Shown here: positions 1 to 64,000 of the stretch, in pieces | Layout: each line of letters starts with the position of its first letter | Position numbering within the stretch: position 1 is the first letter of the stretch | From: an uncultured Bacteroidales bacterium | Lineage (GTDB): Bacteria > Bacteroidota > Bacteroidia > Bacteroidales > UBA12077 | Assembly: GCA_964504155.1 (NCBI GenBank) | Contig: CAZDCZ010000001.1 | Coordinates: 28,451 to 92,450 of the forward strand | DNA length: 64,000 bases | Direction of reading: 5' to 3' | The notes under the pieces: model-generated | Told to the model about the DNA's origin: nothing | Seen by the model: the letters and a program-made list of their open reading frames with translations, nothing else | Database searches by the model: none | Program-made: the position numbers and the translations under genes

Positions 1-1408
1 CTACAAATTCTAATTTTGTTTTATCGATAATTACACTTTGTTTCTTAACTAATTTATTAGTTCTAAGCTTAGCTAGTTTTGTTTTTACAATTTCTTTTCC
101 GGTAGAATTCTTATAAACAGAACGAATAATACTCTCGCATAATCCTCCCGAAACAGACAACAACATAGATGCTGTGCTTCTATTATTAAAAGGTTCGTCG
201 GCCATTTCAGGTTCTATATTATCCATACTTAGTCCGTACAATTGTATTAGTTTGGCCAATTCTCGTGTAGTAATAACTAAATCAATATCAGAAACCCCTT
301 TATATGTCATTTCTTCGCGCGATGCTTCAAATTTTTTAGCCGTACATGGCATTATAGAAACAGAAAATATTTCTTCGGGATGTAAATTCTCTTTATCTGC
401 AACACTTCTCTTTATAAGAGCTCCAAGTATTTGCTGAGGCGATTTTACTTTCGATACATACGGAATTAAATCGGGATACGATTGTTCCATATATTTAATC
501 CATGCCGGACAGTTAGAACTAATTAATGGGGTTTCCCTTTTATTTTTTATTATATCATTTAATTCAAGTGCTTGTTCGTGAATTGCAATATCTGCTCCAA
601 ATGATGAATAAAATACTTTGTCGAACCCTATTTTTTTCAATATTGCATTTAAGTATTGAGAAATATCTTTACCCGATTTCAAACCTAATTCATCTGCTAA
701 AGAAACTGATACAGAAGGAGAATACTGTGCTACTACTTTAATTTTCGGGTTATTTAATACCTCATTTAATAAATCGAAATTTGTTCTTTCGTATAATGCT
801 CCGGTAGGACAAACCAATAAACATTGTCCACAAATAATGCAATTAGAAAAATTAATATCTTTGTCCATACTTGTGGCAATAGTTGTATTATTTCCTCTAT
901 TAATAATATCTAATGCAGAGACACCAATAATTTCGTTACAAACTCTCACACAGCGTTCACATAAAATACACTTAGCTGTATCTCTAATTATTCCAAGGCT
1001 AGAATAATCGAGTTTTGCATTTGCCTTTTTTCCTGTAATTTTTCTCTCCCTAATATTTAACTCATAGGCTAGTTTCTGTAGCTCGCAATTTTGATTTTTA
1101 ATACAATAGAAACAATCGTCGGGATGATTCGAAAGCAATAATTCAACAATCATTTTTCGGGCTTTAATAACACGAGAAGAATGAGTTTTGATTTTCATCC
1201 ACCCTTCAATAGGATATGAACACGAAGGTATTAATTCTTTTTTTCCTTCGATTTCGACAACACACATTCTACAAGCCCCTGTAGGAGTAAAGCCTTCCAT
1301 ATGACACAAAGTAGGTACTTTAATTCCATTTTTGGTTAAAGCTTCGAGAATAGTTTCTCCTTTTTTTGCTTTTATTACTTCGTTATTAACTTCTATATCG
1401 ATATCCAT
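1..1408 (-). CDS. [FeFe]-hydrogenase catalytic-subunit paralog 1 (HydA-like); C-terminus cut by the window edge
   Basis: Absent from the ORF track because there is no stop in the window. My translation from the ATG at 1408 gives MDIDIEVNNEVIKAKKGETILEAL. It has an N-terminal 2Fe-2S motif (CHMEG..CRMCVVE), HPDDCFYCIKNQNC, two ferredoxin CxxCxxCxxxC(P) motifs, and the H-domain motifs SSNCPAW (506-520) and MPCTAKKFE. The L3 motif lies outside the window. Confidence 0.85.
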   Translation of the reverse strand, partial: MDIDIEVNNEVIKAKKGETILEALTKNGIKVPTLCHMEGFTPTGACRMCVVEIEGKKELIPSCSYPIEGWMKIKTHSSRVIKARKMIVELLLSNHPDDCFYCIKNQNCELQKLAYELNIRERKITGKKANAKLDYSSLGIIRDTAKCILCERCVRVCNEIIGVSALDIINRGNNTTIATSMDKDINFSNCIICGQCLLVCPTGALYERTNFDLLNEVLNNPKIKVVAQYSPSVSVSLADELGLKSGKDISQYLNAILKKIGFDKVFYSSFGADIAIHEQALELNDIIKNKRETPLISSNCPAWIKYMEQSYPDLIPYVSKVKSPQQILGALIKRSVADKENLHPEEIFSVSIMPCTAKKFEASREEMTYKGVSDIDLVITTRELAKLIQLYGLSMDNIEPEMADEPFNNRSTASMLLSVSGGLCESIIRSVYKNSTGKEIVKTKLAKLRTNKLVKKQSVIIDKTKLEFV

Positions 1409-1427
1409 ATTATTTCTATATTGAATT

Positions 1428-3368
1428 TTACATACTCAAAATAGCATTAAACTTACAGCTTTTATAACATATTCCACACCCAATACAATTATCCTGAACA
1501 ATAAAATGGGGAGCTTTTTGTGTTCCGATAATAGCCCCTGTTGGGCATTTTTTAGCACAAATAGTACAACCAATACATGCTTCTACATCAATTATAAAAG
1601 TTCTAAGTTCTTGACAAACTCCAGCCTTACATTCTCTATCGAAGATATGTTCTTCATATTCTTCTCTAAACCATTTTAATGAACTTAGAACCGGATTAGC
1701 AGCTCTTTTTCCTAAACCACACAAAGATGTTTCTTTAATTACCTCAGCTAAATTTTCTAATTGCATTACTCCCTTAAACCTGTATAAAGTTGTATGATTA
1801 TCGTTATCGACAGGTTTTTTTGTAATATTTTCTAGAATCTCACTAATTCTTCTAGTTCCTTCTCTACAAGGTATACATTTTCCGCAACTCTGATTTTTTA
1901 AAAAATCTGCAAAATATTTTACTGTATCAATAACGCAAGTATCCTCATCAAGCACTATTATTCCGCCATCGAGATTTTCCCCAATATTTTCATTTTCAAA
2001 ATCAATTATCTCATCGAGATGTTGTTCTGCAACAACTCTTCCGGTAGGTCCTCCAATATGTAAACCCTTAAATTTTTTCCCATTAAGAACTCCTCCTCCC
2101 ACTCTGAAAATAATTTCGCGCAATTTTGTTCCAAATTCAACTTCAATAATGCCACAATTTTCAACTTTCCCGGCTAACGAAAATACTTTTGTTCCTTTAC
2201 TACTATCAATACCAATGGCTCTATACCATTTGGGGCCTTTTTCAAATATCTTAGGAAGATTAATTAATGTTTCCGAATTATTAACAACTGTTGGTGCTCC
2301 AAACAAACCTTTCGTAGCAGGATATGGAGGTTTATTAATAGGCATTCCTCTTTCTCCTTCGAGAAATTTAATAAGGGCAGTTTCTTCTCCGCATACATAA
2401 GCCCCGGCACCTTTTCTTATAACAATATCAAAACTATTTCCGCTCTGAAAAACATCGTGTCCTAACAAACCATACTCTTTTGCAGAATTAATAGCTATTG
2501 TTAAACGCTCTATTGCCAATTTATTTTCCGTATCGACATAGATATATGCTTTTTTTGCTCCTATTCCATATAATGCTATTGCTATACCTTCAATTAATTT
2601 ATGAGGATCGCTTTCCATTATAAACCGTTCTGAAAAAGCTCCGGGATCTCCTTCGCCGGCATTACAAATCAAGTATTTATTATTACTATCGGTATTTATT
2701 GCTATCTTCCATTTCTTCCCTGTTAAAAATCCCTCGCCCCCTCTTCCTTTCAATTTACTTTTTTCAATAATTTCAGCCACTTCATCGCGAGTATAATTAT
2801 TCATTACCTTAACAAATGACTTATATCCACCATTAGCAATATATTCATCAATAGACTCGGGATTAATTTTTCCACAATTATTTAAAATAACTCTTTGTTG
2901 ATTAGCAAAAAAAGCTATTTCATCGATAAATGTAATTCCTTCCCATGGTTCCAGTAAATCATTTCGAAATTGTCCAAATATATATTCTAAATTAATATGT
3001 TTACTGAAAACTCCTTCAAATACTGTTTGAAAATTTTCTAAATTAATATTCTGTAAAATCAAATTTGTTTTTCCCGGAAGTTGGATTCCTATCATAGGGT
3101 CTTTCGAACACAATCCAAGAGAACCCATTTTTATTAATTCATAATTTTTAGAATCCTTTTCTAAATATTCTTCAATAGCTAAAAATAATTCTTCGATTCC
3201 TCCAATTATACTACTACTTGTATATTCAACAGAAATAACAATATCATCAACCTTATCTCTTCTAAGAAATTGAAGTTTTTCTTTGTCTTCTTTTGTATAT
3301 TCTTCTATATCTCTTAAAAGTATTCTTGAGATTAAAAATTCCTTATAATTTTCAATATCATTATTCAT
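1428..3368 (-). CDS. hydB: NuoF-like flavoprotein subunit (HydB paralog 1) with a Cys-poor thioredoxin-like N-terminal domain and a C-terminal 2x[4Fe-4S] domain
   Basis: NuoF-type motifs are present but deviant: GRGGEGFLTGKKW and CNAGEGDPGAF. The N3 cluster motif SCGKCIPCREG..CGLG is intact. The C-terminus carries CIGCTICAKKCP and CIGCGICYKSC. It lies 20 nt upstream of HydA paralog 1. Confidence 0.88.
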   Translation of the reverse strand: MNNDIENYKEFLISRILLRDIEEYTKEDKEKLQFLRRDKVDDIVISVEYTSSSIIGGIEELFLAIEEYLEKDSKNYELIKMGSLGLCSKDPMIGIQLPGKTNLILQNINLENFQTVFEGVFSKHINLEYIFGQFRNDLLEPWEGITFIDEIAFFANQQRVILNNCGKINPESIDEYIANGGYKSFVKVMNNYTRDEVAEIIEKSKLKGRGGEGFLTGKKWKIAINTDSNNKYLICNAGEGDPGAFSERFIMESDPHKLIEGIAIALYGIGAKKAYIYVDTENKLAIERLTIAINSAKEYGLLGHDVFQSGNSFDIVIRKGAGAYVCGEETALIKFLEGERGMPINKPPYPATKGLFGAPTVVNNSETLINLPKIFEKGPKWYRAIGIDSSKGTKVFSLAGKVENCGIIEVEFGTKLREIIFRVGGGVLNGKKFKGLHIGGPTGRVVAEQHLDEIIDFENENIGENLDGGIIVLDEDTCVIDTVKYFADFLKNQSCGKCIPCREGTRRISEILENITKKPVDNDNHTTLYRFKGVMQLENLAEVIKETSLCGLGKRAANPVLSSLKWFREEYEEHIFDRECKAGVCQELRTFIIDVEACIGCTICAKKCPTGAIIGTQKAPHFIVQDNCIGCGICYKSCKFNAILSM

Positions 3369-3435
3369 TTACTGTAGTCTCTTAAATTAATACAATATCT
3401 TTTGTTTAAATATTTTATTTTTTCATTACAACTAA

Positions 3436-3891
3436 CTAATTATTTATATATGAATCTATAATTTCGTTAAAACTATCAAGAGTTAAATTAGTATAATACT
3501 TATCGTTAATCGACATAACAGGCCCCATACTGCAAGCTCCCATACATTCTGTAATTTCGAGACTAAATAGATTATTTTTTGCAGTCTCTTTATCTCTTAT
3601 CTTTAGTTTTTTATATAATTCAGTAATTAATAATTTACTTTTATTAATATGACAAGTAGTCCCCTCACAAATTTTTATATGATATTTTCCTTTCGGAACA
3701 AATCGAAAATAGCTATAGAATGTAGCTAATCCGTAAATTTTACTAGTTGCAATTCCAATATATTCTCCAATCTTTTTAATTGCATCCTCCGATAAATAAC
3801 CTTGTTGTTCTTGCACATCTTGTAATATAGGAACTAGATCATCTTTTTTAACAAATGGATACTTATTAAGTATTGAATTAATATCAAACAT
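3436..3891 (-). CDS. hydC: NuoE-like [2Fe-2S] subunit (HydC paralog 1)
   Basis: Similar to the other two NuoE-like ORFs (YLSEDAI..ATFYSYF..ICEGTTCH..CMGACSMGPV). The track ORF starts at 3933. I place the start at the internal Met (MFDINS, 3891) because a -7 promoter box sits at 3931-3938. Confidence 0.85.
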   Translation of the reverse strand: MFDINSILNKYPFVKKDDLVPILQDVQEQQGYLSEDAIKKIGEYIGIATSKIYGLATFYSYFRFVPKGKYHIKICEGTTCHINKSKLLITELYKKLKIRDKETAKNNLFSLEITECMGACSMGPVMSINDKYYTNLTLDSFNEIIDSYINN

Positions 3892-3930
3892 TGCTATGAA
3901 TTTTACATAATTTACACAAAACAAATAACA

Positions 3931-3985
3931 CAAATATAAAATATTTTTTGTTATTTTCTAAACATTGTTATTTTAATAACATTAC
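3931..3985 (-). promoter_or_regulatory. Promoter/operator site 1: TGTTA-N6-TAACA palindrome (3966-3981), AAAAATAACAAA block and -7 box TATATTTG (3931-3938)
   Basis: Read directly from the sequence. The same architecture recurs at 16172-16225 and 24561-24613. This copy lies in the divergent region between hydC paralog 1 and the hydS operon. Confidence 0.6.
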
Positions 3986-4121
3986 AAAAATCTAAATATC
4001 AATATAATTACTCACTAATAGCTATAAAAATTATTACAATAGAAATAATTTAATTAATTTTGATATTTATTTTCTAATAAATACAGATAGAGTTAATTAA
4101 ATATTGTTAAAATATTTCTGA

Positions 4122-4379
4122 ATGGGAAATGAATCTATAACAAAAACAGAAATAGTAATTTGCTTAGGAAGTTCTTGTTTTTCGCGAGGAAATAAAGAAA
4201 TTGTAAATATTATTAAAGCATATATTAAAGATAATCAATTAGAAGATAAAATTAATTTCCATGGTTGTCATTGTTTTAGTAAATGTAGCGAAGGACCGAT
4301 TCTAAAAGTCAACGAAAAAATACATACTGAAATATCAACTCAAAATATTCTTAATATATTAAATACAATTTCATTTTAA
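4122..4379 (+). CDS. Small thioredoxin-like [2Fe-2S] ferredoxin
   Basis: 85 aa with a CLGSSC..GCHCFSKCSEGP cysteine pattern (Cx4C...Cx3C) in a NuoE/HydC-like fold. It is the first gene of the plus-strand hydS operon. Confidence 0.65.
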   Translation: MGNESITKTEIVICLGSSCFSRGNKEIVNIIKAYIKDNQLEDKINFHGCHCFSKCSEGPILKVNEKIHTEISTQNILNILNTISF

Positions 4380-4462
4380 ATATTAATATATTAACTAACT
4401 TACAGAATATTTTTTTATAAATTTCTGTATAGCATCAATTTAAGTATCAAATAATCTTATCT

Positions 4463-6325
4463 ATGTCGATAATAAAAATAAATACTGATAAATGCGATTT
4501 AAGTTACTCGTGTGTACGAGTTTGTTCGGTAAAAGCAATTGAAATTAAAACAAATACTAATTTCGCAAGAATAATCCCTGAACGATGCATTGGTTGTGGC
4601 GACTGCTTTTCTGTTTGTCCGAATAATGCAATAGAATATATAGATTCTAAAGAAATAACAAAAGAAATATTAAAATCGGCAAGTAAAACAGTTGCCATTG
4701 TTGACCCCAGTATTTCAGGAGAATTTTCTGATATTACTGATTATAGGAAATTTGTACAAATGATACGCGAATTAGGGTTTAACTATGTAAATGAAATTTC
4801 ATTTGGAGCCGATATTATTTCGAAAAAATACAAAGATTTATTAAAAGAATTTAAAGGCAAATATTATATAACATCAGCTTGCCCGGTTGTTGTATCATAT
4901 ATTCAAAAATACAAACCCGAACTTATAAACAATCTAATTCCTTTAGTATCGCCTACGCTTGCAACTGCAATTATAGTACAAAAACTTTATGGAAAAGATA
5001 TTAAAATAATTTCTATTGGTCCATGCATAGAGAATAAAAACGACGATAAATATATAAATAACAAAGATAAAAAAATTGATGCATCAATCACATTTACAGA
5101 ATTACGCGAACTCTTTAACGAATATAATATTTCTGAAAGCAAATTAGAATATTCCGATTTTGATGCTCCTATTGGATATAAAGGCTCTCTTCTGCCTATT
5201 TCTAATGGAATTCTTCAGGCTAGCGAAATTAACGAAAATCTATTAGATGGGAATATCATTACATCGGAAGGGAAAAACAATATTAAAGATGTAACAAATC
5301 AATTTTATAAAAAAATTACTTTCATAAAAAAACATTTCAATCTATTTTTTTGTAAGGGATGTATTATGGGGCCGGGAATGTCGGCAAATGGAGAGAAATT
5401 TACCAGAAGCTCTATGGTTACTAAATATGCCCGAAAAAGATTGAAAAATTTTAACGAAAGTAAATGGCAAGAAGAAATTGACAAATATATAAATCTTGAC
5501 TACTCAACAAGTTTTTTTAACGACGACCAAAGGATTGAATCTCCTCCTAATGAAAAAATTCAAGAAGTATTAAAAGTTATAGGAAAAACAAATTCTCAAC
5601 GAGGATGTAACGCCTGCGGTTACAACACATGTAAAGAATTTGCAATTGCTGTATCGAAAGGTCTTGCAAAAACCGAAATGTGCTTAACATATGCTTTACA
5701 AAATAAACATGAATATATAGATGCTTTAAGTTTGACAAATACAAAACTTGCAAATACAAAAAAAGCACTCATTAAATCGGAACAAGAAGCAAGAAAAGAA
5801 AAAGAAATTGCCATAGAAGCATCCGAAACAGTAAATACTCTATTACAAAAACTACCTTCGGGTTTTGTAATTATAGATAATAAGCTAAAAATTATTCAAT
5901 CGAATAAAAGCTTTGTTAAACTTCTTGGCGACGAAGCAGAAGCTATAAATGAAGTAATTCCCGGACTAGAAGGTGCCGATTTAAAAACTCTTCTTCCTTA
6001 TAATATTTATACTCTTTTTAATAATGTAATATCGGAAAATAGCAATCTAAAAAATAAAGATGTTTATGTAAACAATAAACTCCTAAATCTATCGATATTT
6101 ATTATTAATAAAAACAAAACTGCAGGAGCTGTATTCAGAGATATGTATTCGCCAGAAGTACGAAAAGAAGAAGTAATTAATCGTGTTACAGATGTAATAG
6201 ATAAAAATCTGAAAATGGTACAAAAAATTGGTTTTATTCTTGGTGAAGAAGCATCGGAAACCGAACAAATGTTAAACTCGATTATTGAGTTTTACAAATC
6301 GGGAAATAATAAAAAGAAAATATAA
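4463..6325 (+). CDS. hydS: Sensory [FeFe]-hydrogenase-like protein with a PAS domain (HydS, Group C-like)
   Basis: N-terminal ferredoxin motifs (CIGCGDCFSVCP). H-domain with modified motifs TSACPVV (4871-4885), GPCIENK and FFCKGCIMGPG. An extra 4-Cys segment (CNACGYNTCKEF..C), then a coiled region and a PAS-like C-terminus (LPSGFVIIDNKLKIIQSNKSF). Confidence 0.8.
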   Translation: MSIIKINTDKCDLSYSCVRVCSVKAIEIKTNTNFARIIPERCIGCGDCFSVCPNNAIEYIDSKEITKEILKSASKTVAIVDPSISGEFSDITDYRKFVQMIRELGFNYVNEISFGADIISKKYKDLLKEFKGKYYITSACPVVVSYIQKYKPELINNLIPLVSPTLATAIIVQKLYGKDIKIISIGPCIENKNDDKYINNKDKKIDASITFTELRELFNEYNISESKLEYSDFDAPIGYKGSLLPISNGILQASEINENLLDGNIITSEGKNNIKDVTNQFYKKITFIKKHFNLFFCKGCIMGPGMSANGEKFTRSSMVTKYARKRLKNFNESKWQEEIDKYINLDYSTSFFNDDQRIESPPNEKIQEVLKVIGKTNSQRGCNACGYNTCKEFAIAVSKGLAKTEMCLTYALQNKHEYIDALSLTNTKLANTKKALIKSEQEARKEKEIAIEASETVNTLLQKLPSGFVIIDNKLKIIQSNKSFVKLLGDEAEAINEVIPGLEGADLKTLLPYNIYTLFNNVISENSNLKNKDVYVNNKLLNLSIFIINKNKTAGAVFRDMYSPEVRKEEVINRVTDVIDKNLKMVQKIGFILGEEASETEQMLNSIIEFYKSGNNKKKI

Positions 6326-6360
6326 CATCTTAGCTATTATTAAAAATATAAATAATTAAT

Positions 6361-7542
6361 ATGACAAGTCCATTTTATATAGAAATCGACTACAAACAAA
6401 AAAATCATCACAACGAAAGAATCTGTGGAGATGTAGTTCTTATAAAAAAAGTAATCGACGAAAATAGGATTATTATTATTTTATCGGATGGGATGGGACA
6501 TGGCGTTAAAGCCAATGTTTTAGCAACACTTACTTCTTCAATGGCCCTAAATTTCACAAAAGAACATAAAGACAATAATAAAATTGCTGAAATAATAACA
6601 AAAACATTACCTGTTTGCAGCCAACGAAAAATTAGCTATTCAACATTTACAATTATCGATATTGAAAAAAACGGAAAAACACATATTCTTGAATATGATA
6701 ATCCTGAAACAATAATTATTAGAAATAATAAATTATTTGCTCCAGAATGGAAATCGATAATACTAAAAAAAGAAAATTGTAGTATTGAGTTGCGTAGTTG
6801 TAGTTTTTATTCCGAAAAGGAAGATAGAATAATCTTTGGCAGCGATGGTATTACTCAGTCCGGATTGGGAAGCGACAAGTATCCTTTTGGTTGGGGAATA
6901 GATAATTTCCGTAATTACATATTCGATTTATTAAAAAATAAACCCAATATATCTGCAAATAATCTTGCCAGCAAAATTATTAATATATCGTATAAAAATG
7001 ATAACTACGAGGCAAAAGACGATATCAGTTGTGTATCTCTGTATTTCCGTAAACCTAGAAAGTTATTAATATGTACAGGACCTCCATATTTAAAAGAAAA
7101 AGATATAGAATTAGCCGAAAACGTAAGAAACTTCGATGGCAAAAAAATAATTTCCGGAGCAACGACCAGCGATATTATTGCTCGTGAGTTTAACAAAGAT
7201 ATTGAAGACACATTCGAATTTACCGATAAAGATTTACCTCCTGTATCGTATATGGAAGGAATTGATTTAATAACAGAAGGAATTCTTACCTTAAGTAAGG
7301 TAGCAAACATATTACAAGACTATGATTATAATTATGTTCCGGGGAAAGGAGCTGCCGATCAGATAATACGTTTAATAAATGAAAGCGATGAGATTCATTT
7401 TATTATTGGCACTCGAATAAATATTGCTCACCAAGACCCAAATCTTCCTATTGAATTAGAAATCCGACGGACAGTTGTTCGAAAAATAGCTGAAATCTTA
7501 GAAAAAAAATTATTGAAAGAAGTAAAAATGAAATTTATATAA
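6361..7542 (+). CDS. PP2C/SpoIIE-type serine phosphatase with an uncharacterised ~160-aa C-terminal domain
   Basis: CGDVV..LSDGMGHGVKANVLA..FGSDGITQSG..DDISCV are the hallmark metal-binding segments of SpoIIE/RsbU-type PP2C phosphatases. It lies 35 nt downstream of hydS. Confidence 0.8.
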   Translation: MTSPFYIEIDYKQKNHHNERICGDVVLIKKVIDENRIIIILSDGMGHGVKANVLATLTSSMALNFTKEHKDNNKIAEIITKTLPVCSQRKISYSTFTIIDIEKNGKTHILEYDNPETIIIRNNKLFAPEWKSIILKKENCSIELRSCSFYSEKEDRIIFGSDGITQSGLGSDKYPFGWGIDNFRNYIFDLLKNKPNISANNLASKIINISYKNDNYEAKDDISCVSLYFRKPRKLLICTGPPYLKEKDIELAENVRNFDGKKIISGATTSDIIAREFNKDIEDTFEFTDKDLPPVSYMEGIDLITEGILTLSKVANILQDYDYNYVPGKGAADQIIRLINESDEIHFIIGTRINIAHQDPNLPIELEIRRTVVRKIAEILEKKLLKEVKMKFI

Positions 7543-7730
7543 GATAAATATATAAATCGAAAATAAACTTATTTTAAGTGAGAGCACGACTTTAAATTAC
7601 TCTCTCATATCATTATTCTACAAGTTTAGATATTTTATTATATTGGTACTCTGCACCTTTAAATATAGTGAAAAACTTAATCGAAGTAATCTCATCTTTG
7701 CAAGTAAAAACCCCAACTAGTAAAGGTAAT

Positions 7731-7762
7731 AAAAAAACATCCCAAAATATGGGATGTTTTAA
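7731..7762. terminator. Bidirectional rho-independent terminator between two convergent operons
   Basis: AACATCCC / GGGATGTT stem (7736-7743 / 7751-7758), flanked by an A-run on one side and a T-run on the other. Confidence 0.7.
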
Positions 7763-7788
7763 AAATGTAAATATTCTATAAGAATAGC

Positions 7789-8277
7789 TTATTTATCTTC
7801 ATATTCTTTAAGGATATCTTTTACTTTTTCGGGAGAAACTCTTCCATAAGTTTTATCACCAACCATTACAACAGGAGCTAAACCACATGCTCCAACACAA
7901 CGCAAACAGCTAAGCGAGAATTTACCGTCTTCGGCTGTTTGTCCTACTTCTAAATTAAGTTGACGCTTAAACTCCTGAAGTACATTTTCAGCACCACGCA
8001 CATAACAAGCTGTACCGGTACAAATAGAAATTGGGAATCTACCTTTTGGCAACATTGTAAAGAAAGAGTAAAATGTAACTACTCCATATACTTTAGCTAC
8101 CGATACATTTTGGTTTTTAGCAACAACCTCCTGTATTTCGGCAGGAAGATATCCAAAATGCTCTTGTGTTTTATGTAGAACATTAATTAAATTTCCCGGT
8201 TTATTATCAAAAGACTTACAAATTTCTTCGATCTTTTGTACGTCTTTTTCTTTTAATTTTACTTTTATTCTAGACAT
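7789..8277 (-). CDS. hydC: NuoE-like [2Fe-2S] subunit of a bifurcating-type [FeFe]-hydrogenase (HydC paralog 2)
   Basis: CTGTACYVRG...CLRCVGACGLAPV motif. It is the last gene of the hydD-B-A-C set. Confidence 0.9.
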   Translation of the reverse strand: MSRIKVKLKEKDVQKIEEICKSFDNKPGNLINVLHKTQEHFGYLPAEIQEVVAKNQNVSVAKVYGVVTFYSFFTMLPKGRFPISICTGTACYVRGAENVLQEFKRQLNLEVGQTAEDGKFSLSCLRCVGACGLAPVVMVGDKTYGRVSPEKVKDILKEYEDK

Positions 8278-8295
8278 ATATATTATCTCCTATAA

Positions 8296-10071
8296 TTAAC
8301 TAATTTCAATTTTACTACTCTTATCGAAATATGATGTATGAAGTAAGTGATGAGATTTCTCACTCATTGGCTCACCCAAGAATTCCTCATAAAGCTTAAT
8401 TATCTCAGTATTTTCATGAGATTTTCTAATTGGTTTATTAGCATCTTCTTCGTAAATTGCTTTTGCACGAGCTTTAAGTATGCTAGAATCGCCATGGTGC
8501 AATGGCTGTCCACCACCACCAATACAACCACCCGGACATGCCATTATTTCAATAGCATGGAATTTTGATTTTCCTCTTTGTATTTCTTCTAACAATTTAC
8601 GAGCATTTCCTAAACCATGAGCAATACCAATATTAAGAGGGAAGCCATTGAAATCTATTGTAGCTTTTCTTATACCTTCAAAACCTCTAAGCTCTTTGAA
8701 ATCTAATCGGCTTAATTTTTTACCGGTATGCAATTCGTAAGCTGTTCTTGTAGCAGCTTCAATAACACCACCTGTATTTCCGAATATTACGCCTGCTCCT
8801 GATGATTCTCCCATAACTTTATCGAAATTTTCTTCAGGAAGGTTCACAAAATCGATATTTGCTTCTTTAATTAAATGAGCTAATTCTCTGGTAGAAATAG
8901 AGTAATCGACATCAGGATTTCCATCAACTTTAAACTCATCGCGTTGAGCTTCGTATTTTTTTGCTAAACAAGGCATAATAGAAACCACTACCATATCTTT
9001 TCTTTTTACTTTAATCTTATCGGCAAAATATGTTTTAGCAATAGAACCAAACATTTGCTGAGGAGAACGTGCAGTAGAAGGGATGTCTTTCATATCGGGG
9101 AAATAATGCTCGAAGAAATTTACCCAAGCAGGACAACATGATGTTAAAATAGGTAATTTAACATTTTTATCGCCATTAAGGTGTTTTGTAAGTCTATCGA
9201 GTAATTCTGTACCTTCTTCCATAATAGTAAGGTCTGCAGCAAAATCAGTATCAAGCACATGATTAAATCCTAACTGACGAAGGGCGGCAACCATTTTACC
9301 TGTAACAAGTGTTCCGGGTTTCATGCCAAACTCTTCTCCTAATGCAGCTCTAACAGCAGGAGCTGTTTGTACAACTACAGTTTTTTCAGGATTAGAAAGA
9401 GCAGAAATGACATCTCTGGTATGATCTTTTTCTGTTAATGCACCGGTAGGACAAACTGCAACACACTGTCCACAATAAGTACAAGGAGAGTCTTCTAATT
9501 TCATTTCGAAAGCCGGGCCAACCGCTACATTAAAACCTCTATTGAAAGCATTTAAGGCTCCAACTGTTTGAAAATCGTTACATACAGTCTCGCATTTACG
9601 ACACATAATACATTTATCTAAATCGCGAATTATCGATGGAGACATATCTTCTTTATATGTCGACATTTCGGCATATTCTTGACCCGGAATTTCTCTGATT
9701 CCTAATTTTATTGCCATATCCTGCAAATCGCAATTACCCGATTTTGCACATGATAAGCAATCTTTAGGATGATCGGAAAGAATAAATTCCATTACTGTTC
9801 TTCGAGCATTAATAACTCTCATGGTATGAGTTCGAATAACCATACCTTCTGCAACATCAGTAGAACACGAAGGGGCTAGATTTTTCCTTCCTTCTACCTC
9901 TACTACACAAATTCTACATCCACCCGGTTTATTTTCTATTCCAAGATCTTCTAGATTCATGTAACAAAGAATAGGAATATCTATCCCTAGTTGCTTTGCT
10001 GCTTTATATATTGTAGTACCCTTAGGAACTTCAATTTCCTTATTATCAATTGTTATTTTTACATTTTCCAT
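8296..10071 (-). CDS. hydA: [FeFe]-hydrogenase catalytic subunit, canonical (HydA paralog 2)
   Basis: All three canonical H-cluster motifs are present: TSCCPAW, MPCLAKKYE and EIMACPGGCIGGGGQP. It also has the N-terminal 2Fe-2S motif, the His-ligated 4Fe-4S motif and 2x[4Fe-4S] accessory motifs. Confidence 0.95.
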   Translation of the reverse strand: MENVKITIDNKEIEVPKGTTIYKAAKQLGIDIPILCYMNLEDLGIENKPGGCRICVVEVEGRKNLAPSCSTDVAEGMVIRTHTMRVINARRTVMEFILSDHPKDCLSCAKSGNCDLQDMAIKLGIREIPGQEYAEMSTYKEDMSPSIIRDLDKCIMCRKCETVCNDFQTVGALNAFNRGFNVAVGPAFEMKLEDSPCTYCGQCVAVCPTGALTEKDHTRDVISALSNPEKTVVVQTAPAVRAALGEEFGMKPGTLVTGKMVAALRQLGFNHVLDTDFAADLTIMEEGTELLDRLTKHLNGDKNVKLPILTSCCPAWVNFFEHYFPDMKDIPSTARSPQQMFGSIAKTYFADKIKVKRKDMVVVSIMPCLAKKYEAQRDEFKVDGNPDVDYSISTRELAHLIKEANIDFVNLPEENFDKVMGESSGAGVIFGNTGGVIEAATRTAYELHTGKKLSRLDFKELRGFEGIRKATIDFNGFPLNIGIAHGLGNARKLLEEIQRGKSKFHAIEIMACPGGCIGGGGQPLHHGDSSILKARAKAIYEEDANKPIRKSHENTEIIKLYEEFLGEPMSEKSHHLLHTSYFDKSSKIEIS

Positions 10072-10083
10072 TTTCCAACAATT

Positions 10084-11877
10084 TTATTTTATGATAATTG
10101 CATCAAATTTACATTTCTCTATACAAGCTCCACATTTAATACAAGTATTTACATCGATAAAATGAGGTTCTTTTCTTTCTCCACTAATTGCACCAACCGG
10201 ACAAACACGAGCACAAGCAGTACAACCAACGCAATTCTCTGTAATAATCTCATATCTCATTAAATCTTTACAAACTCCGGCAGGACATTTTTTATCTACA
10301 ATATGAGCAACATACTCATCGTAGAAATTATCTAATGTCGATAAAATTGGGTTTGGAGATGTTTGACCTAAACCACAAAGAGAAGTCTCTTTAATAACAT
10401 TACACATATTCTTCAATCTATCAAGGTCTTCCATCACAGCTTTTCCTTGAGTAATTCTTTCAAGAAGTTCGTATAATCTCTTATTACCAATACGGCAAGG
10501 AGAACATTTTCCGCATGATTCTTCAACAGTAAATTCCAGATAGAATTTAGCTACAGAAACCATACAATCGTCTTCGTCCATAACAATCATTCCTCCGGAA
10601 CCCATCATAGAACCTACAGAAATAAGATTATCAAAATCGATAGGAGTATCGAGATGTTTTTCTGTTAAGCATCCGCCCGATGGTCCACCTGTTTGCACAG
10701 CTTTAAATTTCTTTCCATCTTTAATACCTCCGCCAATTTCGAAAATCACTTCACGAAGAGTGGTACCCATAGGCACTTCTATCAGTCCAACATTATTAAT
10801 CTTGCCGGCAAGAGCAAAAACTTTTGTTCCTTTAGATTTCTCTGTACCAATTTTATTAAACCAATTAGCTCCTTTATTAAGAATTACAGGGATATTAGCA
10901 AATGTTTCTACATTATTTACGTTAGTAGGTTTTCCTAAATAGCCAGATTCTGCCGGATATGGAGGTTTAATAGTAGGTTCTCCTCTTTCACCTTCCATTG
11001 AATGAATAAGAGCCGTTTCTTCACCACATACAAATGCACCGGCACCATATCTCATTTCTATATCGAAATTAAAATCAGTACCAAATATTTTTTCTCCTAA
11101 CATTCCATATTCTCTGGCTTGCTCAAGAGCTATTTTAAGTCGTTTAATAGCAAGCGGATATTCAGCTCTGATATATATAAGTCCTTTGTCGGCACCCATA
11201 GAATAACCACAGATTGCCATTGCTTCTAATACAGCGTGTGGATCACCTTCTAGAATAGATCTGTCCATAAATGCACCAGGATCACCTTCATCGGCATTAC
11301 ACACAACATATTTTTGGTCGGCTTCGTTTTTCGATGCAAATTCCCATTTTAATCCTGTAGGAAATCCCCCTCCTCCACGACCACGAAGACCAGATAATTT
11401 TATTTCGTTTATTACATCCATTGGAGTCATCTCAGCTAATGCATTACCAAGAGCTAAATAACCCTCACGAGCAATATATTCTTCAATATTTTCCGGGTCG
11501 ATAAAACCACAGTTACGCAAAGCAATTCTAATTTGCTTTTTGTAAAAACCCATTTCTTTTGAGTTTTCAACATGCTTTTTAGTATTTGTATCGACATAAA
11601 GCAAACGTTCTACTTTTCTACCTTTAATAATATGTTCTTCGATAATTTCTTTTGCATCTTCGGGTTTAACTTCAGTATAAAAAGTATTATCGGGCATTAC
11701 CTTTACAATTGGTCCTTTTTCGCAAAATCCAAAGCAACCTGTTACAACAACCTGCACTTCGTCTTGAAGTCCTTTTGTTTCAAGTTCTTTATTAAGATTT
11801 TCAACAATCAAATCGCTTGAAGAAGCTTTACATCCTGTTCCTCCACATACAAGCAAATGCATTTTATATTTTGCCAT
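10084..11877 (-). CDS. hydB: NuoF-like flavoprotein subunit, full-length bifurcating type (HydB paralog 2)
   Basis: N-terminal Trx-like 2Fe-2S motif (CGGTGC..CFGFC). GRGGGGFPTGLKW, CNADEGDPGAF and SCGKCSPCR..CGLG are present. The C-terminus carries CVGCTACARVCP and CIKCGACIEKC. Confidence 0.93.
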   Translation of the reverse strand: MAKYKMHLLVCGGTGCKASSSDLIVENLNKELETKGLQDEVQVVVTGCFGFCEKGPIVKVMPDNTFYTEVKPEDAKEIIEEHIIKGRKVERLLYVDTNTKKHVENSKEMGFYKKQIRIALRNCGFIDPENIEEYIAREGYLALGNALAEMTPMDVINEIKLSGLRGRGGGGFPTGLKWEFASKNEADQKYVVCNADEGDPGAFMDRSILEGDPHAVLEAMAICGYSMGADKGLIYIRAEYPLAIKRLKIALEQAREYGMLGEKIFGTDFNFDIEMRYGAGAFVCGEETALIHSMEGERGEPTIKPPYPAESGYLGKPTNVNNVETFANIPVILNKGANWFNKIGTEKSKGTKVFALAGKINNVGLIEVPMGTTLREVIFEIGGGIKDGKKFKAVQTGGPSGGCLTEKHLDTPIDFDNLISVGSMMGSGGMIVMDEDDCMVSVAKFYLEFTVEESCGKCSPCRIGNKRLYELLERITQGKAVMEDLDRLKNMCNVIKETSLCGLGQTSPNPILSTLDNFYDEYVAHIVDKKCPAGVCKDLMRYEIITENCVGCTACARVCPVGAISGERKEPHFIDVNTCIKCGACIEKCKFDAIIIK

Positions 11878-11897
11878 ATTCTTATTTGTTTTATAAT

Positions 11898-12293
11898 TTA
11901 CTTATCGATATTTTGATAATTCTCCGGAATAATTCCTTCAACAAGTTCTCCGTTTTTAATATATTTTTCGATTATCTCATCTGCTTTTTTCACATCAACA
12001 TAACCAAAAACTATTGGGTTTTCGCCGGGTTTATGTACTTCTATAGTTGGTTCTGCAAAACAATACCCCATATCTCCAACTTGAGTAACAACAGCGTCGA
12101 TATTTCTTTTTTCGAGAGCTTCTATTAAGAAATCCATTACTTCTTTTGCTCCTGAAGCAATACCACTTGTAGCCATACCAACCTTAATTTGCACATATGA
12201 ATCAGGATGATCGGCTCTTTCTCTGATATTAACTTTCGATTGCAAATCTTCTTTCATTTTTTTTAGATCTGCTAAAGTTTTAATTTTTGCCAT
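11898..12293 (-). CDS. Small Cys-poor thioredoxin-like protein (HydD-like accessory subunit)
   Basis: 131 aa. It resembles the Trx-like ferredoxin domain, but the cluster ligands are replaced (GMATSGIASG, GDMGYCFAEP). It sits directly upstream of hydB. Confidence 0.6.
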   Translation of the reverse strand: MAKIKTLADLKKMKEDLQSKVNIRERADHPDSYVQIKVGMATSGIASGAKEVMDFLIEALEKRNIDAVVTQVGDMGYCFAEPTIEVHKPGENPIVFGYVDVKKADEIIEKYIKNGELVEGIIPENYQNIDK

Positions 12294-12330
12294 ACCTATT
12301 TTTTTATTTAAAATTACTTTGTTTTTTATT

Positions 12331-12350
12331 AAATGTAAAGTCTTACATTT
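12331..12350 (-). promoter_or_regulatory. Perfect 8-bp inverted repeat AAATGTAA-N4-TTACATTT, between the regulatory and structural halves of the operon
   Basis: Read directly from the sequence. It lies in the only sizeable gap (70 nt) of the 10-gene minus-strand operon. Confidence 0.4.
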
Positions 12351-12363
12351 TAGTCTATTATCT

Positions 12364-12906
12364 TTATTTTTCTATTTCGCTAATATTTTCATTAATCATC
12401 TCTTTAAGATACTTTCTAATTGCGGGATTGCTAATTTCCATATCTCCAAGAACAGATTTTATTTCTTTTGTATTAAATGAATATTTAGATTCATTATAAA
12501 TATGATTATAAGTAAATTCAATTTCCGGATTTGCTGCCGACAATAAAACTATTGTTCCGGCAATATCTCCAATTGGCTGTCTATCGATATTATTAAGTTC
12601 AAATTCTGCTTTTACTTCTGTTCCAAAATTTATCTCCGATTCGATTTTCAAATATCCTTTTGTTCTTTCGGCATGTTGCTTTAATAGCGCTAATCCCATT
12701 CCCACTTTCCTAGTTGTTCTTGTTGTTGAATACGGATCGGAAACTTTTTCAAGAAACTCTTTATCCATACCCTTACCATTATCAATTATTAATAGTTTTA
12801 AGATATTTTTTTCGATATTTTTTTCAACACTAATTTGAATACTATCGGCATCGGCACTGATAGAATTTTGAACAATATCTAATATATGTGATGATATATC
12901 TTTCAT
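12364..12906 (-). CDS. GHKL-type ATPase domain protein (histidine-kinase-like ATPase with no HisKA domain)
   Basis: HILDIVQNS..IIDNGKGM..GMGLALLK resemble the N, G1 and G2 boxes. An ATGA overlap with the upstream PHP gene (12903-12906) suggests translational coupling. Confidence 0.65.
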   Translation of the reverse strand: MKDISSHILDIVQNSISADADSIQISVEKNIEKNILKLLIIDNGKGMDKEFLEKVSDPYSTTRTTRKVGMGLALLKQHAERTKGYLKIESEINFGTEVKAEFELNNIDRQPIGDIAGTIVLLSAANPEIEFTYNHIYNESKYSFNTKEIKSVLGDMEISNPAIRKYLKEMINENISEIEK

Positions 12907-13646
12907 TTATTTAAAATTACTTTTCTGTTGTTTTCGCATTTTAATGCCATTCTTATTTCTTGAAAAGATATTTCTTCTATCTCGAAAAGAGAATATACCT
13001 TAGCTATATCGTCGATATAATGGGCATCCGAGCTTTGAATAAATGTTTTTCCTTTTAAGTACATATTTCTCTCGATAAAATCGGAATATTTTACATTCTT
13101 CGAAATTTCAAGAGCATCAACTTCTAAATCGGGCGGTAAAAAGCCTAAGTTTGCCAATATAGAATTGTTTACTCTATCGATATGTGCCGGAATAAATAAT
13201 CCTTGAAGTTGATGAACTTTTTTCTCTACTTCGGAAATACCAACATCCAATGCCGATATTAAAAGGTTTTCTTCTTGCTCAAGAATATTATCATATTTAT
13301 CGACAAGGCACTGATACCCAAATCTATTTACATCATTTTTTATATCTGTTATATGAGCATCGATAAATTTTTGAAACTCAAATAACTGATTATCATTTTC
13401 AAAGAACGTTAAGCAATGGACTTCTTCTTTAGTTGTAATTTCGGCACCTTTAATAACAAACACACCAAATTCGTCTCCAACTTCTTTCAATACTGCACAT
13501 TGCTTTGTGCTATTATGATCGGTAATTCCGATTATGTCAATTTTTTTTTCTTTAGCCCTTTTAATAATATTAACAGGGCTCATTTCTAAATCGCCGCAAG
13601 GCGAAAGAACAGTATGCGTATGTAAATCTGCTCTAAATAATTTCAT
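12903..13646 (-). CDS. PHP-domain metal-dependent phosphoesterase
   Basis: ADLHTHTVLSPCGD..ITDHN..PAHIDR..SDAH are PHP-family His/Asp motifs. The track start is 13676; the internal Met at 13646 (MKLFRADLHTHT) fits the family's N-terminus better. Confidence 0.75.
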   Translation of the reverse strand: MKLFRADLHTHTVLSPCGDLEMSPVNIIKRAKEKKIDIIGITDHNSTKQCAVLKEVGDEFGVFVIKGAEITTKEEVHCLTFFENDNQLFEFQKFIDAHITDIKNDVNRFGYQCLVDKYDNILEQEENLLISALDVGISEVEKKVHQLQGLFIPAHIDRVNNSILANLGFLPPDLEVDALEISKNVKYSDFIERNMYLKGKTFIQSSDAHYIDDIAKVYSLFEIEEISFQEIRMALKCENNRKVILNK

Positions 13647-13980
13647 TTTCTTTGAACAACTTATATAATTTGCCACTTATGTTAAAAGCTGTATCGTTTG
13701 AGCCTAACAATGGCAATCCTTCCATATTGCTTTGTTTAATTGTGTCGTCATCGGGTTTTACTCCATTAATAAGTATTACAGCGGCAAGATCTTTAAGCGA
13801 TGCTATTGCCATTACGTTTTTATGCGTTTGCAATGTTATCCATACTTGCTTTTCTTTTGCTCTTCCCATTACATCGCTTAAAAGATCGGAAACATAACCC
13901 CCATGAATTTCATTATCTAATCCTTCTTGTCCGCTGTAAACACTTAACCCTAACCTATTTATTATATCTAACACTTTCAT
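13633..13980 (-). CDS. DRTGG-domain protein (paralog 2)
   Basis: 115 aa and paralogous to 15776-16120 (GGYVSDLLSDVM vs NGFASDLMSDVL). I assign the DRTGG family from memory of this small-protein family. Confidence 0.55.
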   Translation of the reverse strand: MKVLDIINRLGLSVYSGQEGLDNEIHGGYVSDLLSDVMGRAKEKQVWITLQTHKNVMAIASLKDLAAVILINGVKPDDDTIKQSNMEGLPLLGSNDTAFNISGKLYKLFKENEII

Positions 13981-13995
13981 TTTCTTTGCTTTTAA

Positions 13996-15351
13996 TTAAC
14001 ATTTATGGTTTAAATTATTTTCACCCCAAATATTTTTTAAAATATCGTATGATTTCTCGTTATCGATAATTCCATTTTTCTCAAAATTCTTTTGAATAAA
14101 AATACATTGATCGATAACAGCTCTATTTTGAACTATATCTTCGGCCAAAGCACGGCAATTTGGAGCACCACAAACACCACAATCAATATTTGGCAAGCAC
14201 GACATAATCTCGCGTACACGTTTCATTTTATTTATAGCCACATCCATGTTTTCATCTAACTTCATCATCGATCGTGGTTTAATTTCTAATATCTTACTAT
14301 TGTCGATTAAATATTTACTATTTTTAAATAAGCTTTCATTATCGGAATTATCGGTTAATTTTTCGGCTCTTCTTTTCAGTCTGTCAACAGTTAAAAATCT
14401 GTTTGCTGTAGATAATACTCCACCGGCACAACTTTCATCACACGAACGAAGTTCAATAAAATCGACATCTTTAATCTCGTTATCTTCTACTTTTTCGAGA
14501 AACTCAATAACATTATGAATACCATCAATAGCAAAACTTCTTCCTTTAATATTAGATGCCTCACCATTTGTTAAACTCCACATTATACCTTTGGAAGAAA
14601 GGTTTTTCGATACTAAATTCTCTTCTGCAAATACTTTTTCACTAGTCTTATTATTAGTTATACTACTAAGAACCTTATTATAAACGAAATCCATATTAAT
14701 AACACCATTAATAACTGATATATCGTCTCCTACAGGACTTTTTATTGCTGCAATTTTTGCGGCGCAAGGAGTAACATAAAATATTCCTATTGCATCTTTA
14801 TCTACACCTTCTTTTATTAACTTATCTTTATAGTAAAGAGCTGCCATATCTAAAGGAGAGCGTAAGTGAACAATATTATTTACTAATGATGGAAACTTAA
14901 CTTGAATTAATCGAATAATTGCAGGACAAAAAGACGATAATAATGGTTTTTCGATATTTTTATCGTCTATTAAGTTATTAATTTCAGTATTTATTAAGTC
15001 GGCACAATGCTCAACTTCAAAGACATCGGTAAATCCTAATTCGAAAAGAGCTTTATATACATCATTAGATTTTGTTTCGTCGGGAAATTGTCCAAACAAT
15101 ACAGATGGCAATAGAGCTACTCTATTTTTATATTCGAATATTTTCTTAAAATCGTCTTGCTCAATAATTATTGCATTTACAGGACAAGCTTTAAAGCATT
15201 CGCCACAATCGACACATTTATGCTCAAACAATTCGGCTTTCCCATTACGAATACGTATTGCTTCTGTTGGACACACATTCATACACCGAGAACATCCAAC
15301 ACAAACATCTTTTTGTATCTTTAAAGCATGATGAAAGCTATTTTCCTGCAT
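13996..15351 (-). CDS. [FeFe]-hydrogenase-like sensory protein without a PAS domain (HydS-like 2)
   Basis: Two ferredoxin motifs (CVGCSRCMNVCP, CVDCGECFKACP). H-domain with SSFCPAII (14923-14937), TPCAAK and RSCDESCAGG. C-terminal 4-Cys segment CGVCGAPNCRAL..C. Confidence 0.75.
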   Translation of the reverse strand: MQENSFHHALKIQKDVCVGCSRCMNVCPTEAIRIRNGKAELFEHKCVDCGECFKACPVNAIIIEQDDFKKIFEYKNRVALLPSVLFGQFPDETKSNDVYKALFELGFTDVFEVEHCADLINTEINNLIDDKNIEKPLLSSFCPAIIRLIQVKFPSLVNNIVHLRSPLDMAALYYKDKLIKEGVDKDAIGIFYVTPCAAKIAAIKSPVGDDISVINGVINMDFVYNKVLSSITNNKTSEKVFAEENLVSKNLSSKGIMWSLTNGEASNIKGRSFAIDGIHNVIEFLEKVEDNEIKDVDFIELRSCDESCAGGVLSTANRFLTVDRLKRRAEKLTDNSDNESLFKNSKYLIDNSKILEIKPRSMMKLDENMDVAINKMKRVREIMSCLPNIDCGVCGAPNCRALAEDIVQNRAVIDQCIFIQKNFEKNGIIDNEKSYDILKNIWGENNLNHKC

Positions 15352-15357
15352 AAAAAA

Positions 15358-15771
15358 CTACTTTAAATTAACTATTATTAATAATTCTGTACCAACTCCA
15401 ACTTCACTTTTAATTTCGAATTTGCTTGAATTATTTTTTATATTTGCCAAACCCATTCCTGCACCAAAACCCATCTCACGTACTTCATCGCTAGCGGTAG
15501 AGTATCCATTCTCCATAGCCATTTCTATATCAGATATTCCAGGTCCTCTATCTTTTGCATTTATAATTATTTTATCAACATCAATATCGACAGAGATTTT
15601 TCCGGAAAATGCATGGGCAACAATATTTACTTCTGTTTCGTACAAAGCAACTACAACTTTTCTAATTATTTTTTGATTAGACATAAGTTGTTTAAGTACC
15701 TTTTTAATAGCACTTGATGCTGTACCTGCATTAGAAAAATCGCCACCTTGTATATTATACTCTAAGTGCAT
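15358..15771 (-). CDS. RsbW/SpoIIAB-like serine-protein kinase (anti-sigma-type GHKL ATPase)
   Basis: Small GHKL protein (EVNIVAHA..DRGPGI..GFGAGMGLANI). The track start is 15819. An internal Met at 15771 would leave a 4-nt gap after the DRTGG stop. Confidence 0.65.
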   Translation of the reverse strand: MHLEYNIQGGDFSNAGTASSAIKKVLKQLMSNQKIIRKVVVALYETEVNIVAHAFSGKISVDIDVDKIIINAKDRGPGISDIEMAMENGYSTASDEVREMGFGAGMGLANIKNNSSKFEIKSEVGVGTELLIIVNLK

Positions 15772-15775
15772 TTTA

Positions 15776-16120
15776 TTAATATATAGGTTTAATCCCGTTT
15801 TTATAAAGTTCTCCAACAACCTTAAACACTGTACAAGAAGACTTTATTATAACAATATCGCAATCATCTGCTAATTTTACCATCTGTTCTGATACATTTT
15901 TATTTCTTGCTACAATAACGCAAGCTATATCAGACATCTCGGCTGTTCGTATTACTTGCATATTTGACAATCCAGTAATAAGAATTATATCGTCAGAATC
16001 AAGAGTTAAAACATCACTCATTAAATCTGAAGCAAAACCATTTTCTATAGTTTTGTTAAGAAATGCTTTTCCAGAAATAACTTTTCCATTTATTAAATGT
16101 ACAATCTCTTCTATTCTCAT
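15776..16120 (-). CDS. DRTGG-domain protein (paralog 1); first gene of the 10-gene operon
   Basis: 114 aa, paralogous to 13633-13980. Confidence 0.55.
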   Translation of the reverse strand: MRIEEIVHLINGKVISGKAFLNKTIENGFASDLMSDVLTLDSDDIILITGLSNMQVIRTAEMSDIACVIVARNKNVSEQMVKLADDCDIVIIKSSCTVFKVVGELYKNGIKPIY

Positions 16121-16171
16121 TTCAATCTAATTGAATATATTGTTATCTAAATTCTATTTATAAATTTTCGA

Positions 16172-16225
16172 CAAAGGTAATATCTTTTTGTTATTTTTTT
16201 AACAGTGTTATTGTAGTAACACTTA
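16172..16225 (-). promoter_or_regulatory. Promoter/operator site 2: AGTGTTA-N6-TAACACT palindrome (16204-16223), AAAAATAACAAA block and -7 box TACCTTTG (16172-16179)
   Basis: Read directly from the sequence. It aligns with sites 1 and 3. Confidence 0.6.
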
Positions 16226-16648
16226 AATATAATCATTCTAAATAGGTACTTAGGACAAATTTTTAAATACATATATTTCTTGCTGATTTTCTGTTACTTA
16301 CACAGTGCCAAATTTCGGAAGGACAATATGTTTATTTATCATATATCGTATAACATATAAATCAAGTTTTAGAATCAACAAAAAAACATTTTAGTAGAAA
16401 AAAGTAAATTTTTGTTTTTTTTATTAAAAACACATACTAACAAACAATTTATATCTTTTAAAATATAAAACCACACTTAGTTTTTGTGTCATAAGCTAGC
16501 TTAAATTACTATTGACAAATACAAAAAATAATTATAAATTGTTCTATTAATAAATAAATTATTTATTTTTAATTGTTTTAGAAATTAACAAGATAAATTA
16601 TAAATCCATATCTCTACTTATTCTCTATCTAACTCATTACAGTAATTT

Positions 16649-19600
16649 ATGACAAAAAACAATTTAAATAAAAACCAAGTTGAAAGTTTATCGAACAATA
16701 ACTATAATTCTTCTATTTCTGAGCAAAAAAATATAGAATCTAAACTAGAAAAATATAAAGCAATATTCGACAACTCGGCAGAAGGAATTGCATATATCAC
16801 AAACACAGGAAAGATTATAGATGTTAATAAAACATTTATAAATTGTACCGGCCTTTCTATTTTACATAAAGATATAATTGGGAAACATGTATTTTCTATT
16901 GCAAAGCAATTTATAGCAGCAAAAAACATTAACAATACTCTAAAAATTGTAAAACATTTGCTCTCAGGAAAAGACATTGATTCATTTGAGCTTATTACAA
17001 AAAATAAAAAAACACTTAGAATATCCCCCAGATTTATAGAAAAACAGGGAGGAATTGTAATAATAATCAGAGACATAACTGAGACAAAAAAAATAACTAA
17101 AGCACTCCATGAAAGCGAAGAACTCCATAAGAAAATAATACAAAATCAAGGTGAAGGAATGGGAATTGTTAACACAAACGAAATATTTATATATTCCAAT
17201 CCTGCTGCTCATGAAATTTTTGGGGTGCCATTAGGCACACTAAATGGCAGAAATGTGTTTGAATTTTTAGATGAAAAAGGGAAAAAAAAGATACTTAACG
17301 AAACTAAAAAACGAATTTCCGGAAAAAGATCTACATATGAATTTAATATTATACGGCCTGATGGAGAAGAACGAACTATACTATTAACTGCTTCTCCACA
17401 AAGTAATAATAATGGGGAGATAGTAAGCACATTTGGTATATATAGAGATATTACTCAAAGAAGAAAAACAGAAATTGCTTTACAAAATAGTGAAAAAAGC
17501 TTACGTAAAGCACAACAACTCTCTAAAGTAGCTTCTTGGGAAATAGATTTGATTAATAAAAAATTCTCTTGCTCAGATGAATTTTATAATATATACGAAA
17601 TAGAAAAACAAGAGATAAAAAGCAGCACTGAAATAATAAACAAATATGTTCATCCCGATGACAAAAAGTTTTTTAAATTATCGGAAAATCGTATCCCCAA
17701 AAACGAAGATTTAACTTCTATCGAGTTTCGAATTATTACTCCAAACAAAAATACAAAATGGATACACTCTTCTAATCCTGAAATAATATATAAAAATAAA
17801 AAAGCTGTTAAACTAATTGGCATAAACCAAGATATTACAGAAAGAAAAAATGCAGAATTAAAACTTTCGCAAAAAACTACAGAACTTACAGTTTTACTTG
17901 ATTTAATACCTGCTTTTGTTTATTTTAAAGATTTTAATTTAAACTATATTTCGGTAAATAAAGCATTAGCTAAAATATCGAAATATTCAGAAAATGAAAT
18001 ACCCGGAAAAAACGACCTTGGTATTTGGGATAAAGAAACTGCAAAAAAATACAGAGATAACGATAAAAAAATACTTGATATCGGAAAACCAAAATATAAC
18101 ATAATAGAAAAAGTGCAAAGAAAAGATGGGACAACATTCTGGTCGTCTACTTCAAAAGTTCCTTATTATAATAATAAAAATATATTAAAAGGACTGATTG
18201 GTATTACTTGGGATATTTCGGAAATAAAAGGAAACGAAGAAAAATTAAAACAAGCAATTAAAGAAGCTAAAAATGCAAACAGATTAAAAAGTGATTTTCT
18301 TGCTAATATGAGTCACGAAATTCGTACTCCGATGAATGCTATATTAGGCTTCTCCGAAATTCTTAAGAGTAAACTCAGTAACTTTCCTGAATATTCGAGT
18401 TTTATTAACGGAATATATAATAATGGACAGAATCTTCTTCAATTAATAAATGACATTTTGGATTTATCGAAAATTGAAGCCAACAAACTGGAAATACAAA
18501 AAGGTACAGTTAATCTATCTAAAATTATTACAGAATTTAAGAATATTTTTTCTCTACAAATTAAAGAGAAAAAAATAAATTTCAATATTAATATCGACGA
18601 AGATCTTCCTGATGTATTACGACTTGATCAGACACGAATACGGCAAATTTTATTCAATTTAATTGGGAATGCTGTAAAATTTACCAACCAAGGAGAAATA
18701 AGAGTTTCGGTAAAATTTAGGAATAATTTAACATTAGAAAATAAAATTGATTTGTTTTTTGAAATAAAAGACACAGGAATTGGAATTCCAATTGATCAAC
18801 AAAAAGAAATTTTCGAAGCATTTGTTCAACAAGATAGTCAAAGCACACGAAAATACAAAGGCACAGGACTTGGATTAACAATAACAAAACGCTTAGTTGA
18901 AATGATGGATGGAAACATTTCTGTTTCAAGCATCCCTAATGTAGGCTCGTCATTTAAAATATTTTTAAAAAACGTTGACATTCCAAATATTAATTTAAAA
19001 GGAGTAAACAATATTACAGAAAATGTAAATCGAAATATTATTTTCGACAAAGAGACTATTTTACTTGTAGAAGACTCAGAATCGAACAGACAAATAATAA
19101 AACTGTTTCTTTCGGCACACAATTTAAATGTTATTGAAGCAAGGAATGGAAAAATAGCTCTTGATATTGCAAGAAAAATAAAGCCTTCGCTAATACTAAT
19201 GGACATACAAATGCCTGAAATGACAGGAGATATAAGCGCTAAACTTATTAAAGAAAATTCGGAATTAAAATCAATACCAATTATTGCATTAACAGCATAT
19301 ACAATAACAGATCAAATAAATAAATATAAAGATCTTTTCAACTACTACATTCTAAAACCGGTGTCGAAAAATAAATTAATAAGTGTATTAAGTAAATATT
19401 TACCCTATAAAACAACTATTAATAATCAGGAAAATTTAGAATCAATAAATTATCTTGCAGAAATAGAAAAAATACAAAATTTCGATTCTCAATTAATTTA
19501 CGAAATTAAAAGTACGATAATTCCTGTATTTTTAATTGTGTCTAAAGGTATTTCAATTGATGAAATATTAAATTTCTCGAACCAGCTAATTAAATTAGGC

Positions 19601-19738
19601 AAAAAATATAATATTTCTCCATTATTAGATTATGCAAAAGATTTACAGGCTGCAACAAATGAATTTCGTTTTGGAGAAATTGAAACACTACTAAATTTAT
19701 TTAGTAATATCTCGAATGTAATAATAGGGAAAAAATAA
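16649..19738 (+). CDS. Hybrid sensor histidine kinase (multiple PAS domains, HisKA, HATPase, receiver, C-terminal Hpt-like region)
   Basis: H-box SHEIRTPMNAILGFSE. N/G boxes NLIGNAVKFT..DTGIGI..GTGLGL. Receiver ILLVEDSESN..LILMDIQMPEMTG. Several PAS-like repeats lie upstream. Confidence 0.85.
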   Translation: MTKNNLNKNQVESLSNNNYNSSISEQKNIESKLEKYKAIFDNSAEGIAYITNTGKIIDVNKTFINCTGLSILHKDIIGKHVFSIAKQFIAAKNINNTLKIVKHLLSGKDIDSFELITKNKKTLRISPRFIEKQGGIVIIIRDITETKKITKALHESEELHKKIIQNQGEGMGIVNTNEIFIYSNPAAHEIFGVPLGTLNGRNVFEFLDEKGKKKILNETKKRISGKRSTYEFNIIRPDGEERTILLTASPQSNNNGEIVSTFGIYRDITQRRKTEIALQNSEKSLRKAQQLSKVASWEIDLINKKFSCSDEFYNIYEIEKQEIKSSTEIINKYVHPDDKKFFKLSENRIPKNEDLTSIEFRIITPNKNTKWIHSSNPEIIYKNKKAVKLIGINQDITERKNAELKLSQKTTELTVLLDLIPAFVYFKDFNLNYISVNKALAKISKYSENEIPGKNDLGIWDKETAKKYRDNDKKILDIGKPKYNIIEKVQRKDGTTFWSSTSKVPYYNNKNILKGLIGITWDISEIKGNEEKLKQAIKEAKNANRLKSDFLANMSHEIRTPMNAILGFSEILKSKLSNFPEYSSFINGIYNNGQNLLQLINDILDLSKIEANKLEIQKGTVNLSKIITEFKNIFSLQIKEKKINFNINIDEDLPDVLRLDQTRIRQILFNLIGNAVKFTNQGEIRVSVKFRNNLTLENKIDLFFEIKDTGIGIPIDQQKEIFEAFVQQDSQSTRKYKGTGLGLTITKRLVEMMDGNISVSSIPNVGSSFKIFLKNVDIPNINLKGVNNITENVNRNIIFDKETILLVEDSESNRQIIKLFLSAHNLNVIEARNGKIALDIARKIKPSLILMDIQMPEMTGDISAKLIKENSELKSIPIIALTAYTITDQINKYKDLFNYYILKPVSKNKLISVLSKYLPYKTTINNQENLESINYLAEIEKIQNFDSQLIYEIKSTIIPVFLIVSKGISIDEILNFSNQLIKLGKKYNISPLLDYAKDLQAATNEFRFGEIETLLNLFSNISNVIIGKK

Positions 19739-19771
19739 ATAAAAACAAATAAAATTAACTAAATTGATAAT

Positions 19772-20956
19772 ATGAATGCTGAAGAAATACAATTATCTAA
19801 ACCTAATGTATTAATTGTAGATGACACTGAAGAAAACTTGCGTCTATTAAGTAATCACTTATACAATAAAGGAATAAATGTGATTATAGCAAAAGATGGT
19901 AAAACGGCTCTAGAAATAGTTAACACTAAACCTCCGGATTTAATATTGCTAGATATTATGATGCCGGGAATTAATGGATTCAAAGTATGTCAAGAACTTA
20001 AAAAAAACACAAAAACTAAAAATATTCCCATAATATTTCTTACAGCTAAAACCGAAATTAACGATATTGTTAAAGGTTTTACTATTGGGGCAGTTGATTA
20101 TATTACAAAGCCTTTTAATTCTACCGAACTATTATCAAGAGTATTTACTCATATAGAACTTAAAAAATCGAAAGATATAATAAAAATACATAGTGGACAT
20201 GTGGAAGAGTTGAATGCAATACTAAATAAAAAAAATAAACAACTATACAAGCAAAACGAAGAACTAAAAACATTAAACATAACAAAAGATAAATTATTTT
20301 CGATAATTGCACACGACCTTAAAACTCCGTTCAATCAGCTTATTGAAATATCGGAATTAACCCTTATGGATATCGATAATTTAAGCTTATACGATTTAAA
20401 AGAAAATATAAGGCAAATACATTTGGCGTCGCTAAATGGCGAAAACCTTTTACAAAACTTATTAGATTGGGCGAAACATAAATTAGGTTCAATTAAATTC
20501 AATCCTCAAAAAATTATATTGTCGAAAGTTATTAATACTACATTTATTTATCTTAAAGATTTAGCAAACGAAAAAAACATTACACTTGTCTCAAATATAA
20601 AAGAAGATATTACTGTTACCGCCGAAGATGAAATGCTAAATATAATTATTCGCAACCTTATTTCTAATGCAATAAAATTTACAAATACAGGTGGAAGAGT
20701 TGAAATAAGCAATAAAGCAAACAACAATTATCAAATAATTACAATAGAAGATAATGGCATAGGTATTACACCTGAAGATTTAACAAAACTATTCAGAATG
20801 GATGAAAATTACTCAATTGAGGGTACAGCTCAAGAAAAAGGAACCGGAATAGGATTAATAATATGTAAAGAATTTATTAAGAAACATGAAGGGAAAATAT
20901 GGGTAGAAAGTAAATTAGGAGAAGGCAGTAAATTTAAATTTTCGATACCAATATAA
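19772..20956 (+). CDS. Response-regulator receiver fused to a histidine kinase core
   Basis: Receiver LIVDDTEENL..LILLDIMMPGINGF..KP. H-box-like FSIIAHDLKTPFN. HATPase NLISNAIKFT..DNGIGI..GTGIGL. No DNA-binding domain. Confidence 0.85.
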   Translation: MNAEEIQLSKPNVLIVDDTEENLRLLSNHLYNKGINVIIAKDGKTALEIVNTKPPDLILLDIMMPGINGFKVCQELKKNTKTKNIPIIFLTAKTEINDIVKGFTIGAVDYITKPFNSTELLSRVFTHIELKKSKDIIKIHSGHVEELNAILNKKNKQLYKQNEELKTLNITKDKLFSIIAHDLKTPFNQLIEISELTLMDIDNLSLYDLKENIRQIHLASLNGENLLQNLLDWAKHKLGSIKFNPQKIILSKVINTTFIYLKDLANEKNITLVSNIKEDITVTAEDEMLNIIIRNLISNAIKFTNTGGRVEISNKANNNYQIITIEDNGIGITPEDLTKLFRMDENYSIEGTAQEKGTGIGLIICKEFIKKHEGKIWVESKLGEGSKFKFSIPI

Positions 20957-21022
20957 TGACTGTTAATATTTCATTATTAAAAACACATTATTTAATTAAC
21001 TTTATGCAAATCAATAAGTTAT

Positions 21023-21056
21023 AAAAAAAAGGATAGCAAATACTATCCTTTTTAAT
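21023..21056. terminator. Bidirectional rho-independent terminator
   Basis: AAGGATAG / CTATCCTT stem (21029-21036 / 21043-21050), flanked by an A8 run and a T-run. It sits between convergent genes. Confidence 0.7.
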
Positions 21057-21074
21057 TTTCGAATACTCAATTTT

Positions 21075-22865
21075 CTAGTATGATTTTCTCTTTGTATAGT
21101 GAGTATGTAATAACTCGTGAGATTTATGACCAAGAGGCTCGCCCAAGAAATTTTTATAAATTTCTTTAATCTCAGGATTTTCGTGAGATTTACGAATTGG
21201 GAGTCCTTCGTCTTCGGCATAAATAGCATCTGCCCGTTTCTGACGAATTTCAGGAGTTGTAGGTATTGGTTGACCTCCGCCACCAAGACAACCACCGGGA
21301 CATGCCATAATCTCGATAAAGTGCCAATTTCCTTCTCCCGATTTAACGGCATCCATAACTTTTTTAGCATTTGTTAAACCATGAGCCACAACAGTTTTTA
21401 GTTCAACGCCATCAAGAAATTTCCAAGCATCAACAGGATTTTCAATAAGAATTGAAGCTTCCCTTACGCCTTCCATTCCACGTACAGGAGTTATATTAAG
21501 ATTATCGAATGGGACTTCTCGTTCGGTAACAATTTCGTATGCAGTACGCAAAGCTGCTTCCATAACTCCACCTGTAGCACCAAATATAACTCCTGCACCC
21601 GAAGAATTACCCATTAAGCTATCGAACTTACTATCGGACAATGAAAGAAAATCGACCCCTGTTTGCTTAATCATAACAGCTAATTCGCGAGTGGTTAATA
21701 CAAAATCGACATCTTTATATCCACTATCGCGCATTTCGGGTCGATCTGCCTCGTACTTCTTAGCAGTACATGGCATAATAGAAACAGATACTATCTTTGT
21801 AGGATCAAGTTTTTTCTTCTGGGCATAATATGTTTTAGCAAGAGCACCAAACATTTGTTGAGGAGACTTACAGGTAGAAACATTTTCTAAATAGTCGGGA
21901 TAATTATGTTCAATAAATTTAATCCAACCCGGAGAGCAAGATGTAGTCATTGGAAGTTTTATGCTACTATCTTTATCAACCAATGCTTTTTTAAGACGAG
22001 TTAATAATTCAGTACCTTCTTCCATAATAGTTAGGTCGGCAGTAAAATCAGTATCAAGAACTGAATCGAAGCCAATTTTTCTAAGAGCAGTAACCATCTT
22101 ACCTGTAACTCTATTTCCTACATCGAAGCCTAAATCTTCGCCTAAAGCAACACGAACAGCAGGAGCTGTTTGAACAATAACATGAGTATCTTCATCGTAA
22201 ATTGCGTCCCAAACTTGGTCGATATAACTTTTCTCAACTAATGCACCGGTAGGACAGCGATTCACACACTGACCACAACTTGTACAAATAACTTCAATCA
22301 TTGGATTATCGAAGAAAGTAGAAATTTTCATTTTATCGCCTTTATGAGCAACGCCTAAAGCACTAACATGTTGTAATTCGGTACAGGTTCTAACACATCT
22401 CTGACAACGGATACATTTACTATCGTCTTTGATTATAGCTGGAGAAAATCTATCAATAGTATAGTTTTTATCTTCAACAAGATCTAAGAATAAATGTTCA
22501 CCTTTTATCATATCAATTGAGAGATCCTGCAATTCGCAATTCCCATTTTTGTAACATTTAGTACAATCGGCATTATGTTCAGAAAGCAACAATTCAATTA
22601 TATGTCGTCTCGAATTTCTTACTTTAAGACTATTTGTTAATATCTCCATATTGCTAGTAGCAGGAGTAGCACATGACGCAACAAGGTTCTTAACACCTTT
22701 TTGCTCAACAACACAAACTCTACAATTACCTGCAACACATAAATCTTCGTGATAACAAAGAGTAGGAATCTTTATATTTAATTTCTTAGCTGCATCTAAG
22801 ATAGTGCTTCCTTTTTCTACACTAACTTCAATACCGTCTATTTTTAATTTAACTGTATCAGACAT
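21075..22865 (-). CDS. hydA: [FeFe]-hydrogenase catalytic subunit paralog 3, with a TSCSP variant of motif L1
   Basis: Same domain order as paralog 2. MPCTAKKYE and EIMACPGGCLGGGGQP are canonical, but L1 reads TSCSPGW (21930-21944; checked on the DNA as ACA TCT TGC TCT CCG). Confidence 0.92.
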   Translation of the reverse strand: MSDTVKLKIDGIEVSVEKGSTILDAAKKLNIKIPTLCYHEDLCVAGNCRVCVVEQKGVKNLVASCATPATSNMEILTNSLKVRNSRRHIIELLLSEHNADCTKCYKNGNCELQDLSIDMIKGEHLFLDLVEDKNYTIDRFSPAIIKDDSKCIRCQRCVRTCTELQHVSALGVAHKGDKMKISTFFDNPMIEVICTSCGQCVNRCPTGALVEKSYIDQVWDAIYDEDTHVIVQTAPAVRVALGEDLGFDVGNRVTGKMVTALRKIGFDSVLDTDFTADLTIMEEGTELLTRLKKALVDKDSSIKLPMTTSCSPGWIKFIEHNYPDYLENVSTCKSPQQMFGALAKTYYAQKKKLDPTKIVSVSIMPCTAKKYEADRPEMRDSGYKDVDFVLTTRELAVMIKQTGVDFLSLSDSKFDSLMGNSSGAGVIFGATGGVMEAALRTAYEIVTEREVPFDNLNITPVRGMEGVREASILIENPVDAWKFLDGVELKTVVAHGLTNAKKVMDAVKSGEGNWHFIEIMACPGGCLGGGGQPIPTTPEIRQKRADAIYAEDEGLPIRKSHENPEIKEIYKNFLGEPLGHKSHELLHTHYTKRKSY

Positions 22866-22898
22866 ATTATAATTTTTTAAATTTTATATACTTATTTA

Positions 22899-24062
22899 TT
22901 AGTAAATCATTTCTTCTTTAAAGTTTTCAACTATTGAAGAAAATGAATTAGCAACAGACTGTCCTAAACCACATTTAGCAGTAATTTTCATAGTATCTGT
23001 TAACTTTATTAATGTATTAAGATAAGTAGATGGTTTTTCTCCTCTTTTAACAGCTTCGAGACCTTTTCTTAATTGTTGAGTTCCAACTCTGCAAGGAGTA
23101 CATTGTCCACAAGATTCTTCTTCGAAGAACTCTACATAATTTTTAAGCACATTATACATAGATCTAGAACTATTAAAAAGCATCATAGATCCACCGGTAG
23201 GCACACCTTCGAATCCAATAATAGTATCTTTAAATTTCTTTCGAGGAACACAGAATCCTGAAGCACCACCAACCTGAACAGCTTTAGTATCTCCATCGCC
23301 AAATTCGTCAACAAAATCGGAAAGAGTCATCCCAAGTTCGAGTTCATAAATACCAGCTATAGGAGTATCTCCCGAAACAGAAAATAATTTAGAACCTCTT
23401 GAATCATCGGTACCCAATTTTTTAAATTTCTCAGCTCCAATATTATTAATCATAAATGCATAAACAAGAGTTTCTACATTATTAATAACAGTAGGCTTAT
23501 TTCTAAATCCTGCAACAGTTGGATATGGAGGTTTATTTCTTGGTTCTCCTCGTTTTCCTTCCATTGATTCGAATAGTGCGCTTTCTTCACCACAAATATA
23601 AGCTCCGCACCCCATCAATAAATGAATTTCGAAATCGTTTCCAAGCTGTTTAATAAGTATATTAAATTTATCTATTTCATTCTGCAAGTCTTTTTTTAGA
23701 AATTCATATTCGCCACGTAAATAAATATAACCATATTTAGCGCCTATTACTTTAGCACAAATAGCCATTCCTCCGAAAACCTTTTGAGGCACTCGAGTAA
23801 GAATTTCTCTATCTTTAAAAGTTCCGGGTTCGCCTTCATCGGCATTACATACTATATATTTTTCTTTGGGTTTTTCTAATCCGGTATATTTCCATTTTAA
23901 GCCGGTAGGGAAACCAGCTCCTCCTCGACCTTTTAGTCCGGATTCAAGAATTTTTTCTAATATTTTTTCATTTGACAATTTTAATGTTTTAGAAAGAACA
24001 TCTTTACAAGAACAATCTTCACTAAAAATCAGGTCAACTCTTTTAAGTCGTTTATTTGACAT
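22899..24062 (-). CDS. hydB: Short NuoF-like flavoprotein subunit (HydB paralog 3), lacking both terminal Fe-S domains
   Basis: 387 aa. GRGGAGFPTGLKW, CNADEGEPGTF and SCGQCTPCRVG..CGLG are present. There is no N-terminal Trx-like domain and no C-terminal CxxCxxCxxxCP motifs. Confidence 0.9.
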   Translation of the reverse strand: MSNKRLKRVDLIFSEDCSCKDVLSKTLKLSNEKILEKILESGLKGRGGAGFPTGLKWKYTGLEKPKEKYIVCNADEGEPGTFKDREILTRVPQKVFGGMAICAKVIGAKYGYIYLRGEYEFLKKDLQNEIDKFNILIKQLGNDFEIHLLMGCGAYICGEESALFESMEGKRGEPRNKPPYPTVAGFRNKPTVINNVETLVYAFMINNIGAEKFKKLGTDDSRGSKLFSVSGDTPIAGIYELELGMTLSDFVDEFGDGDTKAVQVGGASGFCVPRKKFKDTIIGFEGVPTGGSMMLFNSSRSMYNVLKNYVEFFEEESCGQCTPCRVGTQQLRKGLEAVKRGEKPSTYLNTLIKLTDTMKITAKCGLGQSVANSFSSIVENFKEEMIY

Positions 24063-24085
24063 AATAATAATCTTTAATATGTTAA

Positions 24086-24553
24086 TTATTTATTCTTCAT
24101 ATAATCTCTAATAATCTCAGCAACTTTCTCGGGAGTAAGTTCTGTATATGCTTCATCGTTAATTAGCATAGCCGGACCTTTATGGCACCACCCCAAACAG
24201 TTTGTTTCTAACAAAGAGAACTTTTTATCTTTTGTTGTTTCTCCGATTTTAATTTTTAACAAATCTTCAAGAGTTTCAATAATCTGTTTTTTTCCTTTCA
24301 TATCGCAAGTAATAGTTTTACAGATACGAATTACAAATTTCCCACGAGGTTCTGTATCTAGAAAAGAATAAAATGTAGCAGTTCCATATACTAAAGCTGC
24401 CGACATATCAAGTTCTCTAGCGACTTCTACCATAGCATCTTCAGAAAGATATCTTTTTTCTTTGATGATGCCTTGCAAAATAGGAAGCAAACTTTCTCTT
24501 GTTGTTCCATGTTCTCCTGCTAATTCTTTTACTAAGTCTTTAATTTCTGGCAT
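24086..24553 (-). CDS. hydC: NuoE-like [2Fe-2S] subunit (HydC paralog 3)
   Basis: CKTITCDMKG...CLGWCHKGP motif. It is the first gene of the third operon. Confidence 0.9.
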   Translation of the reverse strand: MPEIKDLVKELAGEHGTTRESLLPILQGIIKEKRYLSEDAMVEVARELDMSAALVYGTATFYSFLDTEPRGKFVIRICKTITCDMKGKKQIIETLEDLLKIKIGETTKDKKFSLLETNCLGWCHKGPAMLINDEAYTELTPEKVAEIIRDYMKNK

Positions 24554-24560
24554 TGTCTTT

Positions 24561-24613
24561 CAATTTTAAGATTTATTTGTTATTTTTTTCACACTGTTAT
24601 TTCCGTAACAGTG
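24561..24613 (-). promoter_or_regulatory. Promoter/operator site 3: CACTGTTA-N6-TAACAGTG palindrome (24592-24613), AAAAATAACAAA block and -7-like box TAAAATTG (24561-24568)
   Basis: Read directly from the sequence. The -7-like box ends 7 nt before the ATG. Confidence 0.55.
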
Positions 24614-24873
24614 CTTTTTGTCATAATTACTTAACTCACAGCTATAAATATCTTATATATAAAATCAAAATACAATGATAAAAATCATAAATAACAAAAG
24701 GAGTATGGGTACACACAACTCAACAAATAAACTTAAACAACTATTTTACAGGATCTTAAGCTAAATTTTCCATATTTATAACTATTATAAATTAAATTCT
24801 GTAAAAACCAGCATAGAAAGAGTATCAATTTTGTTTATTTTTTCAAATAAAAATTTACATTTTGCACGAAAAA

Positions 24874-24900
24874 ATGGGTAAAGCTTTATGCTTTACCCAT
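24874..24900 (-). terminator. Rho-independent terminator of the peptidase gene
   Basis: 11-bp stem ATGGGTAAAGC / GCTTTACCCAT with a 5-nt loop, followed on the minus strand by TTTTTT. Confidence 0.75.
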
Positions 24901-24920
24901 TTCATACAAATATTATTTTA

Positions 24921-27083
24921 CTATTTTATCAGTGTCATTTCATCGATTAAATGACTAGCTCCTGCAAATTTATCAATTAAAAACAAGGCATATCTAATAT
25001 CTAATGTAATATTTCTGCACATTTCGGGATCGTACATAATATCACTCATTGTGCCTTCCCAATTTCTATCGAAATTCACACCAATTAATTGTCCTTCGGC
25101 ATTTAAGACCGGACTTCCTGAGTTTCCTCCGGATGTGTGATTTGATGCAATAAAACATACATGCATTTCTCCGTCCTCTCCATACTCTCCATAGTCTTTT
25201 GTGTTATAAAGTTCTTTCAATCTTTCAGGCACATTGTAATCGTATATTTCAGGATTATCTTTATTTATAACTCCTTCTAGAGTAGTATAATAGTTATAAT
25301 CAACTGCATCTTTCGGAACAAATCCATCTACTTTACCATAAGCAACCCGCATCGTAAAATTTGCATCGGGGTAAAACAATTTATCTTCTTGCATTTTGCG
25401 TAATCCTCGAACATAAATGCGATATAAACTATCGAGTTTATCATTTAAAATATAATATTTAGGTTTCACATTATTTTTATATACATTATAAAACTCTTTA
25501 TATAATATATAAGCAGGGTCGTTTAAAATTAAACTAGTATCTTCGATGGTATATGTTCTTAACAAATTATTAATTTTTGAAGAGTCGGCGAAAATAGAAT
25601 TATAAAAAACATTTTCGACATACGAAGAGTAATCTCCACCATACTTATTATTAATAACATTTATTAATTCTGGAAAATATTTTTCATTTACATTCTCTGA
25701 ATATTTAGGTAACAATTTTACACAAATATCTTTGTCGATATTTCTTTCATAATCTTTATAGAAAGCTTCAGAATATTTTAATAAAGAATTCGTTTTATTA
25801 GAAATATCTGTTTCTTTATCTTTATTAGAATACTTTAATAAACCTCCGGTAGATGCGGCAAATTTAACAATCTCAACAGGATAAACCACTTCTAAAAAAT
25901 AATCTCTTGCAACAACAAATTCATTAATGTCTTTATACACATTTTTAAATTCATCGATAATATTCCCATATTCGCTTTGTCTATTTTTATTTTGTGATAC
26001 CCACAATGAAAAATCATTTTCAAGATTTTCCTTTTTTTCTATTGCATTCAATCTTTTTAACCCCCTATTTTCTCCTTGCCAACGCTTCCAAGAATTACTG
26101 GTATAAGCATATTTCGCAGAATATTTAATTCTGGTGCTTATATTTTTCTGCATATATTCGTTCATTATTTTCAAACGAATATCGCGTAAAGCCTTTCTAT
26201 TAGGGTTCTGCACCTCGGTAATTTGTCTAACTCCATCAGATGTTAAAAATTGTTCAGTACTTCCAGGATAACCCATTACCATGGTAAAATCGTTCTTTTT
26301 AACACCTTTTAATGATATTGGCAAATATTTTTTTGGTTTATAAGGGACATTATTTGGAGAATACTCTGCCGGTTTATTATCTTTATTGGCATATATCCTA
26401 AAAATTGAGAAATCTCCGGTATGACGTGGCCACATCCAATTATCTGTATCTCCTCCAAATTTTCCTATAGCCGAAGGAGGTGCCCCTACTAATCGTATAT
26501 CTTTATACACCTCATAAACAAACATATAATATTCGTTTCCATAATAAAATGGTTTAGTTACTGCATCATAGTGAGTTCCTTCAAGTTCTGTTTTCTCAAT
26601 TTTGTCAATATTTTTCTGTATTAACGAATATCTTGCATCTTCAGACATATTATTTTCAACATTCTTCAGAACATCTTTAGTTACATCTTTAATTCTTACA
26701 AGAAAGGTTACTGTTAATTCTCTATTAACTAATTCTTCTGATTTATTCATTGCCCAATAACCATTAGTAAGGTAATCGTGCTCGACCGAACTATGCGATT
26801 GTATAGCTCCGTACCCACAATGATGATTTGTTATTAATAGTCCTTGGTCGGAAATTAACTCTCCGGTACATCCTCTACCAAATATCATTACAGCATCTTT
26901 CAAACTAGCTTTATTAATGCTATAAATATCTTCGGCTGTTAACTTAAACCCTTCTTTTTGCATATCTTTAATATTATACTTCTGCAATAATAAAGGAATC
27001 CACATTCCTTCATCTGCTTTAACATTTTGTAATACCAAACTGCAAAATATACAACTTAAAATAATTACTTTTTTCATTATCAA
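24921..27083 (-). CDS. S46-family dipeptidyl-peptidase (DPP7/DPP11-like), secreted
   Basis: Signal peptide followed by ADEGMW. Catalytic segments TNHHCG and GGNSGSPV. Confidence 0.85.
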   Translation of the reverse strand: MIMKKVIILSCIFCSLVLQNVKADEGMWIPLLLQKYNIKDMQKEGFKLTAEDIYSINKASLKDAVMIFGRGCTGELISDQGLLITNHHCGYGAIQSHSSVEHDYLTNGYWAMNKSEELVNRELTVTFLVRIKDVTKDVLKNVENNMSEDARYSLIQKNIDKIEKTELEGTHYDAVTKPFYYGNEYYMFVYEVYKDIRLVGAPPSAIGKFGGDTDNWMWPRHTGDFSIFRIYANKDNKPAEYSPNNVPYKPKKYLPISLKGVKKNDFTMVMGYPGSTEQFLTSDGVRQITEVQNPNRKALRDIRLKIMNEYMQKNISTRIKYSAKYAYTSNSWKRWQGENRGLKRLNAIEKKENLENDFSLWVSQNKNRQSEYGNIIDEFKNVYKDINEFVVARDYFLEVVYPVEIVKFAASTGGLLKYSNKDKETDISNKTNSLLKYSEAFYKDYERNIDKDICVKLLPKYSENVNEKYFPELINVINNKYGGDYSSYVENVFYNSIFADSSKINNLLRTYTIEDTSLILNDPAYILYKEFYNVYKNNVKPKYYILNDKLDSLYRIYVRGLRKMQEDKLFYPDANFTMRVAYGKVDGFVPKDAVDYNYYTTLEGVINKDNPEIYDYNVPERLKELYNTKDYGEYGEDGEMHVCFIASNHTSGGNSGSPVLNAEGQLIGVNFDRNWEGTMSDIMYDPEMCRNITLDIRYALFLIDKFAGASHLIDEMTLIK

Positions 27084-27140
27084 TAATTTAGTTCTTATTT
27101 ATATTTAATATTTTAGCATTAAATAATATTCACTTATTTA

Positions 27141-27731
27141 TTACTTAATAAATTCATTAAGCTTGCTATAAAGTTTTTGAACCGGAAGTCCCATTACATT
27201 AAAAAAGGAGCCATCTATTTTTTCAACTCCAATATATCCAATCCATTCTTGTATTCCGTATGCTCCAGCCTTATCGAATGGTTCATATTTATCGATATAA
27301 TATCCAATTTCTCTATCGCTTAATTTCGTAAACTGAACCTCGGTTTTTGAATAAAATAATATTTTTTTCGACTTACTTTTTAAACATACTCCCGTATATA
27401 CTTGATGAATATTTCCTGACAATTTTCTTAATGTATCAAAGGCATCTTTTTCGTTCTTTGGTTTTTTTAATACCTTATCATCAAACCACACAATTGTATC
27501 GGCAGCAATTAAAATGGTATTATCATCAATCTCGCCTTGAAACTTGCCAGCTTTCTTTTCGGCCAAGAACAATGGAATTTTTTCACGTTTAAGATAATCG
27601 GGATAAGATTCTTCCTCGCAATAAAGATTATAAATATCAAACTCAATTCCGAGTTCTTTTAAAAGATATTGTCTTCGGGGCGATTGTGATGTCAAAATAA
27701 TTTTATATTTTTTTAAATCTTTAAAAAACAT
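27141..27731 (-). CDS. maf: Maf-like nucleoside-triphosphate pyrophosphatase
   Basis: LTSQSPRRQYLLKELGI..AADTIV..KAGAYGIQ are typical Maf motifs. Confidence 0.85.
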   Translation of the reverse strand: MFFKDLKKYKIILTSQSPRRQYLLKELGIEFDIYNLYCEEESYPDYLKREKIPLFLAEKKAGKFQGEIDDNTILIAADTIVWFDDKVLKKPKNEKDAFDTLRKLSGNIHQVYTGVCLKSKSKKILFYSKTEVQFTKLSDREIGYYIDKYEPFDKAGAYGIQEWIGYIGVEKIDGSFFNVMGLPVQKLYSKLNEFIK

Positions 27732-27733
27732 TT

Positions 27734-28687
27734 CTATACAAATGAATGAATTATTATAAAATTGGCAAGAACAGAATATAATATCCCACTTAACATTATA
27801 CCCTTTGTAAGATTACTTAAAAAATGATAATCGCTTTTCTTCTCGGCACGAAATAATTTATATAATAAAATTATCAATGGAAAAATTAGAAAAATGGTAA
27901 AGTAAATAATAGAAAGTGTATCGTTTAAAAATACTAATAATATATATAATAACGATATTATAGTAAATAAGCCTAGAATGAAAATAATAATTTTTGATTT
28001 TTTTACACCGACAATAATAGGAAGAGTTTTGCTTCCAAAAGCACAATCACCTTCAAAATCTTCAATATCTTTTATTATTTCTCGAATTAATGTTGTTAAG
28101 AAAGCAAAAAATCCAAAAACACATACCCAGTAAAACAAATAACTAAAATCTATTCTATAACTAATTAATATTTCGCTATAAGCAGTATTTAACAATGGCA
28201 TTTCGAAAACAATAACTAAAATAGGAACTAAAGCTGTAAGAATTGCTACAACAATATTTCCGATTAATAATTGTCGTTTATAAGTTGTTGAATAAAACCA
28301 TAAAATTCCGGGAATAAATATAAATAGTAAACTCAAATAAATCTCTCCTATTATATATGATAAATAAATTCCTAATGAAATTCCAATAAGGTTAAGTATA
28401 ACATGCAACAGAATTGCCATTCGTCTGTTAATCTTCGTTCCAACTAATATATTATCAGGGCGATTAACTTTGTCGGTTTTAGTATCGAAATAATCGTTTA
28501 TTACATAACCGGCAGCCGTAATTAAAACAGTAGCAATAACTAATAGCATAAAATTAAAATTACTAAGCTGCAACTCCATATTGTTTACCCTCAGCATGGG
28601 TTTAATAATACAATACCGAATAAGATACTGTGTAAGAATAACTATTAATAGATTTTTGTATCTTACTAAACGTAATAAATTAATCAT
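27734..28687 (-). CDS. UbiA-family prenyltransferase (DGGGP-synthase-like)
   Basis: Polytopic membrane protein with NDYFDTKTDKVNRPDN and a second Asp-rich region (KDIEDFEGD). Confidence 0.7.
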   Translation of the reverse strand: MINLLRLVRYKNLLIVILTQYLIRYCIIKPMLRVNNMELQLSNFNFMLLVIATVLITAAGYVINDYFDTKTDKVNRPDNILVGTKINRRMAILLHVILNLIGISLGIYLSYIIGEIYLSLLFIFIPGILWFYSTTYKRQLLIGNIVVAILTALVPILVIVFEMPLLNTAYSEILISYRIDFSYLFYWVCVFGFFAFLTTLIREIIKDIEDFEGDCAFGSKTLPIIVGVKKSKIIIFILGLFTIISLLYILLVFLNDTLSIIYFTIFLIFPLIILLYKLFRAEKKSDYHFLSNLTKGIMLSGILYSVLANFIIIHSFV

Positions 28688-28705
28688 GATTTAAGTTTAA
28701 AATAA

Positions 28706-29218
28706 TTAATACTCATTTTCTATCCAATTTCCTTGTAATCTCAATACTTGTTCTATTACATCTCTCACACAACCACCACCTCCATTATATGTTGATATAT
28801 ATTTTGATATTGATTTTATTTCTTCAACAGCATCCCCAGGACATGTTGGAAGACCGACAATTTTCATAACCTCGATATCAGGAATATCATCACCCATGTA
28901 CAATATATCTTCGGGTTTTAATTCGTATTTAAAATAGAAATCTTCAAAATCGTCTAATTTATCCATCGAATTTAAGTAAATATCTGTTACTCCTAATTTT
29001 TTAAATCTCTCACGCACTGTTTCAGAGTTTCCTCCACTAATAATAGCTATAGGATATCCTTTTTTTATTGCATATTGAACTATATATCCATCTTTAATAT
29101 TTACAGCTCTAACATACTCTCCATCTGGACTTAAATATAATTTTCCATCAGTAAAAACACCATCAACATCAAAAACAAAAGCTTTTATCTTTTGTAAATC
29201 TTCTTTAAAATTTGCCAT
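28706..29218 (-). CDS. kdsC: KDO-8-phosphate phosphatase (HAD IIIA)
   Basis: FVFDVDGVFTDGKLY..ISGG..YMGDDIPD; about 170 aa. Confidence 0.8.
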   Translation of the reverse strand: MANFKEDLQKIKAFVFDVDGVFTDGKLYLSPDGEYVRAVNIKDGYIVQYAIKKGYPIAIISGGNSETVRERFKKLGVTDIYLNSMDKLDDFEDFYFKYELKPEDILYMGDDIPDIEVMKIVGLPTCPGDAVEEIKSISKYISTYNGGGGCVRDVIEQVLRLQGNWIENEY

Positions 29219-29237
29219 ACTAAAAGTACATTTTTAA

Positions 29238-30011
29238 TTATTTATTTATCTCTTTAATATTCTCGCTAACAAATCTATAAATTTTTTGTAATTCTTTATA
29301 ATTATTTAACATTTCCAGGTGCTTTTTAATAATTATATTATCGTTTCTTAAAGCCGGTCCTGTTTGCATCTCGTTTGGAGTATTATCCATAACTTTCATT
29401 GCTGTTTCTTTAATTAATGGTTTTAAAATATCATACGATATTCCTTCGTCGGATAATAAATTTGAAGAAATATGATACATATGATTAACGAAATTATTTG
29501 CAAATACAGCTGCTAAATGGATTTTTTTTCTTTGATTAGAATTTATGATTGATACATTTTTACATATTTTTTCTGCAAATTGTAATAAAAGATTCTGATT
29601 TGAATTATTATTAGCTTCAATACATATTGGAATATCGCTAAAATCTATTTCTCTTGCTTTACTAAATGTTTGAACAGGATAAAATACTCCATAATTTATT
29701 ATGTAGGGTTCAAAAATATTCATATCAACACTTCCCGCTGTATGGACAAGCAATGAATTACCAAAATTTATTTTACTTATTACATTAATAATATCATCGT
29801 CGTGTACTGCAATAATTATTAAATCGACTGACAAATCGATTTTTTGAAAATCGTCTATTCCTTCAGCATTAATTTCATTTGCTAATTCTTCAGCGGTATT
29901 TCTTGTTCGGCTAATTATTTGTATAATATTATAACCGGCATTATTAATTGCTTTAGCAATATGATAAGCAACATTTCCTGCACCAATAATAGATATTCCA
30001 TTTTTAAACAT
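29238..30011 (-). CDS. Rossmann-fold oxidoreductase-like protein (DUF2520-type)
   Basis: N-terminal IIGAGNVAYH dinucleotide-binding motif. C-terminal TGPALRND segment. Confidence 0.5.
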   Translation of the reverse strand: MFKNGISIIGAGNVAYHIAKAINNAGYNIIQIISRTRNTAEELANEINAEGIDDFQKIDLSVDLIIIAVHDDDIINVISKINFGNSLLVHTAGSVDMNIFEPYIINYGVFYPVQTFSKAREIDFSDIPICIEANNNSNQNLLLQFAEKICKNVSIINSNQRKKIHLAAVFANNFVNHMYHISSNLLSDEGISYDILKPLIKETAMKVMDNTPNEMQTGPALRNDNIIIKKHLEMLNNYKELQKIYRFVSENIKEINK

Positions 30012-30302
30012 AATTATCTCTATTATAATATTAGTTAGTAAAGTTACTTGAATTTGTTTAAATCGTCAAACTAAAATTTATTCAAATAATCACTTACATG
30101 AGAGCTTCTACATTCGAGCGTTAAATATTAAAAACGATTTCTATCGCATAAACAACAAATTGTGTATTTTAAATTATTTATTAATCTCAAATTTAGGAAT
30201 TACTTAATCTTAGAAAATTTATGAACTTTAAGCTCAAGCGCGGCATAATTTTCCGGAATAAGGTAAGTTCGATATAAAATAATATAGTTTAAATAAACAA
30301 AA

Positions 30303-30330
30303 AGTCCGAATTAAATAATTAATTCGGACT
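30303..30330 (-). terminator. Rho-independent terminator of the etf/acd operon
   Basis: AGTCCGAATT / AATTCGGACT stem, followed on the minus strand by TTTTTGTTT. Confidence 0.7.
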
Positions 30331-30351
30331 AGATATAAACATTCAGAAATA

Positions 30352-32055
30352 TTAGTATTTGAATTTTCCTAAATCTTTCTGCTCAAAATTTTCAATATAA
30401 TTTATCTTTTCAATATTTTCGGCTTGCGCCTTTTTAATAAATATTTCAGCAGAATCTATATATTCTTCATTTCTAGATGCATCATTAATCAATAGGTATC
30501 CCATAATAATATTACCTACTAATTCAACTAATCTGCGAGCATGAAAATCGATATATTCTTTATCGTTAATTTCAAGAATATTGTCAGTAATTTTTTCATA
30601 TTCATCAGTCATCTCAATCAAAGTTCTCTTTAAATAATCGAGTTCGGGAAGTATCGGTATTGTTTCATACTCTCTTATTTGACTAAGATATGTTTTTGTT
30701 GTAACACCGCGAATTGCTGCTACAACCTGTAGTTGTGATGTTCCCTCATAAATAGAAGTAATTCTAGCATCTCTATATATTCGTTCTATTGGGAAATCTT
30801 TCATAAATCCTGCTCCACCATGAATTTGCAGCGAATCGTAGGCTATCTGGTTAGAATATTCACTAGCAAACAACTTTAATAAAGGAGTAAAAACATCAGC
30901 TAAACGTTGATATTTTTTCATCTCATTTCGTTCTTCAGGATTTAGTTTTCTTTCGCTTGCAATATGCGAATACACTTTATAAACATCAACAAAACGACAG
31001 GTTTCGTATAATAAAGAACGTTGAGCCTTAACTTTTGCATTCATATTCGAAAGCATTTCGTAAACAGCAGGGAATTCAATAATTGGTTTTCCAAACTGAA
31101 TTCGTTCTTTAGCATATTTTAATCCTTCGCGATAAGCAGCCTCAGAAATACCAACAGACTGAGCTCCAACACCTAAACGGGCAGAATTCATAAGAGACAT
31201 TACGTATTTTATTAAGCCCATTTTTCTACTACCTATTAATTTAGCAGGAGCATCTTTAAATACTAACTCACATGTTGGCGATCCTATGATACCTAGTTTA
31301 TGTTCTATTCTTCTAACACTTAATCCTTGGTCTTTTTTCTCGTAAACAAACAAAGATAGTCCACGTCCATCATTAGTTCCTTCTTCCGAACGAGCCAATA
31401 CTAAAGAAATATCGGCATCCCCATTTGTAATAAATCTTTTAACACCATTAAGCAACCATGTTCCTTTTTCTTCGTTGTAAGTTGCTTTTAATTGAACAGC
31501 TTGCAAATCGCTACCGGCATCTGGTTCTGTAAGATCCATTGCTGCAGTAACTCCTTTATTAAATTGAGGAAGTAATTCTTCTTTTATTTCATCTGAGGCA
31601 AACTCATGAATTGTTTCAGCGCAATCTTGCAAGCCCCAAATATTTGCAAATCCGCCATCGGCCCTCGAGACTAATTCTTCTGCAATAACATAAGGAACCA
31701 TAGAAAAGTTCAAACCTCCATATTTTCGAGGTAAAGACATCCCAATTAATCCGGCTTTTGCTAATACATCAAGATTCTCTTGAGTTCCTCTAGCATATTG
31801 CACTCTATTATTAACTACTTTAGGGCCTTCTGCATCAACAGATTCTGCATTCACATCTATTGTATTTCCACAAATATCTCCGACAATTTCTAATACTTTA
31901 TCGTAACTATCAATAGCGTCTTCATAATCTAAAGGGGCATAATCAAAGTTTTCTTTATCGGCAAAATCTCTCTCTTTAAGAGAAATGATTTTTTTCATCA
32001 AAGGATGATTCAAATGAAACTTCAAATCCTTATTATCTGTATAAAAATTTGCCAT
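30352..32055 (-). CDS. Long-form acyl-CoA dehydrogenase
   Basis: 567 aa. ACAD core (TEPDAGSD, RFITNG, YEGTSQLQ) plus a C-terminal extension. Confidence 0.85.
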   Translation of the reverse strand: MANFYTDNKDLKFHLNHPLMKKIISLKERDFADKENFDYAPLDYEDAIDSYDKVLEIVGDICGNTIDVNAESVDAEGPKVVNNRVQYARGTQENLDVLAKAGLIGMSLPRKYGGLNFSMVPYVIAEELVSRADGGFANIWGLQDCAETIHEFASDEIKEELLPQFNKGVTAAMDLTEPDAGSDLQAVQLKATYNEEKGTWLLNGVKRFITNGDADISLVLARSEEGTNDGRGLSLFVYEKKDQGLSVRRIEHKLGIIGSPTCELVFKDAPAKLIGSRKMGLIKYVMSLMNSARLGVGAQSVGISEAAYREGLKYAKERIQFGKPIIEFPAVYEMLSNMNAKVKAQRSLLYETCRFVDVYKVYSHIASERKLNPEERNEMKKYQRLADVFTPLLKLFASEYSNQIAYDSLQIHGGAGFMKDFPIERIYRDARITSIYEGTSQLQVVAAIRGVTTKTYLSQIREYETIPILPELDYLKRTLIEMTDEYEKITDNILEINDKEYIDFHARRLVELVGNIIMGYLLINDASRNEEYIDSAEIFIKKAQAENIEKINYIENFEQKDLGKFKY

Positions 32056-32107
32056 TATAATAAATTTTAATTTTAATTCTTATTAATTGTATCTTATATA
32101 TTAAATA

Positions 32108-33127
32108 CTATTTAGAATTTTTCTTGTAGTATTTTATCATTTTAGGAATAACTTCTAAAATATCTCCATTTATATTGTAATCAGCAAGTTTATTTATTGG
32201 AGCATCTTTATCTGTATTAATAGAAATTACCATTGCCGATTCTTCCATACCTGCACTATGTTGTATCTGACCGGATATTCCACATGCAATATATAACTTT
32301 GGTCTTACAGTTACTCCTGTTTGTCCAACTTGTCTCTCGTGTTCCACATAACCGGCATCTACAGCAGCTCTTGAAGCTCCAACTTCTCCACCAATAGCAT
32401 CTGCCAATTCGTACAACAATTTAAAATTCTCTTTCGAGCCTACTCCATAACCTCCTGAGACAATAATATTAGCATTCTTAATATTTACTTTACTTTTTTC
32501 AATATGTCTTTCTATTATGCTAACAATAAAATCGCTATCATTAAGGATTTTTTTCGTTTTAATTTTTTTTATTTCGCCTTTATAATTTTCATCAACTATT
32601 TCCTTTTTCATCACACCTTCGCGAACCGTGGCAAGCTGAGGTCGTGTTTCAGGATTTACAATTGTAGCAATAATATTTCCACCAAATGCGGGTCGTATCT
32701 GATAAAGAATATTTTTATATTCTTTATTTACTTTCTTATCTAAATGATCTCCGATTTCAAGACTAGTACAATCTGCCGTTAGTCCACATTTTAATGATGA
32801 TGCAATACGAGGAGCCAAATCACGTCCTACAAATGAAGCACCAAATAAAGCTATTTGAGGTTTTTCTTGCTCAAAGATATTTTTCACAATCGAAAAATGA
32901 GGTAGAGTTAAATATACACTTAAACGATCGTCGTCGCCTAAATGTACTACATCAACACCATAAGCAAAAATTTGTTTCTCTATACCTTTTAAATTATAAC
33001 CAATTAAAATAGCTTCTAACTTACAATTAAGCTTATCAGCTAATGAACGGCCTTTTGTCAACAATTCAAGACTTACATCTGCAACAATACCGTCTTCTAT
33101 TTCGCAATAAACAAATACGTTATTCAT
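32108..33127 (-). CDS. etfA: Electron-transfer flavoprotein alpha subunit
   Basis: SGGYGVGS..ASRAAVDAGY..QVGQTG..Y(I)ACGISGQIQH. Confidence 0.9.
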   Translation of the reverse strand: MNNVFVYCEIEDGIVADVSLELLTKGRSLADKLNCKLEAILIGYNLKGIEKQIFAYGVDVVHLGDDDRLSVYLTLPHFSIVKNIFEQEKPQIALFGASFVGRDLAPRIASSLKCGLTADCTSLEIGDHLDKKVNKEYKNILYQIRPAFGGNIIATIVNPETRPQLATVREGVMKKEIVDENYKGEIKKIKTKKILNDSDFIVSIIERHIEKSKVNIKNANIIVSGGYGVGSKENFKLLYELADAIGGEVGASRAAVDAGYVEHERQVGQTGVTVRPKLYIACGISGQIQHSAGMEESAMVISINTDKDAPINKLADYNINGDILEVIPKMIKYYKKNSK

Positions 33128-33172
33128 TATTTAATTATTTTTAATAATACTAATTAAATTTAACTAAGAAAA

Positions 33173-34045
33173 TTATCCAATAGTATGGTTCTCAATTAAT
33201 TCTCTCATTAAATTATCGATATCCTTATCTTCATCAGAAAACATTTTTGATTCTTTTGCTGTAAAAACAACATTTTCTATTTTCTTAACTTTTGTAGGAG
33301 ATCCGGATAATCCTAAGGCTTCAACATCTGCATTAATATCATCTACACTCCACTCGTTAATAAATAAATACGGACGTTTTTTTTGCAATTGCAAATAATC
33401 TTCAGCTGTTTCCTGAACTTCAGAAGTTGTTCTAGCATGCTTAAATTTCATAAGAAATTTAGCATTTCTCGATCGGCATTCAGGTGCTGAACTATGTACT
33501 GTAATTAAAGCAGGCAGCGTTGATTTAACAACTTCAACTCCTCTTTCTAATCTTCTTTTAACAGATATAGTTTTTTCATCGGCATCGATAATCTCTTCAG
33601 CATATGTTATTTGAGGAAAGTCTAACTTTTCGGCAATTTGAGGTCCCACTTGAGCTGTATCACCATCAATAGCTTGACGTCCGGCAAAAACAATATCACA
33701 ATTTAGTTTTTTAACTGCTAAAGATAAAGCATATGATGTTGCAAGGGTATCTGATCCTGCGAATTTTCTATCGGTTAATAAATATCCATTATCTGCACCT
33801 CGATACATTGCTTCTCGAATAATTTCTGATGCTCTTCCAGGTCCCATTGTTAAAATAGTAATTGTAGAACCTTTATATCTATCTTTTAATCGTAATGCTT
33901 GTTCCAACGCATTCAAATCTTCCGGATTAAATATGGCTGATAATGCACCACGATTAACTGTTCCGTCAGCTTTCATGGCATCTTTCCCTACATTTCTAGT
34001 GTCAGGAACTTGTTTCGCCAATACAACAATTTTAAATCCTTTCAT
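33173..34045 (-). CDS. etfB: Electron-transfer flavoprotein beta subunit
   Basis: KQVPDT..NPEDLNALEQALRLK..GRQAIDGDTAQVGPQIAE. Confidence 0.9.
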   Translation of the reverse strand: MKGFKIVVLAKQVPDTRNVGKDAMKADGTVNRGALSAIFNPEDLNALEQALRLKDRYKGSTITILTMGPGRASEIIREAMYRGADNGYLLTDRKFAGSDTLATSYALSLAVKKLNCDIVFAGRQAIDGDTAQVGPQIAEKLDFPQITYAEEIIDADEKTISVKRRLERGVEVVKSTLPALITVHSSAPECRSRNAKFLMKFKHARTTSEVQETAEDYLQLQKKRPYLFINEWSVDDINADVEALGLSGSPTKVKKIENVVFTAKESKMFSDEDKDIDNLMRELIENHTIG

Positions 34046-34502
34046 TTTTACAATATTTTTAGGCTAGTTTATAAAAACTTTTAAGCTGACAAATATAAAT
34101 ATAAGATTTTTATTAAACAACCTGATATGCTAATTGACAAGCTTTCTAAATAAATAACACTCATAAAATACAATAATTCGTTAAATTCTCGTATCGTGCA
34201 AAGTTATAAAAGTTTAATATTTATCAATTTAAGTATTTTAAAAACTTATCACATCTTCCTACATCTCAGCAAATTAAAAAATATAACCAAAAATAAAACG
34301 GTCGTCTGATAATTTATTGAAATTTTCAAATAGTCATCTAATGACTAACGATTCATTTTTGGTTGTGTTTTAAATTTAATTTGTATAATAATTAAAATAA
34401 TAAGAGTGGATTATATATTTTACAAATAATTATTGTAATTATTTTAATTTTACAAATTATGTAAATAAAATAATAACTCAAAAATAAAACAATATTAACA
34501 TT

Positions 34503-35762
34503 ATGAATTTCAAACACACTCTTAAATCTCTAGGTCCGGGGTTATTATGGGCAGGTGCCGCAATTGGAGTATCTCATCTTGTTCAATCAACAAGAGCCGG
34601 AGCAATGTTCGGATTTCAATTAGTTGGTATTATATTATTATTTAACCTTATTAAATATCCATTTTTCGAATTTGGACCAAGATACGCAGCATCTACAGGA
34701 GAGAGTTTATTAGATGGATATAAGCGTTTAGGGAAGTGGGCTGTTATTTTATATTTTATATTAACTATTGCAACAATGTTTACCTTACAAGCCGCAATTA
34801 CAGTTGTAACAGCCGGTTTATTCTCATATATATTTCCCGAAATATTTTCTACTTTTACGTGGACAGTTTTAATTTTACTGATAGCCTCGCTAATTATTAC
34901 AGTTGGAAAATATTCTGTCTTAGATAAAGTAATAAAATTTATTATTATAGGTTTAGCTATTTCAACTATTATAGCAGTAATATCAGCTATTACCAAAGGA
35001 TTTCATCCCAATCCTAAAAACATTAGACCTTTTGATTTTAAATTCAATAATATTGCCCTTTTACTAGCTTTTGCCGGTTGGATGCCATCTGCAATCGATA
35101 TTTCTGTTTGGCATTCTTTCTGGACAATTGCAAAATCAAAATCTACCGGATATAAACCAAAAGTAAAAGAAGCTCTTTTTGATTTTAATATTGGATATAT
35201 TGGTACTGCTATTTTATCAATTGGGTTCTTAACATTAGGAGCACTTACAATGTACGGTAGTGACGAACATTTTTCAAGTAACGGAACTATATTTGCAGGT
35301 CAATTAATTAGTTTATTCACATTAAATTTAGGTTCTTGGGCATATGTAATCATAGCTATTGCTGCCTTATCTACAATGATAAGTACAACTCTTACCTGTC
35401 TCGATGCTTATCCCAGAATACTAAAGCCTGCTACGGAATTATTAATTCCAAAATTAAAAAAGAATAATAATACAAATTGGAATTGGCTCTCATGGTCGTG
35501 GTTAGGAATATTATTATTAGGAACGATGATTATAATAAAATTCTTCTTAAATGGAATGAGTCTTTTAGTTGATTTAGCAACAACCTTATCATTTTTAACA
35601 GCACCGGTATTAGGATACTTAAATTATAAGGTTATTACCGGAAATAATGTACCTAAAAAATATCAACCAAAGCTTTGGTTAAAAATATTGTCGTGGGTAG
35701 GATTAACAATACTTAGTGCTTTTACTATCTATTACATTATTTGGAAATTATTTATTTTATAA
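34503..35762 (+). CDS. NRAMP-like divalent-metal transporter
   Basis: About 11 predicted TM segments. The N-terminal GPGLLWAGAAIGVSHLVQSTRAGA resembles the Nramp signature region. Confidence 0.6.
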   Translation: MNFKHTLKSLGPGLLWAGAAIGVSHLVQSTRAGAMFGFQLVGIILLFNLIKYPFFEFGPRYAASTGESLLDGYKRLGKWAVILYFILTIATMFTLQAAITVVTAGLFSYIFPEIFSTFTWTVLILLIASLIITVGKYSVLDKVIKFIIIGLAISTIIAVISAITKGFHPNPKNIRPFDFKFNNIALLLAFAGWMPSAIDISVWHSFWTIAKSKSTGYKPKVKEALFDFNIGYIGTAILSIGFLTLGALTMYGSDEHFSSNGTIFAGQLISLFTLNLGSWAYVIIAIAALSTMISTTLTCLDAYPRILKPATELLIPKLKKNNNTNWNWLSWSWLGILLLGTMIIIKFFLNGMSLLVDLATTLSFLTAPVLGYLNYKVITGNNVPKKYQPKLWLKILSWVGLTILSAFTIYYIIWKLFIL

Positions 35763-35777
35763 TATAACGATAAAAAA

Positions 35778-35810
35778 ATAGAGCTGTTCAGTCGAACAGC
35801 TCTATTTTTA
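35778..35810. terminator. Bidirectional rho-independent terminator
   Basis: 12-bp stem ATAGAGCTGTTC / GAACAGCTCTAT with a 4-nt loop, flanked by an A7 run and a T5 run. Confidence 0.8.
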
Positions 35811-36134
35811 TTATGCTTTAGCAGTAGGTCCCCCAAATCCAAAAGGGATAGTAGGGAGACCGCTATTTGATATTTTTATTGGCCCATTAATTTTTTCATA
35901 TTTATCTAAATTCTCTTGTAAAGCCTGCATGAATCTTTTAGCATGTTCTGGAGTCAAAATAATTCTAGACTTCACATCAGCCTTAGGCATTCCAGGCATT
36001 ACTCTAACAAAATCAATAACAAATTCGGCATGAGAATGAGTAATTACAGCTAGATTAGAATATATTCCTTGAGCAACATCTTCTTTTAAATCGATGTTAA
36101 TCTGTCCTTTATTCTTTTTATTATTATCGTCCAT
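35811..36134 (-). CDS. DUF3467-like small protein downstream of rpoC
   Basis: 107 aa with the segment GIYSNLAVITHSHAEFVIDF. This is the usual position after rpoC in Bacteroidota, as I recall. Confidence 0.55.
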   Translation of the reverse strand: MDDNNKKNKGQINIDLKEDVAQGIYSNLAVITHSHAEFVIDFVRVMPGMPKADVKSRIILTPEHAKRFMQALQENLDKYEKINGPIKISNSGLPTIPFGFGGPTAKA

Positions 36135-36156
36135 AATAAGGGTTTTATTAAATTAC

Positions 36157-39100
36157 TTAATCTTGTTTTTTAGTAGTAAGATTTTCATATTCTTCCTTCG
36201 AGCCTACAATAAGTTTATCAAAATCGCGCAAACCGGTACCTGCAGGAATTTTATGTCCAACAATTACGTTTTCCTTCAATCCTTCAAGATTATCGATTTT
36301 ACCATTAATGGCAGCTTCATTAAGAACCTTAGTTGTTTCTTGGAATGATGCAGCAGACATAAAACTTTTAGTTTGAAGAGCTGCTCTAGTAATTCCTTGT
36401 AATACTTGACTAGAAGTAGCAGGAATGGCATCTCTTGATTCAACTAATTTCTGGTCTTTACGTTTTAATACAGAATTTACATCGCGTAATTTTCTAACAG
36501 TAACAATCTGCCCAGATTTAAGCTCATTAGAATCGCCGGAATCTTCAACAATTTTCTTATCATAAATCCAATCATTCTCAGCCATAAACTCCCATTTATC
36601 AACAATTTTCTTTTCAAGGAATTTCGTATCGCCGGGATCCGCAATAATTACTTTTTTCATCATTTGACGTACAATAACTTCGAAGTGCTTATCGTTAATT
36701 TTCACACCTTGAAGTCGATATACTTCTTGTACTTCGTTAACAATATATTCCTGAACTTTTGTAGGACCTTCAATTGCAAGAATATCAGCCGGAGTGATAG
36801 CACCATCAGATAAAGGTGTTCCTGAGCGAACATAATCGCTTTCCTGAACTAATATTTGTTTTGATAATGAAACTAAATATTTTTTAATTTCACCTGTTCT
36901 TGATTTAACAATTACTTCCCTGTTTCCTCTTTTTATTTTTCCGAAAGAAACTTCTCCGTCAATCTCAGAAACAACAGCAGGATTTGATGGGTTTCGAGCT
37001 TCAAACAATTCTGTTACACGAGGTAAACCACCGGTAATATCACCAGATTTTCCAACAGCGCGAGGAATTTTAGAAATAATCATTCCTATTTCTATTTTTT
37101 TTCCTTCTTCAATATTTACATGAGCTCCAACAGGTAAGTTATAATTTTTAATAGCATCACCATTCTCATTAATTATCTGAGCTCCAGGATTTTTCTTTTT
37201 ATCTCTGGTCTCTATAATTACTTTTTCCTTAAATCCTGTTTGTTCGTCAGATTCTTCTTTGTAAGTTATTCCTTCGATTACATTTTCGAAAGCTACCGTA
37301 CCTGCTGCTTCAGAAATAATAACTGCATTATAAGGATCCCACTCACAAATTAGTGTATCTTTTTCAATTTCTTCTCCATCTTTAATATAGAGTTTTGAAC
37401 CATATTGTATATTATGATTAGCAAGAATTATGTTTGTTTTTTTATCAATAATTCTCATTTCAGCTAATCGACCAGTAACAATATTAACGAAACTTCCATC
37501 TTCTTCTTTACGTTTTACAGTACGAAGTTCGTCAAATTCTACAATACCATCATATTTTGAAATAATTTTTGAATCAGCAGCAATATTTGATGCAGTACCC
37601 CCAACGTGGAATGTTCTAAGTGTTAACTGTGTTCCCGGTTCTCCGATTGACTGTGCAGCAATTACTCCAACAGCTTCTCCTTTTTGAACCATTTTATTTC
37701 GTGCTAAGTTTCTTCCATAACATTTAGCACACACTCCTTTTTTCGTTTCACAAGTTAATACCGATCGAATTTCTACTTTTTCGATAGGAGAGTCTTCTAT
37801 TTCTTGAGCAATCTCTTCAGTAATAGATTCTCCTGAAGCAATAATTAATTCTCCACTTAAAGGATGATATACATCATGTACAGTTGTACGCCCTAGAATT
37901 CGTTCGTACAATGTTTCTACAATTTCTTCATTTTTCTTAATTGCAGTAGCCTCGAGTCCTCGAAGTGTTCCACAATCATTTTCAGTTATAATTACATCTT
38001 GCGATACATCAACCAATCTACGAGTTAGATAACCTGCATCTGCAGTTTTTAATGCAGTATCGGCCAAACCTTTTCTAGCACCGTGAGTAGAAATAAAGTA
38101 TTCTAGAACTGATAATCCCTCTTTAAAGTTAGATAGGATAGGATTTTCAATAATTTCAGATCCCGCATTTCCTGATTTTTGTGGTTTTGCCATCAGTCCT
38201 CTCATACCTGACAACTGACGAATCTGTTCTTTCGAACCACGAGCCCCAGAATCAAGCATCATAAATACAGAATTAAACCCTTCATTATCATTTGTAAGAG
38301 TGTTCATCAATGTATTAGTAAGTTTGGCATTAATATGTGTCCAAATATCAATTATTTGGTTATAACGTTCATTATTAGTAATGAATCCCATATTATAATT
38401 ATTCATTACTTCATCAACTTGGTTAAAACCATCTTTTACTAATTCTTCTTTTTCTTTAGGAATAATTACATCATCGAGATTAAAAGACAAGCCACCTCTA
38501 AAGGCCATTTTATATCCTAAACTCTTAATATCATCTAAGAAATTAGCTGTAGCGGCGATACCTGTAGCTTTTAAAACTACACCAATAATATCTCTTAAAG
38601 CTTTCTTTGTAAGTAACTGATTAATATAGCCAACTTCTTTTGGCACAAATTCATTAAACATGACACGACCAACGGTAGTTTCAACCATATGATTTACATA
38701 CTTACCATCAACAACATCGTCAACTTTTACTTGTATTCTAGCATGAATATCAACAGCACCCTCGTTATAAGCAATATTAACTTCTTCGGGCGAATAGAAT
38801 TTTAATCCTGTTCCTTTAACTCCATCTCGAGGTTTAGTAATATAATATAATCCTAAAACCATATCCTGAGAAGGCACAGTTACCGGTGATCCATTAGCGG
38901 GATTCAGAATATTATGAGATGCAAGCATTAACATTTGAGCTTCTAGAACTGCGGCATTTCCTAATGGTAAATGTACAGCCATTTGGTCTCCATCAAAGTC
39001 AGCATTAAAAGCAGCACATGCTAATGGAGGTAATTGAATTGCTTTTCCTTCGATTAATTTTGGTTGAAAAGCCTGAATACCCAACCTATGTAATGTTGGT

Positions 39101-40413
39101 GCACGGTTAAGTAATAACGGATGTCCTTTCAGTACATTTTCTAAGATATCCCAAACAATTGGATCTTTACGATCAACTATTTTTTTAGCAGACTTAACAG
39201 TTTTTACTATACCTCTCTCAATTAATTTTCTAATTACAAAAGGCTTATATAACTCTGCAGCCATTCCTTTAGGAATACCACATTCATGCATTTTTAATTC
39301 CGGACCAACAACAATAACTGAACGCGCAGAATAATCGACACGTTTACCTAATAAATTTTGTCTAAAACGACCTTGTTTTCCTTTTAAGCTATCGCTTAAT
39401 GATTTTAAAGCTCTATTAGAATCGGTTTTTACTGCGCTCGATTTTCTTGAATTATCAAATAAAGAATCTACAGATTCCTGAAGCATTCTTTTCTCGTTAC
39501 GCAAAATAACTTCTGGAGCCTTTATCTCAATTAATCGTTTTAATCTATTATTTCTGATAATAACTCTTCTATATAAATCGTTAAGATCTGAAGTAGCAAA
39601 CCGGCCACCATCAAGAGGAACTAAAGGACGTAATTCCGGAGGAATTACAGGAACAACCTTAACTATCATCCACTCGGGACGATTAATATCTTTCGATGCT
39701 CTAAAAGCTTCAACAACTTGTAGTCTTTTTAAAGCTTCATTCTTTCTTTGTTGAGATGTTTCAGTATTTGCCTTATGACGAAGTGAATATGATAACTCAT
39801 CTAATTCTATTCTTTCCAACAATTTAAAAAGAGCATCTGCTCCCATATCTGCTATGAATTTATTAGGATCATTATCGTCAAGATATTGATTATCTTTTGG
39901 TAAAGTTTCAAGAATATCAAGATATTCTTCTTCGGTAATGAAATCAAGATATTTAATACCATCTTCGGCTTTAATACCAGGATTAATAACAACATATCGT
40001 TCGTAATAAATTATTGTATCAAGCTTCTTTGTAGGAAGCCCAAGTAAATATCCAATTTTATTAGGAAGCGATTTAAAATACCAAATATGTGCAACAGGGA
40101 CAACAAGAGAGATATGTCCCATTCTCTCACGACGCACTTTTTTCTCTGTTACTTCAACTCCACATCTATCGCAAACAATACCTTTATATCTAATTCTTTT
40201 GTATTTGCCGCAATGACACTCATAATCTTTTACTGGTCCGAAGATACGCTCACAAAATAAACCATCTCTTTCGGGCTTATATGTTCTATAATTAATAGTC
40301 TCGGGTTTAAGTACTTCTCCGCTAGAACGCTCTAGGATTTCTTCTGGTGAAGCTAAACCGATAGAGATTTTTGTAAAATTGTTCTTTACCTTATTATCTC
40401 TTCTGAATGACAT
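36157..40413 (-). CDS. rpoC: DNA-directed RNA polymerase beta-prime subunit
   Basis: [12 protein letters not shown] catalytic motif and a zinc-binding CHCGKY..CDRCG segment. I place the start at the internal Met MSFRRDNK (track start 40440). Confidence 0.97.
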
Positions 40414-40450
40414 ATATATAATATTAAATGGATAAAACAAAAATAATAAT

Positions 40451-40479
40451 AGAATGTTGGGGCCTTATCCCAACATTCT
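40451..40479 (-). other. 11-bp stem-loop in the rpoB-rpoC intergenic spacer
   Basis: AGAATGTTGGG / CCCAACATTCT stem with a 7-nt loop. Confidence 0.5.
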
Positions 40480-40491
40480 TAATAATACAGA

Positions 40492-43400
40492 TTATTGAAG
40501 ATTTATACTTAATCCTAAACCTCTTAATTCATGTAACAATACATTTAGAGATTCCGGTATTCCCGGAGTAGGCATATTTTCTCCTTTAACAATAGCTTCA
40601 TAGGCTTTAGCCCTTCCATTAACATCATCAGACTTAATGGTAAGGATTTCTTGCAGTATATTAGATGCTCCGAACGCTTCGAGAGCCCAAACTTCCATTT
40701 CTCCAAAACGCTGACCTCCAAATTGAGCTTTACCACCTAAAGGTTGCTGAGTGATTAATGAATATGGTCCAATAGATCTAGCATGCATTTTATCTTCAAC
40801 CATATGCCCTAATTTTAGCATATAAATTATTCCTACAGTTGCAGGTTGATCAAATTTCACACCTGTTCCACCATCAAACAAGACAGTTTTTCCATATTCA
40901 GGAACACCTGCTTTTCTAGTATATTCATTAATTTGTTCAAGAGATGCACCATCAAAAATAGGAGTAGAAAATTTCAAACCTAATTCTTTACCTGCCCATC
41001 CTAAAACAGATTCGTATATCTGCCCTAGATTCATCCTTGAAGGCACTCCTAAAGGATTTAAAACAATATCAACAGGAGTTCCGTCTTCTAGAAATGGCAT
41101 ATCTGCAGCTCTTACAATTCTAGCTACAATACCTTTATTCCCATGTCGTCCGGCCATTTTATCACCTACAGTAATTTTCCTTTTTTTCGCAATATAAACT
41201 TTTGCCATTTGGATAATTCCTGCTGGTAATTCATCTCCAATAGTAATATTATATTTTTTTCTTCTTAATTTTGAATCTAATTCTTTCCTCAAAATGTAAT
41301 TATTATGCAATAACTGCTTAATAATTTCATTCTTTTTCTTATCGGTTGTCCATTTACTTCCTGCAATATTATCGTAATCAAGTTCTTGCAATATTTTTAA
41401 AGTAAATTTCGTACCTTTCGGAATAAGATCTATACCCAAGAAATCTTTAACACCTTGAGAAGTTTTTCCATTAACAAGAATAAATAATTTATCAACTAAT
41501 CTATCTATTAATTGTTGAGTTTTTAATCCAAATTCATTTTCAATTCTCTCAATTTCAATCTTGTCGGAATTTCTCCCTTTTTTATCTTTTACAGAACGAG
41601 AAAATAATTTTTTATTAACAACTACACCTTTTAATGACGGAGATGCTTTAAGAGATGCATCTTTTACATCGCCTGCTTTATCTCCAAAGATTGCTCTCAA
41701 TAATTTTTCTTCAGGTGATGGATCAGATTCGCCTTTTGGAGTAATCTTTCCAATTAATATATCTCCAGGTTTTACATGAGCTCCAATTCTAATAAGCCCA
41801 TTCTCATCAAGATTTTTTGTTGCTTCTTCGCTAACATTCGGGATATCGGCTGTTAATTCTTCAACACCTCTTTTTGTATCTCTTACTTGTAAGACATACT
41901 CATCTATATGAATTGATGTAAACTTATCGTTTTTAACAACATCTTCAGAAAGCACAATTGCATCTTCAAAATTATAACCTTTCCAAGGCATAAAGGCAAC
42001 TTTCAGATTTCGTCCTAAGGCTAATTCCCCATTATCGGTTCCATAACCATCGGTAAGAATCTGATTATCAACTACATTATCGCCTTTCTTAATAATAGGC
42101 TTTAAATTTATTGTTGTATTTTGATTTGTTTTAGCAAATTTTGGGATTTTATATCGTTTAATATCATCTTCAAAACTTATAAATTTATCTTCTTCAGATC
42201 TGTTATATCTAATAATTATCTCTTCAGCATCAACATATTCAACAATACCTTCGCCTTCGGCAACAATTTGATTTCTAGCATCTTGAACAATATTTTTTTC
42301 AAGTCCGGTACCTACAAAAGGAGCTTCAGGTTGCATTATTGGCACAGCCTGGCGCATCATATTTGATCCCATTAAGGCACGGTTCGCATCATCATGTTCT
42401 AAAAATGGTATTAATGATGCGGCAATAGATGCAATTTGATTTGGAGCTACGTCCATTAATTCAACAGTATTGACATCGGCAAATGGGAAATCTCCATCAT
42501 GACGAGATTTCACTTTATCATTTAAAAATGCACCTTCTTCGCTAATAGGAGCATTAGCCTGAGCAATTATCTTTTTTTCTTCTTCTTCAGCACTTAAATA
42601 AATAACACCTTGATTTGTTAAATCAACATTCCCTTTATCAACTTTTCTATAAGGAGTTTCTATAAATCCAAGATTATTTATTTTAGCATACACACATAAC
42701 GAAGAAATAAGACCAATATTCGGACCCTCAGGTGTTTCAATAGGACAAAGTCTTCCATAATGAGTATAGTGAACATCTCTTACCTCGAAACCTGCACGTT
42801 CTCTAGACAAACCACCAGGTCCAAGAGCAGATAAACGTCGTTTATGAGTCATTTCTCCTAATGGATTTGTTTGATCCATAAATTGAGATAACTGATTTGT
42901 TCCAAAGAAAGAATTGATTACTGATGATAACGTTTTTGAATTAATTAAATCAATAGGAGTAAAAACTTCGTTATCGCGAACATTCATTCTTTCACGAATA
43001 GTTCGAGCCATACGAGCTAAACCAACACCAAATTGATTTGACAATTGTTCTCCTACAGTTCTTACACGTCTATTACTCAAATGATCAATATCATCAACAT
43101 TTGTTTTTGAATTAATTAATTCAATTAAATATTTTATTATTTGAATAATATCGTCTTTAGTAAGAACTTTAGTATCTATATTGGTATTAAGATTTAATTT
43201 TTTATTTATTCTATATCTTCCTACTTCACCAAGATCGTATCTTTTATCTGAAAAGAATAACTTATCAATAACATCTCTAGCAGTAGATTCGTCAGGTGGT
43301 TCAGAATTTCTTAATTGTCTATATATATGTAAAACGGCTTCTTTTTCAGAATTACATGGGTCCTTATGCAAGGTATTATAAATAATAGCATAATCGGAGA

Positions 43401-44307
43401 TATTTTGTCCTTCTTTATGCAGTAAAATGGTTTTACTACCAGAATCAACAATCTCTTCGATATGTTCTGCTTCAATAACAGTTTCTCTATCTATAACTAC
43501 TTCATTACGTTCAATAGACACAACTTCTCCGGTATCTTCATCAACGAAATCTTCAATCCACGATTTTAAAACTCTAGCAGCGAGTTTTCTTCCGACAATT
43601 TTTTTAAGTCCTGTTTTAGAAACTTTAATTTCGTCGGCAAGGTCAAAAATCTCTAAGATATCTTTATCACTTTCGTAACCAATAGCACGTAACAACGTGG
43701 TTACAGGCAATTTTTTCTTACGATCTATATAAGCATACATGACATTATTTATGTCGGTAGCAAATTCAATCCATGATCCTCTGAAAGGTATTATTCTTGC
43801 AGAGTATAATTTTGTTCCATTAGCATGCAAACTTTGTCCAAAAAATACGCCAGGAGAACGGTGTAACTGAGACACAACAACTCTTTCGGCTCCATTAATA
43901 ACAAAAGTTCCTCTTTTGGTCATATATGGTACAGTACCTAAATAAACATCTTGAATAACAGTATCAAAATCTTCATGTTCAGGATCGGTACAATATAACT
44001 TTAGTTTTGCTTTTAATGGCACACTATAAGTTAATCCTCTTTCAATACATTCATCAATAGAATATCTGGGAGGGTCAACATAATAATCAATAAATTCTAA
44101 AACAAAATTATTTCTAGTATCAGTAATTGGAAAGTTCTCGCTAAAAACTTTATATAATCCTTCGTATTTTCTATCTTCAGGAGCACTGTTTAATTGAAAA
44201 AAATCTCTAAATGCTTTCAATTGAATTTCCAGAAAATCTGGATATTTGTGCCTGTTCTTTATTTCTGCGAAACTTATTCTTTGTGTAGTAGTATTATTTG
44301 AAGACAT
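40492..44307 (-). CDS. rpoB: DNA-directed RNA polymerase beta subunit
   Basis: Typical RpoB segments (GRHGNKG, NMQRQAVP-like MMRQAVP). I place the start at [13 protein letters not shown] (track start 44331). Confidence 0.97.
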
Positions 44308-44353
44308 TTTTATAAGATTAATTGAACTCAAACTATAAATATTACAAAAAGGC

Positions 44354-44379
44354 TTAGGATTCTTTGTAAAGAATCCTAA
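44354..44379 (-). terminator. rplL-rpoB intergenic hairpin (attenuator-like)
   Basis: TTAGGATTCTTT / AAAGAATCCTAA inverted repeat, followed on the minus strand by GCCTTTTTGT. Confidence 0.55.
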
Positions 44380-44408
44380 ACCTAGATAATCAGTATGTTA
44401 ATAAACTA

Positions 44409-44780
44409 TTATTTAAGTTCAACTTCTGCTCCTGCCTCTTCAAGTTGTTTTTTAAGACCTTCAGCTTCTTCTTTAGAAACACCTTCTTTAATTGCTTTTG
44501 GAGCTTCATCAACAACAGCTTTAGCTTCTTTAAGACCTAAACCAGTTAATTCTTTCACTAATTTTACAATTTGTAATTTTGCTCCACCTGCTGCTTTTAA
44601 GATAACATCAAATTCTGTTTTTTCTTCTTCAGCTTCTCCACCTGCTGCAGGACCTACAACAGCAACAGCAGCAGCTGCTGGTTCTATACCATATTCTTCT
44701 TTAAGGATATTTGCTAGCTCATTTACATCTTTTACAGTTAAGTTAACTAACTCTTCTGCAACCGCTTTTAAATCTGCCAT
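44409..44780 (-). CDS. rplL: Ribosomal protein L7/L12
   Basis: Ala/Glu-rich hinge and the C-terminal [15 protein letters not shown]. Confidence 0.97.
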
Positions 44781-44818
44781 TTTCTTATTTTTTTAATTTA
44801 ATTTTACTAATTATTTTT

Positions 44819-45340
44819 TTATTCACTTTTTTCTGATAGTGTTTCTAAAACACCTGTTAATATCTTATTTCCTGATTTTAATGCAGAAATAACATTGTTC
44901 ATAGGAGATTGTAACAATGTAACAATATCTCCAATAAGTTCTTCTTTAGATTTAATATTGCTTAATGTCTCAAGTTGATCTTCGCCGACATAAATTGCTT
45001 CTTCAACAAAAGCACCTTTTAAAATAGGTTTTCCATGCTCTTTATTAAAATCTTTTATTAATCTAGCAGGTACATTCCCTACTTCTGCAAACATTAATGC
45101 AGTAGGTCCAGTAAGAACATCATACAATTCTTCTACTTCTAAATTAGATTGCTTTAATGCTCTTTTTAAAAGAGTATTTTTAACAACCATTAGTTTTACT
45201 TGCTTTTTATTGCATTTTCTTCTAAGATCGGTTGTTGCAGCAGCATCTAATCCACTGGCATCGGTAATGTATAAATGATTAACATTATTTAATTCTTCTA
45301 CCAGATTGTTTATTATACTATCTTTTTCTTCGCGTTTCAT
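44819..45340 (-). CDS. rplJ: Ribosomal protein L10
   Basis: Position between rplA and rplL, with an L10-like sequence. Confidence 0.93.
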   Translation of the reverse strand: MKREEKDSIINNLVEELNNVNHLYITDASGLDAAATTDLRRKCNKKQVKLMVVKNTLLKRALKQSNLEVEELYDVLTGPTALMFAEVGNVPARLIKDFNKEHGKPILKGAFVEEAIYVGEDQLETLSNIKSKEELIGDIVTLLQSPMNNVISALKSGNKILTGVLETLSEKSE

Positions 45341-45360
45341 TGCTGTTGAATCTTAAATTA

Positions 45361-46080
45361 TTATTCTTCAATAGCCTTAGCAATATTTTTACTAATAGAC
45401 TTTGGATCGATTTTAATTCCAGGACTCATAGTACTCGACATGAATACACTTTTAATATAAGTTCCTTTAGCAGCAGTAGGTTTAAGTTTATTAATAGTGT
45501 TAATAAACTCAATTGAATTATCTACAATTTTTTTAGCATCGAAAGATACTTTTCCTATTGAAGAATGTACAATTCCAAACTTATCTACTTTAAAATCAAT
45601 CTTCCCTTTTTTTACTTCTTCTACTGCTTTACCTACTTCCATGGTAACTGTTCCTACTTTAGGATTAGGCATAAGTCCTCGAGGTCCTAAAATTCGACCT
45701 AAAGGTCCAATTTTTCCCATTACAGGGGGCATAGTGATAATAACATCAATATCAGTCCAACCTCCTTTAATTTTTTCGATATACTCATCTAATCCTACAA
45801 AATCGGCACCGGCAGATTTTGCTTCTTCCTCCTTATCGGGAGTACAAAGAACAAGAACTTTAACTTCTTTACCAGTTCCATGAGGTAATGTAACGACTCC
45901 ACGTACCATTTGGTTAGATTTTTTAGGATCTATACCAAGACGTACATTAAGGTCAACAGAAGCGTCAAATTTTGTTAAAGATATTTTCTTAACAAGTTCG
46001 GCAGCATCATCAAGGGAATATTCTTTATCCCTTTCGACCATTTCTAGAGTTTTTTTCTTATTTTTTGTTAGTCTTGTCAT
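45361..46080 (-). CDS. rplA: Ribosomal protein L1
   Basis: [14 protein letters not shown] motif. I place the start at the internal Met [10 protein letters not shown], which avoids overlap with rplK (track start 46110). Confidence 0.95.
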
Positions 46081-46099
46081 AACAACTTTTTCGAAATTA

Positions 46100-46546
46100 T
46101 TATTTATCAATTTCTGGGAAGTTTCCTTTTATTGTAATTCCCATACTACGGGCAGTACCTGCAACCATTCTCATTGCCGATTCAATTTTAAAACAGTTTA
46201 AATCAACCATTTTATCTTCTGCTATTGCTTTTACTTGTTCCCAAGTTATTTTTGCAACTTTACTTTTATTAGGCTCAGCTGAACCTGATTTTAATTTAGC
46301 AGTTTCTAATAATTGAACAGCAACAGGAGGTGTTTTGGTAACAAAATCAAATGATTTATCACTATACACTGTAATAATAACAGGTATTACTTTACCCATT
46401 TTTTCTTGTGTACGTGAATTAAATTGTTTACAAAACTCCATTATATTCACACCTTTAGCACCAAGTGCTGGTCCTACCGGTGGAGATGGATTTGCTTGTC
46501 CGCCTCTGATTTGTAATTTAATTAATCCTGCAACTTCTTTTGCCAT
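46100..46546 (-). CDS. rplK: Ribosomal protein L11
   Basis: [17 protein letters not shown] motif. Confidence 0.97.
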
Positions 46547-46565
46547 AATCTAATGAATTCTAAAT

Positions 46566-47111
46566 TTATTCTTTTTCAACTTGCATAAAGCTCAATTCTA
46601 ATGGGGTCTTTCTACCGAAAATTTTAACCATTACTTTTAATTTCTTCTTTTCTTCGTTAACATTTTCGACAACTCCATTAAAACCATTAAATGGGCCATC
46701 AATTACTTTAACATTTTCCCCAACAAAATACGGGATATTCATCTCTTCGCTACCTTCAGCTAGTTCATCAACTTTACCAAGAATTCTATTTACCTCAGAA
46801 TTTCTAAGTGGGGTAAACTTATCTCCATCTGTCTCAAGAAAGCCAATAACATTAGAAATATTTGTTAAAATATGAGGTATTTCCCCAACAAGATTAGCTT
46901 CAATTAGAATGTAACCGGGAAAGAAATTTCGTTCTTTACTAATTTTCTTTCCATCTCTAATCTGGTAAATTTTTTCAGTAGGAATCAATACCTGAGAAAT
47001 AAAATCTTCAAGATTCAATCTTGCAATTTCATTTTCTATATATTCCTTAACTTTCTTTTCTTTACCACCAATTGCTCGAAGTACATACCACTTCTTTTCA
47101 TTTACTCCCAT
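46566..47111 (-). CDS. nusG: Transcription termination/antitermination factor NusG
   Basis: KWYVLRA..FPGYILIE.. plus a C-terminal KOW segment. Confidence 0.95.
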   Translation of the reverse strand: MGVNEKKWYVLRAIGGKEKKVKEYIENEIARLNLEDFISQVLIPTEKIYQIRDGKKISKERNFFPGYILIEANLVGEIPHILTNISNVIGFLETDGDKFTPLRNSEVNRILGKVDELAEGSEEMNIPYFVGENVKVIDGPFNGFNGVVENVNEEKKKLKVMVKIFGRKTPLELSFMQVEKE

Positions 47112-47126
47112 TATTTCAATTTTGTT

Positions 47127-47318
47127 TTAATAAAACATCCCATAAATGAGATCCATCAAATTTTGAAAACTATAGTCCATAACAAAGACTATAAGTGCTA
47201 TTATTAAGGAAGCAACCATTACTACTATTGCACTATTTTGTAAATCTGGCCATGTAGGCCAAGACACTTTATGTATTAATTCTCTAAATGCCTCTTGAAA
47301 ATATAATTTAATTTTCAT
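47127..47318 (-). CDS. secE: Preprotein translocase subunit SecE
   Basis: Small single-TM protein containing ELIHKVSWPTW. The track start at 47339 would overlap tRNA-Trp, so I use the Met at 47318. Confidence 0.85.
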   Translation of the reverse strand: MKIKLYFQEAFRELIHKVSWPTWPDLQNSAIVVMVASLIIALIVFVMDYSFQNLMDLIYGMFY

Positions 47319-47336
47319 AATTTTATAAATAATTAG

Positions 47337-47409
47337 CACGGGTGGTAAGGATCGAACTCACGACCTTTGGTTTTGGAGACCACTGCTCTACCAGCTGAGC
47401 TACACCCGT
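47337..47409 (-). tRNA. tRNA-Trp (anticodon CCA)
   Basis: Hand-folded cloverleaf: acceptor ACGGGTG/CACCCGT, anticodon loop CTCCAAA, T-loop GTTCGATC. Confidence 0.9.
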
Positions 47410-47414
47410 AATTA

Positions 47415-47440
47415 AAAGATGATTCAAATGAATCATCTTT
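47415..47440 (-). terminator. Hairpin/terminator downstream of tuf
   Basis: AAAGATGATTC / GAATCATCTTT stem, followed on the minus strand by TTTTAATT. Confidence 0.6.
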
Positions 47441-47452
47441 TATTATATTATG

Positions 47453-48640
47453 TTATTCAATTATTTCAGTTACTTGACCTGCACCAACAGTTCTTCCTCC
47501 TTCACGTATAGCAAAACGTAAACCTTGGTTTACAGCAACAGGAGTAATAAGTTCTACAATAATAGATACATTATCACCAGGCATAACCATTTCTGTTCCT
47601 TCAGGAAGTTTTACAACACCAGTTACATCAAGAGTTCTAATATAGAATTGAGGTCTATAATTATCATGGAATGGAGTATGACGTCCACCTTCTTCTTTTT
47701 TAAGCACATAAACTTCAGCTTTGAACTTAGTGTGAGGATTCACAGAACCAGGTTTAGCAATAACCATACCTCTACTGATTTTGTCTTTATCTACACCTCT
47801 AAGTAATAAACCTACGTTATCACCAGCTTGTCCTTCATCTAATATTTTACGGAACATTTCAACACCGGTAACAACTGATTTCATTTTCTCAGCACCTAAT
47901 CCAATAATTTGCACTTCTTCGCCGGTATTAATAATACCAGTTTCAATTCTACCGGTAGCAACAGTACCACGACCAGTAATTGAGAATACATCTTCAACAG
48001 GCATTAAGAAAGGCTTTTCTGTTTCTCTAGGAGGGATTGGGATCCAAGAATCAACAGCGTTCATTAATTCCATTACTTTTTCTTCCCACTTTTCTTCGCC
48101 ATTAAGAGCTCCAAGAGCAGAACCACAAATAACAGGAGCATTTTCACCGTCGAATTCATAAAAGTCGAGTAATTCACGAACTTCCATTTCAACTAGTTCT
48201 AATAATTCATCATCGTCAACAAGGTCAACCTTATTTAGAAAAACAACGATTTTAGGTACATTTACCTGACGAGCTAAAAGGATGTGTTCTCTAGTTTGAG
48301 GCATAGGTCCATCAGTACCGGCAACAACAAGAATTGCGCCGTCCATTTGAGCAGCACCAGTTACCATATTCTTAACATAATCGGCGTGACCCGGACAGTC
48401 AACGTGTGCATAGTGACGTGTTTCTGTATTATATTCAACGTGAGCTGAATTTATTGTAATACCTCTTTCTTTTTCTTCAGGGGCATTATCAATAGAATCG
48501 AAATCTTGTACTTCAGATAATCCTTTTTTTGCTAAAACTTTAGTAATAGCAGCAGTTAGTGTAGTTTTACCATGATCAACATGACCAATAGTACCAATAT
48601 TAACGTGTGCTTTCGACCTATCAAATTTTTCTTTAGCCAT
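47453..48640 (-). CDS. tuf: Elongation factor Tu
   Basis: [15 protein letters not shown] and NKVD motifs; 395 aa. Confidence 0.99.
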
Positions 48641-48700
48641 AACTACAAATATTAGATAATTAGATAATTAGATAATTTATTTTTAAATTTATTTTCAATG

Positions 48701-48772
48701 AGCCAATGACGGGAGTTGAACCCGTGACCTCTTCCTTACCAAGGAAGCGCTCTACCACTGAGCTACATCGGC
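48701..48772 (-). tRNA. tRNA-Thr (anticodon GGT)
   Basis: Hand-folded: acceptor GCCGATG, anticodon stem CTTCC/GGAAG, loop TTGGTAA. Confidence 0.9.
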
Positions 48773-48788
48773 AAGGATTTTTTATTAG

Positions 48789-48861
48789 AGCGGGAGACGG
48801 AACTCGAATCCGCGACCCTCAGCTTGGAAGGCTGATGCTCTACCAACTGAGCTACTCCCGC
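48789..48861 (-). tRNA. tRNA-Gly (anticodon TCC)
   Basis: Hand-folded: acceptor GCGGGAG/CTCCCGC, anticodon stem TCAGC/GCTGA, loop CTTCCAA. Confidence 0.9.
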
Positions 48862-48873
48862 TAATAATTATTG

Positions 48874-48956
48874 TGGGGAGAGCAGGATTCGAACCTACGA
48901 AGGCGTACGCCAGCAGAGTTACAGTCTGCCCCAGTTGGCCACTTTGGTATCTCCCC
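48874..48956 (-). tRNA. tRNA-Tyr (anticodon GTA), with a long variable arm
   Basis: Hand-folded: acceptor GGGGAGA/TCTCCCC, anticodon stem GCAGA/TCTGC, loop CTGTAAC. Confidence 0.9.
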
Positions 48957-48975
48957 AAACATTAAATCAATTAAG

Positions 48976-49049
48976 AGCCGATAGAGGGACTCGAACCCAC
49001 GACCTGCTGATTACAAATCAGCTGCTCTAGCCAGCTGAGCTACATCGGC
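48976..49049 (-). tRNA. tRNA-Thr (anticodon TGT)
   Basis: Hand-folded: acceptor GCCGATG, anticodon stem GCTGA/TCAGC, loop TTTGTAA. Confidence 0.9.
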
Positions 49050-49065
49050 ATCATAACATAAGAAC

Positions 49066-49099
49066 ACCGATTTTGAAAACTTTACTTTCCAAAATCGGT
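49066..49099 (-). terminator. Hairpin downstream of hpf
   Basis: ACCGATTTTG / CAAAATCGGT stem with a 14-nt loop. Confidence 0.5.
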
Positions 49100-49171
49100 T
49101 TGCAAATGTATAAATATTTTACTTATAACACAAAGAAAATCATTTAATTTTCTAATATCTGAAAAAATTTA

Positions 49172-49468
49172 TTACGATCTCTTTTTTTCTTTAAGTTTTT
49201 CTACTTGATGTTTTAGTGCATCAACAACCAAATCAGTTGATTCTTCAAAGCTTTTACTGTTTTTCTTGGCAAAAAGTTCATTGCCAGGAATATTAAGTTT
49301 TACCTCTACAACTTTATTCTCAAATTCTTCGTCTTTCATAAGTCGCAGAAACACTTTTATATCAATTATATTATCATAATACTTTGATAACTTACTTATT
49401 TTATTATTTACAAAATCAATAAGTTTTTTATCAGCATCAAATCGAATTGAACTAATGTTTATGTCCAT
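49172..49468 (-). CDS. hpf: Ribosome hibernation factor (HPF/RaiA family, short form)
   Basis: 98 aa with an S30AE-like sequence (VKLNIPGNELFAKK..S.F..A.D). Confidence 0.8.
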   Translation of the reverse strand: MDINISSIRFDADKKLIDFVNNKISKLSKYYDNIIDIKVFLRLMKDEEFENKVVEVKLNIPGNELFAKKNSKSFEESTDLVVDALKHQVEKLKEKKRS

Positions 49469-49485
49469 AATGTTCCTCCTATTTT

Positions 49486-50367
49486 TTATGCTCGTGGATG
49501 AGCTTGTTTATAAATAGCTTTTAATTTCTCAAATGTATTATGGGTGTATATTTGGGTTGCAGATAAGTTAGCATGCCCAAGTATTTCTTTAATTGCATTT
49601 AATTCTGCGCCATTATTTAACATATGGGTAGCAAATGTGTGTCTTAAAACGTGGGGGCTTTTTTTCTCGATGGGAGAAACCAAATTCAAGTATTTATTAA
49701 CTATACGATAAACAAATTTCTCATATAGTTTTTCTCCTTTATTAGTAAAGAAAAAATAATCTGTATTATCTTTCCACTCTTTCTTTTTATATTCAATATA
49801 TTTTTCTAATTGATATATAAAAGATGTGGTTAATGGGATTATTCTTTCTTTATTTCGTTTTCCCAAGACTTTTATTTGCTTTGAAAAAAAATCAATATCA
49901 GACGATTTAATATTTATTAATTCAAATAAACGAATTCCCGTAAAATAAAACATTTCTAATATTGTTTTATCTCTGACTCCTGAAAAATTATCTTCAAAAA
50001 CAACATCATCTAATAATTGGTTCATTTCTTTATTATCGAAGAAATAAGGTAGTTTTTTAGATAATTTAGGAAATATTATTTTATCCATAGGATTTACTAC
50101 TATAATATTCTCTCTTTGAAGGAATTTAAAGTATGATTTAAGTGTTGATAGCTTTCTTCTAATAGTAAGAACCGAAAAATCTTTTTCTATCAAATCTACA
50201 ATCCAATTTCTTATATTTTTCTCATCTACACATTCATCATTTAGATTTTCATTATGAAGATTTAAATAATGAGCAAATTGTTCTATGTCGTGCTTGTATG
50301 CACGAACAGTATGAACGGAAAAACGTTTTTCGAATTGTATATAGTTTAGAAAAAGATCTTTATTCAT
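49486..50367 (-). CDS. Tyrosine recombinase, XerC/XerD-like
   Basis: Catalytic residues R..HxLRHTFAT..GH..T.IYTH. Confidence 0.85.
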   Translation of the reverse strand: MNKDLFLNYIQFEKRFSVHTVRAYKHDIEQFAHYLNLHNENLNDECVDEKNIRNWIVDLIEKDFSVLTIRRKLSTLKSYFKFLQRENIIVVNPMDKIIFPKLSKKLPYFFDNKEMNQLLDDVVFEDNFSGVRDKTILEMFYFTGIRLFELINIKSSDIDFFSKQIKVLGKRNKERIIPLTTSFIYQLEKYIEYKKKEWKDNTDYFFFTNKGEKLYEKFVYRIVNKYLNLVSPIEKKSPHVLRHTFATHMLNNGAELNAIKEILGHANLSATQIYTHNTFEKLKAIYKQAHPRA

Positions 50368-50431
50368 ATAGGGCTTATTAAATGAAAATTAAAATCAACG
50401 CCAAATGGTGTTGCAGATCTACCCCTAAATG

Positions 50432-50623
50432 CTATTCTTCGTCTTCTTGCAATTGTTGAATATAGATTGCTTTTTTCTTCTGTATTCTTTTTACCTCAGA
50501 TGGCTTTGTAAAAGCTTGTCTTCCACGTAATTCTTTTACTACTCCGGTTTTTTCGAATTTTCTTTTAAATTTTTTTAAAGCTCTTTCGATGTTTTCGCCT
50601 TCTTTTAATGGTATTACTATCAT
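50432..50623 (-). CDS. rpsU: Ribosomal protein S21
   Basis: ALKKFKRKFEKTGVVKELR..F.KPSE. I use the Met at 50623; the track's N-terminal extension is implausible. Confidence 0.9.
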   Translation of the reverse strand: MIVIPLKEGENIERALKKFKRKFEKTGVVKELRGRQAFTKPSEVKRIQKKKAIYIQQLQEDEE

Positions 50624-50831
50624 AATATAAATCTTTTTTAATTGAGCGGCAAAATTATTAATTTTAAATACATATATCAAAAAAAAATGCAATAATTTTT
50701 ATTTTTATTTAAAAAAAATAAAAATCATCATTCAATCAACACTATATATATTTATTATTCATTAATAAACTACCTTTAAATTCGTTACTAAATTTACAAT
50801 AAATTATTTAAGATTCAAAGATAAATATATT

Positions 50832-51737
50832 TTATTTTGTACTTAAATATTTTTCCATTTTATTAAATAATTCTTTGTCGAGAATGTTATTTTCCAACAA
50901 TAAATCAAGGTTATCAAAATTACCCATTAACTTTCTGTAATTCAAAATAGATTGTGTATGATATTTATCTAAATATGGATGTCGAATAAGTTCGGAAAAC
51001 GTCGCCGTATTGATATTAATTTTTTTTACAAGTGAAGTATCGATAATAATATGCTTTTCTATTTGGCAAAATTTTTCATTATTTATTCCATAGACCTCCA
51101 TTAATTGATTTTTATTTAAATAACCTCCTAAAATATTTCTATAATTAATTATCCGAGTTGAAAAAACATCTCCAATTCCACTAATTGTTTTTAAAGATTC
51201 TATATCTGCTTTATTAATTTCAACAATTATATTATATTTATTTTTATTTATTTTTTCATTATTTATTTTACTATTCTCTTCTATGTTAGTTTTTATTATT
51301 ATAAATGGCTCTAATTTTTCATATTGAGCATTAGAAATTCCATATATTTTTTTAAAATCTTCTTTAGAATTAAATCGAGCACCTGATTTAATATAATTAT
51401 TAATTGTTTTAACGTTCGCTTCAGATAAATTTAATTTTTTCCAATCGTATTTATTAATATAATTAGGATCGAATTTAAATGGTTCGAAAAATACAATTTT
51501 ATTTTTCTTCTTCGATTTAAAAATTGTTTTTGTTTCTATTAATTGTAATGATTTTTCGAAACGATTAATTTCTTTTTTATATTCAGCAAAATTGTTTGAT
51601 TTATAATTATTTGCATAGAAATAATCTAGGTTTCTATTTACAAATAACAATATGACTATTATTGTTATTAGAATTACAATTCCATTTCTTTCTTTTCTAG
51701 TAAATGTTAAGTAATCTTTTATAGTTTTCTTAATCAT
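50832..51737 (-). CDS. ComEA-like helix-hairpin-helix DNA-binding protein, membrane-anchored
   Basis: N-terminal TM segment. HhH segments (INKADIESLKTISGIGDVFSTRII, INTATFSELIRHPYL). Confidence 0.6.
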   Translation of the reverse strand: MIKKTIKDYLTFTRKERNGIVILITIIVILLFVNRNLDYFYANNYKSNNFAEYKKEINRFEKSLQLIETKTIFKSKKKNKIVFFEPFKFDPNYINKYDWKKLNLSEANVKTINNYIKSGARFNSKEDFKKIYGISNAQYEKLEPFIIIKTNIEENSKINNEKINKNKYNIIVEINKADIESLKTISGIGDVFSTRIINYRNILGGYLNKNQLMEVYGINNEKFCQIEKHIIIDTSLVKKININTATFSELIRHPYLDKYHTQSILNYRKLMGNFDNLDLLLENNILDKELFNKMEKYLSTK

Positions 51738-51757
51738 TTCTAAATTTATAAATTTTA

Positions 51758-53119
51758 TTACAATTTTAATATCCCAATTCCATTTAAAAACACTAAAGCA
51801 ATAGCTATTGGGGCAATAAATTTAATAATTAGCATAAAAATGTTAAAGATGCGATTTTTATGTAGTCCGTAGCTAGATATTTCATCTTTTACTATTTTTC
51901 TTTTCATAATCCAACCCACAAAAAATACTATGAGTAATGCTCCAAGTGGCAATAGAATATTTGCTGCAATATATTCTAATATTCCAAAAATGTTATAATT
52001 GAATATCGAAACATTTTTAAATACTCCCCACGAGAGAGTACAGAATATTCCAATTATCGATATTGATATACTTGCAATAATAGTTGCTTTTTTTCTTGTC
52101 ATATTAAGTTGTTCGACAAAATAAGCAACAACAACTTCTAAAACAGATATTGATGATGTTAAAGCAGCTACAGTAAGAAGAACGAAGAAAAGCAAAGAAA
52201 AAATATAGCCCCCGGGCATTTGTTGAAATATATTTGGTAATACAATAAACACTAATCCTTCGCCGGCATCTGGCTGCAAATTAAAAGCAAAAACTGCCGG
52301 GAATATTGCAACTCCTGCAAGTATTGCTATTAAAGTATCGGCCGCTGATACTTGTATAGCAGTATTGACTAGGTTATTATCTTTTTTAATATAAGAGCCA
52401 TATGTTATTAATGTTCCCATACCAATACTAAGAGAAAACGCAGCTTGACCTAAAGCTTTTAATATAACTCCTGCATTTATTTTCGAGAAATCGGGCTTAA
52501 ACAGAAAAGCTAATCCTTCTTTTGCCCCCGGCAATGTAACCGACCGCACTGCTAAAATTATAATAATAACAAATAGTAAAGGCATCAGGATTTTTGCAGA
52601 CTTTTCTATTCCTTTTTGTACACCTGCAATAACTATCCATGCAGTTAGTCCCATAAATATTAATTGCCATAACACAGGTCGGAAAGTTCCTGCTTTAAAA
52701 TTGTCGAACATCCCTGCAAGTTGATCGGGAGTTTTGTCGGCAAATGCATTTGTAATAGAACAATATACATATTCTAGTGTCCACCCTGCAATAGTACCAT
52801 AGAATGCAAGTATCATAAAAGCAGCACCAACCCCCATTAATCCAACAAGATGCCATTGAGTATTAGGTGCAATTTTTTTAAATGCTCCTACAGGATTTAA
52901 TTGAGCTTTTCGTCCTATAGTGAACTCCGATAGCATAACAGGTATTCCTATAACTATAATAAAAAACAAATATATTATCAGGAATGCTCCTCCTCCATTT
53001 TCACCTACTACATAAGGGAATCTCCAGATATTACCTAATCCAACAGCAGAACCTGCTGCTGCTGCAAGAACTCCAAATTTGCTTCCAAAACTATCTCTAT
53101 TATTCAAATCGGCCATCAT
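51758..53119 (-). CDS. Sodium-dependent transporter, SNF (neurotransmitter:sodium symporter) family
   Basis: GLGNIWRFPY signature and a 12-TM-like profile. Confidence 0.88.
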   Translation of the reverse strand: MMADLNNRDSFGSKFGVLAAAAGSAVGLGNIWRFPYVVGENGGGAFLIIYLFFIIVIGIPVMLSEFTIGRKAQLNPVGAFKKIAPNTQWHLVGLMGVGAAFMILAFYGTIAGWTLEYVYCSITNAFADKTPDQLAGMFDNFKAGTFRPVLWQLIFMGLTAWIVIAGVQKGIEKSAKILMPLLFVIIIILAVRSVTLPGAKEGLAFLFKPDFSKINAGVILKALGQAAFSLSIGMGTLITYGSYIKKDNNLVNTAIQVSAADTLIAILAGVAIFPAVFAFNLQPDAGEGLVFIVLPNIFQQMPGGYIFSLLFFVLLTVAALTSSISVLEVVVAYFVEQLNMTRKKATIIASISISIIGIFCTLSWGVFKNVSIFNYNIFGILEYIAANILLPLGALLIVFFVGWIMKRKIVKDEISSYGLHKNRIFNIFMLIIKFIAPIAIALVFLNGIGILKL

Positions 53120-53129
53120 TATGTTTATT

Positions 53130-53202
53130 TAAAAAAATGTCCGAAAAATTATACCATATCTAATTACAAATTAGATATTTATGATAATAATTTTTCGGAC
53201 AT
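53130..53202 (-). terminator. Long nested hairpin terminator after fbaB
   Basis: Perfect 16-bp inverted repeat ATGTCCGAAAAATTAT (53137-53152 / 53187-53202). It encloses a 10-bp inner inverted repeat ATATCTAATT (53156-53165 / 53169-53178). A T7 run follows on the minus strand. Confidence 0.75.
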
Positions 53203-53224
53203 CAAATTCTATTATATTAGTTTA

Positions 53225-54280
53225 TTATGCAATATCTATTCGTTTTTCAAGATATACATCTTGTACACTTTGAATAATTTCCACTCCATCTTTAAATGGT
53301 TTTTGAAATGCTTTTCTTCCTAATATTAATCCCATTCCTCCTGCACGTTTATTTACAACAGCAGTATATACAGCATCGGCTAAATCGTTAGCGCCACCTG
53401 AAGCGCCACCTGAATTTATTAATCCTGATCGTCCCATATAATTATTAACAACCTGATATCTTGTTAAATCAATAGGGTGATCGGACGAAAGTTCGGTATA
53501 AACTTTTTCGTCGGTTTTTGCAAAACCAATATCTTTAAAACCTCCATTTATGGTAGGTAATTTCTGTTTAATAATATCGGCTTGAATGGTTACACCTAGA
53601 TGATTTGCTTGACTTGTAAGGTCAGATGCTGTATGATAGTCTTTACCATTTTTTTTAAAGTTATTATTACGTAAATAACACCATAAAACAGTAGCCATAC
53701 CAAGTTCATGAGCTCTTTCAAAAGCCTGAGATACTTCAATAATCTGACGATTAGAATCTTCAGAACCAAAATATATTGTTGCTCCAACAGCCATTGCTCC
53801 CATATTCCATGCTTCGTCGACAGAACCAAACATTATTTGATCGTATGTGTTTGGATATGTTAATAACTCGTTATGATTAATTTTAACAATGAATGGTATT
53901 TTATGTGCATACTTTCTAGCAACAGATGCTAATACTCCAAATGTAGAAACTACAGCATTAGCATCAGCTTCTATTGCAAGTTTAACAATATTCTCCGGAT
54001 CGAAATACATAGGATTAGGCGCAAACGATGCTCCTGCTGTATGTTCGATACCTTGATCAACCGGAAGTATAGATAAATATCCTGTATTTTTTAATCGACC
54101 ATGATTATAAAGAGTTTCCATTGCTCCTAATACTCTTGGATTTCTATTTGACTGAGATATAACTCTATCAACAAAATCAGGACCAGGAAGGTGTAAATTA
54201 GTTTTGTCAACTTTACATTTGTGCTTTAATAAGGAATCTGCATTAGTACCTAAAAGCTCGATAATTTTATTATACAACAT
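53225..54280 (-). CDS. fbaB: Class I fructose-bisphosphate aldolase (FbaB type)
   Basis: Collinear with E. coli FbaB as I remember it ([14 protein letters not shown].., [10 protein letters not shown].., [17 protein letters not shown]). Confidence 0.92.
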
Positions 54281-54352
54281 AATTTATATATTTAGTGAAA
54301 AACTCAAAATAATTACAAATTTACAAAAACATTATTTATTTTTCAGATAAAA

Positions 54353-56698
54353 TTAAAATGGATATCCTATACCAATATTAAAAGTAATATCATCACTATT
54401 AAAATTTCGATTTCCGGGAATCCATCTTTTCCCAATATCTAATGAGGGATTACATAATTTTAGACCAATATCTAAACGAAAAACAAAAAATGAAAAGTCG
54501 AATCGTGTACCAAATCCGGTACCAACAGCTATTTCTTTATAAAAATCGTCTAATTTAAACAGGGCTCCTTCTCTCAAATCTTCTTTTATTGTCCAAATAT
54601 TTCCGGCATCTAAAAACAAGGCTCCTTCCAATACCCAGAATAATTTAAATCGATATTCAACATTTGCTTCTAATTTAATATCAGCTGTTTGATTAGGGTA
54701 ATTTGAAATATCATTTCCTTTATAAGATCCCGGGCCTAAATCACGCACATTCCAAGCTCTAATACTATTTGCCCCTCCGACGAAATATTTTTTTTCAAAT
54801 GGTAAAACCGTAGAATTTCCGTATGGCAATCCCACACCGGCAAACAAGCGATAAGCGAAATTATTCTCGTTGTTAATTATTTTATGATATCTAAAATCTA
54901 TATCTGTTTTAAAATATTGTGAAAATGGCAAGCCAAAAACCTGATAACTACCATCAACACGAGAAATTTTAGATAATTCGTATATTGTATTTAAGATAAG
55001 TCCGGATACTTCGGCATTTAATCTGAAAAAATAAAAATCTCGGTTCTTCTTAATATTCTGATTATTAAAAATAAAGCTATAACTAGAAAGCGAAACAAAG
55101 TGATTACTATAACTACTTTCTAAAAATGTTGAGCTAATATACGCATCAAAAGCATCAGTTTTATATGGGATTTTTACAGCATTAAGTTCTAATGGTTTAA
55201 TATAATGATGAATAAATTTATTCCCTTCCCAATCGTACCCGTACGAAATATTTGCTATAGTACGTGTATAATCCGGTCGATCTTGATAATTATATCCAAA
55301 TGATATTGATGTTTTTGGATTATATTTTTTACTAAATTCTTCGGCTTCGAATATTGGCAACATAAATTTAGGTATTCTTACAGTTAAGTCGCTACCAAAT
55401 TCAATAGTTCGATTTATTCGATTATTTTGATTATCGTCTAAAGCTTCGATTGAACCTTTTAATTTTAAATCGACATGTTCGGCTCCTCCAAACAGGCTTT
55501 TATGCCCATAAATAAGATTTCCTCCCACTCCCATATTTCCTGACGAATTTGTGCCAACAGCCTCTATTGTATAAGATTGTAATTCATATTTTGTTAATTG
55601 TATTTTGCAATCGATATATGCAATTTTTAATGAATCGTTAAATAAAGAATCCTTATTAATAAATTGGATATTTATTAATCGATATAATTGCAAGGAATTC
55701 AGATGTTTATATGTTCTGTCGACATTTCTTAAATCGTAATAGTCTCCCGGTTCTATAAAATTTGATTGTAGAATTATTGAAGACTTCAATTTACTGTCTT
55801 TGTGATAAATAAAAAACATATTATCGACTATTATTGTATCGCAATTAGAAAAATAATCTTTCTTATTACTTATTGCGTTTTTAGGTTTATAATCGGCATA
55901 AATATATACTCTATTTATTTTATATTTATAGTGATTATCAAGTATTAAAGAATCGTTTTTTCTTTCTTTAATATATTTTTTAATACTAAGCCTTACATCA
56001 ATAATGTTATTTTTTTTTGAGCTATCGGCTTTAAAATATATGTATTCTTTATTGAAATTGAAATATCCTCTATCTTTTAAGTCTCTTTCTATTCTTTTTC
56101 GTTCTTCTTGAAATAAGTCTAAATCAAATTTTTCTCCTCGACTAATAACCGATTTTGAAGTATCGGCAAATATTATATTTCTAAGAAGTGAATCTTGAAT
56201 ATCGTATTTTACACTCCCAATTGTATATGCTTTATTTGTTTGTATGCTATATATTACCTTTACTTTATTTTTCTTCTTTTTTTTCAGAATAACAGTATCT
56301 GTTACATTTGCATCAAAATACGATTTATTTTTTAAGAATGTTTTTATCTGCCGTGTAGATTTATTTGTCAGATATTGGTCAAAAATAACAGGTTCTTCTC
56401 CTATTGTTCGAAGCCATTTACTAATTCCTTTATCTTTTTTAGGGTTTGATAAATTATACAAAAAGAGATGAAATTTCAATCCGATTATTCTCTTATTTGG
56501 TTTTTGTCTAATATAGTTTATTAACTCTGCTTTATCTATTTCTTTATTTTCTATTTCTATATTATATTTATCTAACAACTGGTTGCCATTTTCGACATAT
56601 TTAGTTGTTTTACAACTAAATAATATATTCAATAAAATAAGTGCAAGAAACACTTTTTTAAAGCTATATTTTAATATATTTACCTTGTTTGAATTCAA
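54353..56698 (-). CDS. Omp85-family outer-membrane protein (BamA/TamA-like)
   Basis: 781 aa. Lipoprotein-like signal (LFSC), POTRA-like N-terminal half and a C-terminal beta-barrel ending in an aromatic residue (GIGYPF). Confidence 0.65.
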   Translation of the reverse strand: MNSNKVNILKYSFKKVFLALILLNILFSCKTTKYVENGNQLLDKYNIEIENKEIDKAELINYIRQKPNKRIIGLKFHLFLYNLSNPKKDKGISKWLRTIGEEPVIFDQYLTNKSTRQIKTFLKNKSYFDANVTDTVILKKKKKNKVKVIYSIQTNKAYTIGSVKYDIQDSLLRNIIFADTSKSVISRGEKFDLDLFQEERKRIERDLKDRGYFNFNKEYIYFKADSSKKNNIIDVRLSIKKYIKERKNDSLILDNHYKYKINRVYIYADYKPKNAISNKKDYFSNCDTIIVDNMFFIYHKDSKLKSSIILQSNFIEPGDYYDLRNVDRTYKHLNSLQLYRLINIQFINKDSLFNDSLKIAYIDCKIQLTKYELQSYTIEAVGTNSSGNMGVGGNLIYGHKSLFGGAEHVDLKLKGSIEALDDNQNNRINRTIEFGSDLTVRIPKFMLPIFEAEEFSKKYNPKTSISFGYNYQDRPDYTRTIANISYGYDWEGNKFIHHYIKPLELNAVKIPYKTDAFDAYISSTFLESSYSNHFVSLSSYSFIFNNQNIKKNRDFYFFRLNAEVSGLILNTIYELSKISRVDGSYQVFGLPFSQYFKTDIDFRYHKIINNENNFAYRLFAGVGLPYGNSTVLPFEKKYFVGGANSIRAWNVRDLGPGSYKGNDISNYPNQTADIKLEANVEYRFKLFWVLEGALFLDAGNIWTIKEDLREGALFKLDDFYKEIAVGTGFGTRFDFSFFVFRLDIGLKLCNPSLDIGKRWIPGNRNFNSDDITFNIGIGYPF

Positions 56699-56736
56699 AT
56701 TTCAACGTTTTTATTTTATTTCACTAATATAAACTT

Positions 56737-57507
56737 ATGCTTAGCAAAAATAATATTAAAATTATAAATTCTTTAAGAAATAAAAAATATCGAATAATTA
56801 ATCACAAATTTATTGCTGAAGGAGAAAAACTAGTTACTGAAATTATAAATTCGAAACTTGAGATTATTGAGATATTTGCAACAAAAGAATGGATAGAAAA
56901 AACTAATTATTCAACAATAACAATTTCTCAAATAGATAATAATGAATTAAATAAGATCAGTTCCTTAAGCACTCCAAATAATGTTTTGGCCATTGTAAGA
57001 ATTCCTGATTGGAATTATGAAAAATTAGAAATCTCTAATTCATTATCTCTAATTTTAGATGATATTCGCGACCCTGGTAATTTGGGCACAATTATAAGAA
57101 TAGCCGACTGGTTTGGTATTAAAAATATTTTCTGTTCGGAAAGCAGTGTTGATGTTTTTAATCCAAAAGTTATTCAATCTACTATGGGTGCAATCTGTCG
57201 CACAAAAATTCATTATGTTGATATAAAAACATTCTTAAACAATTTCTCTCTTAACTGCGATCTTCCTGTTTATGGCACGTTTTTAGAAGGCGAAAATATT
57301 TATTCGGAAAATTTACAGAATAAGGGTTTTGTTATTATGGGAAACGAATCAAATGGGATATCAAATAATTTACTACCTTTTATCAATAAAAAATTATTCA
57401 TCCCAAATTTCCCATCAAATAAGGACACATCAGAATCGTTAAATATTTCTGTTGCTACGGCTATTGTTTGTTCTGAATTTCGAAGGAGAGTTAGCAATAA
57501 TAAATAA
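56737..57507 (+). CDS. SpoU/TrmH-family RNA 2'-O-methyltransferase
   Basis: DDIRDPGNLGTIIRIADWFG..IMGNESNGIS..SLNISVATAI. Confidence 0.85.
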   Translation: MLSKNNIKIINSLRNKKYRIINHKFIAEGEKLVTEIINSKLEIIEIFATKEWIEKTNYSTITISQIDNNELNKISSLSTPNNVLAIVRIPDWNYEKLEISNSLSLILDDIRDPGNLGTIIRIADWFGIKNIFCSESSVDVFNPKVIQSTMGAICRTKIHYVDIKTFLNNFSLNCDLPVYGTFLEGENIYSENLQNKGFVIMGNESNGISNNLLPFINKKLFIPNFPSNKDTSESLNISVATAIVCSEFRRRVSNNK

Positions 57508-57625
57508 GGAGATATTATATTCAGCATTTTGTAATGTAAATATTATGTCATTCGATGAATTTATAGAAAAAACTCAAATTTTAGTTTCCAAACACAATAA
57601 CTGTAAAAAATTCTTTCCTTCTTTA

Positions 57626-58327
57626 TTACTCAAAATGAAAAGACACCATAAAGATTTGTGATTTCAATTTGTCGAGAGAATCTTTAAATTGAGGTTCTGA
57701 TTCATGTGCTTGCATAGATAATACATTCATTGTTCCAACCGACAATTTTAATTCGGTTGACAATTTAAAATATGCGCAATAAAAGTCTATTCCAAAACCC
57801 ATTTCATAATATATATCGAAAGGTTTTAGTTTTATATATATCTTTTCATCTTCGTTAAAATCTTTATTTCTCGCCATATCATTCCGCACATTAAATCCTC
57901 CAATAAGATATGGTCTCAAATTATTTATTCTATCGGCTTTATATTTTAACAGAAAAGGCAAATCGATAAATGTCGATTCAATTTTCATTTCGGAAATACA
58001 AACTCCTCCTTTATAAAAAAGCAAATTCCTTTGTCCAAGTGATATTCCGGGTAAAAAACGAAAATCTAGATTTTCACCCAACCTAATATTTGAAATTATA
58101 GCAACATGAAATCCCGGAGACAAATTATTTAATTCGGGCACTAATGTATCGTTACGCCATTGTTTATTCGATGGAGATATTGAAAAATCCATTGTACTAA
58201 ACCCTAAAGTAAATCCAAAATGTATTTTCTTACTATCGATTTTTTGATAGTTCATAATAATACTTTTCTGGGCCGATACTAAAAAAGATAAAACGATAAA
58301 ATGTAATATTATAACTATCTTTTTCAC
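57626..58327 (-). CDS. Small outer-membrane beta-barrel protein (PorT-like)
   Basis: Signal peptide, alternating beta-strand pattern and a C-terminal aromatic residue. PorT/SprT is adjacent to ubiE/menG in Bacteroidota, as I recall. Confidence 0.45.
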   Translation of the reverse strand: MKKIVIILHFIVLSFLVSAQKSIIMNYQKIDSKKIHFGFTLGFSTMDFSISPSNKQWRNDTLVPELNNLSPGFHVAIISNIRLGENLDFRFLPGISLGQRNLLFYKGGVCISEMKIESTFIDLPFLLKYKADRINNLRPYLIGGFNVRNDMARNKDFNEDEKIYIKLKPFDIYYEMGFGIDFYCAYFKLSTELKLSVGTMNVLSMQAHESEPQFKDSLDKLKSQIFMVSFHFE

Positions 58328-58368
58328 TTTATAAAATTATTATGTCATAAAACGTAAAAACACAAATA

Positions 58369-59109
58369 TTATTTTATTAAACTATTTTTCTTTACTCCTG
58401 TATAAATTGTAACAATTCCAAATGTTAATCTTTGTAGCGAACAATTACTAAATCCTGCTACTTTTAGTTCGTTAATAAAATTATTATTATCGGGGAAATT
58501 ATTTACCGATTCGGGTAAATATCTGTATGCTGAATTGTCTTTAGAAAACACTTTTCCTATTAGCGGTAAAATTATATTAAAATAGAAATTATAAAATTGC
58601 TTTATCGGGAAAATGCTTGGTTTTGAAAATTCAAGAACTGCAAAAGTACTATTTGGTTTTAATACTCTATAAATTTCATTTATTCCATTTTTAAGATTTT
58701 CGAAATTTCGTACTCCAAAAGCTACAATTACTCCATCAAACATATTATTGGGGAACTCTAACTTTTCAGAGTCTCCTTTTTGCAATATTATTTTTTGATT
58801 TAAAAATTTCTTTTTAATTTTTTTTCTGCCAATTAACAACATTTCTTCTGAAATATCGATGCCAATAATTTTCTTAGGATTTAGTTTAGCAGCTTGAATA
58901 GCAAAATCGGCAGTTCCTGTTGCAATATCAAGAATAATTGAATTATCTGATATTCTTGTTAAATATTTTATTGCCTTTTTTCGCCAATACTTATCAATAC
59001 CAAAAGACAAAAAATGATTTAAAAAATCATAACGTCGAGCAATATTATTAAACATTGAAGCAATTTGTTCTTTTTTGCTCGACTTAAGATTCTTATACGG
59101 AGTAGTCAC
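58369..59109 (-). CDS. menG: Demethylmenaquinone/ubiquinone methyltransferase
   Basis: YDFLNHFLSFGIDKYWRK..LDIATGTADF, typical of the UbiE/MenG SAM-methyltransferase family. Confidence 0.88.
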   Translation of the reverse strand: MTTPYKNLKSSKKEQIASMFNNIARRYDFLNHFLSFGIDKYWRKKAIKYLTRISDNSIILDIATGTADFAIQAAKLNPKKIIGIDISEEMLLIGRKKIKKKFLNQKIILQKGDSEKLEFPNNMFDGVIVAFGVRNFENLKNGINEIYRVLKPNSTFAVLEFSKPSIFPIKQFYNFYFNIILPLIGKVFSKDNSAYRYLPESVNNFPDNNNFINELKVAGFSNCSLQRLTFGIVTIYTGVKKNSLIK

Positions 59110-59120
59110 AAATTTCTATT

Positions 59121-61340
59121 TTACTTTTCTAAAATGTTTTCGAGAGCGCTATTATATAATTTTTTAATATCATGAATAAAACCATATGAATTATCGTCAA
59201 CACGAAGTTCCGATTTTGTTACATGACCAAGAGCAGAGAATGACACTTTTTTCTCCATTAATAAATCAATAAAACGGTCTTCCTTAGAAGCCGATACAGT
59301 AACAATCACTCTACTTTGCGATTCTCCAAATAAGAATGCATCTTTTCTAACTTCGGCGTCGGCAGTAATATCAAAACCATATCCTTTTGAAATAGATGAC
59401 TCTACAAGAGATATAAATAAACCTCCATCAGAAACATCATGAGCCGAATTTATTAAATTTGATTTTATTAAGATTTTAATTGCCTCTTGTATTTTATTTT
59501 CTTCTTTTATATCGAAATATGGCGAAGGCGACTTCTCAATATTATGAATGTAAGTTAAATATTCGGAAGAAGATATATCGTTTTTCGACTCTCCTATAAG
59601 GAAAATCATATCTCCTTTATTTTTAAAAGCCATTGTCATTTGATGATTTTTATCAGCAACAACACCTAACATTCCAATTGTAGGAGTAGGAAATATTGGT
59701 TCTACTTTTCCATCAACCAACATTTGATTATAAAAGCTTACATTACCACCTGTAACCGGAGTATTAAAGTTTTTACATGCTTTACTCATTCCCTTTATTG
59801 TATTAACAAATTGCCAATACACTTCAGGATTATAAGGGTTTCCAAAATTAAGACAATTAGTAATTGCCAACGGTTCGCCTCCCGAGCATACAATATTTCT
59901 AGCAGCTTCTGCAACAGCAATAGCAGTTCCTTCTTCCGGATTAGCTTTCACATATCTTGAATTACAATCGACTGTTAATGCTAAAGCTTTATTAGTATCT
60001 TTAATATTATATAATCCTGCATCCGATGGGAAATTAGTTGACATATTACTCGTTCCAACCATGGTATCGTATTGTTCTATCACCCATTTTTTTGATGCCA
60101 AATTAGGATTTTGAATTAACTGCAAGGCTACTTCTCTATAATTTGTTGGTTCGGGAACATCATTAATATTAAATTTCTGATATTCTTTAAAATATTTAGG
60201 TTCGGTATATTCTCTATCGTAAATAGGAGCTCCTCCGCCCAATACAAGATTCGAAGCCGGCACATCAGCTACTAATTCGTTATTGTAATAAAAATACAAA
60301 TTATCTTCATCTATAACCTCTCCGATAATTGCACAATGCAAATCCCATCTATCAAAAATTTCTTCAACAATTTTCTCTTCACCTTTTTCTACAACCACAA
60401 GCATTCTTTCTTGCGATTCTGAAAGTAATATCTCGAATGGAAGCATATCTTTCTGGCGTAATGGAACCTTATCTAATTCGATTTTCATTCCCATTCCACC
60501 TTTTTCCGACATTTCTGATGTAGAACAAATAATACCGGCTGCTCCCATATCTTGCATTCCAACAACAGCACCTGTTTTATTTAATTCTAAAGTAGCTTCT
60601 AATAATAGTTTTTCCATAAATGGATCGCCAACTTGTACTGAAGGCAAATCATCGGCAGAATTTTCATTTAAATCGGCAGAAGCAAATGTTGCTCCATGAA
60701 TTCCGTCCTTTCCTGTTGATGATCCAACAATATATACAGGATTTCCTTTTCCTTTTGCAATTGCCGAAATAAGATCGTCTTTATTCATTAAACCAACCGA
60801 CATAGCATTAACAAGAGGATTTGTGTTATAACATTTATTAAATGATAATTCACCTCCTATCACAGGCACACCAAATGCATTACCATAATCGCCAATTCCT
60901 TTAACTACTCCTTTTAAATGCCACTTTGTTCTCTCTTTATCGAGACTACCAAATCGTAAAGAATTAAGCTGAGCCACAGGACGAGCACCCATAGTAAAAA
61001 TATCGCGATTGATTCCTCCAACACCGGTTGCAGCACCTTGATATGGCTCTACTGCCGATGGATGATTATGAGATTCTATTTTAAAAGCACAAGCCATGTC
61101 ATCTCCAATATCAACTAATCCTGCATTTTCTTCTCCAGCACTTACTAATAATTGTTTTCCATCGCGAGGCAAAGTCTTTAAATACTTAATAGAATTTTTA
61201 TACGATGCATGTTCTGACCACATTACAGAAAAAATACTTAATTCCGTAAAATTTGGAGTATGTCCTAATATCTCCTTAATCTTTTCAAATTCTTCGGGCA
61301 ACAGGCCTAAATCTTTGGCAACATCAACAGTAACTTTCAT
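59121..61340 (-). CDS. purL: Phosphoribosylformylglycinamidine synthase subunit PurL
   Basis: 739-aa small-type PurL (SEHASYKNS, ESHNHPSAVEPYQGAATGVGG, duplicated AIR-synthase-like domains). Confidence 0.95.
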   Translation of the reverse strand: MKVTVDVAKDLGLLPEEFEKIKEILGHTPNFTELSIFSVMWSEHASYKNSIKYLKTLPRDGKQLLVSAGEENAGLVDIGDDMACAFKIESHNHPSAVEPYQGAATGVGGINRDIFTMGARPVAQLNSLRFGSLDKERTKWHLKGVVKGIGDYGNAFGVPVIGGELSFNKCYNTNPLVNAMSVGLMNKDDLISAIAKGKGNPVYIVGSSTGKDGIHGATFASADLNENSADDLPSVQVGDPFMEKLLLEATLELNKTGAVVGMQDMGAAGIICSTSEMSEKGGMGMKIELDKVPLRQKDMLPFEILLSESQERMLVVVEKGEEKIVEEIFDRWDLHCAIIGEVIDEDNLYFYYNNELVADVPASNLVLGGGAPIYDREYTEPKYFKEYQKFNINDVPEPTNYREVALQLIQNPNLASKKWVIEQYDTMVGTSNMSTNFPSDAGLYNIKDTNKALALTVDCNSRYVKANPEEGTAIAVAEAARNIVCSGGEPLAITNCLNFGNPYNPEVYWQFVNTIKGMSKACKNFNTPVTGGNVSFYNQMLVDGKVEPIFPTPTIGMLGVVADKNHQMTMAFKNKGDMIFLIGESKNDISSSEYLTYIHNIEKSPSPYFDIKEENKIQEAIKILIKSNLINSAHDVSDGGLFISLVESSISKGYGFDITADAEVRKDAFLFGESQSRVIVTVSASKEDRFIDLLMEKKVSFSALGHVTKSELRVDDNSYGFIHDIKKLYNSALENILEK

Positions 61341-61634
61341 AATATTAATTCTTTATATAAATATCGATTGGTAAAAAGATTTAACAAATATAACTAACTA
61401 ATAAATCATAACATCAAAAAAAAATATTTTTTTATTCCAAATTCAATATTTGAAGTTTTCATTAAAAATAAATTAGAATACGTAAATTCTTGAGAATTCA
61501 AATTTTTCTGTTCTAAAACTTTTTGAAACTCACTAACTGATAATTTAGGCTTTATAATATTTTTAGTTAATTTTATCAATTCAAAATATATCTTTATCTA
61601 AATATAATTTATTGACTTTTAAATACATAACTAC

Positions 61635-62393
61635 ATGAATAAAATTGCACTAATTACCGGAGCTACATCCGGCATTGGCAAAGCCACATCGATTAAACTA
61701 GCAGAAAACAATTTTGATATAATAATTACAGGACGTAGAAAAGAAAAATTACTATTGCTTGAGAAAGAAATTACTTCAAAATGTAATAGCAAAGTTCATA
61801 TTTTAAATTTCGATGTACGAAATAATTCTGAGGTAGAAAAAGCTATAGACAGTCTTCCTGAACAATGGAAAAATATAGAAATATTAGTAAACAATGCAGG
61901 TTTAGCCGTTGGACTAAATCATATTTATGAAGGCGAAATTGACGATTGGGAAAGAATGATTGATACTAATATTAAGGGCATTTTATATATGACAAGAAAA
62001 ATATCGCCCATAATGATACAGAACAATAATGGACATATTGTAAATATTGGATCAACAGCCGGAAAAGAAGTATATGAAAATGGAAATGTTTATTGCAGCA
62101 CAAAACATGCCGTTGATGCTTTAACAAAAGCTATGCGTATTGATATGCTTAAACATAAGATAAAAGTTACAGGCATAAATCCGGGTATGGTAGAAACAGA
62201 ATTTTCGTTAGTTCGTTTTAAGGGCGACAAGCAAAGAGCCGACAATGTGTACAGTGGACTAACTCCTCTATACGGAGAAGATATTGCCGAAGCTATATTA
62301 TTTGCTGTTACTCGTCCAAAGCATGTTGTAATAAACGATATGGTAATTACAGCAACAGCTCAGGCAAATTCTTTTTACAGGATAAAAGATTAA
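61635..62393 (+). CDS. SDR-family NADP-dependent 3-hydroxy-acid/serine dehydrogenase (YdfG-like)
   Basis: TGATSGIG, NNAG and Y..SK catalytic motifs, collinear with E. coli YdfG as I recall it. Confidence 0.8.
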   Translation: MNKIALITGATSGIGKATSIKLAENNFDIIITGRRKEKLLLLEKEITSKCNSKVHILNFDVRNNSEVEKAIDSLPEQWKNIEILVNNAGLAVGLNHIYEGEIDDWERMIDTNIKGILYMTRKISPIMIQNNNGHIVNIGSTAGKEVYENGNVYCSTKHAVDALTKAMRIDMLKHKIKVTGINPGMVETEFSLVRFKGDKQRADNVYSGLTPLYGEDIAEAILFAVTRPKHVVINDMVITATAQANSFYRIKD

Positions 62394-62449
62394 TATTATA
62401 ATTCATACTTTAAATTGCAATAATTAAAAACAAATAATATCACGTTATT

Positions 62450-63520
62450 ATGTATAGTATTAAATATTTAAAAGATTTTACAAGTCAGGTATTTCAAAAA
62501 ATAGGTTGTTGTAAAGACGATGCCACAACAATAGCACAAATATTAACAGCAGCAGAGAAACGAGGTATTCCATCGCATGGGATGATTCGAATAAAAGATT
62601 ATTATCAGTTATGGGAAAAAGGAAGAATTAATGTAAATCCCAATATTAAAATAGAACACGAAACTCCAAGTACGGCTGTTGTGAATGGCGATGGATCTTT
62701 TGGTATGGTTGCAGCAAAAAAGTCTATGCAAATTGCAATTGAAAAGGCAAAAAATGTAGGCACAGGATGGGTATCGACAAAAAACTCGAATCATTTTGGC
62801 ATTGCAGGATTTTATTCTATGATGGCTTTAGAACAAGATATGATTGGTATTGCTATGACAAATGCAAACGCTTTAGTAGCTCCTACTTTCTCGAAAAGCA
62901 AATTTCTAGGAACCAATCCGATTGCAGTAGCAGTACCTACAGGAAAATACCCTTCGTTTATTGCCGATTTTGCAACTTCTCCAATTGCTCGAGGTAAACT
63001 TGCTATAATGGGTAAAAAAGGAGAGACTGTGCCAATAGGATTTGTTCAGGATAAAGATGGCATTCCTTCAACCGACCCCGATATTATTACTCGTGGCGGG
63101 GCTATTCTTCCGTTAGGTGGCGATTCCACTCATGGCAGTCATAAGGGATATTGTTTAAGTTCGATAGTTGATATATTCTCGGCCGTATTATCGGGGGCTA
63201 ATTTCGGTCCATTCGTTCCTCCTCAAGTAGCATATTTGCCACTAAAGGACGAATCGGTTGGAGAAGGTTTAGGACATTTCTTTGGAGCTATGCGAATAGA
63301 TGCATTCCAAAAAGCTGATGATTTTAAAGCACAAATGGATAAATGGGTTGAGACATTTAAAAATGCTCAAAGTGCCAACGGACAACCAGAGGTAATGATA
63401 CCCGGTGAACCGGAAAGAAAAATGGAAGAAAAAACCTGTAAAGAGGGCATTAATCTACTTCCATCTGTTAAAGACGACCTTTTAAAAATTGCAAGCATTT
63501 TAAATATAGAATTCGAATAA
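62450..63520 (+). CDS. Ldh_2-family (malate/L-lactate/ureidoglycolate-type) oxidoreductase
   Basis: GIPSHGMIR..NSNHFGIAG..GTNPIA..GSHKGY are motifs of the type-2 Ldh family. Confidence 0.75.
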   Translation: MYSIKYLKDFTSQVFQKIGCCKDDATTIAQILTAAEKRGIPSHGMIRIKDYYQLWEKGRINVNPNIKIEHETPSTAVVNGDGSFGMVAAKKSMQIAIEKAKNVGTGWVSTKNSNHFGIAGFYSMMALEQDMIGIAMTNANALVAPTFSKSKFLGTNPIAVAVPTGKYPSFIADFATSPIARGKLAIMGKKGETVPIGFVQDKDGIPSTDPDIITRGGAILPLGGDSTHGSHKGYCLSSIVDIFSAVLSGANFGPFVPPQVAYLPLKDESVGEGLGHFFGAMRIDAFQKADDFKAQMDKWVETFKNAQSANGQPEVMIPGEPERKMEEKTCKEGINLLPSVKDDLLKIASILNIEFE

Positions 63521-63615
63521 TATTTTTTATATATAAATATTTAGTAATCAATATTTATATATGCCAAACAAATGCTATAAACATCGTAGAGTTATTATTA
63601 AAATATTACAAAAAT

Positions 63616-64000
63616 ATGCAAACACAAATTTTAAAAAAGAATGTACTAATACTAGTAATATTATTTTCGATTGGGATAAAATCTATTGCATGTACTACAG
63701 CTATAATTTCGGGAAAATATACTAAAGATGGAAGACCATTATTATGGAAGTTGCGCGATACCGATAAACATCAAAATAAATTAATGTATTTTATCGACGG
63801 GAAATATAACTACATCGGTCTTGTTAACTCAATAGATATTAAAGGAGAAGAAGTATGGGCAGGAACAAACAGCACAGGATTTTCTATAATGAATGCTGCT
63901 TCGTACAATGTAAATATTGAGAACCCTAACGAATTCAAAGATCAGGAAGGGAAAATAATGAAGTTAGCACTTCAACAATGTGCTACACTTAACGATTTTG
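63616..64000 (+). CDS. Secreted N-terminal-nucleophile (Cys) hydrolase-like protein; 3' end outside the window
   Basis: Absent from the ORF track because there is no stop in the window. My translation gives MQTQILKKNVLILVILFSIGIKSIACTTAIISGKYTKDGRPLLWKLRDT, a signal peptide followed by a Cys that would become the N-terminal nucleophile (C45/choloylglycine-hydrolase-like pattern). Confidence 0.45.
   Translation, partial: MQTQILKKNVLILVILFSIGIKSIACTTAIISGKYTKDGRPLLWKLRDTDKHQNKLMYFIDGKYNYIGLVNSIDIKGEEVWAGTNSTGFSIMNAASYNVNIENPNEFKDQEGKIMKLALQQCATLNDF

What the first reader, a model, noticed from the sequence alone, without database searches (positions are those of the whole stretch)
16172..16225. 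Operator/promoter site 2, in front of the 10-gene sensor plus bifurcating-hydrogenase operon
This is the best-formed copy of the shared architecture. It has a perfect 7+7 palindrome AGTGTTA-N6-TAACACT (16204-16223), the TTTGTTATTTTTTT block (plus strand, 16187-16200) and an exact TAnnTTTG box (TACCTTTG, 16172-16179) about 50 nt upstream of the ATG at 16120.

The flanking bases of the palindrome co-vary between sites (AGTGTTA/TAACACT here, CACTGTTA/TAACAGTG at site 3). That is what one expects if symmetry itself is under selection, as it would be for a dimeric DNA-binding protein.
Basis: seen in the sequence. Interest (0 to 1): 0.6.

Follow-up and report, generated by a model that had tools for sequence, protein, structure and literature searches.

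The report
Tandem Rex operators before hydrogenase operon
This is a pair of adjacent binding sites for Rex, the repressor that senses the cell's NADH/NAD+ balance, sitting on the promoter of a hydrogen-producing enzyme operon in an uncultured Bacteroidales bacterium; it is a well-known kind of redox switch, here in a conserved double-site form.

Summary
The sequence features are real. However, the "T-rich block" is the left half of a second palindrome. The site is therefore two abutting 16-bp boxes, TGTTA-N6-TAACA at 16189-16204 and 16206-16221, whose starts are 17 bp apart. A Bacteroidetes-type -7 promoter box (TACCTTTG) lies 9 nt downstream.

The same double box precedes two other NADH-linked [FeFe]-hydrogenase operons in the window. 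Three such pairs occur in the window and none in 200 simulations.

Loci retrieved by protein similarity alone carry the pair in 49 of 51 orthologous Bacteroidales/Lentimicrobiaceae loci, even though the flanking DNA has diverged.

The box matches the published Rex operator consensus (TTGTGAAnnnnTTCACAA; clostridial TTGTTAAnnnnTTAACAA). A rex gene (207 aa, above NCBIfam Rex cut-offs) lies on the same contig about 4 kb beyond the window's left edge, at the end of the site-1 gene string.

A metagenome scan for the double box gave 119 stretches. 81 lie directly upstream of hydrogenase-cluster genes and 9 directly upstream of rex genes, including contigs of 51-71% GC.

Verdict: these are Rex operators that most likely repress the operon until NADH rises. 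This is a new member of a known kind, of modest interest. The flank "co-variation" argument is weak.

The parts
16206..16221 (.). Promoter-distal Rex box, 16-bp core TGTTATTGTAGTAACA. The 18-bp operator is 16205-16222.
   Evidence: Exact match to TGTTA-N6-TAACA. The box is conserved at the same place in 49 of 51 orthologous loci, with consensus nTGTTAtttaanTAACAn.
16189..16204 (.). Promoter-proximal Rex box, core TGTTATTTTTTTAACA. It reads TGTTAAAAAAATAACA on the coding strand and starts 17 bp from the distal box. It covers roughly -22 to -37 of the predicted promoter.
   Evidence: Exact match. The 17-bp offset is the only one seen, and none arose in simulations. The orthologous consensus is nTGTGAAnaaaaTAACAa.
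16172..16179 (-). Bacteroidetes sigma-A type -7 promoter box TACCTTTG (TAnnTTTG), 9 nt downstream of the proximal box.
   Evidence: Sequence read. A TAnnTTTG box lies 9-11 nt after the proximal box in the window and all 14 close-clade orthologues. The consensus is cited in PMC7366714.
7789..16120 (-). The regulated 10-gene operon: DRTGG, HATPase, HydS-like sensory [FeFe]-hydrogenase, DRTGG, PHP phosphatase, HATPase, a 131-aa protein, then HydB (NuoF-like), HydA and HydC (NuoE-like).
   Evidence: Pfam scan. The gene order is conserved in the relatives.
3949..3981 (.). Site 1, the same double box: distal 3966-3981 is exact, proximal 3949-3964 is TGTTTAGAAAATAACA on the coding strand (1 mismatch). 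The -7 box TATATTTG is at 3931-3938 (minus strand). It precedes a gene string of NuoE-like (ATG 3891), NuoF-like and HydA-like genes that ends in rex outside the window.
   Evidence: The orthologues in L070 and L072 keep the weak proximal half-site.
24578..24610 (.). Site 3, the same double box: proximal 24578-24593 is TGTGAAAAAAATAACA on the coding strand, distal 24595-24610. It ends 24 nt before the ATG (24553) of hydC-hydB-hydA.
   Evidence: The double box is conserved, ending 21-24 nt before the ATG, in 5 of 5 close orthologues.

Best explanation
The site is a double operator for the redox-sensing repressor Rex, laid over the sigma-A (Bacteroidetes-type) promoter of the sensor plus electron-bifurcating [FeFe]-hydrogenase operon.

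Proposed mechanism:
[quoted passage not shown] Its half-sites are TGTTA/TGTGA and TAACA, with centres 11 bp apart.
- The proximal dimer covers the -33 region of the promoter and the distal dimer abuts it. RNA polymerase is excluded and the operon stays off.
- When NADH accumulates, NADH binding to the Rossmann domains closes the dimer and Rex leaves the DNA. The NADH-oxidising, H2-evolving hydrogenase is then made.
- The same switch sits on the two other NADH-linked hydrogenase promoters in the window (sites 1 and 3). Through site 1 it probably controls rex itself, which lies at the end of that gene string.

Shown here: the motif, its significance, its conservation, its match to the Rex consensus, the presence and family membership of rex on the same contig, and the association of the double box with rex genes elsewhere.

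Inferred: actual binding, NADH responsiveness, repression rather than activation, occupancy by two dimers, and which of the two Rex paralogues found in this clade binds.
For: 1. Motif. Two exact TGTTA-N6-TAACA boxes abut each other. This matches the published Rex operator: the general consensus TTGTGAANNNNTTCACAA and the Clostridiaceae consensus TTGTTAANNNNTTAACAA (PMC8457756; PMC6391272; PMC5317091).

2. Statistics. The window has three pairs at a 17-bp offset, none at other offsets, and none arose in 200 simulations.

3. Targets. All three sites precede operons with NuoE/NuoF-type NADH modules plus [FeFe]-hydrogenase. This is the classical type of Rex target, and hydrogenase operons are Rex targets in C. 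thermocellum and C. bescii.

4. Phylogenetic footprint. Loci were retrieved by HydS protein similarity only (52-65% identity, GC 32-47%). 49 of 51 carry the double box upstream of the first gene, while the flanking sequence diverges.

5. Regulator. A 207-aa Rex (PF06971 + PF02629) is encoded on the same contig, about 4.1-4.7 kb left of window position 1. It scores 205 bits against NCBIfam NF003995, whose cut-off is 126. It aligns full-length to B. subtilis Rex 2vt2 (E = 4.6e-34) and to other Rex structures, with the RRD recognition-helix motif and the GxGxxG motif conserved. The gene order NuoE-NuoF-HydA-HydS/HK-RR-RR/HK-Rex-RibF, with the double box upstream, is conserved in L070 and L072.

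6. Guilt by association. A pattern scan of metagenomes returned 119 stretches. 81 lie directly upstream of hydrogenase-cluster genes. 9 lie 20-109 nt upstream of rex genes, on contigs of 31-71% GC. 4 lie upstream of glutamate dehydrogenase.

7. Geometry suited to repression. The proximal box lies 9-10 nt upstream of the -7 box at sites 1 and 2. At site 3 the double box ends only 21-24 nt before the ATG.

8. No other DNA-binding regulator was found in the cluster. The response regulators there are receiver-only or are fused to kinases.
Against: - There is no binding or expression data.
- The clade carries two Rex paralogues that are only 31% identical and that coexist on the same contigs. The binding partner is therefore not uniquely assigned.
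- In the window organism no Rex box lies in the 66-nt gap directly upstream of rex. Autoregulation therefore depends on co-transcription from site 1, which has not been shown.
- In the Lentimicrobiaceae clade the boxes sit just upstream of the -33 element rather than on it, which is a less classical position for a repressor.
- Inner positions 6 and 11 of the boxes do not follow the A/T pattern of the canonical Rex consensus consistently.
- The core half-sites are also those of CRP-type sites.
Confidence: 0.85

Rival explanations
1. The palindromes are sites for a Crp/Fnr-family regulator, whose classical site is TGTGA-N6-TCACA. Such a regulator could activate or repress the hydrogenase operons in response to another signal.
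For: The half-sites TGTGA/TGTTA with a 6-bp spacer are the same as those of the CRP consensus (established knowledge). Many proximal boxes in the orthologues read TGTGA. Crp/Fnr regulators are common in Bacteroidota (own knowledge, not tested here).
Against: None of the window ORFs scanned against Pfam is a Crp/Fnr protein. None was seen among the called genes of the related hydrogenase clusters. By contrast, rex genes are embedded in those clusters. The same double box lies 20-109 nt upstream of rex genes in 9 independent metagenome contigs. A box overlapping the -33 region, or ending 21-24 nt before the ATG, does not fit class I or class II activation geometry.
Confidence: 0.06
2. The site is the DNA target of the H2-sensing phosphorelay encoded alongside it (HydS-like sensors, kinases, phosphatases, receiver proteins), acting through an unidentified DNA-binding output protein.
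For: Three HydS-type sensory hydrogenases with kinase or phosphatase partners are encoded in the cluster. Transcriptional feedback by H2 would make biological sense.
Against: No component of the relay has a DNA-binding domain. The receivers stand alone or are fused to HisKA/HATPase. The double box also precedes hydrogenase operons that lack the sensor genes (L062; the many 'unk131' hits). It also precedes rex and gdh genes.
Confidence: 0.04
3. The palindromes act at the RNA level, as hairpins in a leader or an attenuator, rather than as protein-binding DNA.
For: Each palindrome can form a small stem-loop. The minimum free energy of the 71-nt region is -8.3 kcal/mol.
Against: The fold is not better than shuffled sequence (z = -1.49; 13 of 200 shuffles fold at least as well). 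Rfam gives no match and no terminator-like site was found. At sites 1 and 2 the boxes lie upstream of the -7 box and so would not be transcribed. Across the orthologues the specific bases TGTKA/TMACA are invariant rather than changing in a compensatory way.
Confidence: 0.01

Closest known systems
Rex operators (ROP) of Clostridia, e.g. C. acetobutylicum, C. thermocellum and Caldicellulosiruptor bescii, upstream of [FeFe]-hydrogenase and fermentation genes
   Same: The half-sites are the same. The Clostridiaceae consensus is TTGTTAANNNNTTAACAA and the general consensus is TTGTGAANNNNTTCACAA. The type of target is the same (NADH-recycling iron-only hydrogenase operons). The logic is the same, with derepression when NADH/NAD+ rises.
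   Different: The phylum differs (uncultured Bacteroidales), so the boxes sit on a TAnnTTTG/-33 type promoter rather than a -10/-35 promoter. At these operons the boxes come as an obligatory abutting pair, 17 bp start to start. The outer T/A and the inner A/T of the 18-mer are poorly kept.
Caldithrix abyssi rex-hydrogenase operon (Cabys_3675-3679)
   Same: A member of the FCB group has rex physically linked to a bifurcating [FeFe]-hydrogenase. It has a candidate box, cTGTGAATCAATTCACAt, upstream (PMC5317091).
   Different: There rex is the first gene of the operon and a single box is reported. Here rex is at the end of a longer gene string and the boxes are doubled.
Streptomyces coelicolor Rex/ROP, the founding member (Brekasis and Paget 2003, cited)
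   Same: An NADH/NAD+-sensing winged-helix plus Rossmann-fold repressor that binds a TGTGA-N6-TCACA palindrome. It regulates its own expression (own knowledge). The metagenome scan found the same double box directly upstream of rex on 64-71% GC contigs.
   Different: The targets there are respiratory genes (own knowledge: cyd and nuo). Here they are fermentative hydrogenases.
E. coli CRP site (TGTGA-N6-TCACA)
   Same: The core half-sites and spacer are identical.
   Different: The position relative to the promoter differs, no Crp/Fnr gene is nearby, and the site associates with rex genes.

Membership tests
Rex operator (ROP / Rex box) | A 16-18 bp inverted repeat with TGTGA (or TGTTA) and TCACA (or TAACA) half-sites separated by 6 bp | tested here: met
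   Both boxes are exact TGTTA-N6-TAACA. The orthologous consensus is TGTKA-N6-TMACA. The published consensus sequences were read.
Rex operator (ROP / Rex box) | A cognate rex gene is present in the same genome | tested here: met
   A 207-aa Rex is at L068:17434-18057, on the same contig as the window (ENA ERZ27248110 k141_291850), about 4.1-4.7 kb left of window position 1.
Rex operator (ROP / Rex box) | Located in the promoter or 5' region of NAD(H)-linked redox or fermentation genes | tested here: met
   All three window sites precede operons with a NuoE/NuoF module plus [FeFe]-hydrogenase. The boxes are adjacent to the -7 box.
Rex operator (ROP / Rex box) | Conserved upstream of orthologous genes in related genomes | tested here: met
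   49 of 51 loci retrieved by protein similarity alone carry the double box. One further locus has a 1-nt deletion in one spacer.
Rex operator (ROP / Rex box) | The box occurs at rex genes themselves (autoregulation, common but not universal) | tested here: inconclusive
   Nine metagenome contigs have the double box 20-109 nt upstream of rex. The second paralogue has single TGTGA-N6-TCACA boxes at its own start. In the window organism no box lies immediately upstream of rex, so control would have to come from site 1 by co-transcription.
Rex operator (ROP / Rex box) | Bound by Rex in vitro, with binding relieved by NADH | not testable with these tools
   This needs EMSA or footprinting with purified protein, with and without NADH and NAD+.
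Rex protein family (for the regulator on the contig) | An N-terminal winged-helix domain (PF06971) plus a C-terminal Rossmann/CoA-binding fold (PF02629), full-length similarity to solved Rex structures, and conserved RRD and GxGxxG motifs | tested here: met
   Pfam domains. NCBIfam NF003995 at 205 bits against a cut-off of 126, and NF003996 at 176 against 138. PDB matches 2vt2, 3keo, 5zz5, 3wg9 and 3ikt with E from 1e-28 to 5e-34 over residues 2-205. The alignment shows 'vqvrrd' and 'fgignlg'.
Bacteroidetes sigma-A promoter | TAnnTTTG at about -7 (plus a weak TTTG at about -33), at a suitable distance from the start codon | tested here: met
   TACCTTTG lies 52 nt upstream of the ATG. A TAnnTTTG box is conserved in the orthologues, with a TTTG about 19 nt upstream of it in the Lentimicrobiaceae clade. 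The consensus comes from PMC7366714. The TSS has not been mapped.
Crp/Fnr-type site | A cognate Crp/Fnr regulator and class I/II activator spacing (centres at about -41.5 or -61.5) | tested here: not met
   No Crp/Fnr ORF was found in the window or the clusters. The box centres fall at about -30 and -47 from the predicted TSS. At site 3 the boxes end 24 nt before the ATG.

The most novel reading that the evidence does not exclude
The strictly kept 17-bp double operator may be a distinct binding mode. Two Rex dimers would sit on nearly opposite faces of the DNA and act as one cooperative unit, giving a sharper NADH switch. The two Rex paralogues of this Bacteroidales clade may also split the hydrogen regulon. 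The in-cluster 207-aa Rex would use the TGTKA-N6-TAACA double boxes at bifurcating [FeFe]-hydrogenases (and gdh). The hyp-linked 210-aa Rex would use single TGTGA-N6-TCACA boxes at the [NiFe]/Mbh-type hydrogenase and the hyp genes. All of this would be layered on an H2-sensing HydS phosphorelay.
Probability: 0.2. Interest if true: 0.5.

Novelty: new member of a known kind. Interest (0 to 1): 0.3.

Why it matters
The finding assigns a concrete and testable regulator (Rex, sensing NADH/NAD+) to three hydrogenase promoters of an uncultured, low-GC Bacteroidales lineage. It also gives a first comparative outline of a Rex regulon in Bacteroidales and Lentimicrobiaceae: bifurcating [FeFe]-hydrogenases, probably rex itself, and glutamate dehydrogenase in relatives. 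Rex regulons have mostly been described in Firmicutes, Actinobacteria and Thermotogae.

This helps to explain how fermentative Bacteroidales tie H2 production to redox state, and it supplies a ready PWM for annotating MAGs. It does not reveal a new mechanism. The only slightly unusual points are the conserved abutting double operator and the coexistence of two divergent Rex paralogues next to different hydrogenase classes.

Tried and rejected
- RNA-level reading. The hairpin fold is not significant, Rfam gives no match, and there is no terminator-like site.
- The sigma-70 promoter scan was uninformative: 6 sites found against 6.2 expected. That is expected for a Bacteroidota promoter.
- I searched the 64-kb window for rex or any other DNA-binding regulator by Pfam. 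None was found, so I had to walk off the window.
- I guessed that P0039 might be the window organism's Rex because of its contig count. It belongs to a different organism, although it did show rex between an Mbh-type [NiFe]-hydrogenase and the hyp genes.
- Ravcheev et al. 2012 (PMC3294762) and Schau et al. 2004 (PMC438603) are not held. The Rex consensus is therefore cited second-hand from papers that quote it. My recollection that B. subtilis cydABCD carries several tandem Rex (YdiH) repeats could not be verified.
- The flank co-variation test gave only a weak signal that is confounded by phylogeny.
- Inner spacer positions show no symmetry.
- The single near-matches elsewhere in the window (5281, 6184, 22167, 30691, 36895, 41851, 51663, 53665) all fall inside ORFs. 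Their number is near chance: 16 found against 11 ± 3 expected.

Full report

- AGTGTTA-N6-TAACACT is at 16204-16223.
- The T-rich run TTTGTTATTTTTTT is at 16187-16200.
- CAAAGGTA is at 16172-16179. On the coding (minus) strand it reads TACCTTTG, 52 nt upstream of the ATG at 16120.

A pattern search for the core TGTTA-N6-TAACA changed the picture. The T-rich run is the left arm of a second exact palindrome, TGTTATTTTTTTAACA (16189-16204). This abuts the first core (16206-16221) with one linker base between them.

In each case the box starts are 17 bp apart.

The window contains only four exact matches to the core, and all four are in these three sites. With one mismatch allowed per box (TGTKA-N6-TMACA), three pairs occur at offset 17. 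None occur at any other offset from 8 to 39, and none arose in 200 Markov simulations of the window.

**2. What lies around it?**

Pfam scans show that all three double boxes precede minus-strand operons for NADH-linked [FeFe]-hydrogenases.
- Site 2 precedes the 10-gene operon: DRTGG, HATPase, a HydS-like sensory hydrogenase, DRTGG, a PHP phosphatase, HATPase, a 131-aa protein, HydB (NuoF-like), HydA and HydC (NuoE-like).
- Site 3 precedes hydC-hydB-hydA.
- Site 1 precedes a NuoE-like gene, a NuoF-like gene and further genes.

The remaining window ORFs include no DNA-binding regulator. They do include typical Bacteroidota genes, such as peptidase S46, Omp85 and DUF3467 next to rpoC. There are no Shine-Dalgarno sequences upstream of the start codons.

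The TAnnTTTG motif is the published -7 element of the Bacteroidetes primary sigma factor (PMC7366714).

**3. Is it conserved?**

I retrieved related loci with the HydS protein alone, so the retrieval was independent of the motif. This gave 56 loci from Bacteroidales and Lentimicrobiaceae MAGs, with 52-65% identity and 32-47% GC. The operon order is conserved in them.

In 49 of the 51 loci that include the upstream region of the first gene, a double box is present with at most one mismatch in total and exactly 17-bp phasing. One more locus has a 1-nt deletion in one spacer.

The ten core positions of each box (TGTKA and TMACA) match the pattern in nearly all copies, which were picked as the best pattern match upstream of each gene. 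Spacers and flanks vary.

A TAnnTTTG box follows 9-11 nt after the proximal box in the window and all 14 close-clade orthologues. In the Lentimicrobiaceae clade a TTTG lies about 5 nt after the box, and a TAnnTTTG follows 19 nt further on.

At the hydCBA orthologues the double box ends only 21-24 nt before the ATG. More distant relatives use a single box there. The 16-bp palindrome is therefore the basic unit.

**4. What binds it?**

The core equals the published Rex operator.
- The general consensus is TTGTGAANNNNTTCACAA.
- The Clostridiaceae consensus is TTGTTAANNNNTTAACAA.
- These were read in PMC8457756, PMC6391272 and PMC5317091.
- The same papers document iron-only hydrogenase operons as Rex targets. 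They also describe a rex-bifurcating-hydrogenase operon in Caldithrix.

These genes are confirmed by Pfam and named Rex by their sources.

Walking off the left edge of the window along the same contig revealed a 207-aa Rex at the end of the site-1 gene string: NuoE - NuoF - HydA - HydS/HisKA/HATPase - RR - RR/HK - Rex - RibF. It lies about 4.1-4.7 kb beyond window position 1.
- It exceeds the NCBIfam Rex cut-offs.
- It aligns end to end with the solved Rex structures (B. subtilis 2vt2, E = 4.6e-34). The RRD recognition-helix motif and the GxGxxG NADH-binding motif are kept.
- This gene order, with the double box upstream, is conserved in two relatives whose chromosomes also hold the orthologous 10-gene operon.

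**5. An independent association test**

I scanned the metagenome collection for the double-box pattern itself. I then classified the genes that start next to each hit.
- 81 hits are directly upstream of hydrogenase-cluster genes.
- 9 are 20-109 nt upstream of rex genes. These include contigs of 51-71% GC whose Rex is only 38-52% identical to the window organism's Rex.
- 4 are upstream of a 445-aa glutamate dehydrogenase.
- 25 are next to other genes or to nothing recognisable. Some of these are clearly chance hits or tandem repeats.

The link to rex genes across distant lineages is hard to explain unless Rex is the binding protein. It also shows that the 17-bp double arrangement is not peculiar to this lineage.

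**6. Mechanism**

The shown and inferred steps are separated in the best explanation. Taking the -7 box as the reference, the TSS falls near 16167. The proximal box then spans roughly -22 to -37, which covers the -33 region, and the distal box spans -39 to -54.

At site 3 the boxes sit between any possible promoter and the ATG. These are positions typical of a repressor.

The canonical Rex cycle therefore applies: Rex binds at low NADH/NAD+ and is released by NADH. The NADH-consuming, H2-evolving hydrogenases are made when reductant accumulates.

Adjacent half-site centres of the two boxes are 6 bp apart. Two dimers would therefore lie on roughly opposite faces of the helix. This is a geometric inference and was not tested.

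**7. Rivals**

- A Crp/Fnr site shares the core, but it lacks a cognate gene, has the wrong geometry, and does not explain the link to rex.
- The HydS phosphorelay has no DNA-binding output.
- An RNA hairpin is not supported.

**8. Open points**

- The clade has two Rex paralogues that are 31% identical and that coexist on the same contigs.
- The hyp-linked paralogue has single TGTGA-N6-TCACA boxes. One lies at its own (GTG) start and one at the start of a divergent NAD-binding/[NiFe] cluster.
- Which paralogue binds the double boxes cannot be settled here.

**9. Verdict**

It is best explained as a double Rex operator. That makes it a new member of a well-known kind and not a new mechanism.

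Noticed in passing
L068:17434-18057 (same contig, about 4.1-4.7 kb left of window position 1): The rex gene (207 aa) sits at the end of the site-1 gene string and is followed by ribF. This order is conserved in relatives (L070, L072). No Rex box lies in the 66-nt gap directly upstream of rex.
   Followed up: yes
L010:2397-2412 and 2584-2599; also L013, L014, L048, L052 and L062: A second Rex paralogue (210 aa, 31% identical to the first) lies between an NAD-binding/FeS (Mbh-type [NiFe]) hydrogenase cluster and hypFCDEAB. Single TGTGA-N6-TCACA boxes lie at both divergent gene starts. Its likely GTG start codon lies inside the palindrome.
   Followed up: partly
window 13996-15351, 4463-6325; L068:13689-15683: One cluster encodes three different HydS-type sensory [FeFe]-hydrogenase homologues, each with a different output partner. 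One has DRTGG/HATPase/PHP partners. One has a SpoIIE (PP2C) phosphatase. One is fused to HisKA-HATPase and is followed by receiver proteins. None of them has a DNA-binding output.
   Followed up: partly
window 11898-12293 (minus strand): A 131-aa protein with no Pfam match precedes HydB. It is 84-88% identical in the relatives, which is far more conserved than the neighbouring sensor genes (57-70%). In many metagenome contigs it is the first gene after the double box (27 hits).
   Followed up: partly
L079, L145, L152, L167 (metagenome contigs): The double box lies about 30-36 nt upstream of a 445-aa glutamate dehydrogenase gene. This gene is probably another member of the regulon in relatives.
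   Followed up: partly
window 3891-3933: The mechanical ORF call (TTG at 3933, 165 aa) for the NuoE-like gene starts inside the predicted -7 box. The gene caller's ATG at 3891 (151 aa) is the more plausible start.
   Followed up: yes
window 3982-4122 (plus strand): Site 1 lies in a divergent intergenic region. A TAATTTTG -7-like box for the plus-strand Trx-like/HydS2/SpoIIE operon lies about 75 nt from the boxes. This divergent arrangement recurs in 13 metagenome hits. Whether the boxes also control that operon is unknown.
   Followed up: no
window 16649-20956: A 1029-aa multi-PAS hybrid histidine kinase and a receiver-HisKA-HATPase protein are inserted between the site-2 and site-3 operons. 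In the closest relatives (L006, L007) the two operons are adjacent, without these genes.
   Followed up: no
L097:3268-3317 and L169:2725-2757: Human-gut contigs carry a 17-nt unit (TGTTATTATCATAACAA or similar) as a short tandem repeat upstream of a GerA-type spore germination gene. It matches the pattern but is probably unrelated to Rex.
   Followed up: no
window 49486-50367: A tyrosine recombinase (phage-integrase family, XerC/D-like) gene lies next to a very AT-rich stretch (50-52 kb, 22.6% GC), downstream of the ribosomal protein/tuf region. It was not examined further.
   Followed up: no

What the first reader, a model, noticed from the sequence alone, without database searches (positions are those of the whole stretch)
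21075..24553. Operon 3: a core-only HydB (no terminal Fe-S domains) with a HydA whose L1 motif is TSCSP
Seen directly in the sequence:
- HydB paralog 3 is 387 aa. It starts just before the NADH/FMN site and ends right after the N3 cluster motif.
- It therefore lacks the N-terminal Trx-like 2Fe-2S domain and the C-terminal 2x[4Fe-4S] domain present in paralog 2.
- HydA paralog 3 is otherwise canonical, but motif L1 reads T-S-C-S-P (codons verified at 21930-21944).

Established knowledge, from my recollection of work on Syntrophus aciditrophicus: HydB subunits lacking these two domains mark NADH-dependent, non-bifurcating multimeric [FeFe]-hydrogenases.

By straight positional alignment to CpI TSC299C300P, the Ser falls at the position of the cubane-ligating Cys300 and the relay Cys is kept. 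That would be a very unusual ligand set, unless the remaining Cys takes over ligation and the enzyme then lacks the relay. Either outcome is mechanistically interesting.
Basis: partly seen in the sequence, partly recalled or inferred. Interest (0 to 1): 0.65.

Follow-up and report, generated by a model that had tools for sequence, protein, structure and literature searches.

The report
NADH-only-type hydrogenase operon, known serine variant
This is an intact three-gene [FeFe]-hydrogenase operon from an uncultured Bacteroidales bacterium; both flagged oddities (a stripped-down flavin subunit and a serine where an iron-binding cysteine usually sits) are real, conserved, widespread and already described in characterised enzymes, so it is an ordinary new member of known kinds.

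Summary
The sequence observations are all correct. hydC3-hydB3-hydA3 lies at 24553..21075 on the minus strand. It encodes a 155-aa NuoE-like subunit, a 387-aa core-only NuoF-like subunit and a 596-aa catalytic subunit whose L1 motif reads T-S-C-S-P.

The short HydB has no N-terminal [2Fe-2S] domain and no C-terminal 2x[4Fe-4S] domain. It meets every published sequence criterion for non-bifurcating, NADH-dependent enzymes of the Syntrophomonas wolfei Hyd1ABC type. Its paralog in the same window meets the bifurcating criteria.

The TSCSP reading is not new or rare:
- Ser311 aligns residue for residue with Ser301 of Acetobacterium woodii HydA. That enzyme is purified, active and solved by cryo-EM. 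Its authors describe this serine as replacing a cysteine ligand of the H-cluster cubane, with normal FTIR signatures and activity.
- Serine occupies this position in about 17% of the family representatives sampled here, and in about 20% according to the literature.
- It occurs in many phyla, next to both bifurcating-type and non-bifurcating-type HydB.

Interest is low.

The parts
24086..24553 (-). hydC3: 155-aa NuoE-like thioredoxin-like [2Fe-2S] subunit. The Cys motif Cx4Cx35Cx3C lies at residues 78-123 (24185..24322).
   Evidence: ORF. Pfam PF01257, E = 2e-47. NCBIfam NuoE NF005722, 142 bits against a cutoff of 141. Motif.
22899..24062 (-). hydB3: 387-aa core-only NuoF-like flavoprotein with the FMN/NADH site and one N3-type [4Fe-4S]. 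It has no N-terminal [2Fe-2S] domain and no C-terminal 2x[4Fe-4S] domain.
   Evidence: 120 of 120 closest homologue clusters are 386-390 aa with the same two Pfam domains. The best PDB match is the non-bifurcating NAD-reducing hydrogenase HoxF 5XF9_A, 306 bits.
23808..23840 (-). HydB3 NADH-site signature DEGEPGTFKDR. T81 and K83 correspond to T. maritima HydB A232 and M234.
   Evidence: Alignment to 7P5H_B. Criterion from PMC7311640. Invariant in 120 of 120 homologues. HydB2 has GAFMDR.
23583..23612 (-). HydB3 FMN-site motif GCGAYICGEE. It has Tyr155 where bifurcating enzymes have Phe.
   Evidence: HydB2 has GAGAFVCGEE.
23256..23276 (-). HydB3 QVGGASG, in place of the GGPSG motif that is invariant in bifurcating HydB.
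   Evidence: HydB2 has QTGGPSG.
22971..23111 (-). HydB3 N3-type [4Fe-4S] ligands CxxCxxC...C (residues 318-364).
   Evidence: Present in 120 of 120 homologues.
21075..22865 (-). hydA3: 596-aa group A [FeFe]-hydrogenase catalytic subunit with M3 architecture. Its parts are an N-terminal [2Fe-2S], a His-ligated [4Fe-4S], 2x[4Fe-4S], the H-domain and a small-subunit-like C-terminus.
   Evidence: Pfam. NCBIfam NF040763, 877 bits. PDB hits: T. kivui HydA E = 4e-184, A. woodii HydA E = 1e-175, CpI E = 1e-132.
21924..21944 (-). L1 motif TSCSPGW (residues 308-314). C310 is the proton-relay Cys (CpI C299). S311 (codon 21933..21935) is at the position of the cubane ligand CpI C300 and of A. woodii Ser301.
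   Evidence: PMC10021017.
21750..21776 (-). L2 motif MPCTAKKYE (canonical).
21267..21314 (-). L3 motif EIMACPGGCLGGGGQP (canonical, both Cys present).
22254..22757 (-). HydA3 F-domain cluster ligands: [2Fe-2S] C37/C48/C51/C65; H97/C101/C104/C110; and two CxxCxxCxxxC motifs at residues 151-204.
24554..24920 (-). 367-nt leader and promoter region of the operon. The upstream S46-peptidase gene ends with its own hairpin plus T-run at about 24897..24868. A further hairpin lies at 24613..24592, about 40 nt before the hydC3 ATG.
   Evidence: Sequence read. Hairpin listed. No Rfam family matched. Sigma-70-like matches were not above the shuffle expectation.

Best explanation
hydC3-hydB3-hydA3 encodes a cytoplasmic heterotrimeric [FeFe]-hydrogenase of the non-bifurcating, NAD(H)-linked type. 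Its architectural twin is S. wolfei Hyd1ABC.

Inferred electron path: NADH donates a hydride to FMN in HydB3. Electrons pass one at a time through the single N3-type [4Fe-4S] of HydB3. They then move along the [2Fe-2S]/[4Fe-4S] chain of the HydA3 F-domain to the H-cluster, where protons are reduced to H2. The reverse direction is also possible. HydC3 carries an N1a-like [2Fe-2S] beside the flavin.

HydB3 lacks the ferredoxin-branch clusters, so no ferredoxin is co-oxidised. H2 formation from NADH is then favourable only at very low H2 pressure (tens of Pa for the characterised enzymes). At higher H2 the enzyme would run as an NAD+-reducing uptake hydrogenase.

The [4Fe-4S] part of the H-cluster is held by three Cys (C366, C522, and C526 as the bridging Cys) plus Ser311, as in A. 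woodii HydA. C310 remains the proton relay to the adt amine.

Shown here: gene structure, domain content, motifs, conservation, and residue-for-residue equivalence to characterised enzymes. Inferred: cofactor specificity, lack of bifurcation, Fe-O(Ser) ligation, and direction in vivo.
For: - The operon is tight and intact, with its own leader.
- HydB3 has only the FMN and N3 domains. It is 387 aa, against 407 aa for S. wolfei HydB1 and about 600 aa for bifurcating HydB (PMC5626996).
- All residue-level criteria of Losey 2020 classify HydB3 as non-bifurcating: T81/K83, Tyr155, and no GGPSG. The same criteria classify the paralog HydB2 in this window as bifurcating.
- Schut 2022 independently states that non-bifurcating homologues, including the S. 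wolfei enzyme, lack clusters B2-B5 and the conserved A/M/F residues.
- Deleting the HydB C-terminus in T. kivui HydABC leaves only low bifurcation activity (PMC10021017).
- The signature is invariant in 120 of 120 close HydB homologues.
- The signature is found next to TSCSP HydA in 41 GTDB species representatives.
- The best solved-structure match of HydB3 is a non-bifurcating NAD-reducing hydrogenase, 5XF9_A.
- L1: S311 aligns to A. woodii Ser301 in an ungapped TSCSPGWIKFIE block. That serine is described as replacing a Cys ligand of the A1 cluster, with unchanged FTIR and activity.
- L2, L3 and the proton path are canonical.
Against: - No biochemistry exists for this protein or for any Bacteroidota member.
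- The Losey criteria rest on a 17-sequence comparison (Fig. 4 legend) with only two biochemically characterised non-bifurcating [FeFe]-hydrogenases.
- Missing Fe-S domains can in principle be supplied in trans. From my own recollection, not checked here, D. fructosovorans Hnd carries the N-terminal [2Fe-2S] on a separate subunit. Operon 2 in this window has a separate 131-aa ORF at that position, which has no Pfam hit and which I take to be thioredoxin-like.
- NADH versus NADPH preference cannot be read from the sequence.
- The A. woodii map is at 3.4 A, so Fe-O(Ser) bonding there is modelled rather than resolved.
- In CrHydA1 the engineered Cys-to-Ser change at this position destabilises the cluster (PMC5855289). 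Natural Ser enzymes must therefore have compensating context that has not been identified.
Confidence: 0.8

Rival explanations
1. The trimer still bifurcates or confurcates. The missing [2Fe-2S] and 2x[4Fe-4S] modules would be supplied in trans by separately encoded small Fe-S proteins or by subunits of the two other HydABC-type loci in the same genome.
For: - The window encodes two further HydB paralogs with full domain sets, and a separate 131-aa ORF (no Pfam hit) upstream of HydB2.
- From my own recollection, split domain arrangements exist among characterised enzymes (the Hnd type). One search reports only that the D. fructosivorans HydB lacks the N-terminal [2Fe-2S] cluster.
Against: - Operon 3 contains only three genes, with gaps of 23 and 33 nt, and has its own leader.
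- The same three-gene layout is seen on the four other contigs that carry the identical hydA3 gene, and a core-only HydB lies directly upstream of TSCSP hydA in 37 other species.
- The residues conserved in all bifurcating BfuB proteins (A/M in GAFMDR, Phe before CGEE, GGPSG) are all replaced by the complex-I/SH-type residues. This argues for a different flavin environment, not just missing wires.
Confidence: 0.1
2. The Ser in L1 marks a degenerate or non-catalytic (sensory or pseudo-) hydrogenase whose H-cluster is not assembled properly.
For: - Engineered C-to-S at this position in CrHydA1 abolishes stable cluster binding and activity (PMC5855289).
- Some Melainabacteria TSCSPGW proteins also lack an L3 Cys (PMC3787301).
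Against: - A. woodii HydABC has the same L1 and is a highly active bidirectional enzyme.
- HydA3 keeps L2, L3 and the whole proton path.
- TSCSPGW is invariant across 120 homologue clusters, with both Ser codon families in use. This indicates purifying selection on a functional site.
Confidence: 0.03
3. Ligand migration: the cubane's fourth ligand has moved from CpI position 300 to the clade-conserved Cys332 (CpI Ala321, the STCKSPQQ motif), so the cluster is still all-Cys.
For: Cys332 is present in 120 of 120 close homologues and in A. woodii HydA, while the canonical paralog HydA2 has Ala there.
Against: - In family representatives, Cys at this position is just as common with canonical TSCCP (50 of 86 scorable) as with TSCSP (16 of 22).
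- 6 of 22 TSCSP representatives have Ala there.
- Several GTDB TSCSP proteins also have Ala there, for example L015 and L031-L034.
- The A. woodii paper assigns Ser301 to the ligand position.
Confidence: 0.02

Closest known systems
[quoted passage not shown] 2017, PMC5626996)
   Same: - Three subunits with the same domain logic: a HydA of about 63 kDa with an F-domain, a short HydB (407 aa there, 387 aa here) lacking the N-terminal [2Fe-2S] and C-terminal [4Fe-4S] domains, and a small NuoE-like HydC.
- HydB3 shares the non-bifurcating residue signature that was defined from this enzyme.
   Different: - The phylum differs (Bacillota there, Bacteroidota here).
- I could not retrieve the S. wolfei sequences, so identity and its L1 motif were not compared.
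- Activity is untested here.
Syntrophus aciditrophicus HydAB (non-bifurcating; Losey et al. 2020, PMC7311640)
   Same: - NADH-only chemistry is predicted from the same HydB criteria.
- The enzyme produces H2 only at tens of Pa.
   Different: - It is a dimer (HydAB) rather than a trimer; Losey 2020 Fig. 3 marks fused subunits among the enzymes compared.
- Here HydC is a separate gene.
- Four of the GTDB loci look like the fused type: a non-bifurcating signature with a 540-570 aa HydB.
Acetobacterium woodii HydABC (PDB 7Q4V/7Q4W/8A5E; Katsyv et al. 2023, PMC10021017)
   Same: - The L1 block TSCSPGWIKFIE is identical, and Ser301(Aw) corresponds to Ser311 here.
- Both have Cys in the S-x-C-K-SPQ motif.
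- Both have M3-type HydA architecture (588 bits).
   Different: The A. woodii HydB is a full-length (599 aa) bifurcating subunit, and the enzyme bifurcates with ferredoxin. HydB3 here is core-only.
Thermoanaerobacter kivui HydABC (PDB 8A6T)
   Same: It is the best solved-structure match to HydA3 (616 bits over residues 4-595).
   Different: It has canonical TSCCP (Cys299) and a bifurcating HydB of 630 aa.
NAD+-reducing soluble [NiFe]-hydrogenase HoxF (Hydrogenophilus thermoluteolus, PDB 5XF9) and complex I NuoF/Nqo1
   Same: - It is the best PDB match to HydB3 (306 bits).
- It shares GTFKDR, GAGAYxCGEE and PPYP, and has a single N3-type cluster.
   Different: It partners with a [NiFe] or quinone module rather than an [FeFe] H-domain. 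HoxF has an N-terminal extension that HydB3 lacks.

Membership tests
Group A [FeFe]-hydrogenase catalytic subunit (M3 architecture) | H-domain (Fe_hyd_lg_C plus small-subunit-like C-terminus) with an N-terminal [2Fe-2S], a His-ligated [4Fe-4S] and 2x[4Fe-4S]. | tested here: met
   Pfam. TIGR02512, 517 bits against a cutoff of 406; NF040763, 877 bits against 765. PDB E = 4e-184. Ligand motifs.
Group A [FeFe]-hydrogenase catalytic subunit (M3 architecture) | H-cluster motifs L1 TSCCPxW, L2 MPCxxKxxE and L3 ExMxCxxGCxxGxGQP. | tested here: met
   L2 and L3 are exact. L1 has the natural C-to-S variant at the ligand position, which also occurs in the active A. woodii enzyme.
Group A [FeFe]-hydrogenase catalytic subunit (M3 architecture) | Proton-transfer pathway residues (CpI C299, E279, S319, E282, R286). 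| tested here: met
   C310, the residues in IMEEGTELLTR, and S330 align to the CpI residues. The CpI residue roles are from established knowledge.
Non-bifurcating NADH-dependent multimeric [FeFe]-hydrogenase (S. wolfei Hyd1ABC / S. aciditrophicus HydAB type) | The beta subunit lacks the N-terminal thioredoxin-like [2Fe-2S] domain. | tested here: met
   Pfam. Only about 38 residues precede the FMN domain. The maximal ORF is bounded by the hydC3 stop codon 23 nt upstream.
Non-bifurcating NADH-dependent multimeric [FeFe]-hydrogenase (S. wolfei Hyd1ABC / S. aciditrophicus HydAB type) | The beta subunit lacks the C-terminal 2x[4Fe-4S] ferredoxin-like domain. | tested here: met
   The protein ends 23 residues after the last N3 Cys, with no further Cys.
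Non-bifurcating NADH-dependent multimeric [FeFe]-hydrogenase (S. wolfei Hyd1ABC / S. aciditrophicus HydAB type) | Thr/Ser at T. maritima HydB position 232 and Lys/Ser/Ala at position 234 (bifurcating enzymes have Ala/Glu and Met). | tested here: met
   T81 and K83 align to A232 and M234 of 7P5H_B.
Non-bifurcating NADH-dependent multimeric [FeFe]-hydrogenase (S. wolfei Hyd1ABC / S. aciditrophicus HydAB type) | Tyr instead of Phe at the FMN/NADH site (GxGA[Y/F]xCGEE). | tested here: met
   Tyr155 is present; HydB2 and the bifurcating PDB enzymes have Phe. The paper numbers this site 367. By my count of 7P5H_B the Phe is residue 312, so the mapping to the paper's site is my inference.
Non-bifurcating NADH-dependent multimeric [FeFe]-hydrogenase (S. 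wolfei Hyd1ABC / S. aciditrophicus HydAB type) | Absence of the GGPSG motif (T. maritima HydB 427-431). | tested here: met
   HydB3 has GGASG. Homologues have GGASG or GGAAG in 120 of 120 clusters.
Non-bifurcating NADH-dependent multimeric [FeFe]-hydrogenase (S. wolfei Hyd1ABC / S. aciditrophicus HydAB type) | Ferredoxin-independent NADH-dependent H2 production and H2-dependent NAD+ reduction. | not testable with these tools
   This requires purified enzyme.
Electron-bifurcating Bfu/HydABC family (Schut 2022; T. maritima, A. woodii, T. kivui) | A BfuB subunit with the additional Fe-S clusters (B2-B5 in Schut's numbering), including the C-terminal ferredoxin-like pair. | tested here: not met
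   Only the N3-type motif is present.
Electron-bifurcating Bfu/HydABC family (Schut 2022; T. maritima, A. woodii, T. kivui) | Conserved Ala and Met (GAFMDR) and Phe at the flavin/NAD site. | tested here: not met
   HydB3 has GTFKDR and Tyr155. The paralog HydB2 does meet these criteria.
Natural Ser-for-Cys variant at the [4Fe-4S]H ligand position (A. woodii HydA type) | Ser at the position of CpI Cys300 / T. kivui Cys299 / A. woodii Ser301, with the preceding relay Cys retained. | tested here: met
   Ungapped alignments to 7Q4V_A, 8A6T_A and CpI.
Natural Ser-for-Cys variant at the [4Fe-4S]H ligand position (A. woodii HydA type) | Actual Fe-O(Ser) coordination and a spectroscopically normal H-cluster. 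| not testable with these tools
   This is reported for A. woodii at 3.4 A resolution plus FTIR. It is not measurable for this protein here.
NCBIfam NF040763 'NADH-dependent [FeFe] hydrogenase, group A6' | Whole-protein score above the curated cutoff of 765 bits. | tested here: met
   HydA3 scores 877 bits. The canonical, bifurcating-context paralog HydA2 scores 902 bits. The label therefore does not discriminate NADH-only from bifurcating enzymes.

The most novel reading that the evidence does not exclude
In the Bacteroidota/Ignavibacteriota/Chlorobi-type clade to which HydA3 belongs, the Ser-ligated cubane might be functionally coupled to NADH-only operation.

- Among the 80 GTDB loci, the 35 whose HydA is at least 58% identical to HydA3 all have TSCSPGW, and all but one are paired with a core-only, non-bifurcating-type HydB; the exception (L035, Armatimonadota, 58%) sits next to a >1000-aa bifurcating-signature HydB.
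- Under this reading the O-ligand shifts the [4Fe-4S]H potential or the catalytic bias so that H2 evolution from the relatively weak reductant NADH is favoured.
- The near-obligatory Gly after Pro (TSCSP-G-W) would be the structural compensation that lets a Ser reach the iron.

That would make L1 a natural tuning knob for catalytic bias rather than a neutral variant.
Probability: 0.1. Interest if true: 0.5.

Novelty: new member of a known kind. Interest (0 to 1): 0.2.

Why it matters
Practically, it matters for annotating H2 metabolism. This Bacteroidales genome carries two bifurcating-type HydABC loci and one NADH-only-type locus. The current NCBI family name ('group A6, NADH-dependent') is given to both kinds, so the HydB signature, not the HydA name or the L1 motif, should be used to predict ferredoxin dependence.

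An NADH-only hydrogenase makes H2 release very sensitive to H2 partial pressure. That bears on whether such Bacteroidales depend on H2-consuming partners.

The serine ligand is not a discovery. It does, however, remain under-characterised: one 3.4 A map, and no redox titration that I found. This large, conserved clade is therefore a reasonable source of enzymes for studying it.

Tried and rejected
1. Ligand-migration idea (Cys332, equivalent to CpI Ala321, taking over from position 300). It looked attractive because Cys332 is present in 120 of 120 close homologues while the paralog has Ala. It was rejected because Cys there is equally common with TSCCP, and 6 of 22 TSCSP representatives have Ala.

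2. TSCSP as a marker of non-bifurcating enzymes. Rejected: of the TSCSP genes with an adjacent HydB in the GTDB loci, 41 sit next to a non-bifurcating-type HydB and 28 next to a bifurcating-signature HydB. A. woodii HydABC itself bifurcates.

3. Single origin of the Ser variant. A rough NJ tree with Fitch parsimony gives at least 12 C/S switches among 117 representatives. The number is crude because deep nodes are unresolved, but a single origin is unlikely.

4. Sequencing error or pseudogene. Rejected on conservation and codon diversity.

5. Riboswitch or known RNA in the 367-nt leader. There was no Rfam match near any gathering score.

6. Sigma-70 promoter and terminator scan. Matches were not above the shuffle expectation. 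Bacteroidota promoters are not covered by that tool.

7. HydE/F/G maturases in the window. None were found among the ORFs I scanned.

8. Column-wise association scan for residues coupled to Ser. Apart from Gly at CpI position 302, the hits look like clade markers. The GTDB set was also biased by the search pattern, which required PGW.

9. I did not run structure prediction. The tools return no coordinates, and a solved structure with the identical L1 block already exists.

Full report
**What is there**

The minus strand between 24553 and 21075 carries three tightly spaced ORFs:
- hydC3, 24086..24553, 155 aa.
- hydB3, 22899..24062, 387 aa.
- hydA3, 21075..22865, 596 aa.

The gaps between them are 23 and 33 nt. 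The upstream S46-peptidase gene ends with its own hairpin plus T-run. A 367-nt AT-rich leader then precedes hydC3, so this is a separate transcription unit.

Pfam gives the following:
- HydC3 is a thioredoxin-like [2Fe-2S] NuoE homologue.
- HydB3 has only the Nuo51 FMN-binding domain (residues 39-200) and the NuoF [4Fe-4S] region (305-385).
- HydA3 has the full M3-type set: Fer2_4, NADH-G_4Fe-4S_3, a 2x[4Fe-4S] module, Fe_hyd_lg_C and Fe_hyd_SSU.

The paralogous HydB2 in the same window (10084..11877, 597 aa) additionally has an N-terminal thioredoxin-like [2Fe-2S], an SLBB domain and a C-terminal pair of Fer4 motifs.

**It is conserved, not an accident**

The 120 best database clusters for HydA3 reach down to 76% identity. 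They come mostly from Bacteroidales/Bacteroidota MAGs (those carrying a source name), and all carry TSCSPGW with canonical L2 and L3. The 120 best clusters for HydB3 are all 386-390 aa with the same two Pfam domains. All carry DEGEPGTFKDR, GxGAY[IV]CGEE, GGA[SA]G and the four N3 cysteines.

The identical hydA3 gene is on record on 16 contigs; the four shown have the same gene neighbourhood. Across 80 species-representative genomes, the Ser is encoded by TCN codons 63 times and by AGY codons 16 times. That pattern indicates long maintenance of serine rather than a recent slip from TGY.

**The HydB question**

Losey et al. showed that S. wolfei Hyd1ABC is an NADH-dependent, ferredoxin-independent heterotrimer. 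Its subunits are a 63-kDa HydA, a 407-aa HydB and a small HydC, and its HydB lacks the N-terminal [2Fe-2S] and C-terminal [4Fe-4S] domains (PMC5626996).

Their 2020 paper adds residue-level criteria (PMC7311640):
- Bifurcating beta subunits have Ala/Glu at T. maritima HydB position 232 and Met at 234. Non-bifurcating ones have Thr/Ser and Lys/Ser/Ala.
- Bifurcating ones have Phe at a position near the FMN site, where non-bifurcating ones have Tyr.
- Bifurcating ones have GGPSG at positions 427-431.

I aligned HydB3 to the T. maritima chain 7P5H_B and counted residues:
- T81 and K83 fall on A232 and M234.
- Tyr155 falls on the Phe of GAGAFVCGEE.
- GGASG falls on G427-G431.

HydB2 has GAFMDR, GAGAFVCGEE and GGPSG. 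The two paralogs in one genome therefore sort cleanly to the two classes.

One caveat on numbering. The paper numbers the Phe/Tyr site 367, while by my count the Phe before CGEE in 7P5H_B is residue 312. I take the two to be the same site, because the paper equates it with the NADH-contacting Tyr of Nqo1. That mapping is my inference.

Further support comes from three sources:
- Schut et al. independently state that non-bifurcating homologues, naming the S. wolfei enzyme, lack clusters B2-B5 and the conserved Ala/Met/Phe residues (PMC9304861).
- Deleting the HydB C-terminus in T. kivui HydABC leaves only low bifurcation activity (PMC10021017).
- The best solved-structure match to HydB3 is the HoxF subunit of a non-bifurcating NAD+-reducing hydrogenase. 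5XF9_A scores 306 bits, ahead of the bifurcating HydB/BfuB chains at 257-287 bits.

It remains a prediction.

**The L1 question**

HydA3 aligned to solved structures shows that Ser311 lies opposite Cys299 of T. kivui HydA and Cys300 of CpI (TSC299C300PGW), with no gap. The preceding Cys310 is the equivalent of the proton-relay Cys.

The decisive point is the second-best PDB hit, A. woodii HydA (7Q4V/7Q4W/8A5E). It has the identical block LPM-I-TSCSPGWIKFIE. The row break in the alignment places its Ser at residue 301 and ours at 311.

[quoted passage not shown] The anaerobic A. woodii map is at 3.4 A, so the Fe-O bond is modelled rather than resolved. Because that enzyme is fully active, the retained Cys must still serve as the relay. 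This last step is an inference, from the established fact that relay-Cys variants are nearly inactive.

Earlier literature had already noticed the variant:
[quoted passage not shown] They found this surprising because their engineered C115S in CrHydA1 lost the cluster. C115 in their numbering neighbours Cys114 and so corresponds to CpI C300 (PMC5855289).
- Di Rienzi et al. recorded TSCSPGW in Melainabacteria hydrogenases in 2013 (PMC3787301).

**How common, and where**

I searched one representative per 50%-identity cluster of about 15 billion proteins. The best 150 hits contain 127 scorable L1 motifs, of which 22 (17%) are C-S and 105 are C-C. The sample is centred on a TSCSP query, so the figure is approximate, but it agrees with the literature.

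A scan of GTDB species representatives returned TSCSPGW HydA genes from the following groups:
- Bacteroidota
- Ignavibacteriota-type lineages
- Chloroherpeton
- Spirochaetota
- Armatimonadota
- Verrucomicrobiota
- Planctomycetota
- Bacillota
- Syntrophus and Smithella
- Actinomycetota
- Acidobacteriota
- Nitrospiraceae
- Myxococcales
- Ilyobacter
- a Melainabacteria-type 'Cyanobacteria' MAG

I classified the HydB gene directly upstream of each TSCSP hydA:
- 41 have the non-bifurcating signature. Of these, 37 are 460 aa or shorter. The other 4 are 540-570 aa with a Cys-rich N-terminal extension, which I take to be a NuoE-type fusion (not checked).
- 28 have the bifurcating signature. Of these, 13 are about 600 aa.
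- The remaining 15 of those 28 are longer than 1000 aa. One I checked (L050) is a HydB fused to a GltD/Nfn-like Fer4_20 plus Pyr_redox_2 module.

The serine is therefore not a marker of NADH-only enzymes. A crude NJ tree with parsimony suggests a dozen or so C/S switches among 117 representatives.

Within the nearer relatives of HydA3 (identity of at least 58%: Bacteroidota and other FCB-group lineages, plus single Spirochaetes and Armatimonadota MAGs), all 35 loci have TSCSPGW, and all but one (L035) are paired with a core-only HydB.

**An idea I tested and dropped**

HydA3 and all 120 close homologues have Cys332 in S-T-C-K-SPQQ, where HydA2 and CpI have Ala (CpI A321). This suggested that the cubane ligand might have migrated. 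Across the representatives, however, Cys at this position accompanies TSCCP 50 times and TSCSP 16 times, and six TSCSP proteins have Ala. There is no specific coupling.

The only local residue clearly associated with Ser is the Gly after Pro (TSCSP-G-W). It is present in 20 of 22 Ser-state representatives against 38 of 105 Cys-state ones (Fisher p = 2e-6). This is not corrected for phylogeny. It may reflect a backbone adjustment for the shorter Ser side chain, which is speculation.

**Most likely mechanism**

Shown here:
- An intact operon.
- A flavin/NADH module of the complex-I/SH type with a single [4Fe-4S].
- A NuoE-like [2Fe-2S] subunit.
- A catalytic subunit with a full electron-transfer F-domain, canonical L2 and L3, a canonical proton path, and Ser at one cubane ligand position.

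Inferred:
- NADH reduces FMN in HydB3.
- Single electrons pass via the N3-type cluster into the HydA3 cluster chain and on to the H-cluster.
- No ferredoxin branch exists.
- H2 production is therefore thermodynamically confined to very low H2 pressure. Purified S. aciditrophicus HydAB gave 2.2-40 Pa at NADH/NAD+ ratios of 1-5 (PMC7311640). At higher H2 the enzyme would reduce NAD+.
- The H-cluster cubane is ligated by three Cys plus Ser311, and C310 relays protons.

Confidence is about 0.8 for the overall assignment. The main rival, bifurcation with modules supplied in trans, is at about 0.1.

**Comparison and novelty**

Architecturally and by signature, this operon is a member of the S. wolfei Hyd1ABC-type non-bifurcating class. 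At L1 it belongs with the A. woodii-type Ser variants. Both kinds are published.

NCBI already names close homologues 'NADH-dependent [FeFe] hydrogenase, group A6'. The underlying model NF040763 scores the bifurcating-context paralog HydA2 even higher (902 versus 877 bits), so that name carries no information on ferredoxin dependence.

The paper searches and readings I made turned up no biochemical work on a Bacteroidota member. 'New member of a known kind' is therefore the fair rating. Interest is 0.2.

Noticed in passing
window 1428-3933 (-), 4463-7542 (+), 7789-15819 (-): The window holds two more HydABC-type loci.
- Operon 1 has HydC (165 aa) and a full-length HydB (646 aa). Its HydA presumably lies beyond the window start.
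- Operon 2 contains, in order: a kinase-like protein, a HydS-like protein (451 aa), a PHP protein, a HATPase, a 131-aa protein, HydB (597 aa), HydA (591 aa, TSCCPAW) and HydC (162 aa).
- A second HydS-like putative sensory [FeFe] hydrogenase (620 aa) sits next to a SpoIIE-type phosphatase.

Operon 3 has no HydS-like gene of its own.
   Followed up: partly
window 16649-20956 (+): A PAS-rich hybrid histidine kinase (1029 aa) and a response-regulator/kinase (394 aa) converge on the 3' end of hydA3. The arrangement is the same on the four other contigs shown that carry the identical hydA3 gene. Whether they regulate operon 3 is unknown.
   Followed up: no
window 30352-34045 (-): An acyl-CoA dehydrogenase with a C-terminal extension (567 aa) is followed by ETF-alpha (Pfam) and a 290-aa ORF that I assume to be ETF-beta (not scanned). 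This is a possible bifurcating Bcd/EtfAB-type module. If so, it would supply reduced ferredoxin to the two bifurcating-type hydrogenases.
   Followed up: no
window 21924-21926 (Gly313 of HydA3); family-wide: The Gly after Pro in L1 (TSCSP-G-W) is strongly associated with the Ser state. It is present in 20 of 22 Ser-state family representatives against 38 of 105 Cys-state ones (Fisher p = 2e-6, not corrected for phylogeny).
   Followed up: partly
window about 21402-21434 (HydA3 residues about 478-487): HydA3 has an insertion of about 10 residues (NPVDAWKFLD) relative to HydA2, CpI, T. kivui HydA and A. woodii HydA. It is enriched among TSCSP sequences and is probably a clade marker.
   Followed up: no
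window 24592-24613: A 9-bp hairpin (CACTGTTAT...ATAACAGTG) lies in the leader about 40 nt upstream of the hydC3 start codon. It has no Rfam match.
   Followed up: partly
L050 2906-5962 and 14 other loci (for example L035, L037, L043, L045, L046, L053, L073): TSCSP HydA genes in Smithella, Syntrophus, Verrucomicrobiota, Planctomycetota and others sit next to HydB proteins of more than 1000 aa. These carry the bifurcating signature. In the one I checked (L050) HydB is fused to a GltD/Nfn-like Fer4_20 plus Pyr_redox_2 module.
   Followed up: partly
literature versus 7P5H_B and 7T2R_B numbering: Losey 2020 gives T. maritima HydB '367' for the Phe/Tyr site, and Schut 2022 gives A. mobile 'F182'. 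By my residue counts on the PDB chains, the Phe of GAGAFVCGEE is 312 and 282 respectively. These look like numbering slips or alignment-column numbers in the papers.
   Followed up: partly
NCBIfam NF040763 on window 8296-10071 and 21075-22865: The 'NADH-dependent [FeFe] hydrogenase, group A6' model scores the bifurcating-context paralog (902 bits) above the NADH-only-context one (877 bits). The product name is therefore uninformative about cofactor coupling.
   Followed up: yes
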